Assembly: GCA_001938485.1 (NCBI GenBank)
Contig: MQRK01236553.1
Span: forward strand, 10,903 to 68,894
Length of the DNA stretch: 57,992 nt
Direction: 5' to 3'
Source of the DNA: Girardia tigrina
Taxonomy: Eukaryota
The position numbers and the translations under genes were made by a program. The notes beneath the pieces are model-generated. The model was not told the DNA's origin. It saw only the letters and a list, made by a program, of their open reading frames with translations, and did not search any database. Of the stretch, positions 1 to 57,992 are shown piece after piece (position 1 is the first letter of the stretch; the number at the start of each line of letters is the position of its first letter).

Positions 1-1264
1 ATTGACGATTGTAAAGACGGCATCATATGGTGTGATGCCAGTTCGATAGCCATTGGGGCAGCATTGGAAGTTAAAGGAAATATTATAGAAGACGCATCGT
101 GGTTAAGGAAAACTGATGAATCTAGGCACATAAACGTAGCAGAACTAGAAGCAGTTGTAAAGGGTCTAAATCTGTGTATTAAATGGGGACTAACGAATGT
201 TGTAGTAAAATCAGATAACAAATCAGTTGTTTCTTGTATAACTGAGGCACTATCAGAGCGAAATAAATTACACACGAAAGCCTCTTCCGAGCTTTTGATA
301 AAGCGCCGATTGTCAATGATTAAGGAGTTGTGCCAGGAATACGAAATAACTTTGAAAATTGAGTTTGTTAATAGTGAAGACAACAAGGCTGATGAACTGA
401 CAAGAATAGCCAAACAATTAAAACGATGCAGTTGCCTTTTGTCTGTAACAGATGACATATTCAAACTACAGAAACTTCATGACAGATGTCATTTAGGTGC
501 AAAGAGAATGAGATATCTGTGCGATAAGTTGGAAATAAATGTTTCAAANNNNNNNNNNNNNNNNNNNNNNNNNNNNNNNNNNAGTTGTCAATCTATTGAT
601 CCGGCACCAATAAAATGGGAAACTGGAAAATTATCTGTTAATGAAAACTGGACAAGACTTGCAGCGGATGTCACAAAATTTGATCAACAAAAATTCTTAA
701 GCATCATTGATTGTGGACCCTCTCGATTTGCAATATGGAAACTAATCAAAGCTGAGGATGTCAAGTCGATTGTTACAGAGTTTTCAAATTTGTTCTGCGA
801 GCGTGGATCTCCAAAGGAGTTNNNNNNNNNNNNNNNNNNNNNNNNNNNNNNNNNNNNNNNNNNNNNNNNNNNNNNNNNNNNNNNNNNNNNNNNNNNNNNN
901 NNNNNNNNNNNNNNNNNNNNNNNNNNNNNNNNNNNNNNNNNNNNNNNNNNNNNNNNNNNNNNNNNNNNNNNNNNNNNNNNNNNNNNNNNNNNNNNNNNNN
1001 NNNNNNNNNNNNNNNNNNNNNNNNNNNNNNNNNNNNNNNNNNNNNNNNNNNNNNNNNNNNNNNNNNNNNNNNNNNNNNNNNNNNNNNNNNNNNNNNNAAA
1101 CTCTTACTCTGATTACATGTTGGAAAATAACAACGAATCAGCTCCAAGTGTTAAGCAAAGTGACGGGAATCAGCAACAGACCCCAAAGAGAAAGACGAAA
1201 ACCGAAATATTTGAACGAGTATGTGGTAGATATAGATTTTTGTGATGAAGAATCTGGGGGGAAG
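1..1264 (+). mobile_element. Ty3/Gypsy LTR retrotransposon pol 3' part (RNase H + integrase), open at the window start, with gaps
   Basis: Frame 1 is open from base 1. RNase H motifs WCDASSIAIG, HINVAELEA, SDNKSV, NKADELTR. Integrase HHCC (HDRCHLG...CQ) and core start WTRLAADVT/IIDCGPSRF. Tail RERRKPKYLNEYV in a second frame. Purine tract GAAGAATCTGGGGGGAAG ends at 1264. Confidence 0.9.
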
Positions 1265-1403
1265 TGTTACATGTTAAATTTATTTCTTAAATGAAATATT
1301 TAACATGAAATAAATGTAGATAATTATTTATTTAAATAATATCTATTTTTAAAGTATTGTTAGTGAAAAATAAATTTTATAGATTTGTGATTCGTTTGTT
1401 ACA
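1265..1403 (+). repeat. Putative short 3' LTR of the first Gypsy element
   Basis: Starts TGT immediately after the PPT, contains AATAAA and ends ACA at 1403. The partner LTR is outside the window, so the right end is inferred. Confidence 0.55.
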
Positions 1404-2740
1404 TAATGTTTATTCAATTATTAATTGAGAGGCAATTTTATGTCGATGTGAATTCGAAGAATGAATATCGCTCGCAATTTTCGCCATTCAGTTTTAATGA
1501 TATCATTTATTTCCATATTATTAAAACATAAAGCTTAAATTGTATTGCCAATGACAATAGTTTAAAAATTAAAAACGATCGATAAAATCGAACAGAAATA
1601 ATTCGATGATGAAAATAAGGATACGATTAACGCGGTCAACGATCTAAAGCCAGTTGACAAAGAAAAACAATTTCGGATCGTTAAATTAATTCTCAGCTCG
1701 TGATTTTCGGTGATCCGGGAATTTTTTGGTTCGCGTGATCGTACTCTGAGCTCGGGAACATTCTTAGACTTTCAAATCAGATCAAATTTTCCCGGACAAA
1801 CACCAAAACAGGACAATTAAAAATACTTTTTTTGGACACGATACCCGATTTGGCCAACGAAATTCGTCAATCTAATCAATTCCTGGACGAAAATCGGGAT
1901 TCAAAGTAACTATAATATTATTTTGTGTGTTAAATACAGTGATATTTTCCTACCCATTACTTGTGATCCTTGTAATTTATTATTCGTCTTGCCAAATTTT
2001 ACTTCCTTCTGTTTAACTGTTACATAATTATAATTTTATCAATTTATATTTTTTTTATTTTATTGTATTTAACTACGAGATTGCGTAGACGAGTTATTGA
2101 CGATCTTTGACTCACTAGCTCGTTTCCGTAATACCGACCACCCTCGTAGAAAATTTAATTTTTTTAAATGTTCGGGACCCGAGAGAGAGAGAGTAACCCA
2201 CTACTCCCGCTGTCGGTCGCGAATATTCAACAATACAAACCTATGTTCTGATTTTTAGTCACTGAATTTTAGTCTTCAATTTAATTTCAGAAACAACTGA
2301 TCTTTGTATTCAAGTTTTAGTGATTCAATTTTTGTCTGATTTTCTCTAAAATTCTCGCTGTTTATATATTGGTTTTTCGTTCTAAAATCTTTGCGTGTTC
2401 AATCTTAATTGGTCCACGTACGTTTTGGAATCGGATGACCAATTTCGATTGGAACACGTCAGTTCCATTTATGGAGTTTCTAAAATTAAAAAAGTTTAGA
2501 AAATTTTGGATCCATGATTAACCCGGTAAAGTACTTTTAATTTGTTTTAATTTTACTAATTTTGATAATTTTTCCTGCCTTTTCCGGACCTCCAAAACAT
2601 AATTGTTTGTTCAAACCAACTGTATCTCATCGTTGATGATGTTCCGCGCGCGCGATTCAAATCCCATGCGGAAATTCCGTCTCAAAGTGAGTTAATTTTA
2701 CTTTTCGTTTGACCTTTCTCTTTTTATACATTTTAATTCA

Positions 2741-4214
2741 TTTTTTTACCTCCTGGAGTCCGGCATAATGTACAGGCCCGCCTCTGTGACGAACCAAAGG
2801 AGAGTGGGGACATTATTTTATTAATATATTCATATAAATTTGATTTTAACTTCTTCTGATTTTTTGACCGAAACCTTCTGATTTTTGACTAAAACTTTTG
2901 ATTTTATCTTTCGGAATTTTCCGATAATTGCATCACACGGTAATCATCACGTTGATTGATTGTGCGTTTTGAATTATTTTACTATTTTTATTAATATTTG
3001 TTATGCGCGTGATTTCCTCGGTTTTTATTTTTCACATCGATTTTAGTCGGATTATTTATGCGGTGTTCGATTATTTTCTTTAATCCATTTATTGCTATTT
3101 TTTTGGTTATTTTTTTAGATTTTTTCGACATCTAATTCATTCTGTTCGATATATTTTTGATTTATAATTTATTGCGGATTTTATGAATATTTATCATTAT
3201 TACGTTTTCACAGCCTTTTACACTACTCCAAATCGATTGGAATCTGCTTCGGTGGCGTCCGCATAATATAGGACTCATTGTTCACTTGAATATCTATTAT
3301 TTTGGATGATTTTCGATTTAATTGATTTTTATGTTTCTTCTCGTATTTTTCTATTTTTGTTGTGTATTTTTTTCAAGTTTTCTATCGCGTAATTTTTGTC
3401 ATTATTTTTACGATTTTTTCTCCTTTTATCGATTGACTTTCATTCATATTTGCGTTTTTGGATAGCCGGAATAAAATAAATAAAAATTTTGTTATTTTTT
3501 AATTATTTTCTTTCGAAATCTTGGTCGATTGGTGTTGATTGCGTTGTTTTCGCATTTTGTTGATTTTTCTGCGATTTTTCCGATTATTTTATAAATTTTC
3601 CGTCTTTATTTTGTGAGGTTTTCATCGTTACTTCTTTATTTGGCGATGTTCCAATTTATATTATTTCCTCTCGTTTTTCGATGTGATCTTTTTTTATCTG
3701 TGGGTATTTTATGAGTATTTTAATAATTTTTCCGATTATTTTATTTGTTTATTTCATCGTAATCCGTTCAGTAATTGTTATTTATTGATTTATTATTTTT
3801 ATTTTAATTTTGCTATTTCTCTGTCAATTCTTAACAAATTTTTACACTTCTTGTTTCGTTTTACTCGTAAAATTATTCTGGAATTTTAAGATAATTTTGC
3901 AGATTTTTATCCGTTCGTTTTTTGCGAATTATTCCGATTTTATCGTCTATTGATTCGTATTTATTTATTTTTCTACCAATATTGACACTTTTCCTATCAT
4001 TTCGTACAAATTTTGTCACTTCTTGTTATCTATTTATTATAATTCTTGCATTTTTTTACGAATTCTCTTGCTCTTTATATTTTATGTTCTTTTCGATTAT
4101 TTTGTTTTAATTGTGCTTAAATTTTATATATTAAATTATGTTTTATTGAATTTTGATTCTATCGCAACAGAAGTAATAAGTAAACTGAGCGAACGTAGCA
4201 ACTGTAGTTGATAC
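2741..4214 (-). pseudogene. Possible heavily decayed non-LTR (LINE) RT relic; may continue at 8211-8700 on the other side of the Gypsy insertion
   Basis: Minus strand is strongly A-rich. In order it reads VLYYADAT (~3270-3250, YADD-like), CENVIMINIHK (WC..N.M.IN..K-like, after a frameshift) and a degraded KYLGIT-like stretch. A GC-richer 3' segment then ends in A8 at 2741-2747. Confidence 0.35.
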
Positions 4215-4388
4215 TGAAGTAATCGAAATGATTTATTCAAAACCAATACAAGTAAGTACAACGATCTAAAAAGAAAAACAAGATAATTAATACCAAACCA
4301 CTCCACAACAACAACACATAAACAAAAACCAAACATTCTCATAAAGTGAATATTAAAACAAATTGCAATTTAAAACAAACATACCACA
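4215..4388 (-). repeat. 3' LTR (174 bp)
   Basis: Direct repeat of 8037-8210 with 5 substitutions counted by eye. Confidence 0.95.
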
Positions 4389-4399
4389 TTCACCCACAG

Positions 4400-7300
4400 T
4401 TTTTTTTTAAATGACGCATAGTCTTTCATCCACTCCGGATCGCGTCTTTCGCATTGTGGCCTTCCACCATACTCCTCGTGTTGCTGGTCAATATAACTTT
4501 CAACCAATGTTTCATCCACTTGCTCTTCTGGTCGCACTATCTGGTTCCCATCATTGTTTTTCTCGTTGCTATCGGCATCCGTCGCCGCCCTTGATAAATG
4601 ATGAGCCGACACCGTATCTGTTCTTCCGGTTGAGAATTTCACTTGAATTACTTGAGGAGAAACTACTTTTTAAACGATAACTTTTTCGACTTTCCCTTGG
4701 GCGTGTTACTTTTTCAGAAGCACCTCTTGTCCTGTCGCCAGCCACGGGGCAAACACAAACGGTATAGTCGGAGCTTCCATAAAGACGTCCCTCTCTTCCA
4801 AGGTTGATCGCCGACGAAATGCAAATAATAGTTCGTGGGGCGTTTTATAATCGAGTGCCCTAGAAGGATATGAACGAATGTTCATAAGTGCCATATTCAG
4901 CTGGAGTTCCCACTGAGATGAATGCAAATTTAATTGTTGAAGACGCAGCTGCACTGTTTTCCATTTTGTGCCATTCATGCGTTCTATCTGCCCGTTCCCT
5001 TGCGGATGGTATGGAGTTGAACGAGTACGCACGATGTTCCATTGGTGCAGGAAGTCGGAAAATTCACTTGACTCAAATTGAGTCCCTCGATCACTGTGTA
5101 TAAAGCTGGGTGGACCAAAAATAGTAAAAAGACTTGTCAAACGATTAATAACATTTCTGGTTGTCATGGATGGTAATGGGAATTCGAAAGGGTACCGACT
5201 ATATTCTTCTACGACCGTGAGGATATAAACATTCCGTGTAGTTGACTGCTTGGGTCCCATAAAATCAATTGCTATTCTCTGCCATGGTCTTGTAGCGTGG
5301 ATTACATTTCCTTGTGGCACTTTTGCAAATTTTGGTTTCATCCTTGCACAAATTTCGCACCCAGCAATATATTTTTCCACTTCCTTACGTAGACCTGACC
5401 TCTGAAATTGCTTCTCCAAATAATGGGTCAAACGGCTAATACCTGGATGCCACATGTTGTTGTGAATTATGGCAATTAATTCTTGATCATGCAAGAACGA
5501 ATTATTACTTGACACTGAGGCTATGCGGCTAAGAGGATCGGCCAATGCATTAAGATTACCAGGCCGATACTGAATTTGAAATTTATACTCTGCCAACCCG
5601 ATTCTCCAACGGTACAGCTTACTATTCTTGATCCTGTTTCGAGGTTGAGAATCAAAGAGGAACGCAACTCCTTATTGATCAGTGATGACAATAAATTTGC
5701 GGCCCAACAGAAAATGTCGAAAGTTCTCCACTGCGGCAACGATTGCGTAAGCTTCCAGCTTCACAGCTGCCCATCCGCTTTCATTTTGAGATAATCTGTG
5801 AGAAAAATAAGCCAATAGTTTCCCAGATTGAGAGAGAACAGCTCCAATCGATGTTGAGGACGCATCCGTTTCCGGGGGCAGTGGTGTTTCATCCTCTGGA
5901 ATCGCTAAAAATGACTTAGCAATGATGTTTTTGAGTGTTAAAATGGCTCGCACACAGTCTGTATTCAATGGGAAAACAGGACGTTCTTTTGCTTCAAAAA
6001 GTGGTTTTGCTGTCTCTGCAAAATCTGGAACCCACTTCGAGTTATACACCAACATTCCCACCAGGCGTTCCAATTCCTTTTTGTTCCGAGGTATTGGAAA
6101 TTCCAGTAATGGTTGCAACTGGGCTGGATCTGGCTTCATTATTCCATCTTCAAATACATGACCCAGGAAGGTAAGTTTCTTTTGATACAGTTGGCACTTC
6201 GACAAATTAAGGGTTAAATTCACTTTCCGTGCTCGAGTAATGAACTTTTGGAAGTTTGTGTCATGTTCTTGTCGAGAGCGGCCACAGATGACTACATCAT
6301 CGAAATAGTGAACAACTCCTTCAAAACCCGTAGTAATTTGTTTCATAACTCTACAGAATACTGGTACACCATTTGTTACACCAAAAGGAAGTCTAGTAAA
6401 CTGCCACAAATTACCGTCCGCTTCGAAAGTCGTGAATGGTTGGTCAGCTTCTGACAACGGGACTTGGTGGTATGTAGATCTTAAATCAAGTGTTATAAAG
6501 AAGCGGTGCCCGTGAAACTGATTGATGACCGATTGCATATGTGGTACAGGAAAAGCATCCAAGGCCGTGAATTTGTTGATGGTTGTTGAATAATCGACGC
6601 AAAGCCGCTTCTTCCCCGAAGTGTTTTCGGCAACAACCACTTGGGCTCGCCACTGTGAATGAGATTTCTTAATGATGCCTTCAGATTCCTGGCGCCTGAC
6701 TTCCTTTTGGATAAACTGCACGTCTTGGATTGAGCGAAATCTGAATGGAACTCGCACTGGTTTTGCCGAAATAGGTACTGTAAACAAGCTCACTGGCGGA
6801 ATGTTTAGCACAGATGGCCGATCTGAGATCTGACACAGGTCTTCCAAAACATCTGGAGCCACCGACGCAACTTTCAGAGGTGGAAGAGAACCAGGCAAAG
6901 AAAGCACCAATGCTTGGAACTGGTTCAATGTGTTCATACCCAGGATTGCCTTTTCATTGAGGCGATCCGCAATGAGTATTTTTGTTGTTACAGGTCCCTC
7001 TGTGAATTGGATCACCACTTGAGACTCCCCCACTATTCTCAGAACAGATGCGTCTACTTTGACCGCCCGATTAGTGCCCTTGTTAATCACAATACCTGCT
7101 ACTCGTGCTGTTGTCCGCGAAACAATAGACGCTTCACTACCACTATCAATCAACCAGTTAATTGACCTGCCATTGATGGACGCTTTCAAAAACTTCCGGT
7201 TATCAAATCTGGACTTCCGTCTTTCATTTATGACACCTACGATGACAGTAGATGATACTCCGACCTTTGCTTTACGGCAGACTTTCTGGAAATGCCCCAT

Positions 7301-8017
7301 GATCTTGCACAAATGGCACACTTTGTTTTTAGCCGGACAATCTAGTCTACTGTGCTTTGTTTTGGAACCGCACCAGTAACATGATCCAAAACTTTTTTGA
7401 AAATTGGATTGTGACACTCCTGCAATTGTATGACTNNNNNNNNNNNNNNNNNNNNNNNNNNNNNNNNNNNNNNNNNNNNNNNNNNNNNNNNNNNNNNNNN
7501 NNNNNNNNNNNNNNNNNNNNNNNNNNNNNNNNNNNNNNNNNNNNNNNNNNNNNNNNNNNNNNNNNNNNNNNNNNNNNNNNNNNNNNNNNNNNNNNNNNNN
7601 NNNNCAACAAAACGCATCCCGCAATGCTTCGTCAGCGAACGCTGTTGGGAAGTCACAATATTTTGAAATGGATCGGATTTGGCTCACAAAATCTCGGAGA
7701 CTTTGACCATGTTGCTGCTTGTGAGTGTACAGCCGAACTCTTTCCAATAGAATATTTTTGTCAGTTGCAAATTTCGTCCTGAAGAAATCCACTGGCCTTG
7801 AGAATGCAGTCATATTTTTGTTCTCATCAGAAATCTTAAGCCATTCCAGCTCATCATAGAGACTGGAGGCCTTCTGTCCCATACACAGAAGAAGTAAGTC
7901 TAGCTTTGAGTCGTCATCCACATCCTCAACTCGTAAATAACGCTGAAACTGTCGAATAAACTGGTCAAAGGATTCGGCTGTTGTTTCCAATAGTTGAGGA
8001 GCCTTGACTTTTGGCAT
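4400..8017 (-). pseudogene. Gypsy gag-pol polyprotein, single frame, disrupted
   Basis: ATG at 8017 (MPKVKAP). Zinc knuckles CYWCGSKTKHSRLDC and CHLCKIMGHFQKVC. Protease LIDSGSEA, RT LPFG/YFDD, RNase H TDASSTSIGAVL, integrase HHCC plus IDFMGP/SDRGTQF/GQIER. There is an in-frame TAA at 5672-5674 (ORF 4706-5596 is in the same frame), and a stop plus frameshift near 4706 before the GRTDTVS tail. Confidence 0.9.
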
Positions 8018-8036
8018 AATTTTTATGATCGTTGAG

Positions 8037-8210
8037 TGAAGTAATCGAAATGATTTATTCAAAACCAATACAAATGAGTACAACGATCTAAAAAGAAAAA
8101 CAAGATAATTATTACCAAACCACTCCACAACAGCAACACATAAACAAAAACCAAACATTCGCATAAAGTGAATATTAAAACAAATTGCAATTTAAAACAA
8201 ACATACCACA
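8037..8210 (-). repeat. 5' LTR (174 bp)
   Basis: Direct repeat of 4215-4388. On the minus strand it starts TGTGG, ends CTTCA and has AATAAA at 8059-8054. Confidence 0.95.
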
Positions 8211-9524
8211 TATACCTTTCGTATTATTATAAATTCATTTCGTCGAAAGTTTAAATTTATTATTCGGAATTCTTTATTTCATAATTTTAATAGAACTTTG
8301 TTTATGTTAGTTATTAGTTGATAAATAATATTTTAATATATATTTAATGGTGTTTAATAACTTATATTATTCGATTAATAATATTTAATGACTTACATTA
8401 TTCGATTTGATTATCTATTTATTAATTTAATAATTTGCATTGTTTAATTCGATCCTCCATTTCCTTAATTGTCATAATCATTTATTGATTATTGTAATAA
8501 TTCACATTGCCTAGCTTGATTATTTATTTTTATCATTGATTTAACAATTTCATTGCATAAATCGATTTCGTATTTCTACACTTAATCATCTCTGGAGAAT
8601 TAACTAAATTTCATTGATCACATCGACTCAACCGTCTCTCAAGTTAAATTGTTACCCTGGTCGACTAAAAGTCTAATTAGTAATTTTATCGCTTCGGTGA
8701 TTGCCTTGTTCTCATAATGACTATTGAATGAAAATATTCCAAATAGTAAAGTTTTCAGTTGTCAGTGATGAATTTGACTAGTGATATAATCGAGAGTATA
8801 ATTGATATGATTGATATAATATAACATAAAATCAGTGATACATGTCAGAACAGAGAAATAAAGTAAAATCTTGAAAGCAGAACTGAAGATTGAGGCAGAA
8901 TAAATAAATGTAAATGAAAAATGTTACCAAAGTAAAATTATTAAATTTATCAAAATTGTCTTAATTAAAATTTATCGGATTAAACCGAACTCAAAATAAT
9001 TCGAGAGTAATAAAACGTCATCAACAAAAGTATCGCAAAACTACAGCCTAATTATTATCGAATATTAAACAATTGAGAGTATACATAACATAGTTAAAAG
9101 TAGATATCATTGAGTATAAAACTTTAAATCAAATCTAATTTGAATTTCATTGGGACAAAGAACCGTTCGGAAATGACGCAGGCTGCTTGTAGCATGCAAG
9201 GGGCACGCGGGCAGACCAGCGTTTATTTTCTTGGGGCTCTCTTTGCCTTACTCAAACAACGTAGTTTGTAAAATAAATTTTAAGAGGAACTAATATCAAC
9301 GCCTCCAGAAGCTGAGCTACCGGCCGGATCATCCTCGATGCTGGTAAAGAACCAGAAGGCGCTCCAACGTACACACAACGTGTTGATGTGAGCGAAGGAG
9401 ACACGTCTGTTCCCGTGCTTGTAAAATTGGTGAATTGCCAGAATTAGCCTGAGATAAGCTTGAGTTGCCGTTTAACTCGAAAAACTCAGAAAACGGAGGG
9501 GGCTCAGAGTCAACTAAAATGTAT

Positions 9525-9526
<2 letters not shown>

Positions 9527-9578
<52 letters not shown>

Positions 9579-9652
9579 NNNNNNNNNNNNNNNNNNNNNN
9601 NNNNNNNNNNNNNNNNNNNNNNNNNNNNATATATATATATATATATATATAT
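9527..9652. repeat. (TA)n microsatellite with gap
   Basis: Direct reading. Confidence 0.95.
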
Positions 9653-9689
9653 GTATATCAATATCAAATAAATAATACCAAAAAGAAAT

Positions 9690-10332
9690 TTGAAAAAAAA
9701 GTATTTTAATTATTGACCGGAAACTTTTAGGACAACCTAATATGTGACTTTTAAAATGATATATCAACAGATTCATCATAGATTACAGAGTAAAATGAAC
9801 TACTATTTATCGCTTGAATAATATGCTCTCTGAAAATATCTCCTTAAATATTTATAATTTGATTTTGTGTTCTGTGTGATATGTATTTTGCATTTTGGCC
9901 AGATGTTTCCAAGCGATTTCATATAATCAATAATAAATAAATTTCTGAATGCACTGTGCTCATCATTTTTGACTCTTGAAGGAAAGCCATGTGTTCCACA
10001 AAATACTATACTTTTAATGATTGGAAATAAATTTTGCATATTAAATTCAATAGCTTGGTGTACATATATATCAATTTGTTCAACTACATTCAGTTGTTCG
10101 CGTTTCAATATTTGAACAAAATTATTTGCACTTGACGATGACTCACAATGCCATTTCGATGATATGTGATTTTAAATACTGTAATGGAAATCTTAATATT
10201 TTGTATTTCGGTCATTATGACTGAATTCCCAAAAGAACGAATCCCAAATAAGTAAGAATATATAAATTTATATTTATCATTAAATAATTTTTATAAAATC
10301 AGTGAAACCATTCTCCCCTTAATCATGCCTCG
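9690..10332 (-). mobile_element. hAT transposase relic (ZMYM1/PRKRIR-like, DUF4371 region)
   Basis: HISSKWH...LFPIIKSIVFCGTHGFPSR; after a frameshift NAKYISHRTQNQIINI and FYSVIYDESVDIS (first catalytic D region). A hAT-like end GAGGCATGATTAAGGGG lies near 10332. Confidence 0.75.
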
Positions 10333-10771
10333 TAGGGGGACCAACCAATGTGCAACCACAATCGATTAATTATAAACTTTTATTTCATAAATGTTCAGTA
10401 CAACAATCTTAAATAGAACAGATTGATTTGGTGAATTCTAACGAAATTACAATAATCATATAATAAATTAATTTCAAGCAAAAATTTGAAAAAAGGAATT
10501 TGAACTTAGCTTAAACTTCCTCAAATGAAATTAAACGATATTAAATAATAATTTAAAAAAATTTTAACGAAAAAAACCAAAATTTATCATTGATAAAATA
10601 AAACAATTATTTTAAAACATGTAAATCAAATTTTAATTTTAAAAATAAATTCCATTTTGGTTATGTGTTTTAATTTATCAATTTAATATTAATTACCAAT
10701 AATTTAATTTAAGAATTTTGAATTACTCACTTTATTTTAAAGTGTTAATAAATATTAAAAGTTCATCGAAG

Positions 10772-10795
10772 ATGTCCTTTCAAAATGAATTATGG
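10772..10795 (+). CDS. F-BAR gene exon 1 (MSFQNELW)
   Basis: ATG...TGG followed by a GTAAAA donor, phase 0. Confidence 0.8.
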
Positions 10796-13700
10796 GTAAA
10801 ATATTTTTGCACATTAAGAATAATAATTTTTATACAAGTTTTTTTATTTTTTTTTAAAAATGAAATTATTTTTTTAATTGGGATTTTATTTACTAAATTA
10901 ATATTTTTGTTGTTAATATGTATAAGTCGTGCGTCTGATATTTTAGATCACAATTTGACTCTAGAGAAAACAAAAATAACACAGGAAAATCGTTATTTAT
11001 ACGTAATTTTGGTAAAGTTTGGTTTAGAAAATGATTATTGTACATGTTTCGATATTGCTTACATCCATCACCAATAATTATAATTTTCTACGAGCTATTT
11101 TCGAATTTTGATTTAAATATTAATTAAGACAAATATTAAAATTATTAATGAATGTAGTTTATTTAGATATAATTAGATTTATATTTCTTTATTTAGAGAA
11201 ATAAAAATTCGCCATTACTATTTTAAAATATCTCTTAAGGTATAATCATATTTTAAAATTTTAGTTTTTAACATTTTCCTATAATTAATATTCAAATTTT
11301 CATCAAAAAATTACGTAACAAATTGAAATTGTTGATAATGATCGAAACTTGTGGATCAATCAATTTTTTTAAAAAAGCTTTAACTAAATTACATTTTAAA
11401 ATATCACTTTAGCGTTCACAAGACTCTTTTTCTATATATGTTTACGTGAAAAATTATGGAATGATAATTCTGACCCTGAATGAAATAATGAACAAACAGG
11501 CAATGAGAGAACTTTCTAAATTTTGTACCACAAATGTACAATTTCTTTTTAACGATGAAAGATGCAGTCGCAATTGGTTTCCAATTACCACAAACGTTGA
11601 TGTAGTGACCAAAAATCATATTAATATTTATAAATATATTTATATATCAAAATCAAATATTATTATTTATTCAAAAAAACAGTTAAAAAACTAATTTGTG
11701 ATAAACAATTTCTTTTGATGATTTTCTTGTGTTTAAATAAATGTTACGAATTCGAAAAATTTAACTTTGTCTTAAATTAAAAAAATGTCTCTTCAAAATC
11801 GATGTCGTCAGTTTGAGCACGCTTCTTCCATCATCATTCAAGACTAATCGTAATAATAATAACAATCATAAGAATCGAAAATCAATGATCATGTCGCTCG
11901 GATCGGAAGTCATCGTCGATTACGACCACTCGATCGATCCCTATTGAATCTATGCGCTCAAACCGTTGGGATATATCGACTGTTAGGACCACTTATCTTC
12001 GTGCGACGACTGCCTTGACTTACTCGATCCAAATCCATCAATCGGCACCCAAATCGATCATCGTTTTAGTCGTATCAGCGCCATCAAACCCGATCGACAG
12101 AGATACGGGTACATATCAGTTGGCAAAATATTTTTAAAGTCTCTTAAGGATATAATCGATATATAGCTGCTGGGAAAACATGAAATTTATGAAGGATATG
12201 TAAATGACATTTTGCGGATTTTAAGATATCGACACCTTATAGAACTATTTTTTAAATTTATGAAATGTCTTCATTCTAGCATTAAATTTATTACAAAATT
12301 GGAAGTAAATAACAAACTTCCTTTTTTAACATTCTTGTCAATAAGATAAATCGGAATTATCAAGCTGAATTATACAGAAAGACAACATATACATGTCTCT
12401 GCACAACACCGCAATGTTTTTGTAAGGAAAATAAATAGGTAAGCTAAAGGACTTAGTCCAGAGTTTTGAATTTGTCTCCCACTTTTGAAATAGCAGATCA
12501 TGGTTTAAATAGATGTCGTTTGAGGGACAACATATGTACAAACAAGCAGATGGATCATATCATTAGGGTACAATAGACAAACTATGTACACATATACGGG
12601 TTAAAAAAGGATTAAAAGAAGAATACTTTAAAGAGCGAAATCAAATAATCAAAATACCATATTCTGGAAGATTTAAAGAATATAGGTTGTGCCAAAGTGA
12701 TTTCAAGGCCATCCAAAGTTCAAAGCTTCCTTTAAAATAAATGGAAAACGATTTGCGGATTCTTGGCTAATTTGGTTTATAAATTTAAATGTCACGGACA
12801 TAAAAACTCATACATTATAGAGACAAATCTTCATCTGAAAACCTGGATTAGTGATGATTCACAACCGAGTCGATCATTGGTTGCAATGTAATAATAGAAC
12901 CACTTCTGTTTCAAAGGATTTTCTGTTTAACCGAAGTTTTCTTTTCTACTCACAATGCGAGCGGTAGTTCGTGAATCGTTATTGATTATTAAAGACACTA
13001 CAATCCATTAATAAATATTCAAAATGATCAAAGTAATGTTATTTCAATTCTTAAAACCTTTTTGCCATTAATATCCGATAGTATCTGGGAAAGAAAAAAA
13101 CATTCATTAAAAGTCTTCCATTAAAACGAATGCAGTGGCCATTAGCATTTCAAATTAAGTCATATATCTTTATAGTATGTATACATATATACAAAAAATT
13201 CCATTGTAATATTTATAAAGAAAGATTAATGTACAAATTGTTTTAATCATTCAAATAAAACAACAATTCAAATTCGTCAGTGTTATTTTTTCTAAATTAT
13301 TTTTCATATTTTTTCATATATAGAATATTGAGTCTTGTAAACGTAAATTGCGTATTTATGAAAAATAATTGACTTAAAGCTTATTTAGGGAAATGATTAT
13401 TGTATATGTTTCATTGTTTCATAAATCATTATCAGCAATTATAATTTTATTATTAATTAAGGTAGACGGTAAAATGATAAATTTAGAAAAATTACTTTAT
13501 TTCAAGAAAAATATTATCGGATAGTAATGGAAAATTTATATTTCTTTAATCGAGGTTATTAATGACTTGAGATGGCTCTACTTTACAAATTTTGAATTTT
13601 AAAGAATGGGTTTTAGTGCCTAATCAATAATGATTCATAAAACTGCCGCTTGTAATGTGAAACGAAGCCATTTTGAAAAACAGAAAACTCATTCTTTGGA

Positions 13701-16700
13701 ACAGAAGATATTCTATTTGTACAATGCAACCAATGATCACCGACACAAAGGATCTGGTAATATTTTTAAAGGTTGCGATTTCAGAATCTTTACGGTTAGT
13801 GGTTAAGGCAATGTGAATTCCATTCTTTCTAATCTCCTGTGTTAGAATTTAGAAAGAAAATTATATTCAAGCTTCGCATTCAACTTCTTTGTTGAGCATT
13901 TTTGAATGAAACCCAATGACATAATTTATTATATATTCATCATTTCCTTTTATAAGCTATAGAATTAATGTGAATTTCAGTCTGAAGACAAAGGAAAATC
14001 TGCCGAAATTAATAACTAAACAAGTATAAAAGTTGCACCCAGTCTTTTATTTTAAAATGTATATTAGTCACAGTTTTGATAACTTATGACCCCTAAATAT
14101 TGTGTTCTAAAATAGCTGACGCACCATGTATATATCTAGACTGCTGTAATTGATTTTGTGCTTTTTTAAATATTTAAATAAAAACAATATATTTCTTTAT
14201 TTAGGATAAGCCTAATTCAATAATTACATTTAATGATACTAATAACAATTTATTGGACAAATTACAAAAATTCGTTGGTGATACATGTAAACTTCAGTCG
14301 ATTAATATCATTAATCACAAGTAACTCCATTAGAAATAAAAAATATACTTTTAATACATCAAAAATTAGACGAATATTTGAGAAATTTCTGCTGGAAAAT
14401 GACGATTTGAAAAAATCTCAATTCTCATTTAATAATAATATTTATAATTTCATTGAAAAATTGTACGAAATTCTTAATATTCAAGAGACATTTAATGAAA
14501 TGTTGTTGAAAGAGGCTGTTGAAATCGTCAAAGATAAAACATTGGCTTTGAAAAAAGACACAAAAAACTGGAAAAATCACAAGTTTGTTTTTTTTTCTTA
14601 TCGTTACAAAAAAGAAATTCTTTCGTTTTAGTCAGGTTAAAAATAACAATATATTTTGCCTGAATGACATCCACTCGATTTCTGTTATTTAAATAAATCT
14701 TACCATATAAAAAGCCCGTATTTCACGAAACATAAGATGCACCGGACTTTAAGACCTGTTTTAAATTTATTTTTACTGTGCGCGAATCAAGAGATGTGAT
14801 GTAGAAAATCGAAGAGTCACGAAACAGATAAGTTTATAAGGAAATATAATTTGGTAAAATATTATTTTGATAGTTCTGATTCGAAAATAATGTTTCTAAA
14901 CCCTATTTAACCTCTAGACACTGAGCTTAGATTAACATTTTTAGAGGGTCTCGGTTCGAATAATTATAAAAAAAGTTCCAATATTTAAATAAATAATTAT
15001 TATATGACTCTTTTCTACTTATTTTCTATTTATATTTTAATATTTTGGACGTGATGTAAGTGCTGTATGCATGACTACAGTTTATGGAAGGAAAAAATGA
15101 TTCCTAACCGGTTTGATTGAAGCTGTCCTGTACAAGATGTCTAAATCCATCTTAGATACTCTCAGAATCAAACTTGTTTAAACATTAGGTGGATCTTTAA
15201 CTTTAATTCTTACAAGATTATTCGATCCATGTGCTTGTCTATAAAAATGTTTGATCAATTCAAGGTTACTTATATTTCCTTTCTAAAATTTCAAGATTGT
15301 ACAATAATAATTCACGAATAAAATAGTTATAATTAAACATTTATTGAAGATCCAAATTTTGGTGTAGTCTTCGACTATGTTATGCTGATAATGAAAACGG
15401 AAGAATTTCTAATAAAATGAGAATTTAAATAAAAATATTCCTTTTTCTCCAGGCGAAAAATTTACGAGGAATTTACGAAAGAAAGTCAAAAACGCGACAC
15501 CGAATTTAAGCGGTATTGTAGTCGATATAATCTAAAAGAAACGGCCCATATTGCATATTTGAAAGCCGAAGAAAATAAATCCCTATCAAGAAATCAAGTC
15601 GATAATGTAAACTTCAGAAAACTAATCCTTATTCCATATTTAAGTATCATTGTCTTCGTTCAGTTTCACAAATTGTATTTGACCCGCCAATCCGAATACG
15701 ATCAATCAAAAGCCGATTATATAACAGTGTTGGATAATTTCAATAAATTCCAGTCGAATCATTATTCGGTCAGTTTGCTTGAATGGAGCCTCAAGGCAGA
15801 AGAAATCGAGAACACTCGCTACGGAATCTTGAAGTCAACTTTCACCAATTTTCTCGAACTTTGTCGGTCTGTAGCAAGCAAATTTAACGAAATCGCCGAT
15901 AAAATCGAACAAGAATGTGATTCTATTGATTGTGTAAAGGTAGAAATTGATTTAATTTAAATTATTGATTAATTATATAATTATTGCTATTTATTATTAT
16001 CAGATATCGAATGAGAGACAGCGTCTATGACGTCAGAGATGAGCAATAAGTTCTCTTTCTCTCTCTTTATTTTGAATTATTATATTATTTATTTTGTTAT
16101 GATTATTTGTAATAATAATTATTTTTATTAATTTTAATTATCATTATTCTTATATTAAATACTATTAATAGTTTATTATTATTTAGAATAATAATAGTTA
16201 CTATTTTTATTATTACTGTTCGAGTTTTAGTTTATTATTCATAATTAAGTAATAATAAAATCAGTAAATAATTGGTAAAATTCTAATTAATAATTGGATC
16301 AAGATGCCTTTAACGGTCCCTAATTATCAATAGCACATTCAATAAGTACAAACTTTTATTTATTAATAGATAAATGATAAAATAATTTGAGTGTTGCTTC
16401 CTTATTCTTGACCCTGATAAGTAGCACTGAACTGTAAATAAATTTAAAATATTAAAATAAATATGGATAATTACAAAAAACTAATAAAATATACATTAAA
16501 ATGTGTATACATAAAACATATACGATATATTTTAATTCAGCAATTATCATTTAGACCAGTGGTTCTCAACCTTTTTTTTCATGTAGCGCCCCCTTTTTAT
16601 TAATTTCGAAACGTAATCTTGGCTGTGCCCTCCCCATTCTCCCAAAGAAAATTCAAACGAATCTTTCAAATTGGAATACAAAATGAGAAGAAAAAGAAAA

Positions 16701-19700
16701 AAACATTTATGAATCAATAAAAACAATTCAAATTCAACATAAAAACTGACACAAAAGAAGAAGGAAAAAAAGCGATTGTATAAGCCCAAAATTTAACGAG
16801 GTTATCACATTTTAAATAACTTTGTTAATTAAAAGTAAAACTATTTGTCAAAAAATATTTTCAAAGTTTTTTATAAACAATTGTTTTAGTGGAAAAATAT
16901 TGTTCAACAAAAATACCTGCAAAAATAAAAGAAGAAATGATTTAAATTCACAATTTTTCAATATAAACGTTTAACATGTAAACAAAGTGATATTTAAATC
17001 ATATGATATAGGAAATAAATCATTGGTCATTAAATCCAAACTTTTCATCCCATCGCCCCCTGGAAGGCGATATCGCCCACATTGAGAACCACTGATTTAG
17101 ACGATACTCGTTCTTGTGAGATTGTATGGGATACACAGGAATAAAGAATATACTCAATAGAAAAATTGAAAATAAAATTTACCAATATAGAAAAATAATA
17201 TTATTAATAAAAAAAATTTTTATAAAAACAACCACGTTTTTCAAGCATTACCAATGCACAAAAAGAGGAAAATAATTTTTTTTCTAGACATGTGAGAAAT
17301 TTTATACCTAACCAAAAACGTGGGGCGGATTTCTAAATTACTGCTATTAGTAACTGCTATTTTCTCTTTACTGCTTTTTAGTAACAATCGATCATNNNNN
17401 NNNNNNNNNNNNNNNNNNNNNNNNNNNNNNNNNNNNNNNNNNNNNNNNNNNNNNNNNNNNNNNNNNNNNNNNNNNNNNNNNNNNNNNNNNNNNNNNNNNN
17501 NNNNNNNNNNNNNNNNNNNNNNNNNNNNNNNNNNNNNNNNNNNNNNNNNNNNNNNNNNNNNAATTATCACTTGATTTTCACAATATTTGTTCAATTTATT
17601 AATTTTTTCCGTACATCCGTAAAGTAAATGTTTTAAAATATTGTATTATCATCGGAAGCAAGCCTGTATAAAAAAATTCAACTCAATTGGATGACTGAAA
17701 GTGGTCGAAAAATCAATCGTAAGATTTGTTCCAGACAGACAGACAAGAAACAAAGCTAAGAAAAACGTGGTAAAAACGATAAAATTCACAAAATTATAAT
17801 CATTAAAATTATAAAAATGATTTCAAAAAAATCCTAATTTAAATCCAAATTTTCAAATCTTAAAATAATCAAAATCAAAATAGAAAATCTCCAATCTATA
17901 TCAAAAATCGTTAATGAAAATAAAAAAAATTCAAATCAAAATGAAAAAATCCTAATTTAAAATGAAAACCCTATAATTACTAGCGATTTTCGTTAAGTTT
18001 TTCTCTTCATGCTGTACAATACTTGGTCTTTCAGTGCTTTGAATTTTAGAATTTTTAACTTCCAGAAATGGCTAAAAGTCGATTCGATAGTTAATGATAT
18101 TTGCAAGATGCTATACGGTTTAAATTACAGAAAGAATCCATATCGCTCAGAAACCGTATATATGTAAGATCAGTTATGTAACGAGAGTAAAGATGTATGT
18201 ATGAAAAGATCAGTTAAACGGATAAGAGATGATATAACTGTAGACAAGTTTCGACATTTTCTTGATGTGTACCGGAACAAGAGATTGATATTTATAGACC
18301 AAATGAACGAATTAATCCTATTATTTATTATTGCGACGTCAAATATGTATATGTATATTTACAAATATGAAATCAAATTGATGCAATATCGTGTTGTGAT
18401 GCATGGAGAGAGATTGAGAGAGAGACTTCATTGTAATAGTTGCGAGTGTACATATTTGACATTCATTCTGTCTCGTTTCGGTCAAATCTGTTGATAATAT
18501 AAAGTGAATGCAATCAGAAATGCATTCTTATCCACATTCTCGAAATCCGTTTTCAAACTCGTGCGCATCTATCAACACAATACGATCCATTATTATTCTC
18601 TGTAGTGGAATTCAAAATAATTCTTCTCTATTTCCATTAATATTATTACATCATTCAAGTTAAGTAATTCGAGGTTATTTACTCCTATAAATTAAAATTT
18701 AAAGATATTTGAGAATGAAGAACAAACGACCATAATTATCATTGACAGTGGGCTAGAGAAGGATTCATAATACGTTTAAACTTATTTTTCTGATTAAGTT
18801 TTTTATATTTTACGCTTTTCCCCATAAAAAATCGAATCGATCGAATCGTTTTACTTCGCAAAATATTTGACTAAAAATCTGATTTTACGAGACTGAAAAT
18901 TTATTTTCGTTCATTTATTGATGTTTACATAGCAAAATCACAAGAAATTATGTACCCTTGCATTTTAATAATTTTCTTTTACAAATTATGTCAATTTACA
19001 AAACAAATTTTCACATGAAATTTTCGTAATATATCTTTATTATTTATAAATATCCTTTTGAAATGTTAAATTTATAGCATCATGTATATCAATAGTAAAT
19101 ATGTCCGTACATACGCGATAAAAATATTGAATATCTTACTTTACAGTAATCTTACTTTACCAGTAATCTATGAAAATAATTACCCAGATCTGTGTATTTA
19201 CTTGGATAATAAATACAATTCTGTGTGCAAAGTCATTTTTACTTAATTATTTATTGATATTTAATTCAATTTAAATTTAATTTTAAGTTTTAAATTATTT
19301 AAATCTCGATCAGCCGAATGAAAATCAACTTACTCCTTATAGAAATCATTAAATTATCTTAGAAAACAAAATTCCTTTTTCGATTTTTAAACGGAAAATA
19401 ACTTTAATTAAAATACCGCATCCGCCCTATTCACCGAACTTGGCTCCAACAGATTTTCATATATTTTGGTCTCTCCAACATTATCTCGCTGGACAACATT
19501 TCAAGAAATGCATAGATGACTTAATTGATTCGAAAGATGACTTTTTTCACTAAAGGCATCTATTTGTTGCCACAAGATGGCAAAAGACCATAGATGCTAA
19601 TGGTGAATACTTTGAAGATTAATCGTACGTCACTTTGCTTTAAAAAATAAATACTTTCAACTAAAAATAGTCGGAAATTTATGCATCACCATAATATATT

Positions 19701-22700
19701 CGAATAAAATTGTTTAACAAGTCAGTCATTGAAATATAATTTTAATATGCTGTATTATATGTGACACCTAAGGAACTCGATAATGTCCCGATTTGCATAT
19801 AAAATATATAAAAATATCATCACGCACTGGAGTCTAATAGCAAAGTCCTGATATCCTCGTTTCTTTGGTTCAGCGGTAATCTGTTCAATTATTCCAAAAT
19901 ATAATTTTCTTGAAATATTTCACAATATCTGTCATGTATTTCCCTCGGATAATTCATTGAATTATGTTTTAAAAATTATACTATTAAATATCATCATGAT
20001 TTCTGCTACGAAATTCACTTTAATATTTTTTTTAATGTTTTTTTCTCTGTGATGTGCTTTTTGGTTGCCATTCTTATTGTTATTGAAACATTGCTTTTAT
20101 ATATTAATGATATATTATTATCAATTATTAAATTTGTTGAAGTATCCTTTACATCTCTTGATAATAAGACTTATTATTTGTTTTTCTCTAAATCGAAAAC
20201 CCGAATAATTATTTTAAGATAAATTAGTAAACTGAGTGAGTACAAAAATTAAAATAATAACTTTCCACATTAACACAAACAATTACAATCACGAGTTTTA
20301 CACATCCAAAAAGCGTAACCAAATTGTTCAAAATTTATTAAAGACTACTCAAGTGACTAAATATTTCGACTTAGCTTTCTAGACTATACAAATACACTTA
20401 CTTACAGTTGGGATTATGAAATCATTCAAGCAATTATTCATTATGTTCTGACTCAGCCGGGTATAGATTTGCTTCGAATTTGTACGATTAATAATTTTCT
20501 AAGAAACTGATTTCGAAGTTAGGAATATCTATTGATGGCTACTTTACCACATCAGAAAAGTTTTGGAGATGAGTCGTTCTAATAGTAAAAAAAACTCAAT
20601 AGGAATGTATAACATATATCATTGGAGCCAGTTTATGAATAGTGTTATGTTTTTTTTATTGATTTGTGATAATATTTTATGGTTTAGGTATGAGTCGGCA
20701 AAGGGATCACTAAAGACCCCCAGGGGTGTCTGATAAAAAAATTAATACTGAAAAATTTCATAGAAAATATAAATAATATATTTTGCAATTTTAAATGAAA
20801 CAGCAATTTTAATAATTTTTTAATTGAATATAAAGCAGCTATCGATATTAAATTTGTTTTTTTCAAGAAATATTTTAAATTTAAAAAATATATTATTATT
20901 AATATTTTATATGAACTTTTCCAATTTTGAATGTCTATGTTTTCGTAAAGTTTTTTATCAATTATTTTGAATTTGTTTATTTCGTGAAAATTATTTTATT
21001 TATATTGAAAAATCAATGCAATATACATAAAATAATTTAAATGAAATGAACAAATTCAAAATAATTTATAAAAAAATTAACAACAGACATTTGAAATTAG
21101 AAAAGTTCATAAAAAATAAAAATGTATTTTTGAAATTTAAACTATATATAACCAACAAAATAAATCAATTTTTAATTTTTTAAATTTTATAAAAAAAATA
21201 AAAAAATATTCCGATTAAGCTTGAATATTATCATTATTTCATAAATAAAAATACTGGAATGGATTTGATGAAGAAAAGCTTCAAACAAATACCTGAAGAT
21301 GTATGTCTGAAAAATATTCGATGTTTTTTGTTTGAATGTTGTATGTTGATTTGGAATTGTCTCCCACCCAGATGACTGATTAATATTTTAATTCTTTTTA
21401 TCTGAAACTAATTTGATAGAAATTTACACATAATATTTAAATCATATTTTAATTTATTATGACTATAAAATTTTAAATAATTTGATAAATTTTATATTAA
21501 ATTTTTAAATAAATAAAGCAAAATAATATTTTAAAATAATTTTTACTTTAATTTTTAGCTATAAAATTAGTAGTAAATGTTTTTAGAGTTTTTTTCATGT
21601 TCCAATTAGTTAAGATAATCAGGTAAAAATAAATTTGTGATAATAATAGGTATTGAAAATAATATTAGTGTTCTTAATAGTTAGTTCTTAATCTTATACT
21701 TGATTATCTTCAATAATAATGTTGAAAATATTTTTCATTTTAAATATTAAAAATTTGTTCACAGTTCTAATTCCATTAAATATTTTTGCATATAATTAAA
21801 AAAATTTTTAGTAAAACAAACGTGTTATGAAATTCTAATTTTCAGATTTCTTGATTATAATTTTCTTTTTTATCCACATTAAAACAATTTTTCTTAGAAA
21901 TAATCTTCAAAATATATTGGTAAGTGTTTTGATTAGACTATAAATAATAATTAATGATATTGCTGAATAACCGTGAATGAATAACAAATCTTATCAATCT
22001 TATTCATTCTGAAAGGTGGATATAACGTATCTCATTGAACGTCAATTCACAAAAACTGTGGTCTTGCAAAAATAAATTTTACATTTTAAAATATTTATTT
22101 TTTTTTAAAATTTGGCATTTATAGAATAATTATCATTAAGTTATCATGATAAAACTCCATTAATATACCTTTCTGTCTGGTTTTGTGCTTATTAATATTA
22201 ATCATAGTTAAAATTAATACTATAAATATTATATGTAAATTCACTTATTCACTTTGGAAAAATAATATTGAATATTATTAATAAAAAAATTTTTTTATAA
22301 AAACAACCACGTTTTTCAAGCATTACCAATGAACTAAAAAGAGGAAAATAATTTTTTTCTAGACATGTGAGAAATTTTATACCTAACCAAAAACGTGGGG
22401 CGGATTTCTGAATTACTGCTATTAGTAACTGCTATTTCCTCTTTACTNNNNNNNNNNNNNNNNNNNNNNNNNNNNNNNNNNNNNNNNNNNNNNNNNNTTT
22501 TAGTTATCATTTAGGAATTTTTTTTTCAAAATTTTTTTTATCAAATTGTATTGTCATCGGAAGCAAGCCTGTATAAAAAATTCAGCTCAATTGGATGACT
22601 GAAAGTGGTCGAAAAATCAATCGCAAGATTTGTTCCAGACAGACAAACAGACAGACAAGAAAGCAAGCTAATAAAAACGTGGTAAAAATTAAAAAATAGA

Positions 22701-25700
22701 TTAACAATACATTGAAATTTAACAATAATATGAAATTTATTTAGTTCTATAAATTTGCCAGTTTAAATTTATTTATTATAAAAATTAAAATTAATAAGAG
22801 AAAAAAATAAAATTGAATTTAAAAAGTACTAGCAATTATGATAATGAATAAGGAATAATTTGTGAGCAGGTTTTAAATAACTTGACTTGAATACAATATA
22901 CAAATTATACAATTTACAGGGGTTTTCAGTTGAAAAGTGACACTTTTTCATTAGAAATGCTAAATGTAAGCATAAACGAATGCTATTTGTTAGATTTGTT
23001 CTTCCAGTCATGGGTAAATCTCAATTATTGAAAAAATGGATTTTTATCTTTTTAAGAATTCATAAAAATAAATATGCTATGTAAAGCTATTCGAAATGGT
23101 ATATTTTAATTAAGTAAAATGTTTTAAATTTTTTTCAAGTGTCGCATTTCAACTGAAAAAACCATATTTTTTGCAAATCATAATATCAATATAATGATGT
23201 TGTTAAACGAAATATCTAAAGATTAGTCAACAATAAAATCTCCGTTGTTGTTGATTATTTCCTCCCGTCGTTCAATAAGTTTCTCAATACCTTCAATCTT
23301 GACTGAAAAAATTCGTCCAAGCAAATGCTGTGAATTCCATGTCATTTTTGAATGATACGGCGTGTAATGCATTCGATAGCGATCGAGAGAGATGTAAATC
23401 TGATGGCGCCAAGTTAGGTAAATATAGGGGTTGAGGGAACACTTCGCATTTACGTTCTTGAATCGCTGCTTTTGTTATATTGACAATGTGAGGACTTGCG
23501 TTGTTGTACTGCCGAAGAACACTGTTTTACCGACTTCGTCTTTTTTGCTGAATTGTTTAATCCGGTACCGTTGTTTAGTATAGAACTCCATATTAACTAT
23601 TTGTTGCGTCAAAGCAGTTCATGATGGATTATGCCCTCTCAGTACCATCAAACACACAATAATCTTTCGAGGATGAAGATCATGTTTTGTTCGAAGAATA
23701 GTTGCTTCAAATAGATGTACATGTACCATTTTCCCATCAAAATTCCCACGTTGAAGTTCGAAAACCAATGGCGTGTAGTACTTCCAGGCATTGCTTCTTT
23801 AGAATATACAAACAAATCTCATGAGCAGATTTCGAGGCTTTAACACTTCGATTAAATCCAAAAGGCAGATAGTGTCGAAAATGATTGTCATTTAATGAGC
23901 TAAAATTAAAAGCAAAAATTAAAGAAATATGAAAATTGAACATATCATCTCTTAGAACAAAAACCATATAGCTAATAACATAAATTGTTTTGTGAAAGAG
24001 TTTCATTTATGAGTATATTTTTTAATTTAAAAAGAGTTCATGAAGTATTCCTCAATCTACCCATTACATTATTTGAAAGATTATTTTATTATTTTAAAAT
24101 TTATTTATTTTGATTTACTATTTTTTTATTTATTTTTTTTAATAAATTGATTTATCTTTAAATTATTATTTCTAATAGTTTAATAACGACAATAATAATA
24201 ATAAACTATAATTAAAGTAATATGAGAATAAAATCTGTATTAATATCTGTAGTTTCATTTTTTAATTTTTATTATCAGTTTTTTTAAAAATTAATTTGAT
24301 TTTTTTTAGAATATTTTTCTATTATTTATATTCAATATTGCCTTAAGAAATTTAAGTTGAAATGTTTTAAATTATATTTTGATGCAATATGTCAATTTTA
24401 TGTCATGTATTGAATAATTATGATTTTAACCAAAATACTTACTTTTAATATAATTAATTTACTAAATAACTGAAAATTGTAAAAATTAATTTTAGATTTT
24501 GTTTATGAATAATTCTTCCATGTTATCAATTGAAAATTCAAGATTAAAAATCACGCATTTTTCATTCAAATAATCGCATTTTTATATTGTAAAAATAAAA
24601 TTTTTTCGACATTTTAGGTGTGTGAATCAGCCTTATGCGTAACGATATCCGCGTTTATCGGAGTTATGAAACTGGTTTTGTTACGTCACCGTTTATTAAA
24701 AAGGAAAAATTTTATAATTCTATCACAAATGCTACAGTGAACGTGGGGATTCAGCAGTTCATAAGTAATTGCATGTATTACTAGAGTTAGATAGAGTACC
24801 TTAACTCTTTGATGCTTAATGGGATAAAAAATTACCAACCATATGTTACAATAACTTACACAAATATTTGTAAAATTTTAGGATATTATTCCACTTTACG
24901 ATAAATAAATGTTCTATTTACTTGACTTTAGTCAGCATTCATTTACCGTCCAAAGCAATCTTAATTTGTGAAACAGTCTTTATACCTAAAAATCCAAAGT
25001 CTGAAAATCTTAGTTATCAAATAAAACAATACCTTTATAAGGTTAGTTTCGTGGCATTTGGTAAATGTAATGGGAATTAAGGTACTGTATTTTCTTTAAC
25101 TTATGAGAACTCTTGTTATAAAATCTTAGAATAAAGTTTTAGCACGTATACAGTTTTCCTGTTTTTCAAAATAGAAATACAGGCTCTTTGGACAAATATT
25201 TTAGTATATAAAGTCATGTCACAATCACTATAAAAGAAAGATAAAGTATAATAATAATCCTTGATGAACTTTCTTTTAATAATTAATGTTTAATGGTGTT
25301 TTTCAAGTTAATTAGGATCGGTCGCGAAATCCCAGTTCTTCTCCATATAAATTGCACCATAATTTAAAGATGACCCCAACATATTTCTTGTACTTTAATT
25401 TACTTCTTTTTCGTCATTTTATACACGTTTTTTTGTTTTTTAACGAATTTATTAAGGTATATTTGATATTTAGATTATATATCAGAATAGCTTGTAAAAT
25501 TTAAAATATCAGTCAGTGATATAAGAAATATTTGTTATCTTTCAGGTGCTATATTCTAGAAATGTGTAATTTTAGATTTGTTTTTATAAAAAATAGAAAT
25601 CGTCAATTTCCGCGTGTGCAAACATAAAAATGTCTGTAGAAATCTGTTGGGCATTATTCCTGTAGCGCTGTCACAATAATGATTCATTCCCATAATTTCT

Positions 25701-28700
25701 GTGTATTAAGAACGTTGATTTTAATTCAATATCAATGTTATTTGTATTAAATTCAGTGTGTATAAAATCTAAAAAATATATTCGTTTTGTAAATTGACTT
25801 CCTTCTCTAGTCAGATCACTCACTTTAAGAACATTTATTTACCCTCCAAATACTAATCAGACTTTGTAAATGGTTGTTTTTCTATCAATTTTATTAAGTT
25901 TTAAATCAAAACCCACAATAATTTAACTTTTAATTCGATTAGGTTTTTCGTTTCTGAAAATGAAATTCATAAAAAATTAAATCGTATCAATTCATTGTAA
26001 TCTTTACCATTGCTGTTGATTTCCTCTGCCCGTTCTATCATTCTTTTATCTATTCTTGAAGTATATGTCAAGCCAGTCTTTGAAATCTTCACTGTTTTCG
26101 TATGTCATACTTTGTATTTGTATTTAAAGTAAGCAAAAAAATTGGTAGTCTGAAACATACAGATCTAGACTGTTTTGAGGATGCATCAATGCAATGGAAT
26201 TCCTTGATGACAATCTTGGTGGTTTCTGCAGAATGTCTTCGGGTGTTTGGTGCTGTTGAACTACTTGACGACTAGGTTTCTTCTGTTGACTAGGCTTAAT
26301 TAAACTGCATCATTAGTTGGCTTTGATGTACTGGTCGATTATTTATTTCCGTTTCAGCAATCCTTTCGTTCGCATGTCCATAGAATCATACTTCCTTTTT
26401 TAAAATTCTCGTTGTAACCCTATGCTGAGAAACCGAAGCCCTTGCAATTTTAAAACGAAGATATTATTAATTTCCCAACAATTTATGTGTAATCTGAACT
26501 TCAGTTTTCGAATCTTATTCAGTCACTTCAAGTGGCGTTAAATAGTCCTCACTTCGGTCTATATCTTCATATTTTAACGTAAATTTTCATTCAAAAGTTC
26601 GTTCAAACGGTTCTCATTGAAGTCTGTTGGACGGCAAGAACGTAAAGCATCTAAATTCTGAACTGTCCCATTTAAATTTGGGGAAATATTTCTAAGTCTT
26701 TCGCCTGATAATAGTGTTCTCTCATCATACCATAACAATTTCTTAAGTTGCATTTGTGATTTTAGTACTATAATTGAACTCGAAAAGTAAATAGTATAGG
26801 AAATACAGAATTTTATCAACTTCATGTTCTATTATTAATACTAAAAATAAAAGAAAATTAGACATTCAAGAAAATCCATGGCGAATTGGTAAATAAAGAA
26901 TTTGTTGTCCACAAACATATAATACTTCACTGAACACAAAGAAAAGGACGAAAAATACATAAAAAATGAACAGACTCATGCCAAAACCTGAAAATTATGA
27001 CAAAGTATTGTTTTAATTCATTTCCAAAATCATTTTTATTAATTTTTATAAATCATAAAAAAACGAAAGTAGAAATTATAATTTAAGCTAAATATTTGTT
27101 AGGACTGTTCTACATTGGTAAATCAAGAAAAATCTGGAGAAATTCCTCCTGGACCGATTGCTTTCAAAGATTTTGAAGTTGAACAAAATGTTGAAGCACC
27201 AACTTCTGTAGAGATCAGAAATGCAAAAGTTTCATCATCAAGTTCAGAATCCAATTCTATCTCGAACGGCAAAGGCAAAGATTCTGTTTTAGAAACTAAA
27301 AGAAAAACTTCTTCTATCAGCAATTGTAATTCTGCATTGAATACAAGTATTAGCAGCAACACCTCAAATGGTACTTCTGGAAGCAGTAAAATTTTCAGTA
27401 AATTTTTTGGAGGAATTAAAAAAACTAAGGTTTTTCATTAATTTTTGTTGAATAATATTTATTATAATATCACATAATTATTGTCGAACTACTTATATAA
27501 TGTATTAGTCAAAGATCTACTATACTATTAGACGAGTAGAGAAACCGATGCTCAATCAGGTATACATGTAGCCTTAGCTATGCACTAACGGTACTCACTA
27601 AAAGCTTAGATTTGCTGTGCGTATTAAACTGCGAAATTTTACTAAAATCTTTGGTTTGATTTGTTTTGTGTCACAATAATTACTCTAGTTTTATAGGTTA
27701 ATAATAGCTAAAATCCAAACTAAACGTTAATCCATTAATGTTATTTGTTATATTTCATATCCTTTTTATATTAAGTCTTGTCATTTTAATGAAAGGGGTT
27801 AGGGGTCTTTATATATATTAATAATTAACTTTGCCAAAATATTTTGTGTTGTTTGTTGCTATTTGTACTTTGGGGTGAAGACCTCTTCAAATTAACACTT
27901 CGTAACAGGGTGCGACACTTCTGTAATAAACCGTTGTAACTCTTACAGGATCTCTAACTATTAACATATCACATTTTAAATCACTGTTGCATATCTGTTA
28001 CACACCGATCTATACAACATCGGTGATTTATTAGTACCTACATGTGGCGTTGGTTGTAGGATGATGAATTTGACAGTTCTCTCTATTACATTGTGTAGAG
28101 TGCGCGCATGCAAATTTCTTTAATAAATAAAAATATTTGTGCTATTGATATTGTTGATATTTTTGAAAAAACACAAAGGTAAATTGATTATTTTAGATTT
28201 TATTTACTTAGTTATATATAAAATAAATTGAAATATTGTTGTATCATTTTATTTTTGTAGCGTTGTAACACAATGTGACAGAACTGTAACACTCCCTTTT
28301 GTATAATTTTTTATATGTTTATTTTAAAAATAAATAAAAACAAAAAAATATGTGTTTCATTATTTACAAAAAGCTACTGTTTCACACAATATTTATGTTT
28401 TTTTTAAGATATTGAGTTACGAATGGTTAAGATATAAATTACAAATATCAAATTACAAAATGTATGAGAACTTTTGTCTTGTAATTTAATTATAAATATA
28501 TTATAATAAAAGGTGAATTATAGTATTAGATTGAAAATGTTTTTACAATTTTGTGCATGTTTTAATATGATCAGTAATTCGACGATTGATCATCATTATC
28601 CAATACTAACAGGGTCGTTCGTTACTTTCATTTTGTATATAATGTAGGTCCATTTACTCCTTTAAAATTTGCTTTATGAATATCTTATCTGAAGTGGATT

Positions 28701-31700
28701 TAGCGTTTACGTTAGTCCAGATAGTTCCATCAGCAGTAATTTCAATTTGCTGACGGTTACTTTTATTCGAAAGTGATACTATCTCAAAATTCTTCTTAGT
28801 CTACATACGTTCAGGGTTTCTCTTTTTCACTCTTCTGTTTCTGATTAGTCTTCTGAAATATCTGATAGTTTATTTTCAGGATCTAAGTCGTGTTGATGGA
28901 TATAGGAAAAGTCCTCTTATATTTGTTATGCCATCTAAAATTCTAAATACTTTCGTATGTCTCTAAACTTTTAGGTAAATTTTTATAACTGAATAAAAAT
29001 ATTCGAATTTTTCCCTTATTATAATAAAAGTATATATAATTAATAATGTAACAACCAATAATGTAATTTGACCGAGCGGTATATAAACTAGGTGACCCAA
29101 AATTCACGATCAATCAAATTTAAGAAATTTTAACATGTTATTTAATTATATTTTTGTTCGAATCTTGAAGTGACCGTAAAAATTCAAAGTGAACCTTTCC
29201 AGATGTAAGCAAATACGCCATCAAAGTCCGTGTTTTAAGTTCAGTGTGTAGGTTTGGATCAGATCAGTCAAAAATGGTCACAGAAAATATTAGAAATAAA
29301 TTGAAGGAAAAATATAATTTTGAACCACCTAATATTAAGTAAATCAAGCTCTGTTCAGAAAAATTATTCCAAGATGCAGTGTTGTTGAACGTCCCAGAAA
29401 TGGAAGATTAGAAATGTCAGAAAATAGAGAGAAGTGCTTGAGAAAAAATTCACTGATACATCAAAAACAGGAATTCGAAGACTACCAAATGAAAAAGGAA
29501 TTCTTAAGACTTCAGTCATTTGAATATTGATTAATTAAATTAATTCCAATCGAATTTTTATTAAAACCAGATCATAAGGCCCAAATTAATTTACTGTAGA
29601 ATAATCGTTAGTCCCTATGATTGGAAATTTAAAAAATATATTCGTTTCGGATGAATAGGCCGTGCATTTGACACTTAATTGTAAAAAGATGATCATTGAT
29701 AGTAAAAAATCCATATTTTCTAAATCGAATACAAAGTTTTAGTCCTAAAGTCATGATATGGGCTATCATGAATGAAAGCATCTGCTTTTTACATTTTTAT
29801 ACAAGGAAAAGTCAATTCTCAGAGCTATCTGAGCATGCTCCAATATTAAGTCTACCCGGAAATACTTAAAAGAGGACTAAAGAGAATCTACCACTTGGAG
29901 CAGGGCAGTGAACAAGCTCATTCAGCGAAAATCGGGAAGTATTATTTGAATGAAAGTTTTCGGGAAGATGCGTGGGAACATTTGGCATACACCATGGACA
30001 TGGTTTAGATCTCACTTCATATAACAATGCACTGGGGTGTATTGTTAAGAAAATAGTGCAAAAAATGTTCCAAAAAACTACGTTTCAATTTACAAAAGTG
30101 ATTAGGATTGCTTTTCATCACGTCAACTGTGAAATGCTGTGAAAAATAGAGTCAAAATCTTTCTGTCTGTTAGAAACTAGGAGGTATTCAAGTCGACCAA
30201 TTTAATGTTTTGTTTACATTTATAATTTATATTAAAATTATCTTTATTCTAAAGAAAAAAATATTGAGTTTCAAATTAAAGGAAAAATTTTGACTGGTCC
30301 TGCTTTTTGGGAGCCCCGTAGGTATATCACATACGTATACCAGAAAAATGGAGATTAGCTTTATATATAATTAGCTTTTAATACTATTTAGTATATAAAC
30401 TAAAAAAGTCGTAATATAATAAAATATTAAATGAGATTTTAAATTGATACAACCGGTCATTTTGATCGGTCGGTAGTATTAGTTTTTGATAAAACTAATT
30501 TTGAATTAATCATTTTATTGGTTTTTAATTATTATTTTATAAAATATTTTAATTTAAACATTTATTTCAATGTGACTGTAGTGTTGCATATCCTTGTAAT
30601 CTTTACATAAATTTATTTCGAATAATTGACAGTAGACCTCTCAATTATCTCACAATCTCTTAGTAGTTCATTCAATGAAATACAATCTGTTATTTTTTAT
30701 TAACACTTGATGCGTTAATTGAGATGTTCGTATGTTATATGTATTTTTATAATTTGTATATGTATTTTTATATTATAATTTTCCATTAATTTTAATAATA
30801 TATTTCAACAGTTATCGTATAAATTCTAGATAGTAACACACGTATGAAGAATTGTAAATAACAATATTGATTTTCAAAAAAGAGGTCATACGATGAAGAA
30901 GGGATGAAAAAAATTTTATTCATCATAAACATTATAAATATTGTCTAATTTTTATTTTATAATTTTAAATAATGATAAATACAAAAGTTGATTTAATCTA
31001 AAATTGAACCCTGTATTTACTTGGTCAAAATTATTTTTTAAAAATAATCATCACACCTGTGAAGGACAGGTTCATTCTTTAATTTTTTTGAAATAATTAA
31101 TTTTTATAAATAATCTCTAAAATAAGGAAATATTTAAAATCAAAATTTTTCTAAACAGTTATAACTAAAAAATATCTTTAATTAATTTTAAAAAGTTATT
31201 TTCATAAATAATTGAATTTTAATTGTTTTGCATTTATTTTAAAAGTTATTCTGAAGAATAACTTTATGAAATTTTTGTTGTCAGAGATGTAATAAAAAAA
31301 GAGATAATTTTAAATTTAAAAGTCAGTTGGAAATTCTCCCAATTAAAATTCGATAAATAATTAATAAAAAAATATATATCGAAACTGCCATTAAAAATTT
31401 TATAATTAATGAATCGTTAACAAATAATAATAAATTTAAATATTGTAAATTATTTTTGTATTTTAAATTCGTAAATTGTATTTTAAAATCGTAAATTGTA
31501 TTTCAAAAAAAACAAATGAAACGAATAAATAGTTAAAATAATTCTAGATAATGAAATGTTTTTTTTAAAAAAATTGAAATATTGATAATAAATAAAACGT
31601 TAAACTCTTTTTTTGTTAATTTGGAGAAAATAAATGTTGCTGATTTTATACTGATTTTATATTAAATTTTATCAAATAATAGAATGTTAATCTATAAACT

Positions 31701-34700
31701 TAATGAAAAAAATTCAATTTTTAAAATCTCGTTTTTAATAAATAGCTTATCAGTATTTATAATTCCATATTTTTATGTATAAGAAATCTGGCCAAAAGAA
31801 AACTAAAGTTCCCCAAGAAAAATTGTTTAAATAATTGTTATTTGTGTTATTAATAAATTTTGGTGTTAATGAATTATAATCTTGATCAAGAACCCAACAA
31901 TACCTATCAGAATTTATACGATAATTTATTTTATATGAATAATTTGAATAGTTGTTCAAATTAAAAAATTCTCAATGTTGTCTCCCAAATCTAACATAAC
32001 ATTTCATTTATTAATCAAATTCTCAAGAGTGTAATTTATTAATTTAAGGTCTTAATGCTTCACTTTTAATAAGTCGTAAGAAGTAGAAACCTGCATTATT
32101 AAAAAATCCTTTCTCTATTGAACGAATAAAAAAACGATTTTTTGTCTTTGAGTAGTGCAAAAGAGATACATGAAGCTTATTTCTTTTCTAGGGTAATAAC
32201 TGAACTTTCTAAAAAAAATGAGAGATTTCCTTGAGAGACGATTGGAAGATGCTGCTTAAATCACTGAAAATGACTAAAACTTTTGAATATCTATTTTTCA
32301 TAGATTGCCTGAAAAAGTTGTCAAAGGTCGGAAACCTGCAAACGCTTCATTCTATTTTTCACTTTACAATTTTAATAGTATTTTTATATTTTCACAAATA
32401 AAAGAAAAAATTTACAATAGTTAGAAAGTATTGTGAAATTATGGATATTTTAAAGTCCCTCAAAATGTAAATTGGTACAAAGATCAAGAACGCGGGAAAA
32501 TACACTTTCAATAAAAAGTGGTAAGAAAATAAAGGAAAATAGACTTTCATTAAAAAGTGAGAAGATGAATTATTCTCTCTCCTTGTTATGAAAAACATAT
32601 GCCTCTTTGCCATCGCAAAATTACTACCATTAAAAGTAAATGGTAAAACAGTATTATGACTTTCACAAAAATCACTAATATTCAAAATTAAAGGGTTTAA
32701 ACGAGTTATTGAGTTCAATTGAGTTCAACGAGTGTTTTCGAAATGTCCGACTGAAGGGAGCATCTGGGCCCATAGGGATGATCCCTCTTGTTTCGGATTG
32801 CTAGTCGACGGTCGATATTCGTGAAAGTCATACGGCAAATTTCTCTGCACAATCAAATCGAAATTCATTGCTATCGAATTTTTAGGTAGAAGGATTTCAA
32901 CGTAAAGAGGTTGTTGAGAAACAGTGAGAAGTCCCGAGTTCAGTTTGGAGAGAATACCGCTCTTTGTCATGAGTTCGTACCCGAGCTGTTGTTCGACAAG
33001 TCTTCCAATCGTCTCCAGTATATTTACATGTGCCAATAGATCCTCTGGTTTTACCTTTACTTGCAAATACATCTCAGTTACATCGCTTACTAATGCAATT
33101 TTATGTTTCCGAAACCTCAATAACACATCGACGATATCGCGTTGCAATTTTGGACCAGTTTCAATCCAATCATTCAAACTCATTCCCCGAGACATTGCAG
33201 CTGCATCGAAAACTATACGTACTTTTGTAGTTTCTTTATCCCTTCGGATCACTGGAAAATGAGGGACCCACCATCCGGTTTCTAATTCTTCCTCACTATT
33301 CAATTTTCTAATATATCCTTTTTTGTTATAATNNTCAATAATGCGATGATATTCCAACTTTAATTCTTCATCTTTTGCGAATCTTCTCATCAAACTTTCT
33401 AGTCGTCTCTTTGCCATGTCCAAGTTCCCTTCCGGTTCCAAAGTTCCAACTTTCCAAGGCAGACTCACCTGATAACGATCTTCATTCCAACACATTGAAG
33501 CAACACTTCTCTGCCAAACTTCTTGATCGTTAGGAGTCCACTCCTTCTTCTGACAAGGTTCTTCGAGCTCCCAAAATCGTTTGACTTCCTCGTCCAAGTT
33601 TCGGATACAATAAGTCCAAAGTGTTTTATCTCGGTTCTGATTCCCAAGGTAGGATGGCACTATTCCTATGCATGACCACCCCAAAGGTGTCAATCTTGCG
33701 ATCGGTTCTCCTTCATTTCCTCTCACTTCTTCTATTGAAGAATGCAATTCAGGATAATTCGCTCCTATGAGCATATCCACCGATCCTTTTGCTTCGAAAT
33801 GAGGAAATGGAACATCTTTCAAATGATCCCAATTGGGAGCTAATTTTCTCCAATTTAAGGAAGTCATATTCCCAACGATACTGCTCACCACTGGCGCACG
33901 AATTCTCTTCTTGACTTTTCCGTTCATACTGTTCAGCTCAAAATTTACTTCCTTGACATTTAATCGTCGTTTGACACCTCCAATCACACCGACGGAAAGA
34001 TTTTCATCCCTTCCATCCAAACCCAACTCTTTTACCACCTTTTCACTAATGTAAGTGCCGGAACTCGCATCGTCAAGGAGAGCATTAATTACCAAAATTT
34101 TTTTGTCTTGTTTAACAATTACTGGAACTGTTCTTAGTGCGACATGACGATTTCCACACGTATTCCCAGTCTCAGACGTAACTAAAGATGTCTCTCCATC
34201 AATTACCGAATCAACTTTTCTTCCAACACTCTCTCTTTTATCATAATGAAGTAATAAATGGTGCATTTTACCACACTGACCACAACTTCTCATGAATCTG
34301 CAATCCTTGACTTGATGATTTCCCCTGAGGCAGTTGAAGCACAAATTCTCCTTTTTTACAATGTCACATCGTGCCGCAACAGTCAGGTCTTGGAAATCAC
34401 CACACTTGTCCAGTGAATGATCCTTAAGACATTTTACACATTTCCTCCAACTCTCTTGTCTGGATCTCGATTCACTGTTGTTGCCATGGGTTACATAGGA
34501 AGCCACTTTATCTATTCTTCGAGGACTCACTCCAAATAATGTTTCCTGAACACCCCTCCTCAAACTCGCTTCTTCCTGTATCCACTCGTGCAACTTCTCG
34601 ATGCTTCTCTCCTCCGATTGGTTGCGAAACCATTTTTCATATTTCAATAACCTCTTTGCTGGGAGCTTCTTCAACAATGTCTGAAGCAAAACTCCGTCCT

Positions 34701-36060
34701 GTAGCTCTGGCTCCTTGTTAATCTCCTTCAGTCTTACAACCACATTTTCGATCATCTCGGCAAATTTCTCGATTTCCCCAACTGACTCCTCTTTGACAAT
34801 CCGGAAATTATCTATATCTTCCAAAACTGAAAGATACAGCCGTCTAGCTCCTCCAAACCTTGACTCCAAACGTTGCAATGCTTTATCGAAGGCAGACTCC
34901 CCATAGCCTAAACTCTCGATCAGTTTCAAGGCTGGCCCAGTCAAATAATTCCTCAAGTGAAGAAGTTTTTCCTCCTTAGAAGCACTTGCCTGTTCGATGC
35001 AATGCTTGAACGCTGCTCTCCAACTTTCATATTCCTTCACGTTACCAGAAAACGTTGGAATCGAAAGTTTCTTAAACCCAGACAAAGTTCGTTTTTCTGT
35101 TGCACTGTCATCGTTATTACTCAAGCTTTCAGCATTAATCAACTTTTTCTCCTCCCTTCCTTGCACTATATGTTCAATATCCTCATATTTCGACTCTAGA
35201 TCTTTGAGATCTTTTTCTAGTTCTTGAACCTGATCCTCTTTTTCCAATTTTATGCCGAGCACAGTTAAATCATCCAGTTCTTCTATCACTTGAAGGTATT
35301 TCTCCTCGTATCGTCGTCTAGCCTCTTTTCTATTCGATTAATAATTTCTGAGCAGAACTCGATAAAATTTGATTGTCGATAAATACCATATCGAAGATGG
35401 CCTCGATAAATTCTGTTGTAAATTTCATGACTTCACAATTGTCCTTGTTCGTATCAATGNNNNNNNNNNNNNNNNNNNNNNNNNNNNNNNNNNNNNNNNN
35501 NNNNNNNNNNNTAATCAATGACTTCAACAATGTCGATGAATTATTGGCGAATTCATCCGAGAAATATTTCAATAAAACTCGAGCGAGATCTCGAGATATT
35601 TCATACAACGTTTCATCGTAGAAATTTAGAAACGATAAAATTTGATGATGTCCATCGGTGACAGCAAATCAATGGTGCAATTGTGAGAAGTGTTCGAGAG
35701 GAATATGAAAATTCGCCTGCATTCATCGACACTCAATTGCCGAGTGGCTGTAATGTTCAATAAATCGCTATCAATCTTCATTAGATATTCAAAACTCAAA
35801 GTGTCGGCAAATAATATTTATTGATTCAAAAACTGAGGCAACAACAATCACGCAAGCGATTAAATTGATGAATTAAAACAACATTCCAGTATTATTAAAC
35901 TGGATTTTTCTCAAAATTTAATCACAATACAAAAAAAACTTTATAAATATATATAATTTTTTTTATGTTTAATTTTAATAACAATTAAATATATAGATAT
36001 ATATATATATNNNNNNNNNNNNNNNNNNNNNNNNNNNNNNNNNNNNNNNNNNNNNNNNNN

Positions 36061-36113
<53 letters not shown>

Positions 36114-39100
36114 CAATTCTTAACAACGAGTTATTATCAAAAGATATCCTTTCATCAGAGCATTTCTCTCCCTTATTAAATTGACAGAATGGTGTGGACA
36201 AATACAGTGGGATTATCGAATTCTTTCTTAAGAAGGACAATGATAGATCTGAAGTCTTTGAAAAAGACGAAGAGAAATTGATGATTGATTTTCAACGACA
36301 TTTCGTTTCTGTAACACTTGCAAATGGAACTGATCGATTTATCAAATGAAAATTTATTAACATATCAATTTAACTTCAAAGGTAATCCAGTGAAGACATT
36401 CGAAAATGCAGTGGAGTACTCCTGACTACATCAGCATATCAATCGTTCATTCAGTACTTTTTGGTCAATATATTGTTGTGAATCAACATTTTCCTATTTA
36501 ACTCTCATCAAATCAAAGCTGATAACCCAACCGACAGATGTTTGTTTTTGAAGATTGTTTGAGTTTTGAAGCGAAAGCTCTTTGAACTTAGTTTAAAAGC
36601 ATTGGTTAAAAGTAAACAATCAATAAAATTACAAAGTCCGTTTTAGTTACAGCTTCATTATGTTTACACACTTGTTAATAATACAGGGTTTTTAAAAACA
36701 TGTATCTTTGTCCACAAACCTTTGTAAGAAGTTAGAACTGCTACGTGCATTTTCACTAAAAAGGCTCCCCTCCTAAAATTATGAGGTCTTCTAAACCACG
36801 ATTTTATTCTAAAGATATGAATCTTCTGAGAAAATGAAAACAGTAAAGGGACATATTCTCAAACCAGCCATTTTTTCAAGGTACTGTACACATATTTTAA
36901 CACAAATGTATGATGACTCAAAATCTCTGAATGAATTATTTCGAAGGTATTAAAATATAAATCAAACCCATATATGATTAATTCACTATTATAAAATAAA
37001 CGTTGGATTATTATAGTTTACAACAAATATCTCCAGTTTATTTAAAATGTAATTCCTCCAGGGCATTGTTGACATATTTCGAATCCATTTGTAATCCAAA
37101 GTGGTCATGTGGTAAAATTATTTAAGTTCACACTTATTTCGTAATGCTAAAAGTGAATTGAAATACTGATTTAATATGTCTGTAATTTCGTCCAGAATCC
37201 TTATAAACAATACAATCATGACCTGGCATAAAAGCTTTATGAATCACCCCTGTCGTGGTCATTACCTTTTCAAACTGAGTGAAATTTCTGAACAAATGAC
37301 TATCTTATGTCTAATGTCTTCAAATCTAACAAAGTCTTGACCTCTCTCAGGAATATATGTCTGTCATTCGTTAGAAAGATGATTAATTTAATATTCTTTA
37401 TCCTTAAATTTTGCTTTTAAAATCCTTTAGAGATATTTCCTAGCGTAGTATTAGTTACACTTTTAGAAATGTATCCACCTATTTGATTTGATCACATTTG
37501 ATAATTAAGGTAATGAAAAAGATTATTTCGGAGAAGTTTTTACACATGATGACGCGAAGTGGTTCAGATACATATAAGGTTACTAATGTGTTTTTACGCA
37601 ATATTGTTATTTTTTTAGGTTAATAATAACGAATACTAATATTTCATATTAGTGACAACTTGTTGAGATATATTAAAATGCATCTTGTCATTAAATCATT
37701 ATTTACTAGGACTTTTTGGCTTTAGGTCAATTGGTCTAAGAAATTGGTCTAAATAAATAAATTAACTAACAAAAAATTTGTCTAAAATTACGATAAGGAT
37801 AATGGTCTCCCAATTTCGATATCAAGATGTGGAACTGCTATGGAAGTATTTTGGAAGGATTATCTAAGACAAACAATTATATTGAGGCATGATATCGTAA
37901 CTTTCTTTTCCAAGTATCCGGTAATCATCCAAATATATTGGAAGTTTATCACTGCAATAAAAAATGAACAATCACTAAACGAACTAAAAGGTGAACAATT
38001 TGTTAGTTGACAGCAGCTAGCAAGGAAAAAATATTTTGATTGTGCAGAGAGACTAAAAACAATTATATAGACTTGGGATGATGAAATGACTAAAATTTTC
38101 ACAGTGGTGTAGCTCATAATGTGAAATGTTAATACAGTCTGTTCATTGGCGGATTTTTTACAATTTTAATTTCACTTATTGTTATTTTGATTGTTTTCTT
38201 TTAGACTAATTTGTGTTTAGACCAGTTGGTCGGCTCCCGACTATTTATATCTAAATTTAGTTTTCTGTTTCACACAGGGTTTCTATTTTTATGTTGTTTC
38301 TTTTAGAATTTTTGAAGAGCAACTTTTGGAGTATCTTTGGTTTGTGACACCATTTCTTGTAGATTTTTATAACAAACTTTTGGTCATTCTACATTTCACG
38401 GAATTCTTCAAATACAATCTTGTAAAAAGATTTTCATTTTCTATCAAGACAGTGATTATCCTTTTATTCATTTTTTTGACATATAATGAAATTTAAATAA
38501 TTTTTCTTACAAATTATTCATACAAATATTTACCATTTCGTTTAAAAACTTCATTTTACTTGAAATATAATTATCATGTATTCGGTTTTTGCATTTCTAA
38601 TGAACCAGTGATTTGAATATCTGTGTTAGAATTCTATTAGATGAAATCATATGTTCGATTTTGTAGTCATAAAGTATTGGTTAAATAAGAGACTTTTGTC
38701 ATCAATGATGATCATTTCTTCTCGATCTTAGCGAACAAAAAGATCGTTTTCACGTTCTACTTGTATTCTGTGTTTATTCATATTCAAAAGTTATGAAGAT
38801 TTTCATTCCATACCGCCAGAAAAGACTGTCTTTAAAAACATTTTAACCTTTTAAGTCTTTATGCGTACCTAAATAAGACTTACGGTTCTCTATTTGAAAC
38901 GTGATATAAAGGAGACTTACCAATATTGAATTATTGGCAATACCGTTTTTGTTATTCAACACTGAATAGTTCCACTTTTTACTTTAAATATTTTTTGTAT
39001 TTATGTTTTCTTAATTGAAACATGTAATTTATATGCTATTTTATTTTAAAATAACTATATATAGTTTATTTTAATCTTCAGTTGCTGAGAATAAATATTA

Positions 39101-41985
39101 CATATTTATGTACATATATATTCCACTATCAGTTACGATTATATTCAAAATGTTCATTGCATGTTATTTTTAGTTACTTGATTATCCAAGGGTTCCTATA
39201 GTCATTCTCATAAGTCACTTTTCCTTCATTTTGTTATACCGAAATATTGGTATATTTTGGATATTTTTCAGAGAAAAAAGAACAAACTCGTGAGTTTGGT
39301 CTGAAGCAAATTGACATCTCAGTACTTAGTAATGTTTCCCAGTCCGTTGTTTCATATACATTGAATAAGTTCATTTGACGATGAAGTTTATCAAATTTTC
39401 CTCATTCTGCTCTATCCTGAACAACAACAGTACTAACAGATACCCGTATATGACGTACTAATATACTCCATCTCAATTAGTCTTCTGAGGAAATTAATTT
39501 ACCTCCTGTTAGAACAATTCAACTACGACTTCATAGCGAATTAAATATTTAGGCATAGAAGCATTTAAGGAAACATCTGATCTAAAAAATTACATGCCAA
39601 AAAGTTTAGAATTCTGTTGCAAATATCGACACACAACACATTTTGACTGGATTCTTTTTCTAAAGTTTGTCAAGAATCAATTTCATAATTTCAAATCAGA
39701 CGATTCAAGGGGCAGTAATTACAGGAAATTGGTCGGTAGTCTCGTTGGGTTATAATCTTTGTCTCCTTCACCTGATCTGGACCTTGAAGTATTCACTTTA
39801 TGTGTCTAAACACCTTTTTTCAATGCTGAAAGATATTTTTCTATTCTTGACCGTTCTAGATTAATCAATACTGAAGTATCTCCACTGTTCTCAATGCTAA
39901 AAGTTGGCATTTCAGATATTAGACTGCTTACCCAGTTGTTATTGTTTGTTTGGAATTGGTGTTATTCATTTTTACTTTGTTTAATTCCTTTAAATCTGCA
40001 CATATATTCTTGTCACAAAATTTAAAAATATAAATAATTTTGACTACAGATGTAGTTTAAATTATCTTTTCCTTGTGTTTCAGTTTTATGATTTAAGATC
40101 TTTTTAGAATAAATATCAACAATAAAAAGGGTTTGTTTAACTATTATATTAAGTAAATGAGGGTTAAAGGATCTATGATTATTTAGACATTAGTTCTTCA
40201 GGATTATGAAATGTTTTGTGACTAGGGAAATAAATATCTGTAAAATTTTTTATTAAGTAAAGGAATTGAAAAAACATTTCTATATAAGTTATTTTCTGGT
40301 TTTGAAAACCTGTCTTTTAGAACACATATTGAGAGTTGTGTCATTGAGACTAGAATGAATTTCTGTTAAATATATTTCTTGCAATCGTTAAAGGACGAGA
40401 ACTATTATGGTGGACTATTTGAGAAGGGAGCCACTAAGCCGGACTTCTACTACACAGAAAAAAAATAAGAAGGTTGCTTGAGGTTATCAATAAGAAGAGG
40501 TGCGGTAAAGTGCAGGTTGGAGTGCGGTTTCACAAAGTTGCAGTTGCCGTGGCTGCCGTTTAAGAAGAACTTTGAACTGGTGGAACATCCTCCCTATATT
40601 CGCCAGATCTAGCCCCCAGTGACTTCCTTCTCTTTACACGCCTCAAAGAACACCTCCGGGACAAGAAATTTGTCGACGATAATGACATCATAACCGCTGT
40701 TGATGATTTTTTTGAGGGTCAAGATTTTTTTTCTAAGGGAATGAAGTTTAGTAAAAAGATGGACCAAATGTATAGACTTGTTAGGAGACTATGTAGAAAA
40801 ATAAATTATTATTTTTACTATATTGATTGTGTTTTTTCATTATTTTTAGATCACTCCTCGTATATTATTTATTAAAACAAGCGTAAAAGTTAAAATTCTT
40901 CGAATAATAACAAACTTTTATCGTCTCTGTCAATGTCTATATTTATTTATTACTTTCATTTTTTTTAAATTACAATGACAATTTAATTTTCAATTTAGTA
41001 AGGCTTTTTTGGTTTCGAAATTAGCACAGAAAATATTTTCGACAGAAAACATTGAGTCATGATAATATCGAAAACATTACAATTTTTACTAAAATATGTA
41101 ACATGTTGATGTTTCTCGCAAAAATAATTCTGCCTTGATTCCACAGAAAATTGTATTTGTACAATTCTAATCATGATAATTTCCTGAATTTCATCAAAAT
41201 ATCTATATAATCATTACATATTCATTTGGATCAACCTTCTCTCCGTGTGGTTTAATTTGTTGTATGGAAGAACCACATTTTTGCGTTGACATTTGCAATC
41301 ACCGAGACCTCAGAATGCTAGGTTATCGAAAGATATGTGAAATTAATAAGATTTTACAATTTATGCGACCAATTATTTTCTTTCATTAATAAATAAATCT
41401 GCCTTACACAATTATTTTCGTTTTTTTAATCCAATACTTTTACCTTAATTTTTATAAGTAATTTCACAATTTTCTGTGTGAAGTCAACTATTTAGTATTT
41501 AGTTTAAATAGTTTCGTTCTTATCAATAGTAATTCAAATTGCTGAATTTTTAAAGGTTCTTTCAATCTTCAAGTGAATGAAAACTTTTACACAGCATTCC
41601 ATAACTTTATTTTATTTGAAAATGTTGGAATAGTTATCATCAAGGCACTAACAAATAAGATAACCAACAACTCGATTCTTTTCAGATGAGGCAAAGTCAC
41701 AAAAAGTCTTTAAATATTCTCTAAATACTCGAATTTCATTTCCTTAAGTTCGTTCCTTAAATTCGTAGATTTATAATATTTTGCATTCTTTGGAATCTGT
41801 AACTCTACTTACACGGTTCATTACAATATCTGATTTCTATCAATTAATTTTATAATATATAAATTTTAAATATAAATAGATGATAAATTTATGAAATTTT
41901 CTCAATTGAATTAAAATTATGATGTTGATGATTGATTAAAATCATTTACTTAATTTAGTAAAATAATTATTTACAATTATAATTG

Positions 41986-42023
<38 letters not shown>

Positions 42024-42770
42024 GTAGAACTCGGTTAAGAGCACTACCCTGCAGACCGGAAAAAGTATGCTATTAACCAAGAACGATTGTTTGAATACCA
42101 CCTCTATAATAAAAGACAGAAAGTGGAGCAACATGTATTGTATAGTACAATATGAAATTGCAATTGAACAAAATAATCAGAAATAATAGTTTGTTTCTTT
42201 TTCCTTAAACTGATTTTTGTGATAAAATCGTCAAGACCATCAATTTGATTCTCTTGTATTTCTGAATTGCTCTATTGGCTCTGCAAAAATAAACGTATTT
42301 TAGCCAAATAGCCTTTTATTTCCATTGCGGTGATGCAAATAGTGATATGTCTTGCTTATTCAACCACTGAGCATCATAAAACAGCAGGAGATCCAAGTGT
42401 TTCTTTACTTTAACATGCCAACAATTGCTAATTGTCTTTGTCATGTCATGATTCACTAGTCACTTAATCCACTTAACTTTAACATACCCACCCACTGTGC
42501 TATTAACCTGACACAAAGGAGGCGTCATGAAAGAATAACCTGTTCTATAAACCGAGTTGTGCCAGTAACCGAGGTGCCATTAACCGAGCACAACTCACTG
42601 TAAACCCTGGCTTCCAAAGTTCGTGCCACGAAACTCCGTGGTATTAACCGAGTTCTACTGTATATATATANNNNNNNNNNNNNNNNNNNNNNNNNNNNNN
42701 NNNNNNNNNNNNNNNNNNNNNNNNNNNNNNNNNNNNNNNNNNNNNNNNNNNNNNNNNNNNNNNNNNNNNN

Positions 42771-42805
<35 letters not shown>

Positions 42806-45800
42806 TTAATATGTTTATCCGTTACCTTTTATATTATATTATTTAATATAAAATCTTGAAAATGAACCTTGTATAAATCGTTATACAAACCTGGGTAATA
42901 AAATAATATAAAAAAACGTTATACTATAATATTGCTAAGCTTTTAGTGATTACTTATTGTGAGGATTTTTGTCAACGCTGTTGGTTTTATTTACTTATTT
43001 ATTTTTTGATGGTTTATGTATATTCTTGTTGCTTATAATGACATTTTTTTTAATTTAATTACTTAAATAGTTCACAAATTTGAACAATTTAAGGTTATAT
43101 TGACAATAACAAAATCTTTAAAATATTTATAAATTATGAAAGAAAAATTCAAGCTATCATCTTTACAATTTATTGTAATTAAGTTGGGTGTTGTAAGGAC
43201 CATATTAATTGCATAACCCACACTTTCATCTATGAACTGCGAAACTAATGTTATTTTTATCAGAATATAAATTATAAATAAATCTTATTATGAAATTAGA
43301 AAAACATTGCCTTCTGAATTAAAAAATCACTTAACGCTTGATAATGATTTTAAATAAATAAAATTTTATAGAATTTAAGATAATTATTCAAAGCAAGTAA
43401 CAATATATTTATTAAAAATTCTTATATGATACATTTTTTATCTAGGTGTCAGAAGTGTCATTTCAGGGATATATTTTAGGTAAAATAACTTTAGTGTGTT
43501 CTCATAACACTAGGTAGGTAATATTTATCGTAAATGTTCCGTCATGTTGTAATAACCTTTGAAAGATAGCTGTGGCCATTTCAAGCAAATGGGTGTCTGA
43601 TTTACGATAGTGTCTATTACAACTAAAAATTTAATAATATTAATAAAAAATTTTTTTTATAAAAACAACCACGTTTTTCAAGCATTACCAATGCACTAAA
43701 AAGAGGAAAATAATTTTTTCTAAACATGTGAGAAATTTTATACCTAACCAAAAACGTGGGGCGGATTTCTGAATTACTGCTATTTCCTCTTTACTGCTTT
43801 TTAGTAACAATCGATCATTTCTATGCCCCACGTTTTTGGTTANNNNNNNNNNNNNNNNNNNNNNNNNNNNNNNNNNNNNNNNNNNNNNNNNNNNNNNNNN
43901 NNNNNNNNNNNNNNNNNNNNNNNNNNNNNNNNNNNNNNNNNNNNNNNNNNNNNNNNNNNNNNNNNNNNNNNNNNNNNNNNNNNNNNNNNNNNNNNNNNNN
44001 NNNNNNNNNNNNNNNNNNNNNNNNNNNNNNNNNNNNNNNNNNNNNNNNNNNNNNNNNNNNNNNNNNNNNNNNNNNNNNNNNNNNNNNNNNNNNNNNNNNN
44101 NNNNNNNNNNNNNNNNNNNNNNNNNNNNNNNNNNNNNNNNNNNNNNNNNNNNNNNNNNNNNNNNNNNNNNNNNNNNNNNNNNNNNNNNNNNNNNNNNNNN
44201 NNNNNNNNNNNNNNNNNNNNNNNNNNNNNNNNNNNNNNNNNNNNNNNNNNNNNNNNNNNNNNNNNNNNNNNNNNNNNNNNNNNNNNNNNNNNNNNNNNNN
44301 NNNNNNNNNNNNNNNNNNNNNNNNNNNNNNNNNNNNNNNNNNNNNNNNNNNNNNNNNNNNNNNNNNNNNNNNNNNNNNNNNNNNNNNNNNNNNNNNNNNN
44401 NNNNNNNNNNNNNNNNAGCTCAATTGGATGACTGAAAGTGGTCGAAAAATCAATCGCAAGATTTGTTCCAGACAAACAGACAAACAGACAAACAGACAAG
44501 AAAGCAAGCTAATAAAAACGTGGTAATAATAATAATAAAAATTCAACACATCACCATGTATTAATGATGGATTAGCTAATTTGTAAAATTAATATTTCTA
44601 TTTTATTCAAATACGTACAAATGATTATTGGGAAATATATAAAATCAATTTAAATTATTTATATAACAAATAAGTATTTCATTTTACGAAATTTGTACTT
44701 AACTTACAACTAGGATAATTTTTAGGATTGTCGTATTGCTTTGAATTTTCTTTAGCTTGTGTCGGACATTTGATTTTAGCATATGTTTAGTTTCAGTTCT
44801 GTACTTAATCAGGATTTACACTGGGTAAAGTAATAGCACACAAGAAGTCAAGATAGGAGTGGAAGTAAAGTAGAGCGCACTAAAAATAATTTATTAATTA
44901 TAAATTATTAATTAAATTCATTATTTAGAGATTATTAGTAAATTAGAATTATTATCAATAATACTTGTTCCAATAATGAGAAGTTAATATTTATTTCATT
45001 TTTCGATCAAAAAAGATGTTTAATTGTGAATGTTTTACTAAGGATTGTCCCAGTGATTATCCTATTATGATCCAACATCCAGTGTTAATGTACCTTTACC
45101 AAAATTTGTTTGATAACCGTATATATTTTATAAGCACAAATACCTGAAACTTCCTGAACCCGTCTTGGCCTTTTTTAATGAAACGCAGAAATTATACAGA
45201 ATTAGGATCTAAGTTATTCTACTCTTCTTAAATGCAACCAGTGAACTATTGAACAATTGCAAAAATAAAGTTTTATGGTATTAATTTAGGATTAATGTGC
45301 CTCTTTAAATATTCAGAAATGTGCTCAAATGAATATAAGTCAGGACTTTATGTATTTTTATAATGGAAACAGCAGTTAAAATAAAATCTAAAATGATTAA
45401 TGGATAAATCCCTCGCCAACTGAAGCATCCTGTTGATGTACATATTCACGGTCAACTTTTTAATTTTAATGCGGTGTATTGACTATGATACCGTTCATTA
45501 GAAATTCGAAACACTTGACTGTTTTTTATTAAAACCCAGTATCGAAAAACGGCTTTCATCAGACTAAAATATTTTTTAGCAATAGTCATCTTCTACAGGA
45601 TTTTTTTTCGGCACAGTTTTACACAGACGTCACGGTTTCATAGTTAAATCAAAGATGAGCTTTTTGGGAAACTCGAAAATATACGTGCTTCGTATTGCTT
45701 TCTTCTAATCGTGGACGTGTTGATTTCCTTGTAGTAACCATATGAAAATTGAAAAAAAACAGTCAGGCAATCGATATACTAATGTTATGTATTATAGTGC

Positions 45801-48800
45801 CTAAAATATGTATCAACAGATCGAATATTAATTATAAGATACCAAGTAGTAATATGAATTTCTAAATCAAGTTCGATTCTGGAACCCGAATCTAGGATGT
45901 TTTCGTGTGAATTAATATATTAACCTCATATTATGAGTATTTTATTAGGTATTCTTGAAATTGATTTCAATTTTTAAAAACCAATTTTAAGTATATTGAA
46001 AAGTTAAAAAGATGTATAAAGTAGAGAATTTATCAATATATAATGTGGATCGTTTGTTAAGCAGTATAACTTTGTTAAAGATATTTTTCAGCTACTTTCC
46101 TCAACTATATCATTTTAAGTTGAGATACAATATTGGAAATTAATTTTGGGAATATTTAACCGTTTTTTGTAAGCGTTAACATATTAAAATGACGAAAATA
46201 GAGCTATATTCGAGAATTATAGTTGATTATTTGAGAATGAAACCCAGATATATTTATTATTTGTAAGGACGTCGTGAATGTAAAATTGTTAATTTCAGGA
46301 ACACTCTATAGCTAAATTAAATTTACAAAAAAACTATCATAATGAACATATATTTTGCCATTTAATTAATTTAGTTTACGTTATATATTTAATTTAATTC
46401 TTTTGATCCAGGAATCATCTAATAAATCTGTGCAAAATGAGATTGAAAGTTTGGAAGCCCTTTTGTAATTTGATTTTGCGTTGTTTGGGGAATATTCATG
46501 TTGAATTTGATCTAGGGAAGAAAAGCTTTCACTGTACGCGAGCTATGACTTCAACGAATCTGATGATAAAGAAATCGATGACATTAAAAACAAGATAGAA
46601 TCTCTAAAAAATGTAAGAATTTGTTTGAAAAAACTAATATATTAGTAGACAAATTTTTTATTATTTGAAAGGTATGAAAATCTATTTATTATTTGTGGGC
46701 ATATCTGCAAATCATTTAGTCGTAATGACAGATCATCGGGATTCTATAACTTATGACATTCTCCAACACCCCTGAATTTGATGAAATTTGCCGTATCTTT
46801 CCAAACCTTAAATATTACATAATTTTCTTCATCTTAAGAACAATCTTCTTCAGATTGGAGATCATTGTCAAAGAACTCTATTCTTCAAGGCGTTATTTTA
46901 CAGGAGCTTATCATGGATAGGCGGATCAAATTCTTTCGTCTCTACATTATCATCATCATACTACCATGACTGCATTTCATTGAATAAATATTATCTTACT
47001 AATCGAAGTTTTTAACTTTGATAAATATTCGGCTCAGTCTGTTCATCTCTTAGCGCACACCACCTTTCTATGTTCACTGTGTTGAAAAGTATTTGGTGTT
47101 CGAGATCGAACATACAATAGCTATATTGTTCATGCCATTTAACGAGATTTTCATACTGGTGCTGTTTTAAAGCACGTTCTTGAATACTTTACCTAGAGGA
47201 TTTGAAGTAGAACAATAGTCTCTGTATAGCCCATTGACAAGCACCAATAAAAGCCTTGTAATGTTCTAATTTTTAATTGCTGTTTTTGGGTTATTTTTTG
47301 ATGTCGTATGAACACTTGACGCCTATTAAATAGATTGTATATTTAGTCCAGTAGCATATTGGCTCCTGAAATGGGACTTAAGCACACTGAACATTGAAAT
47401 GGATTTCACAATGGAATCTTAAAGTGTGAGCAAATCATGAAGTATTATATTCTGACAGGATGCAAAATATTTAACTTGTGTGTTTTCCTTATTGAAATTT
47501 GTGATAATATTTAATATTAAAAGAATTAAGCCAATAAATTTTTTTTATTTTTATGTGTATTAATTTTGACAAATTGACCATCATCATCAGAACAGGTAAT
47601 TATTGAAAATAATGCTACTTATATAGTGCAGTTATTGAGTGTGCAATCAATACGTCATCAGTTCGTCGTTTGAAAACACTAAATACAGTTGTAGAGATTG
47701 TAGTTTAAACATTAATCTTGTAATGAGTGTAACACCATATACATAGTAGATACATCAGGTCATGCCAATAAGGGAATCCAAGAACACAGTCGTAATGAAT
47801 TTGGGAATAATGTTGCAGTACATGGAAAGCGTTGTGAAGGGGACAGATAATATCACAGTACGGATAAAATTAACCGGGACAAGCCTAAAATTTCCACAAA
47901 ACCAGCGTCACACCTGCTGTACAAAGGGAAAGTACACTGCACATGACATGTGTTTCTACTACCCGTGTGACTCTTTCTCACACGCACACACACACACACA
48001 CGAGTAAAGCCAAGTAAATGAACTCACATGCACACACATTAAGTAGAGGCCAAAAGATAATGTAAGTAATGACACACACACTACACACCAGTACATCATG
48101 TCTGTTATTGGGTATGGGGAGTCTATAAATAGAATTCTTAGAAACCCATTATTTGTCATTCTGTTCTGCAGGCGCAATGAGTGAAACCACAATAGGGAAA
48201 CGAGAGCGAGTGATTGCATTGTATTTGCACAACAGTAAGACGCAACGCGAGATTGCTACAGATTTGAATTTATCTAAGAGTGCTGTGAATCGTATCATTA
48301 TGAGATAGAATTCTACAGAAAGCACAGAGAGTGGACGCAAGGGACGTTGCGGCAGGAAGGAGAAGTTGACCAGGCATGCTAAGAGTCTTATCGTTCGAGA
48401 AGCTAAGAAGTTTCCATCGAAGACTGCTCAGGAAATTCGCAGCAGCATGTGCAGCATTGACTCGAGTGTGTGCCTCGACACAGTGAAGAAACTCCTGAGA
48501 AAATGTGAAATGTATGCCTATCGACCACTTGGGATTCCCTTCCTTAACACCAATTGGCTCACGTGCATGTGGTGTACGACGAGGATGACTGGAGTCAAGT
48601 AAGCGAAATTTCATTTAATTGTCATTGCTTACCTTATTCTTATGTCACTGCTGGTCCAAACTCTTACTGTACAAGTCATATTCAGTGACGAGACGACGAT
48701 GGAATTGGGACACTAAGCAAAACCATTTGTTCGACGTTCAAAGGGTTGCCGCATCCGTGAGGTCTACACTGTCCGGAATGTAACATTCGCCCGGAAGGTG

Positions 48801-50474
48801 TTGTTTTGGGGAATCATATCTGCGAAAGGCCCAGGCTGCCTCGTCCCCGTTCAAGGCACTCTGAATGCTGAAATGTATGTCAACCTTGTGCGGCAATATC
48901 TTCTACCGCATGTTGCCATGTGGTTTCCCAACAGCTCCTGGGAGTTTCAACAGGATAACGCACCCTGCCACAAGGCAGAGCGAACCATGGTATTCTTCCA
49001 TCAGCAAGGCATCCAGCTCCTTGATTGGGCGCCCTACTCATCGCATGTTAGCCCTATTGAGAACGTATGGTGCATGATGAAATGGAAAGTTTACAATGTT
49101 GGCAGCGCCTCCACAGTTGAAGAAGTGATTGCGCAAGCTCAACACCTTCGGCACAATTCATAACCTGTGCGTGTCTCTCTGCTCAAATATGCCTGAAAGA
49201 GTCCATAAACTGTTAAACAGTCGTGGGGGTCCCATTTTCCTATAAAATAAACACCTGCTTGCTTGGATTTCATTTGTGATATGTTTTTGTTGGGGGGAAA
49301 ATGAAATTTTAGGTTTGTCCCGGTTAATTTTATCCGTACTGTAATATTATAAATTTCTGTGCATTCGATTTAAGAATTATACAGAGAGATTTGCATATGA
49401 AGCGTTATAAGATATTTGGATCCTAATATTAACGTCCAAATTACATTCTCTACAACTTTAGTGAGTGTTTTTAAATGAATAACTGATGACGTATTGATTG
49501 TATAATCATTAACTGTAGTACATAAGTAACATTCTTTTTATTAATTAACTATTTTGATGATGATAGTCAATCCGTTGAAATTAATAAACATGAAAATAAA
49601 ATAAAACTAATTGATTTAAGTCTTTTGATTTTAATCAGTTGCCAATTTTTTAAAAATGTATTCATATTCAATATTAATTTGTTAGATATGCAATTAAAAA
49701 GAAATAAAAATTAAGTTTCATTTTTGAAATTTTAGGTATGGTAAAATATTTCAAATACAATTTGAAAATTTGATTATTGAATGTCATTTAGTGTGCTAAC
49801 TGTTAAAAAGAAGTTTTAACTATTAGTACCGTTTGGTAAAAAAACAGTTTTTCCTTTGAAAACATTTTTGAAGAAGATTGTATTGTCTCAAGCATTATAA
49901 CCCTACAAAAGACTAAATTATCAAATATAAATCATGCTTATAAATCAATTGTCGAAACATAGCACATTAATTTCATATTAATTTATTATTATCATTGAAT
50001 ATTTGTATTTAATTTATAACTTCTCTCCACTTGACACATTCAATTTACACATTGACTTTTTTCTTTCTGACACTGACTAAAATAGACCTGTTAGTAAATT
50101 TTATTACGATATCGATTTTCTTATATTAACTTTATTTTTTTATTTTTCGCTTGTAAATTATAAAATTGATTTTCTTATTTTCCATTTCTGCATGTACAGA
50201 AAATATTTACAAATAATTATAAAAGGATCATTGTATTGCATACATACTTCTTACAGCATCTTTCAAAAAAGTATAGAACATCTTTTAATTGACTTTGACC
50301 ATCATTGGCTAAATAGGAATACAAGGATAGTATGATCAAAGGACCAGTTTTAATTCAAATTAACAATAAATTAAATTGTTTTGTCATGTAAACTATCCAA
50401 ATATTTAGTTGCTGGAGATGTTTAAATATTCTTATCGAAACTCGTTCAAAGACATTTTTTTAAAATACTCTTTA

Positions 50475-50515
<41 letters not shown>

Positions 50516-53500
50516 AGTCTTATGTTCATATGTTTGTACTTGTAATGTACTTAATTCACGAACTATGTGCAATTTACTTATAACAACATCGAACATGTTT
50601 TATTTTTTAATTTTTTGTCCAGTTTATCGAATTCCATATATTTATATATTAAAGAGTGCGGATCAATTTTGTAACAACGTGAATATGGAATTCACTTATA
50701 CTTATACTTCAACAGAACATTAAAACAGTTATTTTTTATCAATATGCCCATCGTTATCAGTAAATACTTCCTGAGCGAATTTATTTTTGATAATAAAGAA
50801 GCAAACAGAAATGTTGAAAGTTATGTGTCGTAACCTCGTTTATATATTTTTTATATACCAAAATATGTATATAATTATCTATCATGAAAAGAATTTTGTG
50901 GTGTGATATTTATTTAAAAGAAAAGAATTATGTTATTATTTTTTTATTTGGGATGAAATGTTTTTTTTATTTTTATTTTGTTTTATTTATTTAATAAAAA
51001 TAATTAAATTGTAAATTGACTTGAAATTATTGTGATCAATAATTCAGTCACTTAACCAAGCAGGATATTTTCGTGGAATAATTAATTGGAGAATTATCCG
51101 ATCTGTTTTATATTCATCAAAATAGAACACAGCAACAAAATCCAAATCTTTCTTAATTCCTATTCAAACTAAAGCAATCTAGAAGAATCGAATTCGTTTA
51201 AGAAAACTAAGTACCACAACTGAAACTGATTACTCGCTCCACTAATTCCAGAGAAGCAATCAACACAAAAATAAAAATTTAACTCATAATATCTCGCCAA
51301 TCGAGATATTCGCTTTTTTTTATAACAGATCTTTCATCAAAATAATCAACGGAAAATACTTCTAGTCAACCAGCTTCAGATATAAACGTAAATTAAATTT
51401 ATTCGTTGGGTTAAATTCCTGCCGACTATATTTTATTTGTTCTGTGGTAATTTTGGATTTTCTTCTTTTTATCTGCCCGTTTTTGTTATTCTTAATTTTT
51501 TACATTCAGTAATTTTAAAATATTTTTATTTTGTTTATTTAAACAACTGTTTAATTGAATCGAAGGATAAACTATTCAGTATAATTATTTCGACTTACTA
51601 AATAATAGTTTTCCTTTCAATGGGAAATATTGACAAAATCTCTTCTTTCAATAGAGTAAATGATAATATCCGTTGTCATTCGATATCCGTGACATGTATT
51701 ACTAAACTAACATCACAATTACGATGTATATATAGAATGTTTAACAGCTAAGTACGTTTGTATCTAATTATATTTCTTTATATACATCAATATAGATCTT
51801 TATATACGTTTATCATATTTCTGGTTTTTCATTATAGCAATCACTATTTGACATGATATTCAGTATTAAATCGTTTACGTTTCTGGTTATTAATTATGGA
51901 AATATATTATAAATTAAAGCTAAAACATTTAATATACGTAATACCAATGGTTTGGATTGTTTTTTTTATTGCATGGGTAATTTTTATGTTGAGCTAGAAA
52001 TTAAATAGAAAAATAAATGACGAATAGTAATAAAAAATCAAACCCTTTAAGAAATCTAACAGGGGTGTCATCTGTCGACGATTCAGAAAGATCCAGAATG
52101 AATCAGCACAAAAAAAACAGTATTATTATCTGGGCTATATGAATGCCATTTTAAGATAGTAATGTTCTGGCTTTCTAAAAAAGAAATCAGACTTAGACTT
52201 ATGACACGGAGCATTATCCTGCTGAAAAATATCAATCCCAGATGAATGACATTCATTCCTTAGGGATAACAGGTTATTTTGAAGGATGTCTATGTACTGA
52301 CGAATTAATTTGAGCGTCACTATATATATTTATATATTCTTTGTTTTCTGTTTATGTGTATCTTGATGACAATATGTCCTTCTATCTTTACCGTTTTAAC
52401 CTTGTGTCATTTTGTCCGTGTGTAGTTTTGTCCTAGAATCAATTCACCGAAACTAATGATAGTGTTCTTTTTAAATAAAGTTTTTGTCATGTCGCAATTG
52501 TTTTTTATAGGTTATTTAGGTAGTGAGCGTAATTATATTGTTAGTTGTATTGATATCATTTTCGATATTCGAATAAGAATTCATAACATTCAAAATTAGT
52601 TATTAGAACAAAATAATAATTTTTATTTCAAACAAATATTCAACTTTCTTTTAATAATCGATTCGTCAACATTTATCTTAACAATCGAATTCTAATTAAC
52701 CTTCTCAGAACTGAAACTTAAAAATAATATTTAAATCGATTGAAATTTATTCTAAAATAAAACACATTTTAAAATGAAAAACAATTCTTTAGAAAATTTT
52801 TAAAATCTTTTTTAATTATTTTAAAATAATACTCATTTAGTTACCATATTAAAAATTAATTATAGCTCAAATTTTTTATTATACTTTAAAATATATTCTA
52901 CCGTAAATCCTCTATAAAGTTCCCTTTTCATAAGATGTAATTCTCTATAACGAACAATATTTTTTATGTTAAAGAAAAAGAAAATATGTTAAACAATGAG
53001 ATTAATAAACGATTAAAAACGACCTCTCTATAAGCAACTTTTCTTATAGAGAGGTAGTTTTCTGGGTCCCAAATAACTCATTATAGAGGTTTTACTATAT
53101 TTCAATTATATTACGAATCTTGAAATCAGAATTTAGTTCAAAATATTTTTTAAAAAAAATTAAAATTATGCTTAATTTTCTAAATTATTAAAATTTATCA
53201 GTGAAAATAAAATTAACTGCTCATAAATAACTTAAATACGAAATCAATTTTATATTTATTGAATTCGATGTCTATCCATGTGCTACTAAAACCCATTATT
53301 TTTTACCAATTTTTTTTATTTTCAAATGATTAGAATTACTAAGTTTCAAAAAACTAAATAGTTGATCTTTCTGGGCAGTGATAATGTATTTGAATAATGT
53401 ATCATTTGAATGTAAATGCGTCATGTTTCCATCAATTATGACTTTGATGATCGCAATCTGTTTGTCATACGAAAAAATTGTTAGTCCATGTTTTTCGTAT

Positions 53501-54239
53501 AAGTAGATTGAGATATTCTGATTTCGTCTGGTATTTTTTCACCCTGAATTGTTAATTTTATTACAAATTGCATCTCATATATTTCGCCTTTAAAGATACG
53601 TTTTATCGATAAAACAAAGAACATTCTTATCAATATGTATTTTAGAGTCGCATCGTGACTTGAGTCATTTGGACTTTCCCATAATCATGATAAATAATTG
53701 TTTAGTAACTTGTTTTTTGGTTTGTTTTCGATTTATACATTTATTATATAGAAATATATTTCTTTCTTTTTACATTATCAAATGTTTATCCATCATGTTT
53801 AATCAATGGTTGAATCTCATGCTGTTGATCAGGAGTTAGCTGGATCTAAGAAAGATTCTTCACAACGTAAAAATCCATTATTTCGAACATCACGACCAAG
53901 TTCTCGTAACAAATCAATTGATTCGTCCGCAAATTCAATGTCAAAGGATACATCATGTATTGGTAGATCAGATTGTGAAAATTCTCTCAACAAGCCTGGT
54001 AATCGACGATCCCAAAGTGTTTCTAGTATTCATCGTTCCTCTAAAGATATAAGTGATATCTATGAATCTGGACCGCAATCATTAATGATGCAAGTAAGAA
54101 TCGCTGATGCGCGCATGCTAGAGATGGTCATCATCTATTAGTGCTTTTTTGATCATGCCGTAGAAATAACATTAATTCGAAGGAAAAATGTGTTAAAATA
54201 TGGTTTTCTTTTTTGATTTGATTGAACTCAATTTTCATT

Positions 54240-54282
<43 letters not shown>

Positions 54283-54846
54283 TTTAGATTAATTTCAGGA
54301 AGTAGTTGTAGCTCTTTTTGCATGACATAAATTGTTGATTTTATGCACATTTTACTGAAAATGAAATGCTGTTTTAAATTTAATATTTAAAATCTATTGT
54401 CAAAGTATTTCTGTAGCCGAATATTATATTTTAGCTGCGTATTGTCATTATAATCCTTTAAAATATTCGTTTTTTAGAATACTAAATCGATATTCACTTC
54501 GGCATTAAAATCAAGAAATAGTAAAGAGTAACCACTTATTATCATCTCAAATTAAAAACATGGAATTTTGTTATTAGACGAAAAGAAACGAGCAGTATCT
54601 ATGCGAAATCAATCGAAGTTATTCGAACTGATGGCCCAGTAGAAATAGTATCGACACCGGCAGAAGCAATGGCGAGTGCTAATCGAACGAATTCAGAATA
54701 TATCTCAGAATATGAAATCTCTCAAACTGTAAATGACGAAAGTCATGAAAAATGCCTTATCGAAGCCGCCGAAGATTTGAGTGGCCAATCAAAGCCTTAT
54801 TGTTATTATTATATTGGTAGCTGTGTTGCAATCCATGAATATACAA
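10772..54846 (+). CDS. F-BAR/HR1/SH3 protein, CIP4/FNBP1/FNBP1L (Toca) family; multi-exon, 3' incomplete. Exons: 10772-10795, 14205-14320, 14370-14582, 15453-15606, 15664-15939, 27103-27429, 46412-46464, 46516-46612, 53833-54093, 54478-54527, 54578-54846
   Basis: All introns are GT-AG with compatible phases and give one open frame. Family-like motifs: MSFQNELW (cf. MSWGTELW), SKADY...FN, KSGEIPPGPIAFKDF (cf. KSGFEPPGDIEFEDY), a coiled-coil HR1-like block, and the SH3 start IGSCVAIHEY. The 24-nt exon 1 and 116-nt exon 2 match the exon layout I recall for vertebrate FNBP1. Confidence 0.85.
12185..13030 (+). mobile_element. Penelope-like element relic (RT C-terminal half + GIY-YIG endonuclease)
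   Basis: YEGYVNDIL (YVDD-like), LHSSIKF, EVNNKLPF, YRKTTYT, VYKFKCHGHKNSYIIET (VY...C...YIG.T), ESLLI; many stops and frameshifts. Confidence 0.8.
13976..14020 (+). ncRNA. Minimal type-I hammerhead ribozyme-like motif (helix II decayed)
   Basis: TTCAGT-CTGAAGA-C-AAAG gaaaat CTGCC-GAAA-TTAA-TA-ACTAAA. Core boxes are intact and helix I pairs 5/6. Confidence 0.55.
14205..14320 (+). CDS. F-BAR gene exon 2
   Basis: TTTAG acceptor; DKPNSII...LDKLQKFV...; GTAACT donor, phase 2. Confidence 0.8.
14370..14582 (+). CDS. F-BAR gene exon 3
   Basis: Follows a 49-nt intron; helical sequence RIFEKF...KKDTKNWKNH; phase 2/2. Confidence 0.8.
15453..15606 (+). CDS. F-BAR gene exon 4
   Basis: CTCCAG acceptor; ...AYLKAEENKSLSRNQVDN; GTAAAC donor. 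Confidence 0.8.
15664..15939 (+). CDS. F-BAR gene exon 5
   Basis: TTCAG acceptor; QSKADYITVLDNFNKFQSNHY...SIDCVK; GTAGAA donor. Confidence 0.85.
16557..17094. mobile_element. hAT (Buster/Charlie-type) MITE, 538 bp
   Basis: Perfect 13-bp TIR CAGTGGTTCTCAA. Perfect 8-bp TSD ATTTAGAC (16549-16556 and 17095-17102) with central TA. Confidence 0.92.
17196..17773 (-). mobile_element. Fold-back/DINE-1(HINE)-like non-autonomous repeat, copy 1 (gapped)
   Basis: Near-identical to 22270-22685, 43634-44526 and 57527-end. ACCACGTTTTT subterminal inverted repeats and a (GTCT)n tract near one end. Confidence 0.75.
19380..19695 (+). mobile_element. mariner transposase 3' relic
   Basis: PHPPYSPNLAPTDFH, a KGI..L...W-like stretch, DANGEYFED*, then a TIR-like end. 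Confidence 0.8.
20875..21140. repeat. Degenerate AT-rich inverted repeat (hairpin), centre ~21012
   Basis: Arm pairs ATGAACTTTTC/GAAAAGTTCAT, ATTATTTTGAATTTGTT/AACAAATTCAAAATAAT and AAATTATTTTAT/ATAAAATAATTT. Confidence 0.8.
22270..22685 (-). mobile_element. Fold-back/DINE-1-like repeat, copy 2 (gapped)
   Basis: Same ends as copy 1. Confidence 0.75.
23130..23745 (-). mobile_element. mariner transposase relic
   Basis: Degenerate LCVWW, QYNNASPH (HDNARPH) and PQPLYLPNLAPSDLHL (HPPYSPDLAPSDYHL). Confidence 0.75.
24793..25088. mobile_element. Old Tc1/pogo-type MITE
   Basis: Degenerate TIRs AGTACCTTAA.TC / GGAATTAAGGTACTG followed by TA. Confidence 0.4.
25990..26830 (-). mobile_element. mariner transposase relic
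   Basis: HTH region NLDALRSCRPTDFNENRLNELL (L.D..RSGRP) and MHPQNSLDL (HPPYSPDL). Confidence 0.65.
27103..27429 (+). CDS. F-BAR gene exon 6
   Basis: DCSTLVNQEKSGEIPPGPIAFKDF, then a Ser-rich linker ending FFGGIKKTK. Confidence 0.85.
28540..28900 (-). mobile_element. piggyBac transposase N-terminal relic
   Basis: TADGTIWT followed by NFKGVNGPTLYTK. piggyBac-like subterminal motifs GGTCATTTTGA.CGG occur at ~29065 and ~30455. Confidence 0.45.
29087..30322 (+). mobile_element. Decayed full-length Tc1/mariner-superfamily element (DD37D/DD41D-like)
   Basis: Degenerate TIRs GGTGACCCAAAATTCACGATCAATCAAA / TTTGACTGGTCCTGCTTTTTGGGAGCCCC. Relic motifs SDE, PKVMIWA, EQGSEQAH (QQDGAPAH) and DLTSYNNALG (DLTPLDF.LWG). 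Confidence 0.65.
32725..33045 (-). pseudogene. PSMD5 (proteasome assembly chaperone S5b)-like fragment, downstream piece, in frame with the BEL ORF
   Basis: EDLLAHVNILETIGRLVEQQLGYELMTKSGILSKLNSGLLTVSQQPLYVEILLP matches, by eye, the PSMD5 pattern ED.L...N.LE....L.....G...L...G....L...L......P......LP. Confidence 0.6.
33040..35335 (-). mobile_element. BEL/Pao LTR retrotransposon internal fragment (gag, protease, RT N-terminal half); no LTRs seen
   Basis: DUF1759-like IPTFSGNVKEYESWRAAF, a triple Cys-His zinc finger, protease ALLDDASSGTYI, ARLTPLGW, RT PHFPVIR..K.TTKVRIVFDAA and GPKLQ..LLRFR. It stops before the YVDD region. Confidence 0.92.
35330..35815 (-). pseudogene. PSMD5-like fragment, upstream piece (frameshifted, gapped)
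   Basis: ILSFLNFYDETLYEISRDLARVLLKYF...LLKSLI and EFIEAIFDMVFIDNQILSSSAQKLLIE are ARM/HEAT-like helices collinear with the PSMD5 N-terminal region as I recall it. Confidence 0.45.
35999..36110. repeat. (TA)n microsatellite with gap
   Basis: Direct reading. Confidence 0.95.
36270..36620 (+). mobile_element. hAT (Buster/Charlie) transposase C-terminal dimerisation-domain relic
   Basis: SIYCCESTFSYLTLIKSK (STY.CE..FS....K.K). Confidence 0.7.
37720..38238 (+). mobile_element. MULE/Mutator transposase C-terminal relic and end
   Basis: FDIKMWNCY, KTNNYIEA*YRNF (RTNN..EGWH) and HPNI/WKFITAIKNEQ. Repeated GACCA.TTGGTC terminal motifs. Confidence 0.65.
40480..40862 (+). mobile_element. mariner transposase 3' relic
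   Basis: EHPP/YSPDLAPSDFLLFTRLKEHLRDKKF...RWTKCIDLLGDYVEK*; ends ...CACTCCTCG followed by TA. Confidence 0.85.
42022..42660 (-). mobile_element. pogo/Tigger-type deletion derivative (MITE) between (TA)n runs
   Basis: TIR AGTAGAACTCGGTTAA / TTAACCGAGTTCTACTG and repeated TAACCGAG subterminal motifs. Residual transposase C-terminus KKQTIISDYF on the minus strand. Confidence 0.85.
43634..44526 (-). mobile_element. Fold-back/DINE-1-like repeat, copy 3 (gapped)
   Basis: Same ends as copies 1 and 2; the start of the second hairpin arm is visible before the gap. Confidence 0.75.
46412..46464 (+). CDS. F-BAR gene exon 7 (HR1-like helix 1)
   Basis: CCAG acceptor, ESSNKSVQNEIESLEAL, GTAATT donor; phases fit. 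Confidence 0.6.
46516..46612 (+). CDS. F-BAR gene exon 8 (HR1-like helix 2)
   Basis: EEKLSLYASY...EIDDIKNKIESLKN; GTAAGA donor. Confidence 0.65.
47510..47717 (-). repeat. Penelope pseudo-LTR, inverted copy
   Basis: Reverse complement aligns over ~200 bp with 49427-49635; contains a hammerhead-like motif at 47555-47595. Confidence 0.75.
47718..49635 (+). mobile_element. 5'-truncated Penelope-like element (GIY-YIG end + pseudo-LTR), interrupted by a Tc1
   Basis: CNECNTIYIVDTSGHANKGIQEHSR...VAVHGKRC at 47718-47850; resumes after the Tc1 with ERFAYEAL..LDPNINVQ. Confidence 0.8.
47856..49341 (+). mobile_element. Full-length Tc1 DNA transposon (DD34E), transposase pseudogenised, 1486 bp
   Basis: 39-bp TIRs CAGTACGGATAAAATTAACCGGGACAA(G/A)CCTAAAATTTC with 1 mismatch; flanks CA/TA. 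HTH with GRKEKLT, then VIFSDE, FQQDNAPCH and SPIENVW with 34 residues between D and E. Stops and frameshifts are present. Confidence 0.95.
52110..52320 (-). mobile_element. Tc1 transposase fragment
   Basis: YIDILQNNLL...IFQQDNAPCHKSK. Confidence 0.75.
52901..53097. mobile_element. pogo-type MITE (~197 bp)
   Basis: TA flanks; TIR GTAAATCCTCTATAA / TTATAGAGGTTTTAC; internal CTCTATAA repeats. Confidence 0.7.
53833..54093 (+). CDS. F-BAR gene exon 9 (Ser/Arg-rich linker)
   Basis: ATCAG acceptor, open frame, GTAAGA donor, phase 0/0. Confidence 0.7.
54478..54527 (+). CDS. F-BAR gene exon 10
   Basis: TTTTAG acceptor and GTAACC donor; supplies the phase 0 to 2 change needed for the next exon. Confidence 0.65.
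54578..54846 (+). CDS. F-BAR gene exon 11 (ends at SH3 start)
   Basis: ...YIGSCVAIHEYT followed by a phase-1 GTAAGA donor. The rest of the SH3 was not found in the window. Confidence 0.75.
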
Positions 54847-54949
54847 GTAAGACAGATTAGTTTATTCCCGACTAGAAACATAATAAACTTTTAACAAAAT
54901 AAACATTAAATTAAATACAAAACGGCTTTTATAAAAATTATTTTCAAGA

Positions 54950-55385
54950 CCAATTATTTTTTACTGTATCACCGTCATCAACAGGTCATCAACTGTAGGA
55001 GAATCTAAGAACATGGTCGTAATGTAATTGTACATATTATTGCAGAACACAGAAAAGTTTCTGATTCACACACAAATATAAACATAAATAATTTTAAAAT
55101 TCAGTGTGCTCGTTGTAATAATTATTCGGAGAGAGTGGCCTTTGAAGCACTATGTATCAGATCTTTAGATCCTAAGATTAATGTGCAAACGGGTCTCTAC
55201 AAATTAATTGAAAGTGTTTAGATGATATAATTTCATTGAATTCATAATTACTATTTGCATATGTAAGCACATTTAAAATTCATATTTTTCGATGCCAAGA
55301 CGATGACGGTTATACCGTCGAAATTCATTTCCTTGAAAATCATTTTTTATATTTTTTGATAAACTAAATTGCAACTACCTTTAAT
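54950..55385 (+). mobile_element. Penelope-like 3' end (GIY-YIG tail + pseudo-LTR)
   Basis: NYSERVAFEALCIRSLDPKINVQ...*, homologous to 49370-49440; hammerhead-like motif at 55297-55330. Confidence 0.7.
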
Positions 55386-57289
55386 TATTTGAAACTTTAA
55401 ACATATATATTGTTAGAGTTGATTCTTCAGAATAGAAAATTTTGAATTTAAAAAGAAATTAGGATGCAAAGAAATTTAACTAATAACTACAGAATATCCT
55501 GAAAATTAAATTATTACTTAATCAATAAGTTTATGAAACTATAAGAAGAAAATTAATAAGTCCAAGTTTATCATTAACAAAAAATGTTCCTCAGAAGATT
55601 TAGTTAAAAATTAAATTAAAAAAAACAACGATTAATTATTTAAAAAAATAATGTTGTTTAAATAATGACAATTTTTTGGATTGGAAGTGGAAAATTGAAA
55701 AAACGTGTTTATTGTGGAAATAAATATTTATAATCGATTTTCGTTGTATTATTATTGAAGGTGTTGTGGTATTTTTTATTCTGTTTAATTGATTGTTGTT
55801 CGAGCACATGAGTTTAAATTCTGGTTCTACAATTGATACGATTCTAACATATTATTGAGTATTTATCCATTCGCACTTAAATTATTTTTTAGATTTAGGT
55901 TAGAACAACTTGGAATTATTGTAAATGCAAATCAACCTTATGAGGGTTTAATTTAAATTTGCATTTCGCCAAAATAATTTATTATTTTTTTAACATAAAA
56001 GTTAAAAAAAGCAAATAATTAAAAAAATCAAATATTTATTTAAAAATAAAAATTTTGGTGTTATGAGTCTTGATTCTAGTGATAATGATAGTGGCATAAA
56101 CGTTACTTACAAACCTAATTAGATTCTCTTGATGAGCATATTATTGGATTTCTTGAGTCTAATCTGTTTTGACAACCATTCTATAATGAACTGAAGTAAT
56201 ATTATTTCACGAGCTTTTAGTTTTAAGTATTTTGACTATTTGAATCATAAATAAATTATGGAAATGTGTTTAGTTGATCTGGAGATCTTATGAATAATTT
56301 TCATTCATTCTTGAAATAAATGTATGCAACTAAAATTACTTATGTGTATATTTAAGATTTGAAATCATATTTTGTCGAAAATCTCTAACATATGTTATGG
56401 AAATTCCTCAAAATTTGTTAATTTAAATCAGAGCTGTATAACTTCATAGTTTGAAGAGAATCTTACGATTACTTTCTTCGGAAAAGACCATTTTTACAAT
56501 TGCATCAGTGAAGAAAGTGAGTGGTAGTACTCTGTGATTGTATCTGAATGTGCACCTTTAAGTAAATAATTTGCTTGTGATAAATACAAAGTTTCACTAC
56601 TGTGTTACTTATATTTCTGTACCACTATAAGGAAGTTTTATTCACTTCGCGTAACATTATTGTCGTTTACTTAGATTTTTCTGTACCTTCAAGTATTTGA
56701 AAAATTGTAAAAAATATAACCATTGTACTTATAGTTACAACTTTTCTCGAATAATTTGTTTTGTATGGAATTTTGTCTTAAAATGGTGATTCTCCAACCC
56801 AGATGGTCAATTAATTAGTCGAATATTTCAATTTTTATAAGTAACTTGATAATTAAATGATGCTTTGAAAAGTTCACTAAATAAAAAGGAATACGAGAAA
56901 TTTGTTTTTGATAAATGCTTTTTTCTACATAATCTCTTTTCAGTTTTATTAAGAACACCAATTTGAGTTTTCATATTTTTATTAACACAACAGGTTTGAT
57001 TGTCCTTAAGACAATCTTTGTCAAAGCTTTCGTATGAGTGCATTCTAACTAAATTTATTAATAAATTTATTCTTATTATTTTTAGCAAAGGGAGAAATAA
57101 ATAATTGTTAAAATATATATTTAAAATTTTATTGGTTATAATTTAAATGATTTTCAATTATTTAAAAAAATATTACTTCAATTTATTTATTTAAAATTGT
57201 AAATAAAATTAATTAACATATTTATATTTTACCATTATTTTAAATTAGAAATAAATTTAAATATTATATATTTTTAGATAATAAGAATT

Positions 57290-57526
57290 CAAATATTAAT
57301 CATCCATCTGGGTAGGAGAGACACATTTCCAAATCAACATACATATTCAAACACAAAACATTCAAAATATTCCTCACACGTTTGATGCGCTTCATCCAAC
57401 AATGTTCCGAAGCAATTACGCCATTATGAAAGTGCTAGTCTTCCAATCCTTTGAAATAGTCATCGAAAACTGTTATTCTTTCTTCTGTGGAAAATCACTA
57501 TTCTGGAAAAAGTTTTGTCCGAAAGG
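57290..57526 (-). mobile_element. mariner-like 3' end relic, cut by the fold-back repeat
   Basis: DYFKGLED*HFHNGVIASEHCWMKRIK. The downstream non-coding part resembles 21300-21385 and 56745-56820. Confidence 0.55.
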
Positions 57527-57992
57527 ATTAAAAAAAAATTTTTTTATAAAAACAACCACGTTTTTCAAGCATTACCAATGCACTAGAAAGAGGAAAATAA
57601 TTTTTTTTCTAGACATGTGAGAAATTTTATACCTAACCCAAAAACGTGGGGCGGATTTCTGAATTACTGCTATTAGTAACTGCTATTTTCTCTTTACTGC
57701 TTTTTAGTAACAATCGATCATTTCTATGCCCCACGTTTTTGGTTAGGTATAAAATTTCTCACATGTCTAGAAAAAAAATATTTTCCTCTTTTTAGTGCAT
57801 TCGTAATGCTTGAAAAACGTGGTTGTTTTTATAAAAAAAATTTTTATTAATAATATTAACGGATAACATCAAGTAGTAGGTGGACATGAAATAGTAGGTG
57901 TAATGAAGTTTTCAAAAAATTTTCCACCTACTATTAAAATAGTTGGTGGAATCAAATAGTAGGTGTATCGTTTTTAAAGCAATTTATAAAAA
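57527..57992 (-). mobile_element. Fold-back/DINE-1-like repeat, copy 4; hairpin fully resolved, probably runs off the window
   Basis: Arms ~57530-57652 and ~57728-57850 are near-perfect reverse complements around a ~75-bp spacer. TAGTAGGTG repeats follow. Confidence 0.8.

Follow-up and report, generated by a model that had tools for sequence, protein, structure and literature searches.

Leader-LTR complementarity suggests self-priming in a chromodomain-less Gypsy retrotransposon lineage represented in Girardia tigrina

The window analysed here, a stretch of 57,992 nucleotides of the Girardia tigrina genome (contig MQRK01236553.1), carries on its minus strand a 4.0-kb LTR retrotransposon of the Gypsy type, at 8210-4215. 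Its parts, in the direction of transcription, are the following.

8037..8210, minus strand: 5' LTR, 174 bp, TG...CA ends, direct repeat with 4215-4388
8081..8088, minus strand: predicted self-primer core GATCGTTG (the partner), perfect complement of 8034-8027; putative primer
8054..8059, minus strand: AATAAA, a hexamer resembling a poly(A) signal, with 6 differences in 378 letters over 63 copies; putative function
8035..8036, minus strand: spacer CT, 2 nt, from LTR end to primer site, invariant in 63 of 63 copies
8027..8034, minus strand: predicted primer-binding site CAACGATC, complementary to the element's own LTR, no TGG
7605..8017, minus strand: N-terminal part of gag, which stops at the assembly gap (Retrotrans_gag, E 1.8e-4, below the curated cut-off)
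7436-7604: assembly gap (N), interrupting gag
5672..7435, minus strand: double zinc knuckle, protease (PR), reverse transcriptase (RT) and RNase H (RH), ending at the in-frame stop 5674-5672
4706..5671, minus strand: integrase (IN; H2C2 and core) without chromodomain, broken by the stop 4708-4706
4389..4412, minus strand: purine-rich tract, partly degenerate, directly before the 3' LTR
4215..4388, minus strand: 3' LTR, 174 bp, TG...CA ends, its partner octamer identical to that of the 5' LTR

The domain order gag-PR-RT-RH-IN obtained by profile search is that of Gypsy elements, and the LTR pair, the TG...CA ends, the target-site duplication (4 of 5 positions matching, GTATA / GTATC) and the purine tract are the structural marks of Ty3/Gypsy; the best match among solved structures was Ty3 Gag-Pol (E 8.7e-47). 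The two LTRs differ at 5 positions, none of them inside the partner, and the LTR start is common to sister copies with differing flanks. An RNase H domain was recognised, and the translated gag contains two Cys/His motifs that make up the double zinc knuckle. At E 0.1 the chromodomain PF00385 was absent from the window pieces and from 9 of 9 intact relatives, as the preliminary description of this DNA had observed for this element, and precomputed annotation recorded none among the best 120 of 493 polyprotein matches. Judged from its sequence, the window element is a compact Gypsy retrotransposon with a single ORF and no chromodomain, and this copy is defective because of the in-frame stops at 5674-5672 and 4708-4706 and the assembly gap at 7436-7604.

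Other features of the window lie apart from this element. An 870-aa frame at 32725-35337 (minus strand) has DUF1759 and a weak aspartic protease match and is BEL/Pao-like; an N gap precedes it, and it showed no LTR pair. At 47528-49616, 192-bp inverted repeats (79%) flank broken transposase-like frames, which we take to be a decayed Tc1-type DNA transposon, the type being assigned by motif. Copies of a short dispersed repeat with inverted ends, MITE-like in appearance, are found at 57527-57858, 43645-44543, 17196-17790 and 22284-22702. The open frames at 746-1294 and 15433-15960 (both plus strand; 182 and 175 codons) had no Pfam match, and the window holds no tRNA genes.

The leader of the window copy is 19 nt long (8036-8018) and consists of CT, CAACGATC and nine further bases, followed by the gag ATG at 8017-8015; the coordinates and letters of LTR, leader, AATAAA and gag ATG agree with the preliminary description. 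As stated there, no TGG follows the 5' LTR, the LTR partner is identical in both LTRs, and it lies upstream of AATAAA at 8059-8054. The leader length given there holds for the window copy but is unusual: in most sister copies the leader measures 18 nt, and the fifth A is extra. The 14-bp helix with a bulged base, also proposed there, exists in the window copy as an A-T extended helix (minimum free energy and centroid structures; z -3.17; 2 of 200 shuffles do as well), but its outer six A-T pairs are not conserved and the conserved helix is 8 bp, CAACGATC (8034-8027) being the reverse complement of GATCGTTG (8088-8081). The window helix spans a 46-nt loop with a pair probability of 0.99. It is the shortest among the 15 families compared below (duplex -9.4 kcal/mol); when the LTR was shuffled with its dinucleotides kept, 6 of 300 trials matched it as an anchored ungapped helix, and the leaders of two other families also reach 8 bp with the window LTR. 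Taken alone, the 8-bp helix is modestly above chance, and the case depends on relatives.

Sister copies in the Girardia tigrina genome were collected by a DNA search (40 of 324 candidates scored) and by a gag-start pattern (62 places), which yielded 82 alignments spanning partner and leader and 63 distinct copies, some of which may be one insertion assembled twice (e.g. L015/L028). None of the 63 carries a TGG primer site. The preliminary description had allowed that intact sisters might carry TGG and that the window copy had lost it, and this reading was rejected on that count. Both octamers are intact in 40 of the 63 copies, as counted from the alignment table, and the remaining 23 have scattered octamer changes, many at CpG; 4 copies are changed in both arms, none of them in a compensatory way. 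Expressed as departures from each column's commonest letter over the 63 copies, differences amount to 3.2% in the partner (16 in 504 letters), 3.4% in the primer site, 1.6% in AATAAA and 3.2% in the LTR stretch 8053-8037, which is thus conserved equally to the two arms. The outer TTTTTA arm differs at 7.7%, the LTR upstream of the partner at 9.7% and the downstream stretch 8080-8060 at 12.6%; the search pattern makes the figure for the gag start (2.2%) too low. Leader variants that recur break the outer TTTTTA/TAAAAA arm, and in the diverged subfamilies L339, L350 and L367 (72-77% identity) insertions or substitutions interrupt it, while GATCGTTG is intact in L339 and L350 and has two changes in L367, and the three leader octamers have 1-3 changes. 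Because the outer arm is broken while the core is largely kept, the conserved unit is the 8-bp core and not 14 bp, and the 14-bp bulged helix was rejected as the functional unit. In a large subfamily (L022, L026, L333, L335, L340 and others) the alignment to the window LTR begins only at position 27; its U3 5' end is different, and its partner and leader are those of the window element.

Relatives were sought by protein search, which returned 493 polyproteins, the best 120 spanning about 1,030-1,550 aa and mostly near 1,200. Named matches come from Mnemiopsis, Actinostola, Trichuris, Ischnura, Armadillidium, Periplaneta, several moths and butterflies, Myxine and Narcine; these records were compared by their proteins. 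The best 80 of 320 metagenome loci were used, and a direct repeat was present in 20. Five were dropped, three with the repeat within the coding region (L058, L065, L072) and two with repeats of about 70% identity (L117, L118), and merging of siblings left 10 metagenome families. In L060 and L064 the contig ends inside the 3' LTR, whose boundary was placed by inference, L083 is without its LTR start, and L088 was taken from a permuted contig. A search of the host genome gave 20 regions, 10 with a usable LTR pair, and from these four more families (L200, L206, L212, L210); L204 was excluded because its 3' LTR is truncated; its helix measures just 7 bp. The comparison therefore covers 15 families, 5 from the Girardia tigrina genome (the window family included) and 10 from metagenome contigs. 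RT-RNase H identities among 14 of the 15 range from 32 to 94%, L060, L062 and L064 being close kin (87-94%). Repeated searches of the host genome using P0007 and P0068 gave almost identical loci, the viral contigs searched held no relatives, and 20 regions from other Gypsy clades of the host genome, meant as a negative control, gave 0 LTR pairs and therefore supply no control. Two observations on these relatives may be recorded here. Many RTs of the sister subclade have Asn for the second catalytic Asp of YxDD, also in open reading frames (L062, L068, L076, L083, L085, L088, P0016 and P0068 are examples), and the window element retains both Asp. The LTRs of one host family (L207, L212, L213) end in ATA and not CA, backed by target-site duplications.

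We demonstrate that the leader is complementary to the element's own LTR at a fixed position 1-2 nt past the LTR, and that this pairing covaries from family to family and goes together with the absence of TGG (0 of 15 family leaders). The measure was the longest perfect helix between leader and LTR with the leader start allowed 0-3 nt past the LTR; the observed offset was always 1 or 2. All 15 leaders pair with their own LTR over 8-18 bp, with a mean of 13.4 (8, 12, 9, 13, 18, 14, 13, 13, 14, 16, 16, 17, 11, 14 and 13 bp), against a mean of 5.3 bp and a maximum of 9 in the 210 pairings of a leader with another family's LTR. None of 100,000 permutations reached the sum for own LTRs, so that the covariation looked for since the preliminary description is present over the 15 families. 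Thirteen families beat all 300 shuffles, the window family being reached by 6 of 300 and L206 by 3 of 300, and host DNA behind the 3' LTR gave helices of 3-6 bp in 11 of 11 cases. The same pattern appeared when LTR boundaries were disregarded and the search began from the gag start: 38 of 89 loci have the gag N-terminus, 5 of these have too little upstream DNA, and 27 of the 33 tested, siblings included, have a helix of at least 10 bp (shuffle means 6-9), which starts 1-2 nt after a CA in 21 of the 27. As to the misses, an 11-bp match in L058 is cut by the search window, one mismatch interrupts the helix of L073, L082 is a sibling of L076 with a deletion, L118 is without most of its LTR, L204 is degenerate and L093 has 9 bp. 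Moreover, compared with its siblings L066, L068 and L070, L067 has a partner base changed in both LTRs, matching a change in its leader (the 3' LTR was read for L066-L068).

The register of the pairing is also regular. All four families that make up the window's subgroup have the upstream helix edge at the boundary TTTTA/GAT, which is a likely RNA start as far as sequence can tell; the three sister families of this subgroup have helices of 9-13 bp with the 2-nt offset of the window family. In the sister subclade (L060, L062, L064, L068, L076, L083, L085, L086, L087, L088 and L210), all 11 families have C at leader position 11, as do 13 of the 14 families with a helix covering that position; the partner ends in TAAA or AAAA, then A/G-C-C/A/G, in 10 of 11, both regularities being noticed post hoc. 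This fixed register may mark the geometry of start or cleavage.

We propose that the element probably primes reverse transcription with its own RNA, in the manner of Tf1. The preliminary description had already favoured self-priming, and this reading is now supported by the covariation in 15 families, by the absence of TGG from 63 copies and by the finding of no tRNA match above 6 nt in an incomplete set. The RNA would begin with the partner or immediately ahead of it, at 8089/8088, and its first 8-9 nt would fold over the 46-nt loop onto 8034-8027; when folding starts at the partner's first base, the computed helix probability is 0.87-0.99. Cleavage of the RNA by the element's RNase H, on the 3' side of G8081, would leave a new 3'-OH, from which RT would copy first CT and next U5 and what remains of R; it would afterwards jump to the 3' R. 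The retained primer would be copied in plus-strand synthesis, and by this route the primer site would stay matched to the LTR as families diverge. Integrases usually trim the two terminal bases, and copying from the CT spacer would supply two terminal bases. A primer of 8-9 nt from 8088/8089 is more likely than a 14-mer from 8094. One RNA-labelled public run gave 3 assembled contigs, 0 of them covering 8015-8122, and assembled contigs cannot show a start. Rfam had no match at 7900-8300.

The pairing could serve priming in another way, since the two LTR copies are indistinguishable from DNA: the partner in the 3' U3/R might pair with the primer site with the genome looped, an RNA cut or ended at the 3' partner giving the 3'-OH. 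Such priming by the 3' copy seems unlikely to us. It would fit partners that end in TAAA/AAAA in 10 of 11 sister-subclade families, an AATAAA/ATTAAA hexamer at the partner's 3' end in 6 of these 11, and pairing that extends 5-7 nt beyond the conserved register in four families. However, in the window family 21 nt separate the partner from the AATAAA downstream of it, which is conserved in its own right, L062 and L064 also carry a separate downstream hexamer, a cut at that place would presumably remove the 3' R required for strand transfer, and no precedent was found in those portions of the literature that the search reached. For the window family in particular, it might be asked whether its 8 bp are coincidental or disused in a clade that otherwise self-primes, given that 6 of 300 shuffles and 2 foreign leaders reach the same length. 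We regard this as very improbable, in view of the 2-nt offset and the TTTTA/GAT boundary common to three sister families with 9-13 bp, a core largely kept in subfamilies diverged to 72-80%, and a family that reached at least 63 copies carrying this leader.

A host tRNA, tRNA fragment or small RNA acting in trans, with the helix as a regulatory hairpin (for translation or packaging) or a shield of the site, was also considered and is, in our judgement, decidedly unlikely. Half-tRNA priming is known in copia lineages, according to the available part of PMC6317226, and about 10 nt separate the helix from the gag ATG; a regulatory hairpin would nevertheless have no need to begin exactly 1-2 nt past the LTR. 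Host tRNAs were collected by an Rfam search (63 of 57,303 candidates scored) and ARAGORN, which gave 81 genes, 48 of them distinct, with only 17 anticodon labels and without genes for Asp, Asn, Glu, Gln, Gly, His, Leu, Phe, Trp and Val. In this incomplete set the longest match to the window leader was 6 nt, short of the 10 nt that the preliminary description had set as speaking for a tRNA primer, and the best match over five host families was 6-7 nt. Patterns that set the octamer in an anticodon arm or after a T loop had 120 and 117 hits, respectively, and 0 of the 60 checked among these 237 lay in a tRNA. As the tRNA set is incomplete, the covariation carries the case against a primer in trans: fifteen distinct primer-site sequences each follow their own LTR. 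On these grounds, with a tRNA set of 17 anticodon labels, priming by a tRNA was rejected.

The trees place the lineage apart from the chromovirus-like and Mag-like groups sampled. Longer polyproteins, found by a further search, served as outgroups, and their labels were assigned after the first tree; Tf1, sushi, Mag and Cigr-1 themselves are outside the tree, and five rows are called Mag-like by an RT motif. In RT-RNase H trees the window element and 13 other families form one group (FastTree 0.999; SH-aLRT 100 with 18 rows), L206 having been left out of such trees because its segment is too short. When RT, RNase H and integrase of 54 proteins were combined in one tree, the ingroup (100/100) had a long stem and two subclades (100/98, 100/100), and the chromovirus-like rows (100/99) and the Mag-like rows (100/100) each formed a group; this tree does not fix the order of deep branches. 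PF00385 is present in 6 of 9 chromovirus-like rows, and five further PF00385 proteins are placed elsewhere. AU tests rejected neither the union of the ingroup with the chromovirus-like rows (p 0.74) nor that with the Mag-like rows (p 0.55), and both constrained trees scored above the quick free tree. By these phylogenies the chromodomain-less lineage is not nested in the sampled chromovirus-like or Mag-like sets. The RT phylogeny called for by the preliminary description thus puts it outside the chromovirus-like group, as anticipated there, and of the Mag-like double-knuckle gag mentioned there the double zinc knuckle stands, while Pol does not fall among the Mag-like rows sampled.

Mag gag has a double zinc knuckle, and Mag elements use tRNA primer sites. 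Mag elements are, like the window element with its 174-bp LTR, compact animal Gypsy elements with short LTRs, but their RT motifs and tree position differ from those of the window lineage, which stands apart (100/100) from the five rows labelled Mag-like by motif, a sister relation to them not being rejected (p 0.55). We had at first guessed that the clade was the Mag C-clade, whose training set has an average LTR of 174 bp in the portion of PMC3601003 consulted; this was dropped, as the C-clade is defined by SURL (PMC6238403, in the text available) and the tree separates our clade from the Mag-like rows. The elements of the TAR lineage (Houba, Osr-1) are Ty1/copia elements of plants, as opposed to the Gypsy order PR-RT-RH-IN of the window element; self-priming has been predicted for them, outside the chromoviruses, from leader-LTR complementarity (PMC6317226, in the passages seen).

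The closest functional likeness is with Tf1/Tf2/Tj1, Tf1/sushi and the plant Tcn1 clade, which likewise have no tRNA site and a primer site directly after the 5' LTR, complementary in the Tf1 group to the same LTR upstream of its 3' end; a primer site complementary to its own LTR, without a tRNA site, is what we find in the window lineage. It seems that the lineage works like Tf1/sushi and is not a member by chromodomain, tree position or pretzel. Unlike Tf1/sushi, it is without a chromodomain, and its Pol is a lineage (100/100) separate from the chromodomain-bearing set sampled, in a tree that holds neither Tf1 nor sushi. It has a spacer of 1-2 nt, a leader of about 16-35 nt in most families, a polyprotein of about 1,200 aa, and named relatives from invertebrates, a hagfish and a ray. 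Its helices of 8-18 nt are similar in length to the 11 nt of Tf1, whose first 11 bases pair with the primer site, RNase H cutting between bases 11 and 12 (PMC7175516, in the part available). Self-priming of Tf1 needs a pretzel of three duplexes (PMC10085805, likewise seen in part). Unlike Tf1, the 15 families showed no excess of the two side helices in a simple ungapped test (sums of 73 and 74 against 72.2 and 74.0 in shuffled sequences), and a hairpin directly after the primer was not above shuffles, although one is visible by eye in several sister-subclade folds.

Self-priming is treated as a hallmark of Tf1/sushi chromoviruses and a few plant copia lineages. Cigr-1 of Ciona, a single-ORF element of about 4.2 kb that encodes about 1,200 aa, agrees in these features with the clade of the window element. 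Repbase may contain 'self-primed' Gypsy entries from invertebrates, and these would be the main risk to novelty. In the literature as far as it was accessible, self-priming is described for Tf1, Tf2, Tj1, Tosmo, the Tf1/sushi group, Tcn1 and the TAR/Houba/Osr-1 copia elements, and non-tRNA primer sites stand unexplained in Skipper, GalEa and bivalve TRIMs. Cigr-1 and MolGy are widespread animal Gypsy clades outside Mag, compared with the window clade by description alone, from portions of PMC6238403 and PMC8556966 that do not cover priming. A report of self-priming in a non-chromovirus animal Gypsy element was not met in the searched literature, from whose scope Repbase/GyDB and most subscription journals fall outside (partial texts of PMC6317226, PMC6934838, PMC3601003, PMC5006619, PMC6238403, PMC4600332, PMC7175516, PMC5443660, PMC10085805, PMC8556966). 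We therefore put forward only tentatively, as a fair possibility that we stop short of favouring, that a widespread chromodomain-less animal Gypsy lineage (ctenophore, cnidarian, nematodes, arthropods, hagfish and ray) invented self-priming separately from Tf1/sushi, without the pretzel and with a primer of 8-9 nt in the window family, and that this is not yet in print.

If the proposed self-priming is true, a separate animal Gypsy lineage would mean that LTR elements do without the tRNA primer more frequently than has been supposed, and thereby evade control by tRNA fragments. It would account for the failure of tRNA-based annotation to locate a primer site in elements of this kind, and it bears on the order of origin of hairpin and tRNA priming, a question raised in the part of PMC3601003 seen. 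The families form a natural series of primer lengths (8-18 bp) with exact predicted RNA starts, on which the mechanism is directly testable.

What the first reader, a model, noticed from the sequence alone, without database searches (positions are those of the whole stretch)
32725..35815. PSMD5-like / BEL gag-pro-RT / PSMD5-like chimera with an in-frame fusion ORF
Seen: the 854-aa minus-strand ORF is BEL/Pao until ...KVKPED (33040), then continues without a stop for ~105 aa of non-BEL sequence. The BEL piece is also cut inside gag at ~35335, and I see no LTRs or TSD. Inference from recalled sequence: the tail resembles the middle of PSMD5 (ED.L...N.LE...G...G...P...LP), and 35330-35815 resembles the PSMD5 N-terminal part on the same strand and in the right order. 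Roughly 60-70 codons are missing between the two pieces, replaced by BEL sequence. The downstream junction falls on a shared Glu-Asp (GAGGAT), consistent with microhomology-driven template switching between a host mRNA and BEL RNA. This is the reverse of the usual LTR-flanked gene capture. The BEL frame is still open over 2.3 kb and lies antisense in a host intron.
Basis: partly seen in the sequence, partly recalled or inferred. Interest (0 to 1): 0.72.

Follow-up and report, generated by a model that had tools for sequence, protein, structure and literature searches.

The report
Retrotransposon repeats stuffed with host genes
This stretch is a broken copy of a BEL/Pao retrotransposon whose long terminal repeats carry intron-free pieces of host genes such as PSMD5, in frame with a captured ubiquitin that likely cuts this foreign leader off the element's own Gag protein and so would let the element spread host-gene fragments through the genome.

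Summary
The sequence is as described, but the reading must be turned round. The two PSMD5-like flanks are remnants of the element's own LTRs. Window 36125-32733 (minus) runs TGTT...AACA between matching 5-bp target duplications (CTCGT). The same ~1.15-kb PSMD5-bearing repeat occurs in dozens to hundreds of places, mostly as solo LTRs, and it also follows pol and the polypurine tract in other copies. The locus is likely one young provirus with two internal deletions; it is single-copy, and its fusion ORF is accidental.

The family is the real finding. Its LTRs (289-1689 bp) carry different sense-strand pieces of host coding sequence: PSMD5, an LRR gene, a Nup214-type propeller, TCP-1, a phosphatase. 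Introns are lost where parents were found. The pieces mostly lie in one reading frame that crosses the primer-binding site, an HSP90 piece and a ubiquitin (LRLQGG) into Gag-Pol. Ubiquitin looks constrained; the PSMD5 cargo looks neutral. Likely mechanism: host deubiquitinases free Gag from any in-frame leader, as in cytopathic pestiviruses, so the LTR tolerates and amplifies captured mRNA. Two captures end at host exon ends, hinting at splicing. Cleavage, transcription start and expression are untested.

The parts
36126..36130 (-). upstream target-site duplication CTCGT
35331..36125 (-). 5' LTR remnant (about LTR nt 1-700): TGTTAAGAATTGA start, (AT)n tract, two N gaps
35817..35822 (-). AATAAA at the position shared by LTR types; cargo starts right after it, so cargo is inferred to lie in U5
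   Evidence: sequence
35331..35781 (-). captured PSMD5 N-terminal coding piece from its ATG; a 49-bp parental intron lies just at its 3' edge; this copy has a 1-bp shift near 35640 and an N gap at 35459-35511
35330..35331 (-). junction 1 (LTR to gag), 1-bp homology, out of frame with an immediate TAG; about 1.2 kb lost (LTR end, PBS, HSP90 piece, ubiquitin, gag start)
33043..35330 (-). BEL/Pao internal piece: gag (DUF1759), zinc knuckles, protease, RT start
33072..33084 (-). 13-mer GATGTAACTGAGA shared by BEL RT and the LTR's PSMD5 piece, 29 and 26 nt before the junction; likely aligned the second deletion
33039..33042 (-). junction 2 (RT to 3' LTR), GATC microhomology, in frame; about 4.2 kb lost
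32884..33042 (-). PSMD5 middle piece, ending at the parental exon end (within 1 nt)
32819..32883 (-). remnant of an earlier captured LRR gene (spans that gene's exon 1/2 junction)
32733..32818 (-). LTR 3' end ...GGACATTTCGAAAACA, in the frame that continues through the PBS in whole elements
32728..32732 (-). downstream target-site duplication CTCGT
32725..35337 (-). 870-codon open frame (gag-pro-RT fused to LTR cargo), single copy, no known start or promoter

Best explanation
Window 36125-32733 is one BEL/Pao provirus that likely lost two internal stretches, and its PSMD5 flanks are pieces of the family's LTR, which carries intron-free host-gene fragments in frame with a captured ubiquitin that likely releases Gag from this leader.

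Shown: the repeat is the LTR (PBS after it, polypurine tract before it, 5-bp TSD); LTR interiors are interchangeable host-mRNA pieces; one frame runs from the LTR through PBS, HSP90 piece and ubiquitin into Gag-Pol.

Inferred: the cargo sits in U5, so it is in the 5' leader of the genomic RNA and is copied into both LTRs by minus strong-stop synthesis. Translation starts at the first AUG in the LTR and gives cargo-HSP90 piece-ubiquitin-Gag-Pol. Host ubiquitin C-terminal hydrolases cut after Gly-Gly. Captures that keep the frame open survive and are amplified, mostly as solo LTRs; the cargo protein is a passenger. The window copy is a dead end.
For: LTR identity: 24 of 42 two-ended copies have an exact 5-bp TSD, 7 one mismatch, 4 are followed by the PBS, 4 preceded by the PPT, 3 other. 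There are 11 exact LTR-end+PBS and 181 LTR-end matches, controls 0. PSMD5-type LTRs follow integrase and PPT in C206773 and C215786.

RNA origin: PSMD5 introns of 49 bp and ~4.7 kb and LRR-gene introns of about 45 and 49 bp are absent from the LTRs.

Cargos: of 122 ORFs from all six frames of 37 LTR regions, 13 hit cellular Pfam families at E<=1e-4, and 10 of the 13 are in the Gag frame.

Frame: stops after nt 260 in 40 whole LTRs number 331 in the Gag frame against 686 and 580. The longest open reach is in the Gag frame in 66 of 91 ends and in 10 of 12 ends found among 32 loci picked by cargo DNA. The leader from LTR end to gag ATG is 516, 564, 624 or 627 nt with 0-1 stops in 4 of 10 copies, against 10-16 stops in the other frames. 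P0001 has HSP90-ubiquitin-Gag-Pol in one ORF.

Ubiquitin: Pfam E 1e-27; shared variants 11 nonsynonymous to 13 synonymous (pN/pS about 0.24), against 20 to 6 (about 0.9) in PSMD5 cargo; Gly-Gly present in 13 of 16 copies. Precedent: a truncated ubiquitin behind a host fragment is cut from NS3 by cellular hydrolases in BVDV CP Rit (PMC8310069, passages).
Against: A crude test of shared-block offsets showed no excess of multiples of three (36/25/41). An alignment-based indel test was weak: 10 of 24 shared against 13 of 66 private events in frame, with events split by the aligner. 21 of 91 ends have their longest reach in frame 2; the short phosphatase type switches to frame 2 partway; one LTR region holds an antisense NDUS4 piece. 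6 of 10 leaders are frameshifted. The ubiquitin ends LRLQGG where ubiquitin has LRLRGG, and its Met1 is Val, so cleavage is not assured. In 3 of 16 copies the match ends just before Gly-Gly. Copies are related, so counts are not independent, and the selection contrast rests on about 25 variants per side. No transcription start, poly(A) site or protein data. No listed contig bridges junction 1 or 2 (32 of 1447 pieces shown).
Confidence: 0.62

Rival explanations
1. Same family biology, different origin of this locus: during minus strong-stop synthesis RT jumped from U5 onto the element's own gag-pol RNA and back, capturing 2.3 kb of itself as LTR cargo in place of 148 bp; the locus is a solo LTR of that product.
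For: The two LTR breakpoints are ordered, non-overlapping and only 148 bp apart. The family plainly swaps U5 contents. Solo LTRs with TSD are the commonest form.
Against: The shared 13-mer lies 5' of junction 2 and the BEL version of the intervening bases is kept. That fits annealing at the DNA level or left-to-right copying, not right-to-left minus-strand copying (inference). Two independent deletions would leave such a small gap roughly one time in eight (rough estimate).
Confidence: 0.2
2. The LTR cargo is untranslated or irrelevant: captures are neutral, Gag starts at an AUG near the LTR end or after ubiquitin, and the frame bias reflects one or two founder events plus shared descent.
For: PSMD5 cargo is not constrained at amino-acid level. 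Offset and indel tests are negative or weak. An in-frame ATG lies about 30 nt before the LTR end in most types, and a 289-bp LTR with no cargo exists.
Against: Five unrelated named cargos plus HSP90 and ubiquitin share one frame, also in a TCP-1 type with a different LTR 3' end. In clean copies the first ATG after AATAAA is usually in that frame.
Confidence: 0.25
3. One reading: BEL RNA was switched into a PSMD5 mRNA, giving a retrocopy with a BEL insert and a potentially functional fusion gene.
For: Order and strand of the pieces, intron loss, in-frame junction 2.
Against: The flanks carry LTR termini, TSD, an LRR remnant and the LTR end, and match dozens of LTR copies better (0.5-3% different) than the gene (about 5%). 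Junction 1 has a stop. The chimera is single-copy.
Confidence: 0.02
4. Misassembly of an LTR copy and an internal fragment.
For: Fragmented assembly (255,254 contigs), N gaps in the left LTR, no bridging contig listed.
Against: The junctions share only 1 and 4 bp, too little for an assembler overlap. The TSD matches across 3.4 kb. Contigs of runs X1 and X2 run from the unique flank 29-30 nt into the LTR end (below the tool's 31-nt bridging rule).
Confidence: 0.05

Closest known systems
BEL/Pao LTR retrotransposons (de la Chaux and Wagner 2011, PMC3118150; passages seen)
   Same: DUF1759 gag, protease, RT, Peptidase_A17, integrase in PR-RT-IN order; LTRs, PBS, PPT, 5-bp TSD.
   Different: Ubiquitin and an HSP90 piece before Gag, and coding host fragments inside the LTR. 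The paper has 0 occurrences of 'ubiquitin'. Only 1 of 77 long homologues (P0001, same family) joins ubiquitin to BEL domains.
LTR-mediated retroposition (Tan et al. 2016, PMC5131818; passages seen)
   Same: Partial, intron-free, sense-strand mRNA copies; multi-gene chimeras; further rounds of mobilisation; BEL elements among the carriers.
   Different: There the retrocopies are described as internal and flanked by discontinuous LTR elements that are non-autonomous. Here they are inside the LTR, reach dozens to hundreds of copies per type, sit beside complete pol, share Gag's frame, and two end at exon ends.
Ubiquitin insertions of cytopathic pestiviruses, e.g. BVDV CP Rit (PMC8310069, PMC13517609; passages seen)
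   Same: Host fragment plus N-terminally altered ubiquitin placed directly before an element protein; mosaic inserts. This is what it likely works like.
   Different: RNA virus, cleavage shown experimentally; here a retrotransposon, LRLQGG, cleavage untested.
Cassandra, Helenus, Ajax TRIMs (PMC10886601; abstract seen)
   Same: Cellular RNA-derived sequence inside LTRs, duplicated with them.
   Different: Those carry 5S rRNA or tRNA promoters in non-autonomous elements; here protein-coding mRNA pieces, many different ones, in a family with full gag-pol.
Yeast Ty1 (PMC4974528; passages seen)
   Same: PBS lies inside the GAG reading frame, so an ORF crossing the PBS has a precedent.
   Different: No exchangeable host-derived leader and no ubiquitin reported in the passages seen.

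Membership tests
BEL/Pao LTR retrotransposon | Gag with DUF1759 and zinc knuckles, aspartic protease, RT, Peptidase_A17, integrase, in that order | tested here: met
BEL/Pao LTR retrotransposon | TG...CA LTRs with short TSD | tested here: met
   TGTT...AACA, 5-bp TSD exact in 24 of 42 two-ended copies and at this locus
BEL/Pao LTR retrotransposon | PBS after 5' LTR, PPT before 3' LTR | tested here: met
   that the PBS matches initiator tRNA-Met is recalled, not tested
BEL/Pao LTR retrotransposon | Phylogenetic placement in a named superfamily | not tested
   no tree built; nearest non-family hits are 33-37% identical
LTR-mediated retrocopy (Tan type) | Intron loss against the parent gene | tested here: met
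   PSMD5, LRR gene
LTR-mediated retrocopy (Tan type) | Retrocopy internal, flanked by discontinuous element sequence | tested here: not met
   cargo lies between the two termini of single LTRs
LTR-mediated retrocopy (Tan type) | Microsimilarity (median 6 bp) at host/element junctions | tested here: inconclusive
   two 3' junctions fall at exon ends with at most 1 shared base; 5' junctions not compared with parents
Ubiquitin processing-signal fusion (pestivirus-like) | Ubiquitin in frame, ending Gly-Gly directly before the released protein | tested here: met
Ubiquitin processing-signal fusion (pestivirus-like) | Canonical LRLRGG end | tested here: not met
   LRLQGG
Ubiquitin processing-signal fusion (pestivirus-like) | Cleavage by host hydrolases | not testable with these tools
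   needs a reporter or proteomics
   first ATG at codon 195, stop at junction 1, single copy; expression not shown

The most novel reading that the evidence does not exclude
This BEL family runs a standing exon trap in its LTR. 5' exons of host pre-mRNAs are joined at their splice donors (read-in or trans-splicing, or an RT jump onto a freed 5' exon) to sites in U5, fixed in both LTRs by strong-stop synthesis, layered over earlier captures, and made harmless by a captured ubiquitin that cleaves them from Gag. The result is hundreds of promoter-bearing, intron-free N-terminal fragments of housekeeping genes scattered as solo LTRs.
Probability: 0.3. Interest if true: 0.88.

Novelty: new variant of a known kind. 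Interest (0 to 1): 0.7.

Why it matters
The locus alone is ordinary debris. The family shows a route of gene duplication that standard annotation would misread: host coding fragments amplified inside LTRs, where they inflate apparent copy numbers of PSMD5, TCP-1, Nup214-like and phosphatase genes. Because they derive from a transposon they might draw silencing small RNAs onto essential host genes (inference). If ubiquitin frees Gag from any in-frame leader, a retrotransposon has converged on the pestivirus trick, and this would explain why capture here need not cost autonomy. The exon-end junctions make it testable whether splicing rather than template switching feeds LTR gene capture. I found no such family in paper searches (open-access library only; listings seen; Repbase and subscription journals not searchable; supplements not opened).

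Tried and rejected
Reverse capture at this locus: rejected (see rivals). DNA-transposon or SINE origin of the repeat: rejected; only 4-bp inverted ends, and PBS/PPT linkage. Other chimera copies: none among 40 scored of 99 and 40 of 68 candidates. Offset mod-3 test: negative, confounded by private indels; alignment indel test weak. Intron reading of the AT-rich stretch after the PBS: no conserved GT among the 10 leaders printed. Metagenome scans for relatives: 106 and 72 pattern hits, none confirmed. Homologue search with the F-BAR exon: none. Pfam on 99 and 139 window ORFs found no host exon near the element (the short set was 139 of 273 plus-strand frames, chosen by GC). ESM Atlas gave nothing for one unnamed cargo. 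Parents of the TCP-1 and Nup-type cargos were crowded out by LTR copies. Weak Pfam hits (TssD, YscD, Viral_FcR, HTH; E 0.0007-0.008) were treated as chance. Read laying used contigs only and cannot show expression or strand. A parent-versus-LTR alignment returned nothing and was not used.
Full report
Observation. The minus-strand frame 35337-32725 is open for 870 codons. The 854-aa figure counts from a GTG; the first ATG is codon 195. Pfam gives DUF1759 gag, an aspartyl protease and, in the tail, Proteasom_PSMB. Residues 1-766 are 96% identical to P0001.

Both flanks are one repeat. Each flank hits dozens of places in G000 (42 matches from 40 scored of 491 candidates; 47 from 40 of 166), often side by side. 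In 16 uninterrupted copies the gap filled here by 2288 bp of BEL is 146-148 bp (10), 208-212 bp (5) or N-gapped (1). The repeat starts TGTTAAGAATTGA and ends TTCGAAAACA. In the window it spans 36125-32733 with CTCGT on both sides.

The repeat is the LTR of the same BEL family. Its 3' end is followed by TTCTGGTAGCA and, 720-840 bp on, by the gag found in the window. Its 5' end follows integrase and a purine tract. Exact patterns give 11 LTR-end+PBS and 181 LTR-end matches, controls 0. Of 42 two-ended copies, 24 have an exact 5-bp TSD, 7 one mismatch, 4 a PBS, 4 a PPT, 3 other; two of the 42 are second ends of tandemly duplicated copies. C215786 holds RT through integrase followed by a PSMD5-type LTR, 3393 bp after the junction-2 site. 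The internal region has all BEL/Pao domains.

The locus. The simplest reading is one provirus missing about 1.2 kb (LTR end to early gag) and about 4.2 kb (RT to mid 3' LTR). Junction 1 shares 1 bp and meets TAG at once. Junction 2 shares GATC, and a 13-mer common to RT and the PSMD5 piece lies 29 and 26 nt upstream, which suggests DNA-level annealing (inference). No second copy spans either junction. Private letters are 1 of 448, 17 of 2286 and 1 of 310 in the three pieces, so the insert is young and fewer than one stop is expected; the open frame needs no selection. Contigs of X1 and X2 reach 29-30 nt from the unique flank into the LTR end, but none of the 32 listed of 1447 pieces bridges an internal junction. 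An F-BAR-like exon upstream and an SH3 exon beyond the window, both on plus, make an antisense intronic position likely.

PSMD5 came through an mRNA. The parent (C219589) has a 49-bp and a ~4.7-kb intron that the LTR lacks precisely. The captured piece stops at the next exon end, within 1 nt, and continues into a remnant of an LRR gene carried by other LTRs. That gene's parent (L202) has short introns, also absent from the LTR. Captures are therefore layered.

LTR interiors are interchangeable. Lengths run 289-1689 bp. Scanning 122 ORFs from all six frames of 37 chosen LTR regions gave 13 hits at E<=1e-4: PSMD5, LRR x3, NUP159/214 propeller, TCP-1 and phosphatase x4 in one sense frame; phosphatase x2 in another sense frame; one antisense NDUS4. 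TCP-1, LRR and Nup types have at least 40 matches each (125, 118, 584 candidates). The PSMD5, TCP-1, phosphatase and Nup pieces match the N-terminal part of their profiles. Several types remain unnamed.

One frame joins cargo to Gag. The frame ending ...FEN at the LTR end continues through the PBS, an HSP90 piece (E 2e-23) and ubiquitin (E 1e-27) into Gag. In 4 of 10 copies the leader is 516, 564, 624 or 627 nt with 0-1 stops; the other 6 are shifted. P0001 carries HSP90-ubiquitin-Gag-Pol as one ORF and is the only such protein among 77 hits. Stops in 40 whole LTRs are 331, 686 and 580 by frame. The longest reach is in this frame in 66 of 91 ends (21 and 4 in the others) and in 10 of 12 ends found among 32 further loci, three of which look like one insertion. 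The long phosphatase type is wholly in this frame; the short type shifts to frame 2 partway, while the Gag frame stays open in L107. Against this, two indel tests were negative or weak, and copies are not independent.

Ubiquitin. Shared variants are 11 nonsynonymous to 13 synonymous, against 20 to 6 in the PSMD5 cargo; Gly-Gly is present in 13 of 16 copies. Met1 is Val and the end is LRLQGG rather than LRLRGG. In BVDV CP Rit a host fragment plus truncated ubiquitin is cut from NS3 by cellular hydrolases (PMC8310069, passages). Ty1 shows that a PBS can lie inside GAG (PMC4974528, passages).

Mechanism (inferred). A shared AATAAA lies about 140-320 nt into the LTRs and the PSMD5 and LRR types diverge right after it; the window's last 310 LTR bases have none. 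The cargo is thus likely U5, in the RNA leader, and is copied to both LTRs. An upstream AUG would normally hamper Gag; in frame and followed by ubiquitin it would simply give a precursor that is cut. How cargo enters is open. In both cases where the parent's exon end is held (PSMD5, phosphatase) the piece stops there, with the last G read as A. By rough estimate that is about a 1% chance each. It points to splicing or to an RT jump onto a free 5' exon rather than the microhomology switches of Tan et al. (PMC5131818, passages), but two cases are few.

Novelty. Each part has a precedent: LTR-mediated retroposition, RNA genes inside TRIM LTRs (PMC10886601, abstract), extra domains in planarian Burro polyproteins (PMC6431247, passages), pestivirus ubiquitin. 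I did not find the combination in searches (listings only; supplements not opened). An unchecked scan note, e1-7907883, describes the same layout in another genome; I reached this reading before seeing it and could not check that genome. The organism of G000 was not determined.

Verdict. The locus is a real but ordinary remnant (structure about 85% sure). The family is a new variant of a known kind with an unusual, testable mechanism (about 60%). Interest 0.70.

Noticed in passing
window 4706-8191 (-): A Gypsy-type element: protease, RT, RNase H and integrase frames, with an N gap.
   Followed up: no
window 48309-49160 (+) and 23740-24006 (-): Tc1/mariner transposase remains (HTH_Tnp_Tc3_2, DDE_3, HTH_48).
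   Followed up: no
window 15433-15957 (+) and L193:5992-6219 (+): F-BAR-like and SH3 exons, probably one FNBP1/CIP4-like host gene spanning the element; exons between were not found.
   Followed up: partly
L163, L164 (and L207): The phosphatase (and TCP-1) cargo also occurs in repeats with different ends from this LTR, suggesting cargo exchange with another repeat family.
   Followed up: no
L141, about 300-700 nt before the LTR end: Antisense NDUS4 (complex I subunit) piece apparently inside an LTR; the one antisense cargo seen.
   Followed up: partly
L079:919-1260, L074: A subfamily with a longer HSP90 piece in the leader (812-830 nt leaders) paired with Nup-type LTRs.
   Followed up: partly
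L087, L090, L051, L206; joint 32856/35390 in runs X1, X2: A PSMD5-LTR subtype with an in-frame internal deletion, multi-copy here and deep in two other DNA runs.
   Followed up: partly
L110, L122, L147, L115, L125, L133: LTR types with open frames of 130-276 codons and no confident Pfam name; probably further host-gene pieces. L133 is open in frame 2, not the Gag frame.
   Followed up: partly
L053:2-841 region: The ubiquitin is preceded by RLRG and followed by Met, as in a polyubiquitin repeat, suggesting capture from a polyubiquitin mRNA.
   Followed up: no
G000:C219589 and C106000: Parental PSMD5 gene, with a duplicate or allelic copy of one exon on C106000; its 5' exons lie beyond the contig end.
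   Followed up: partly
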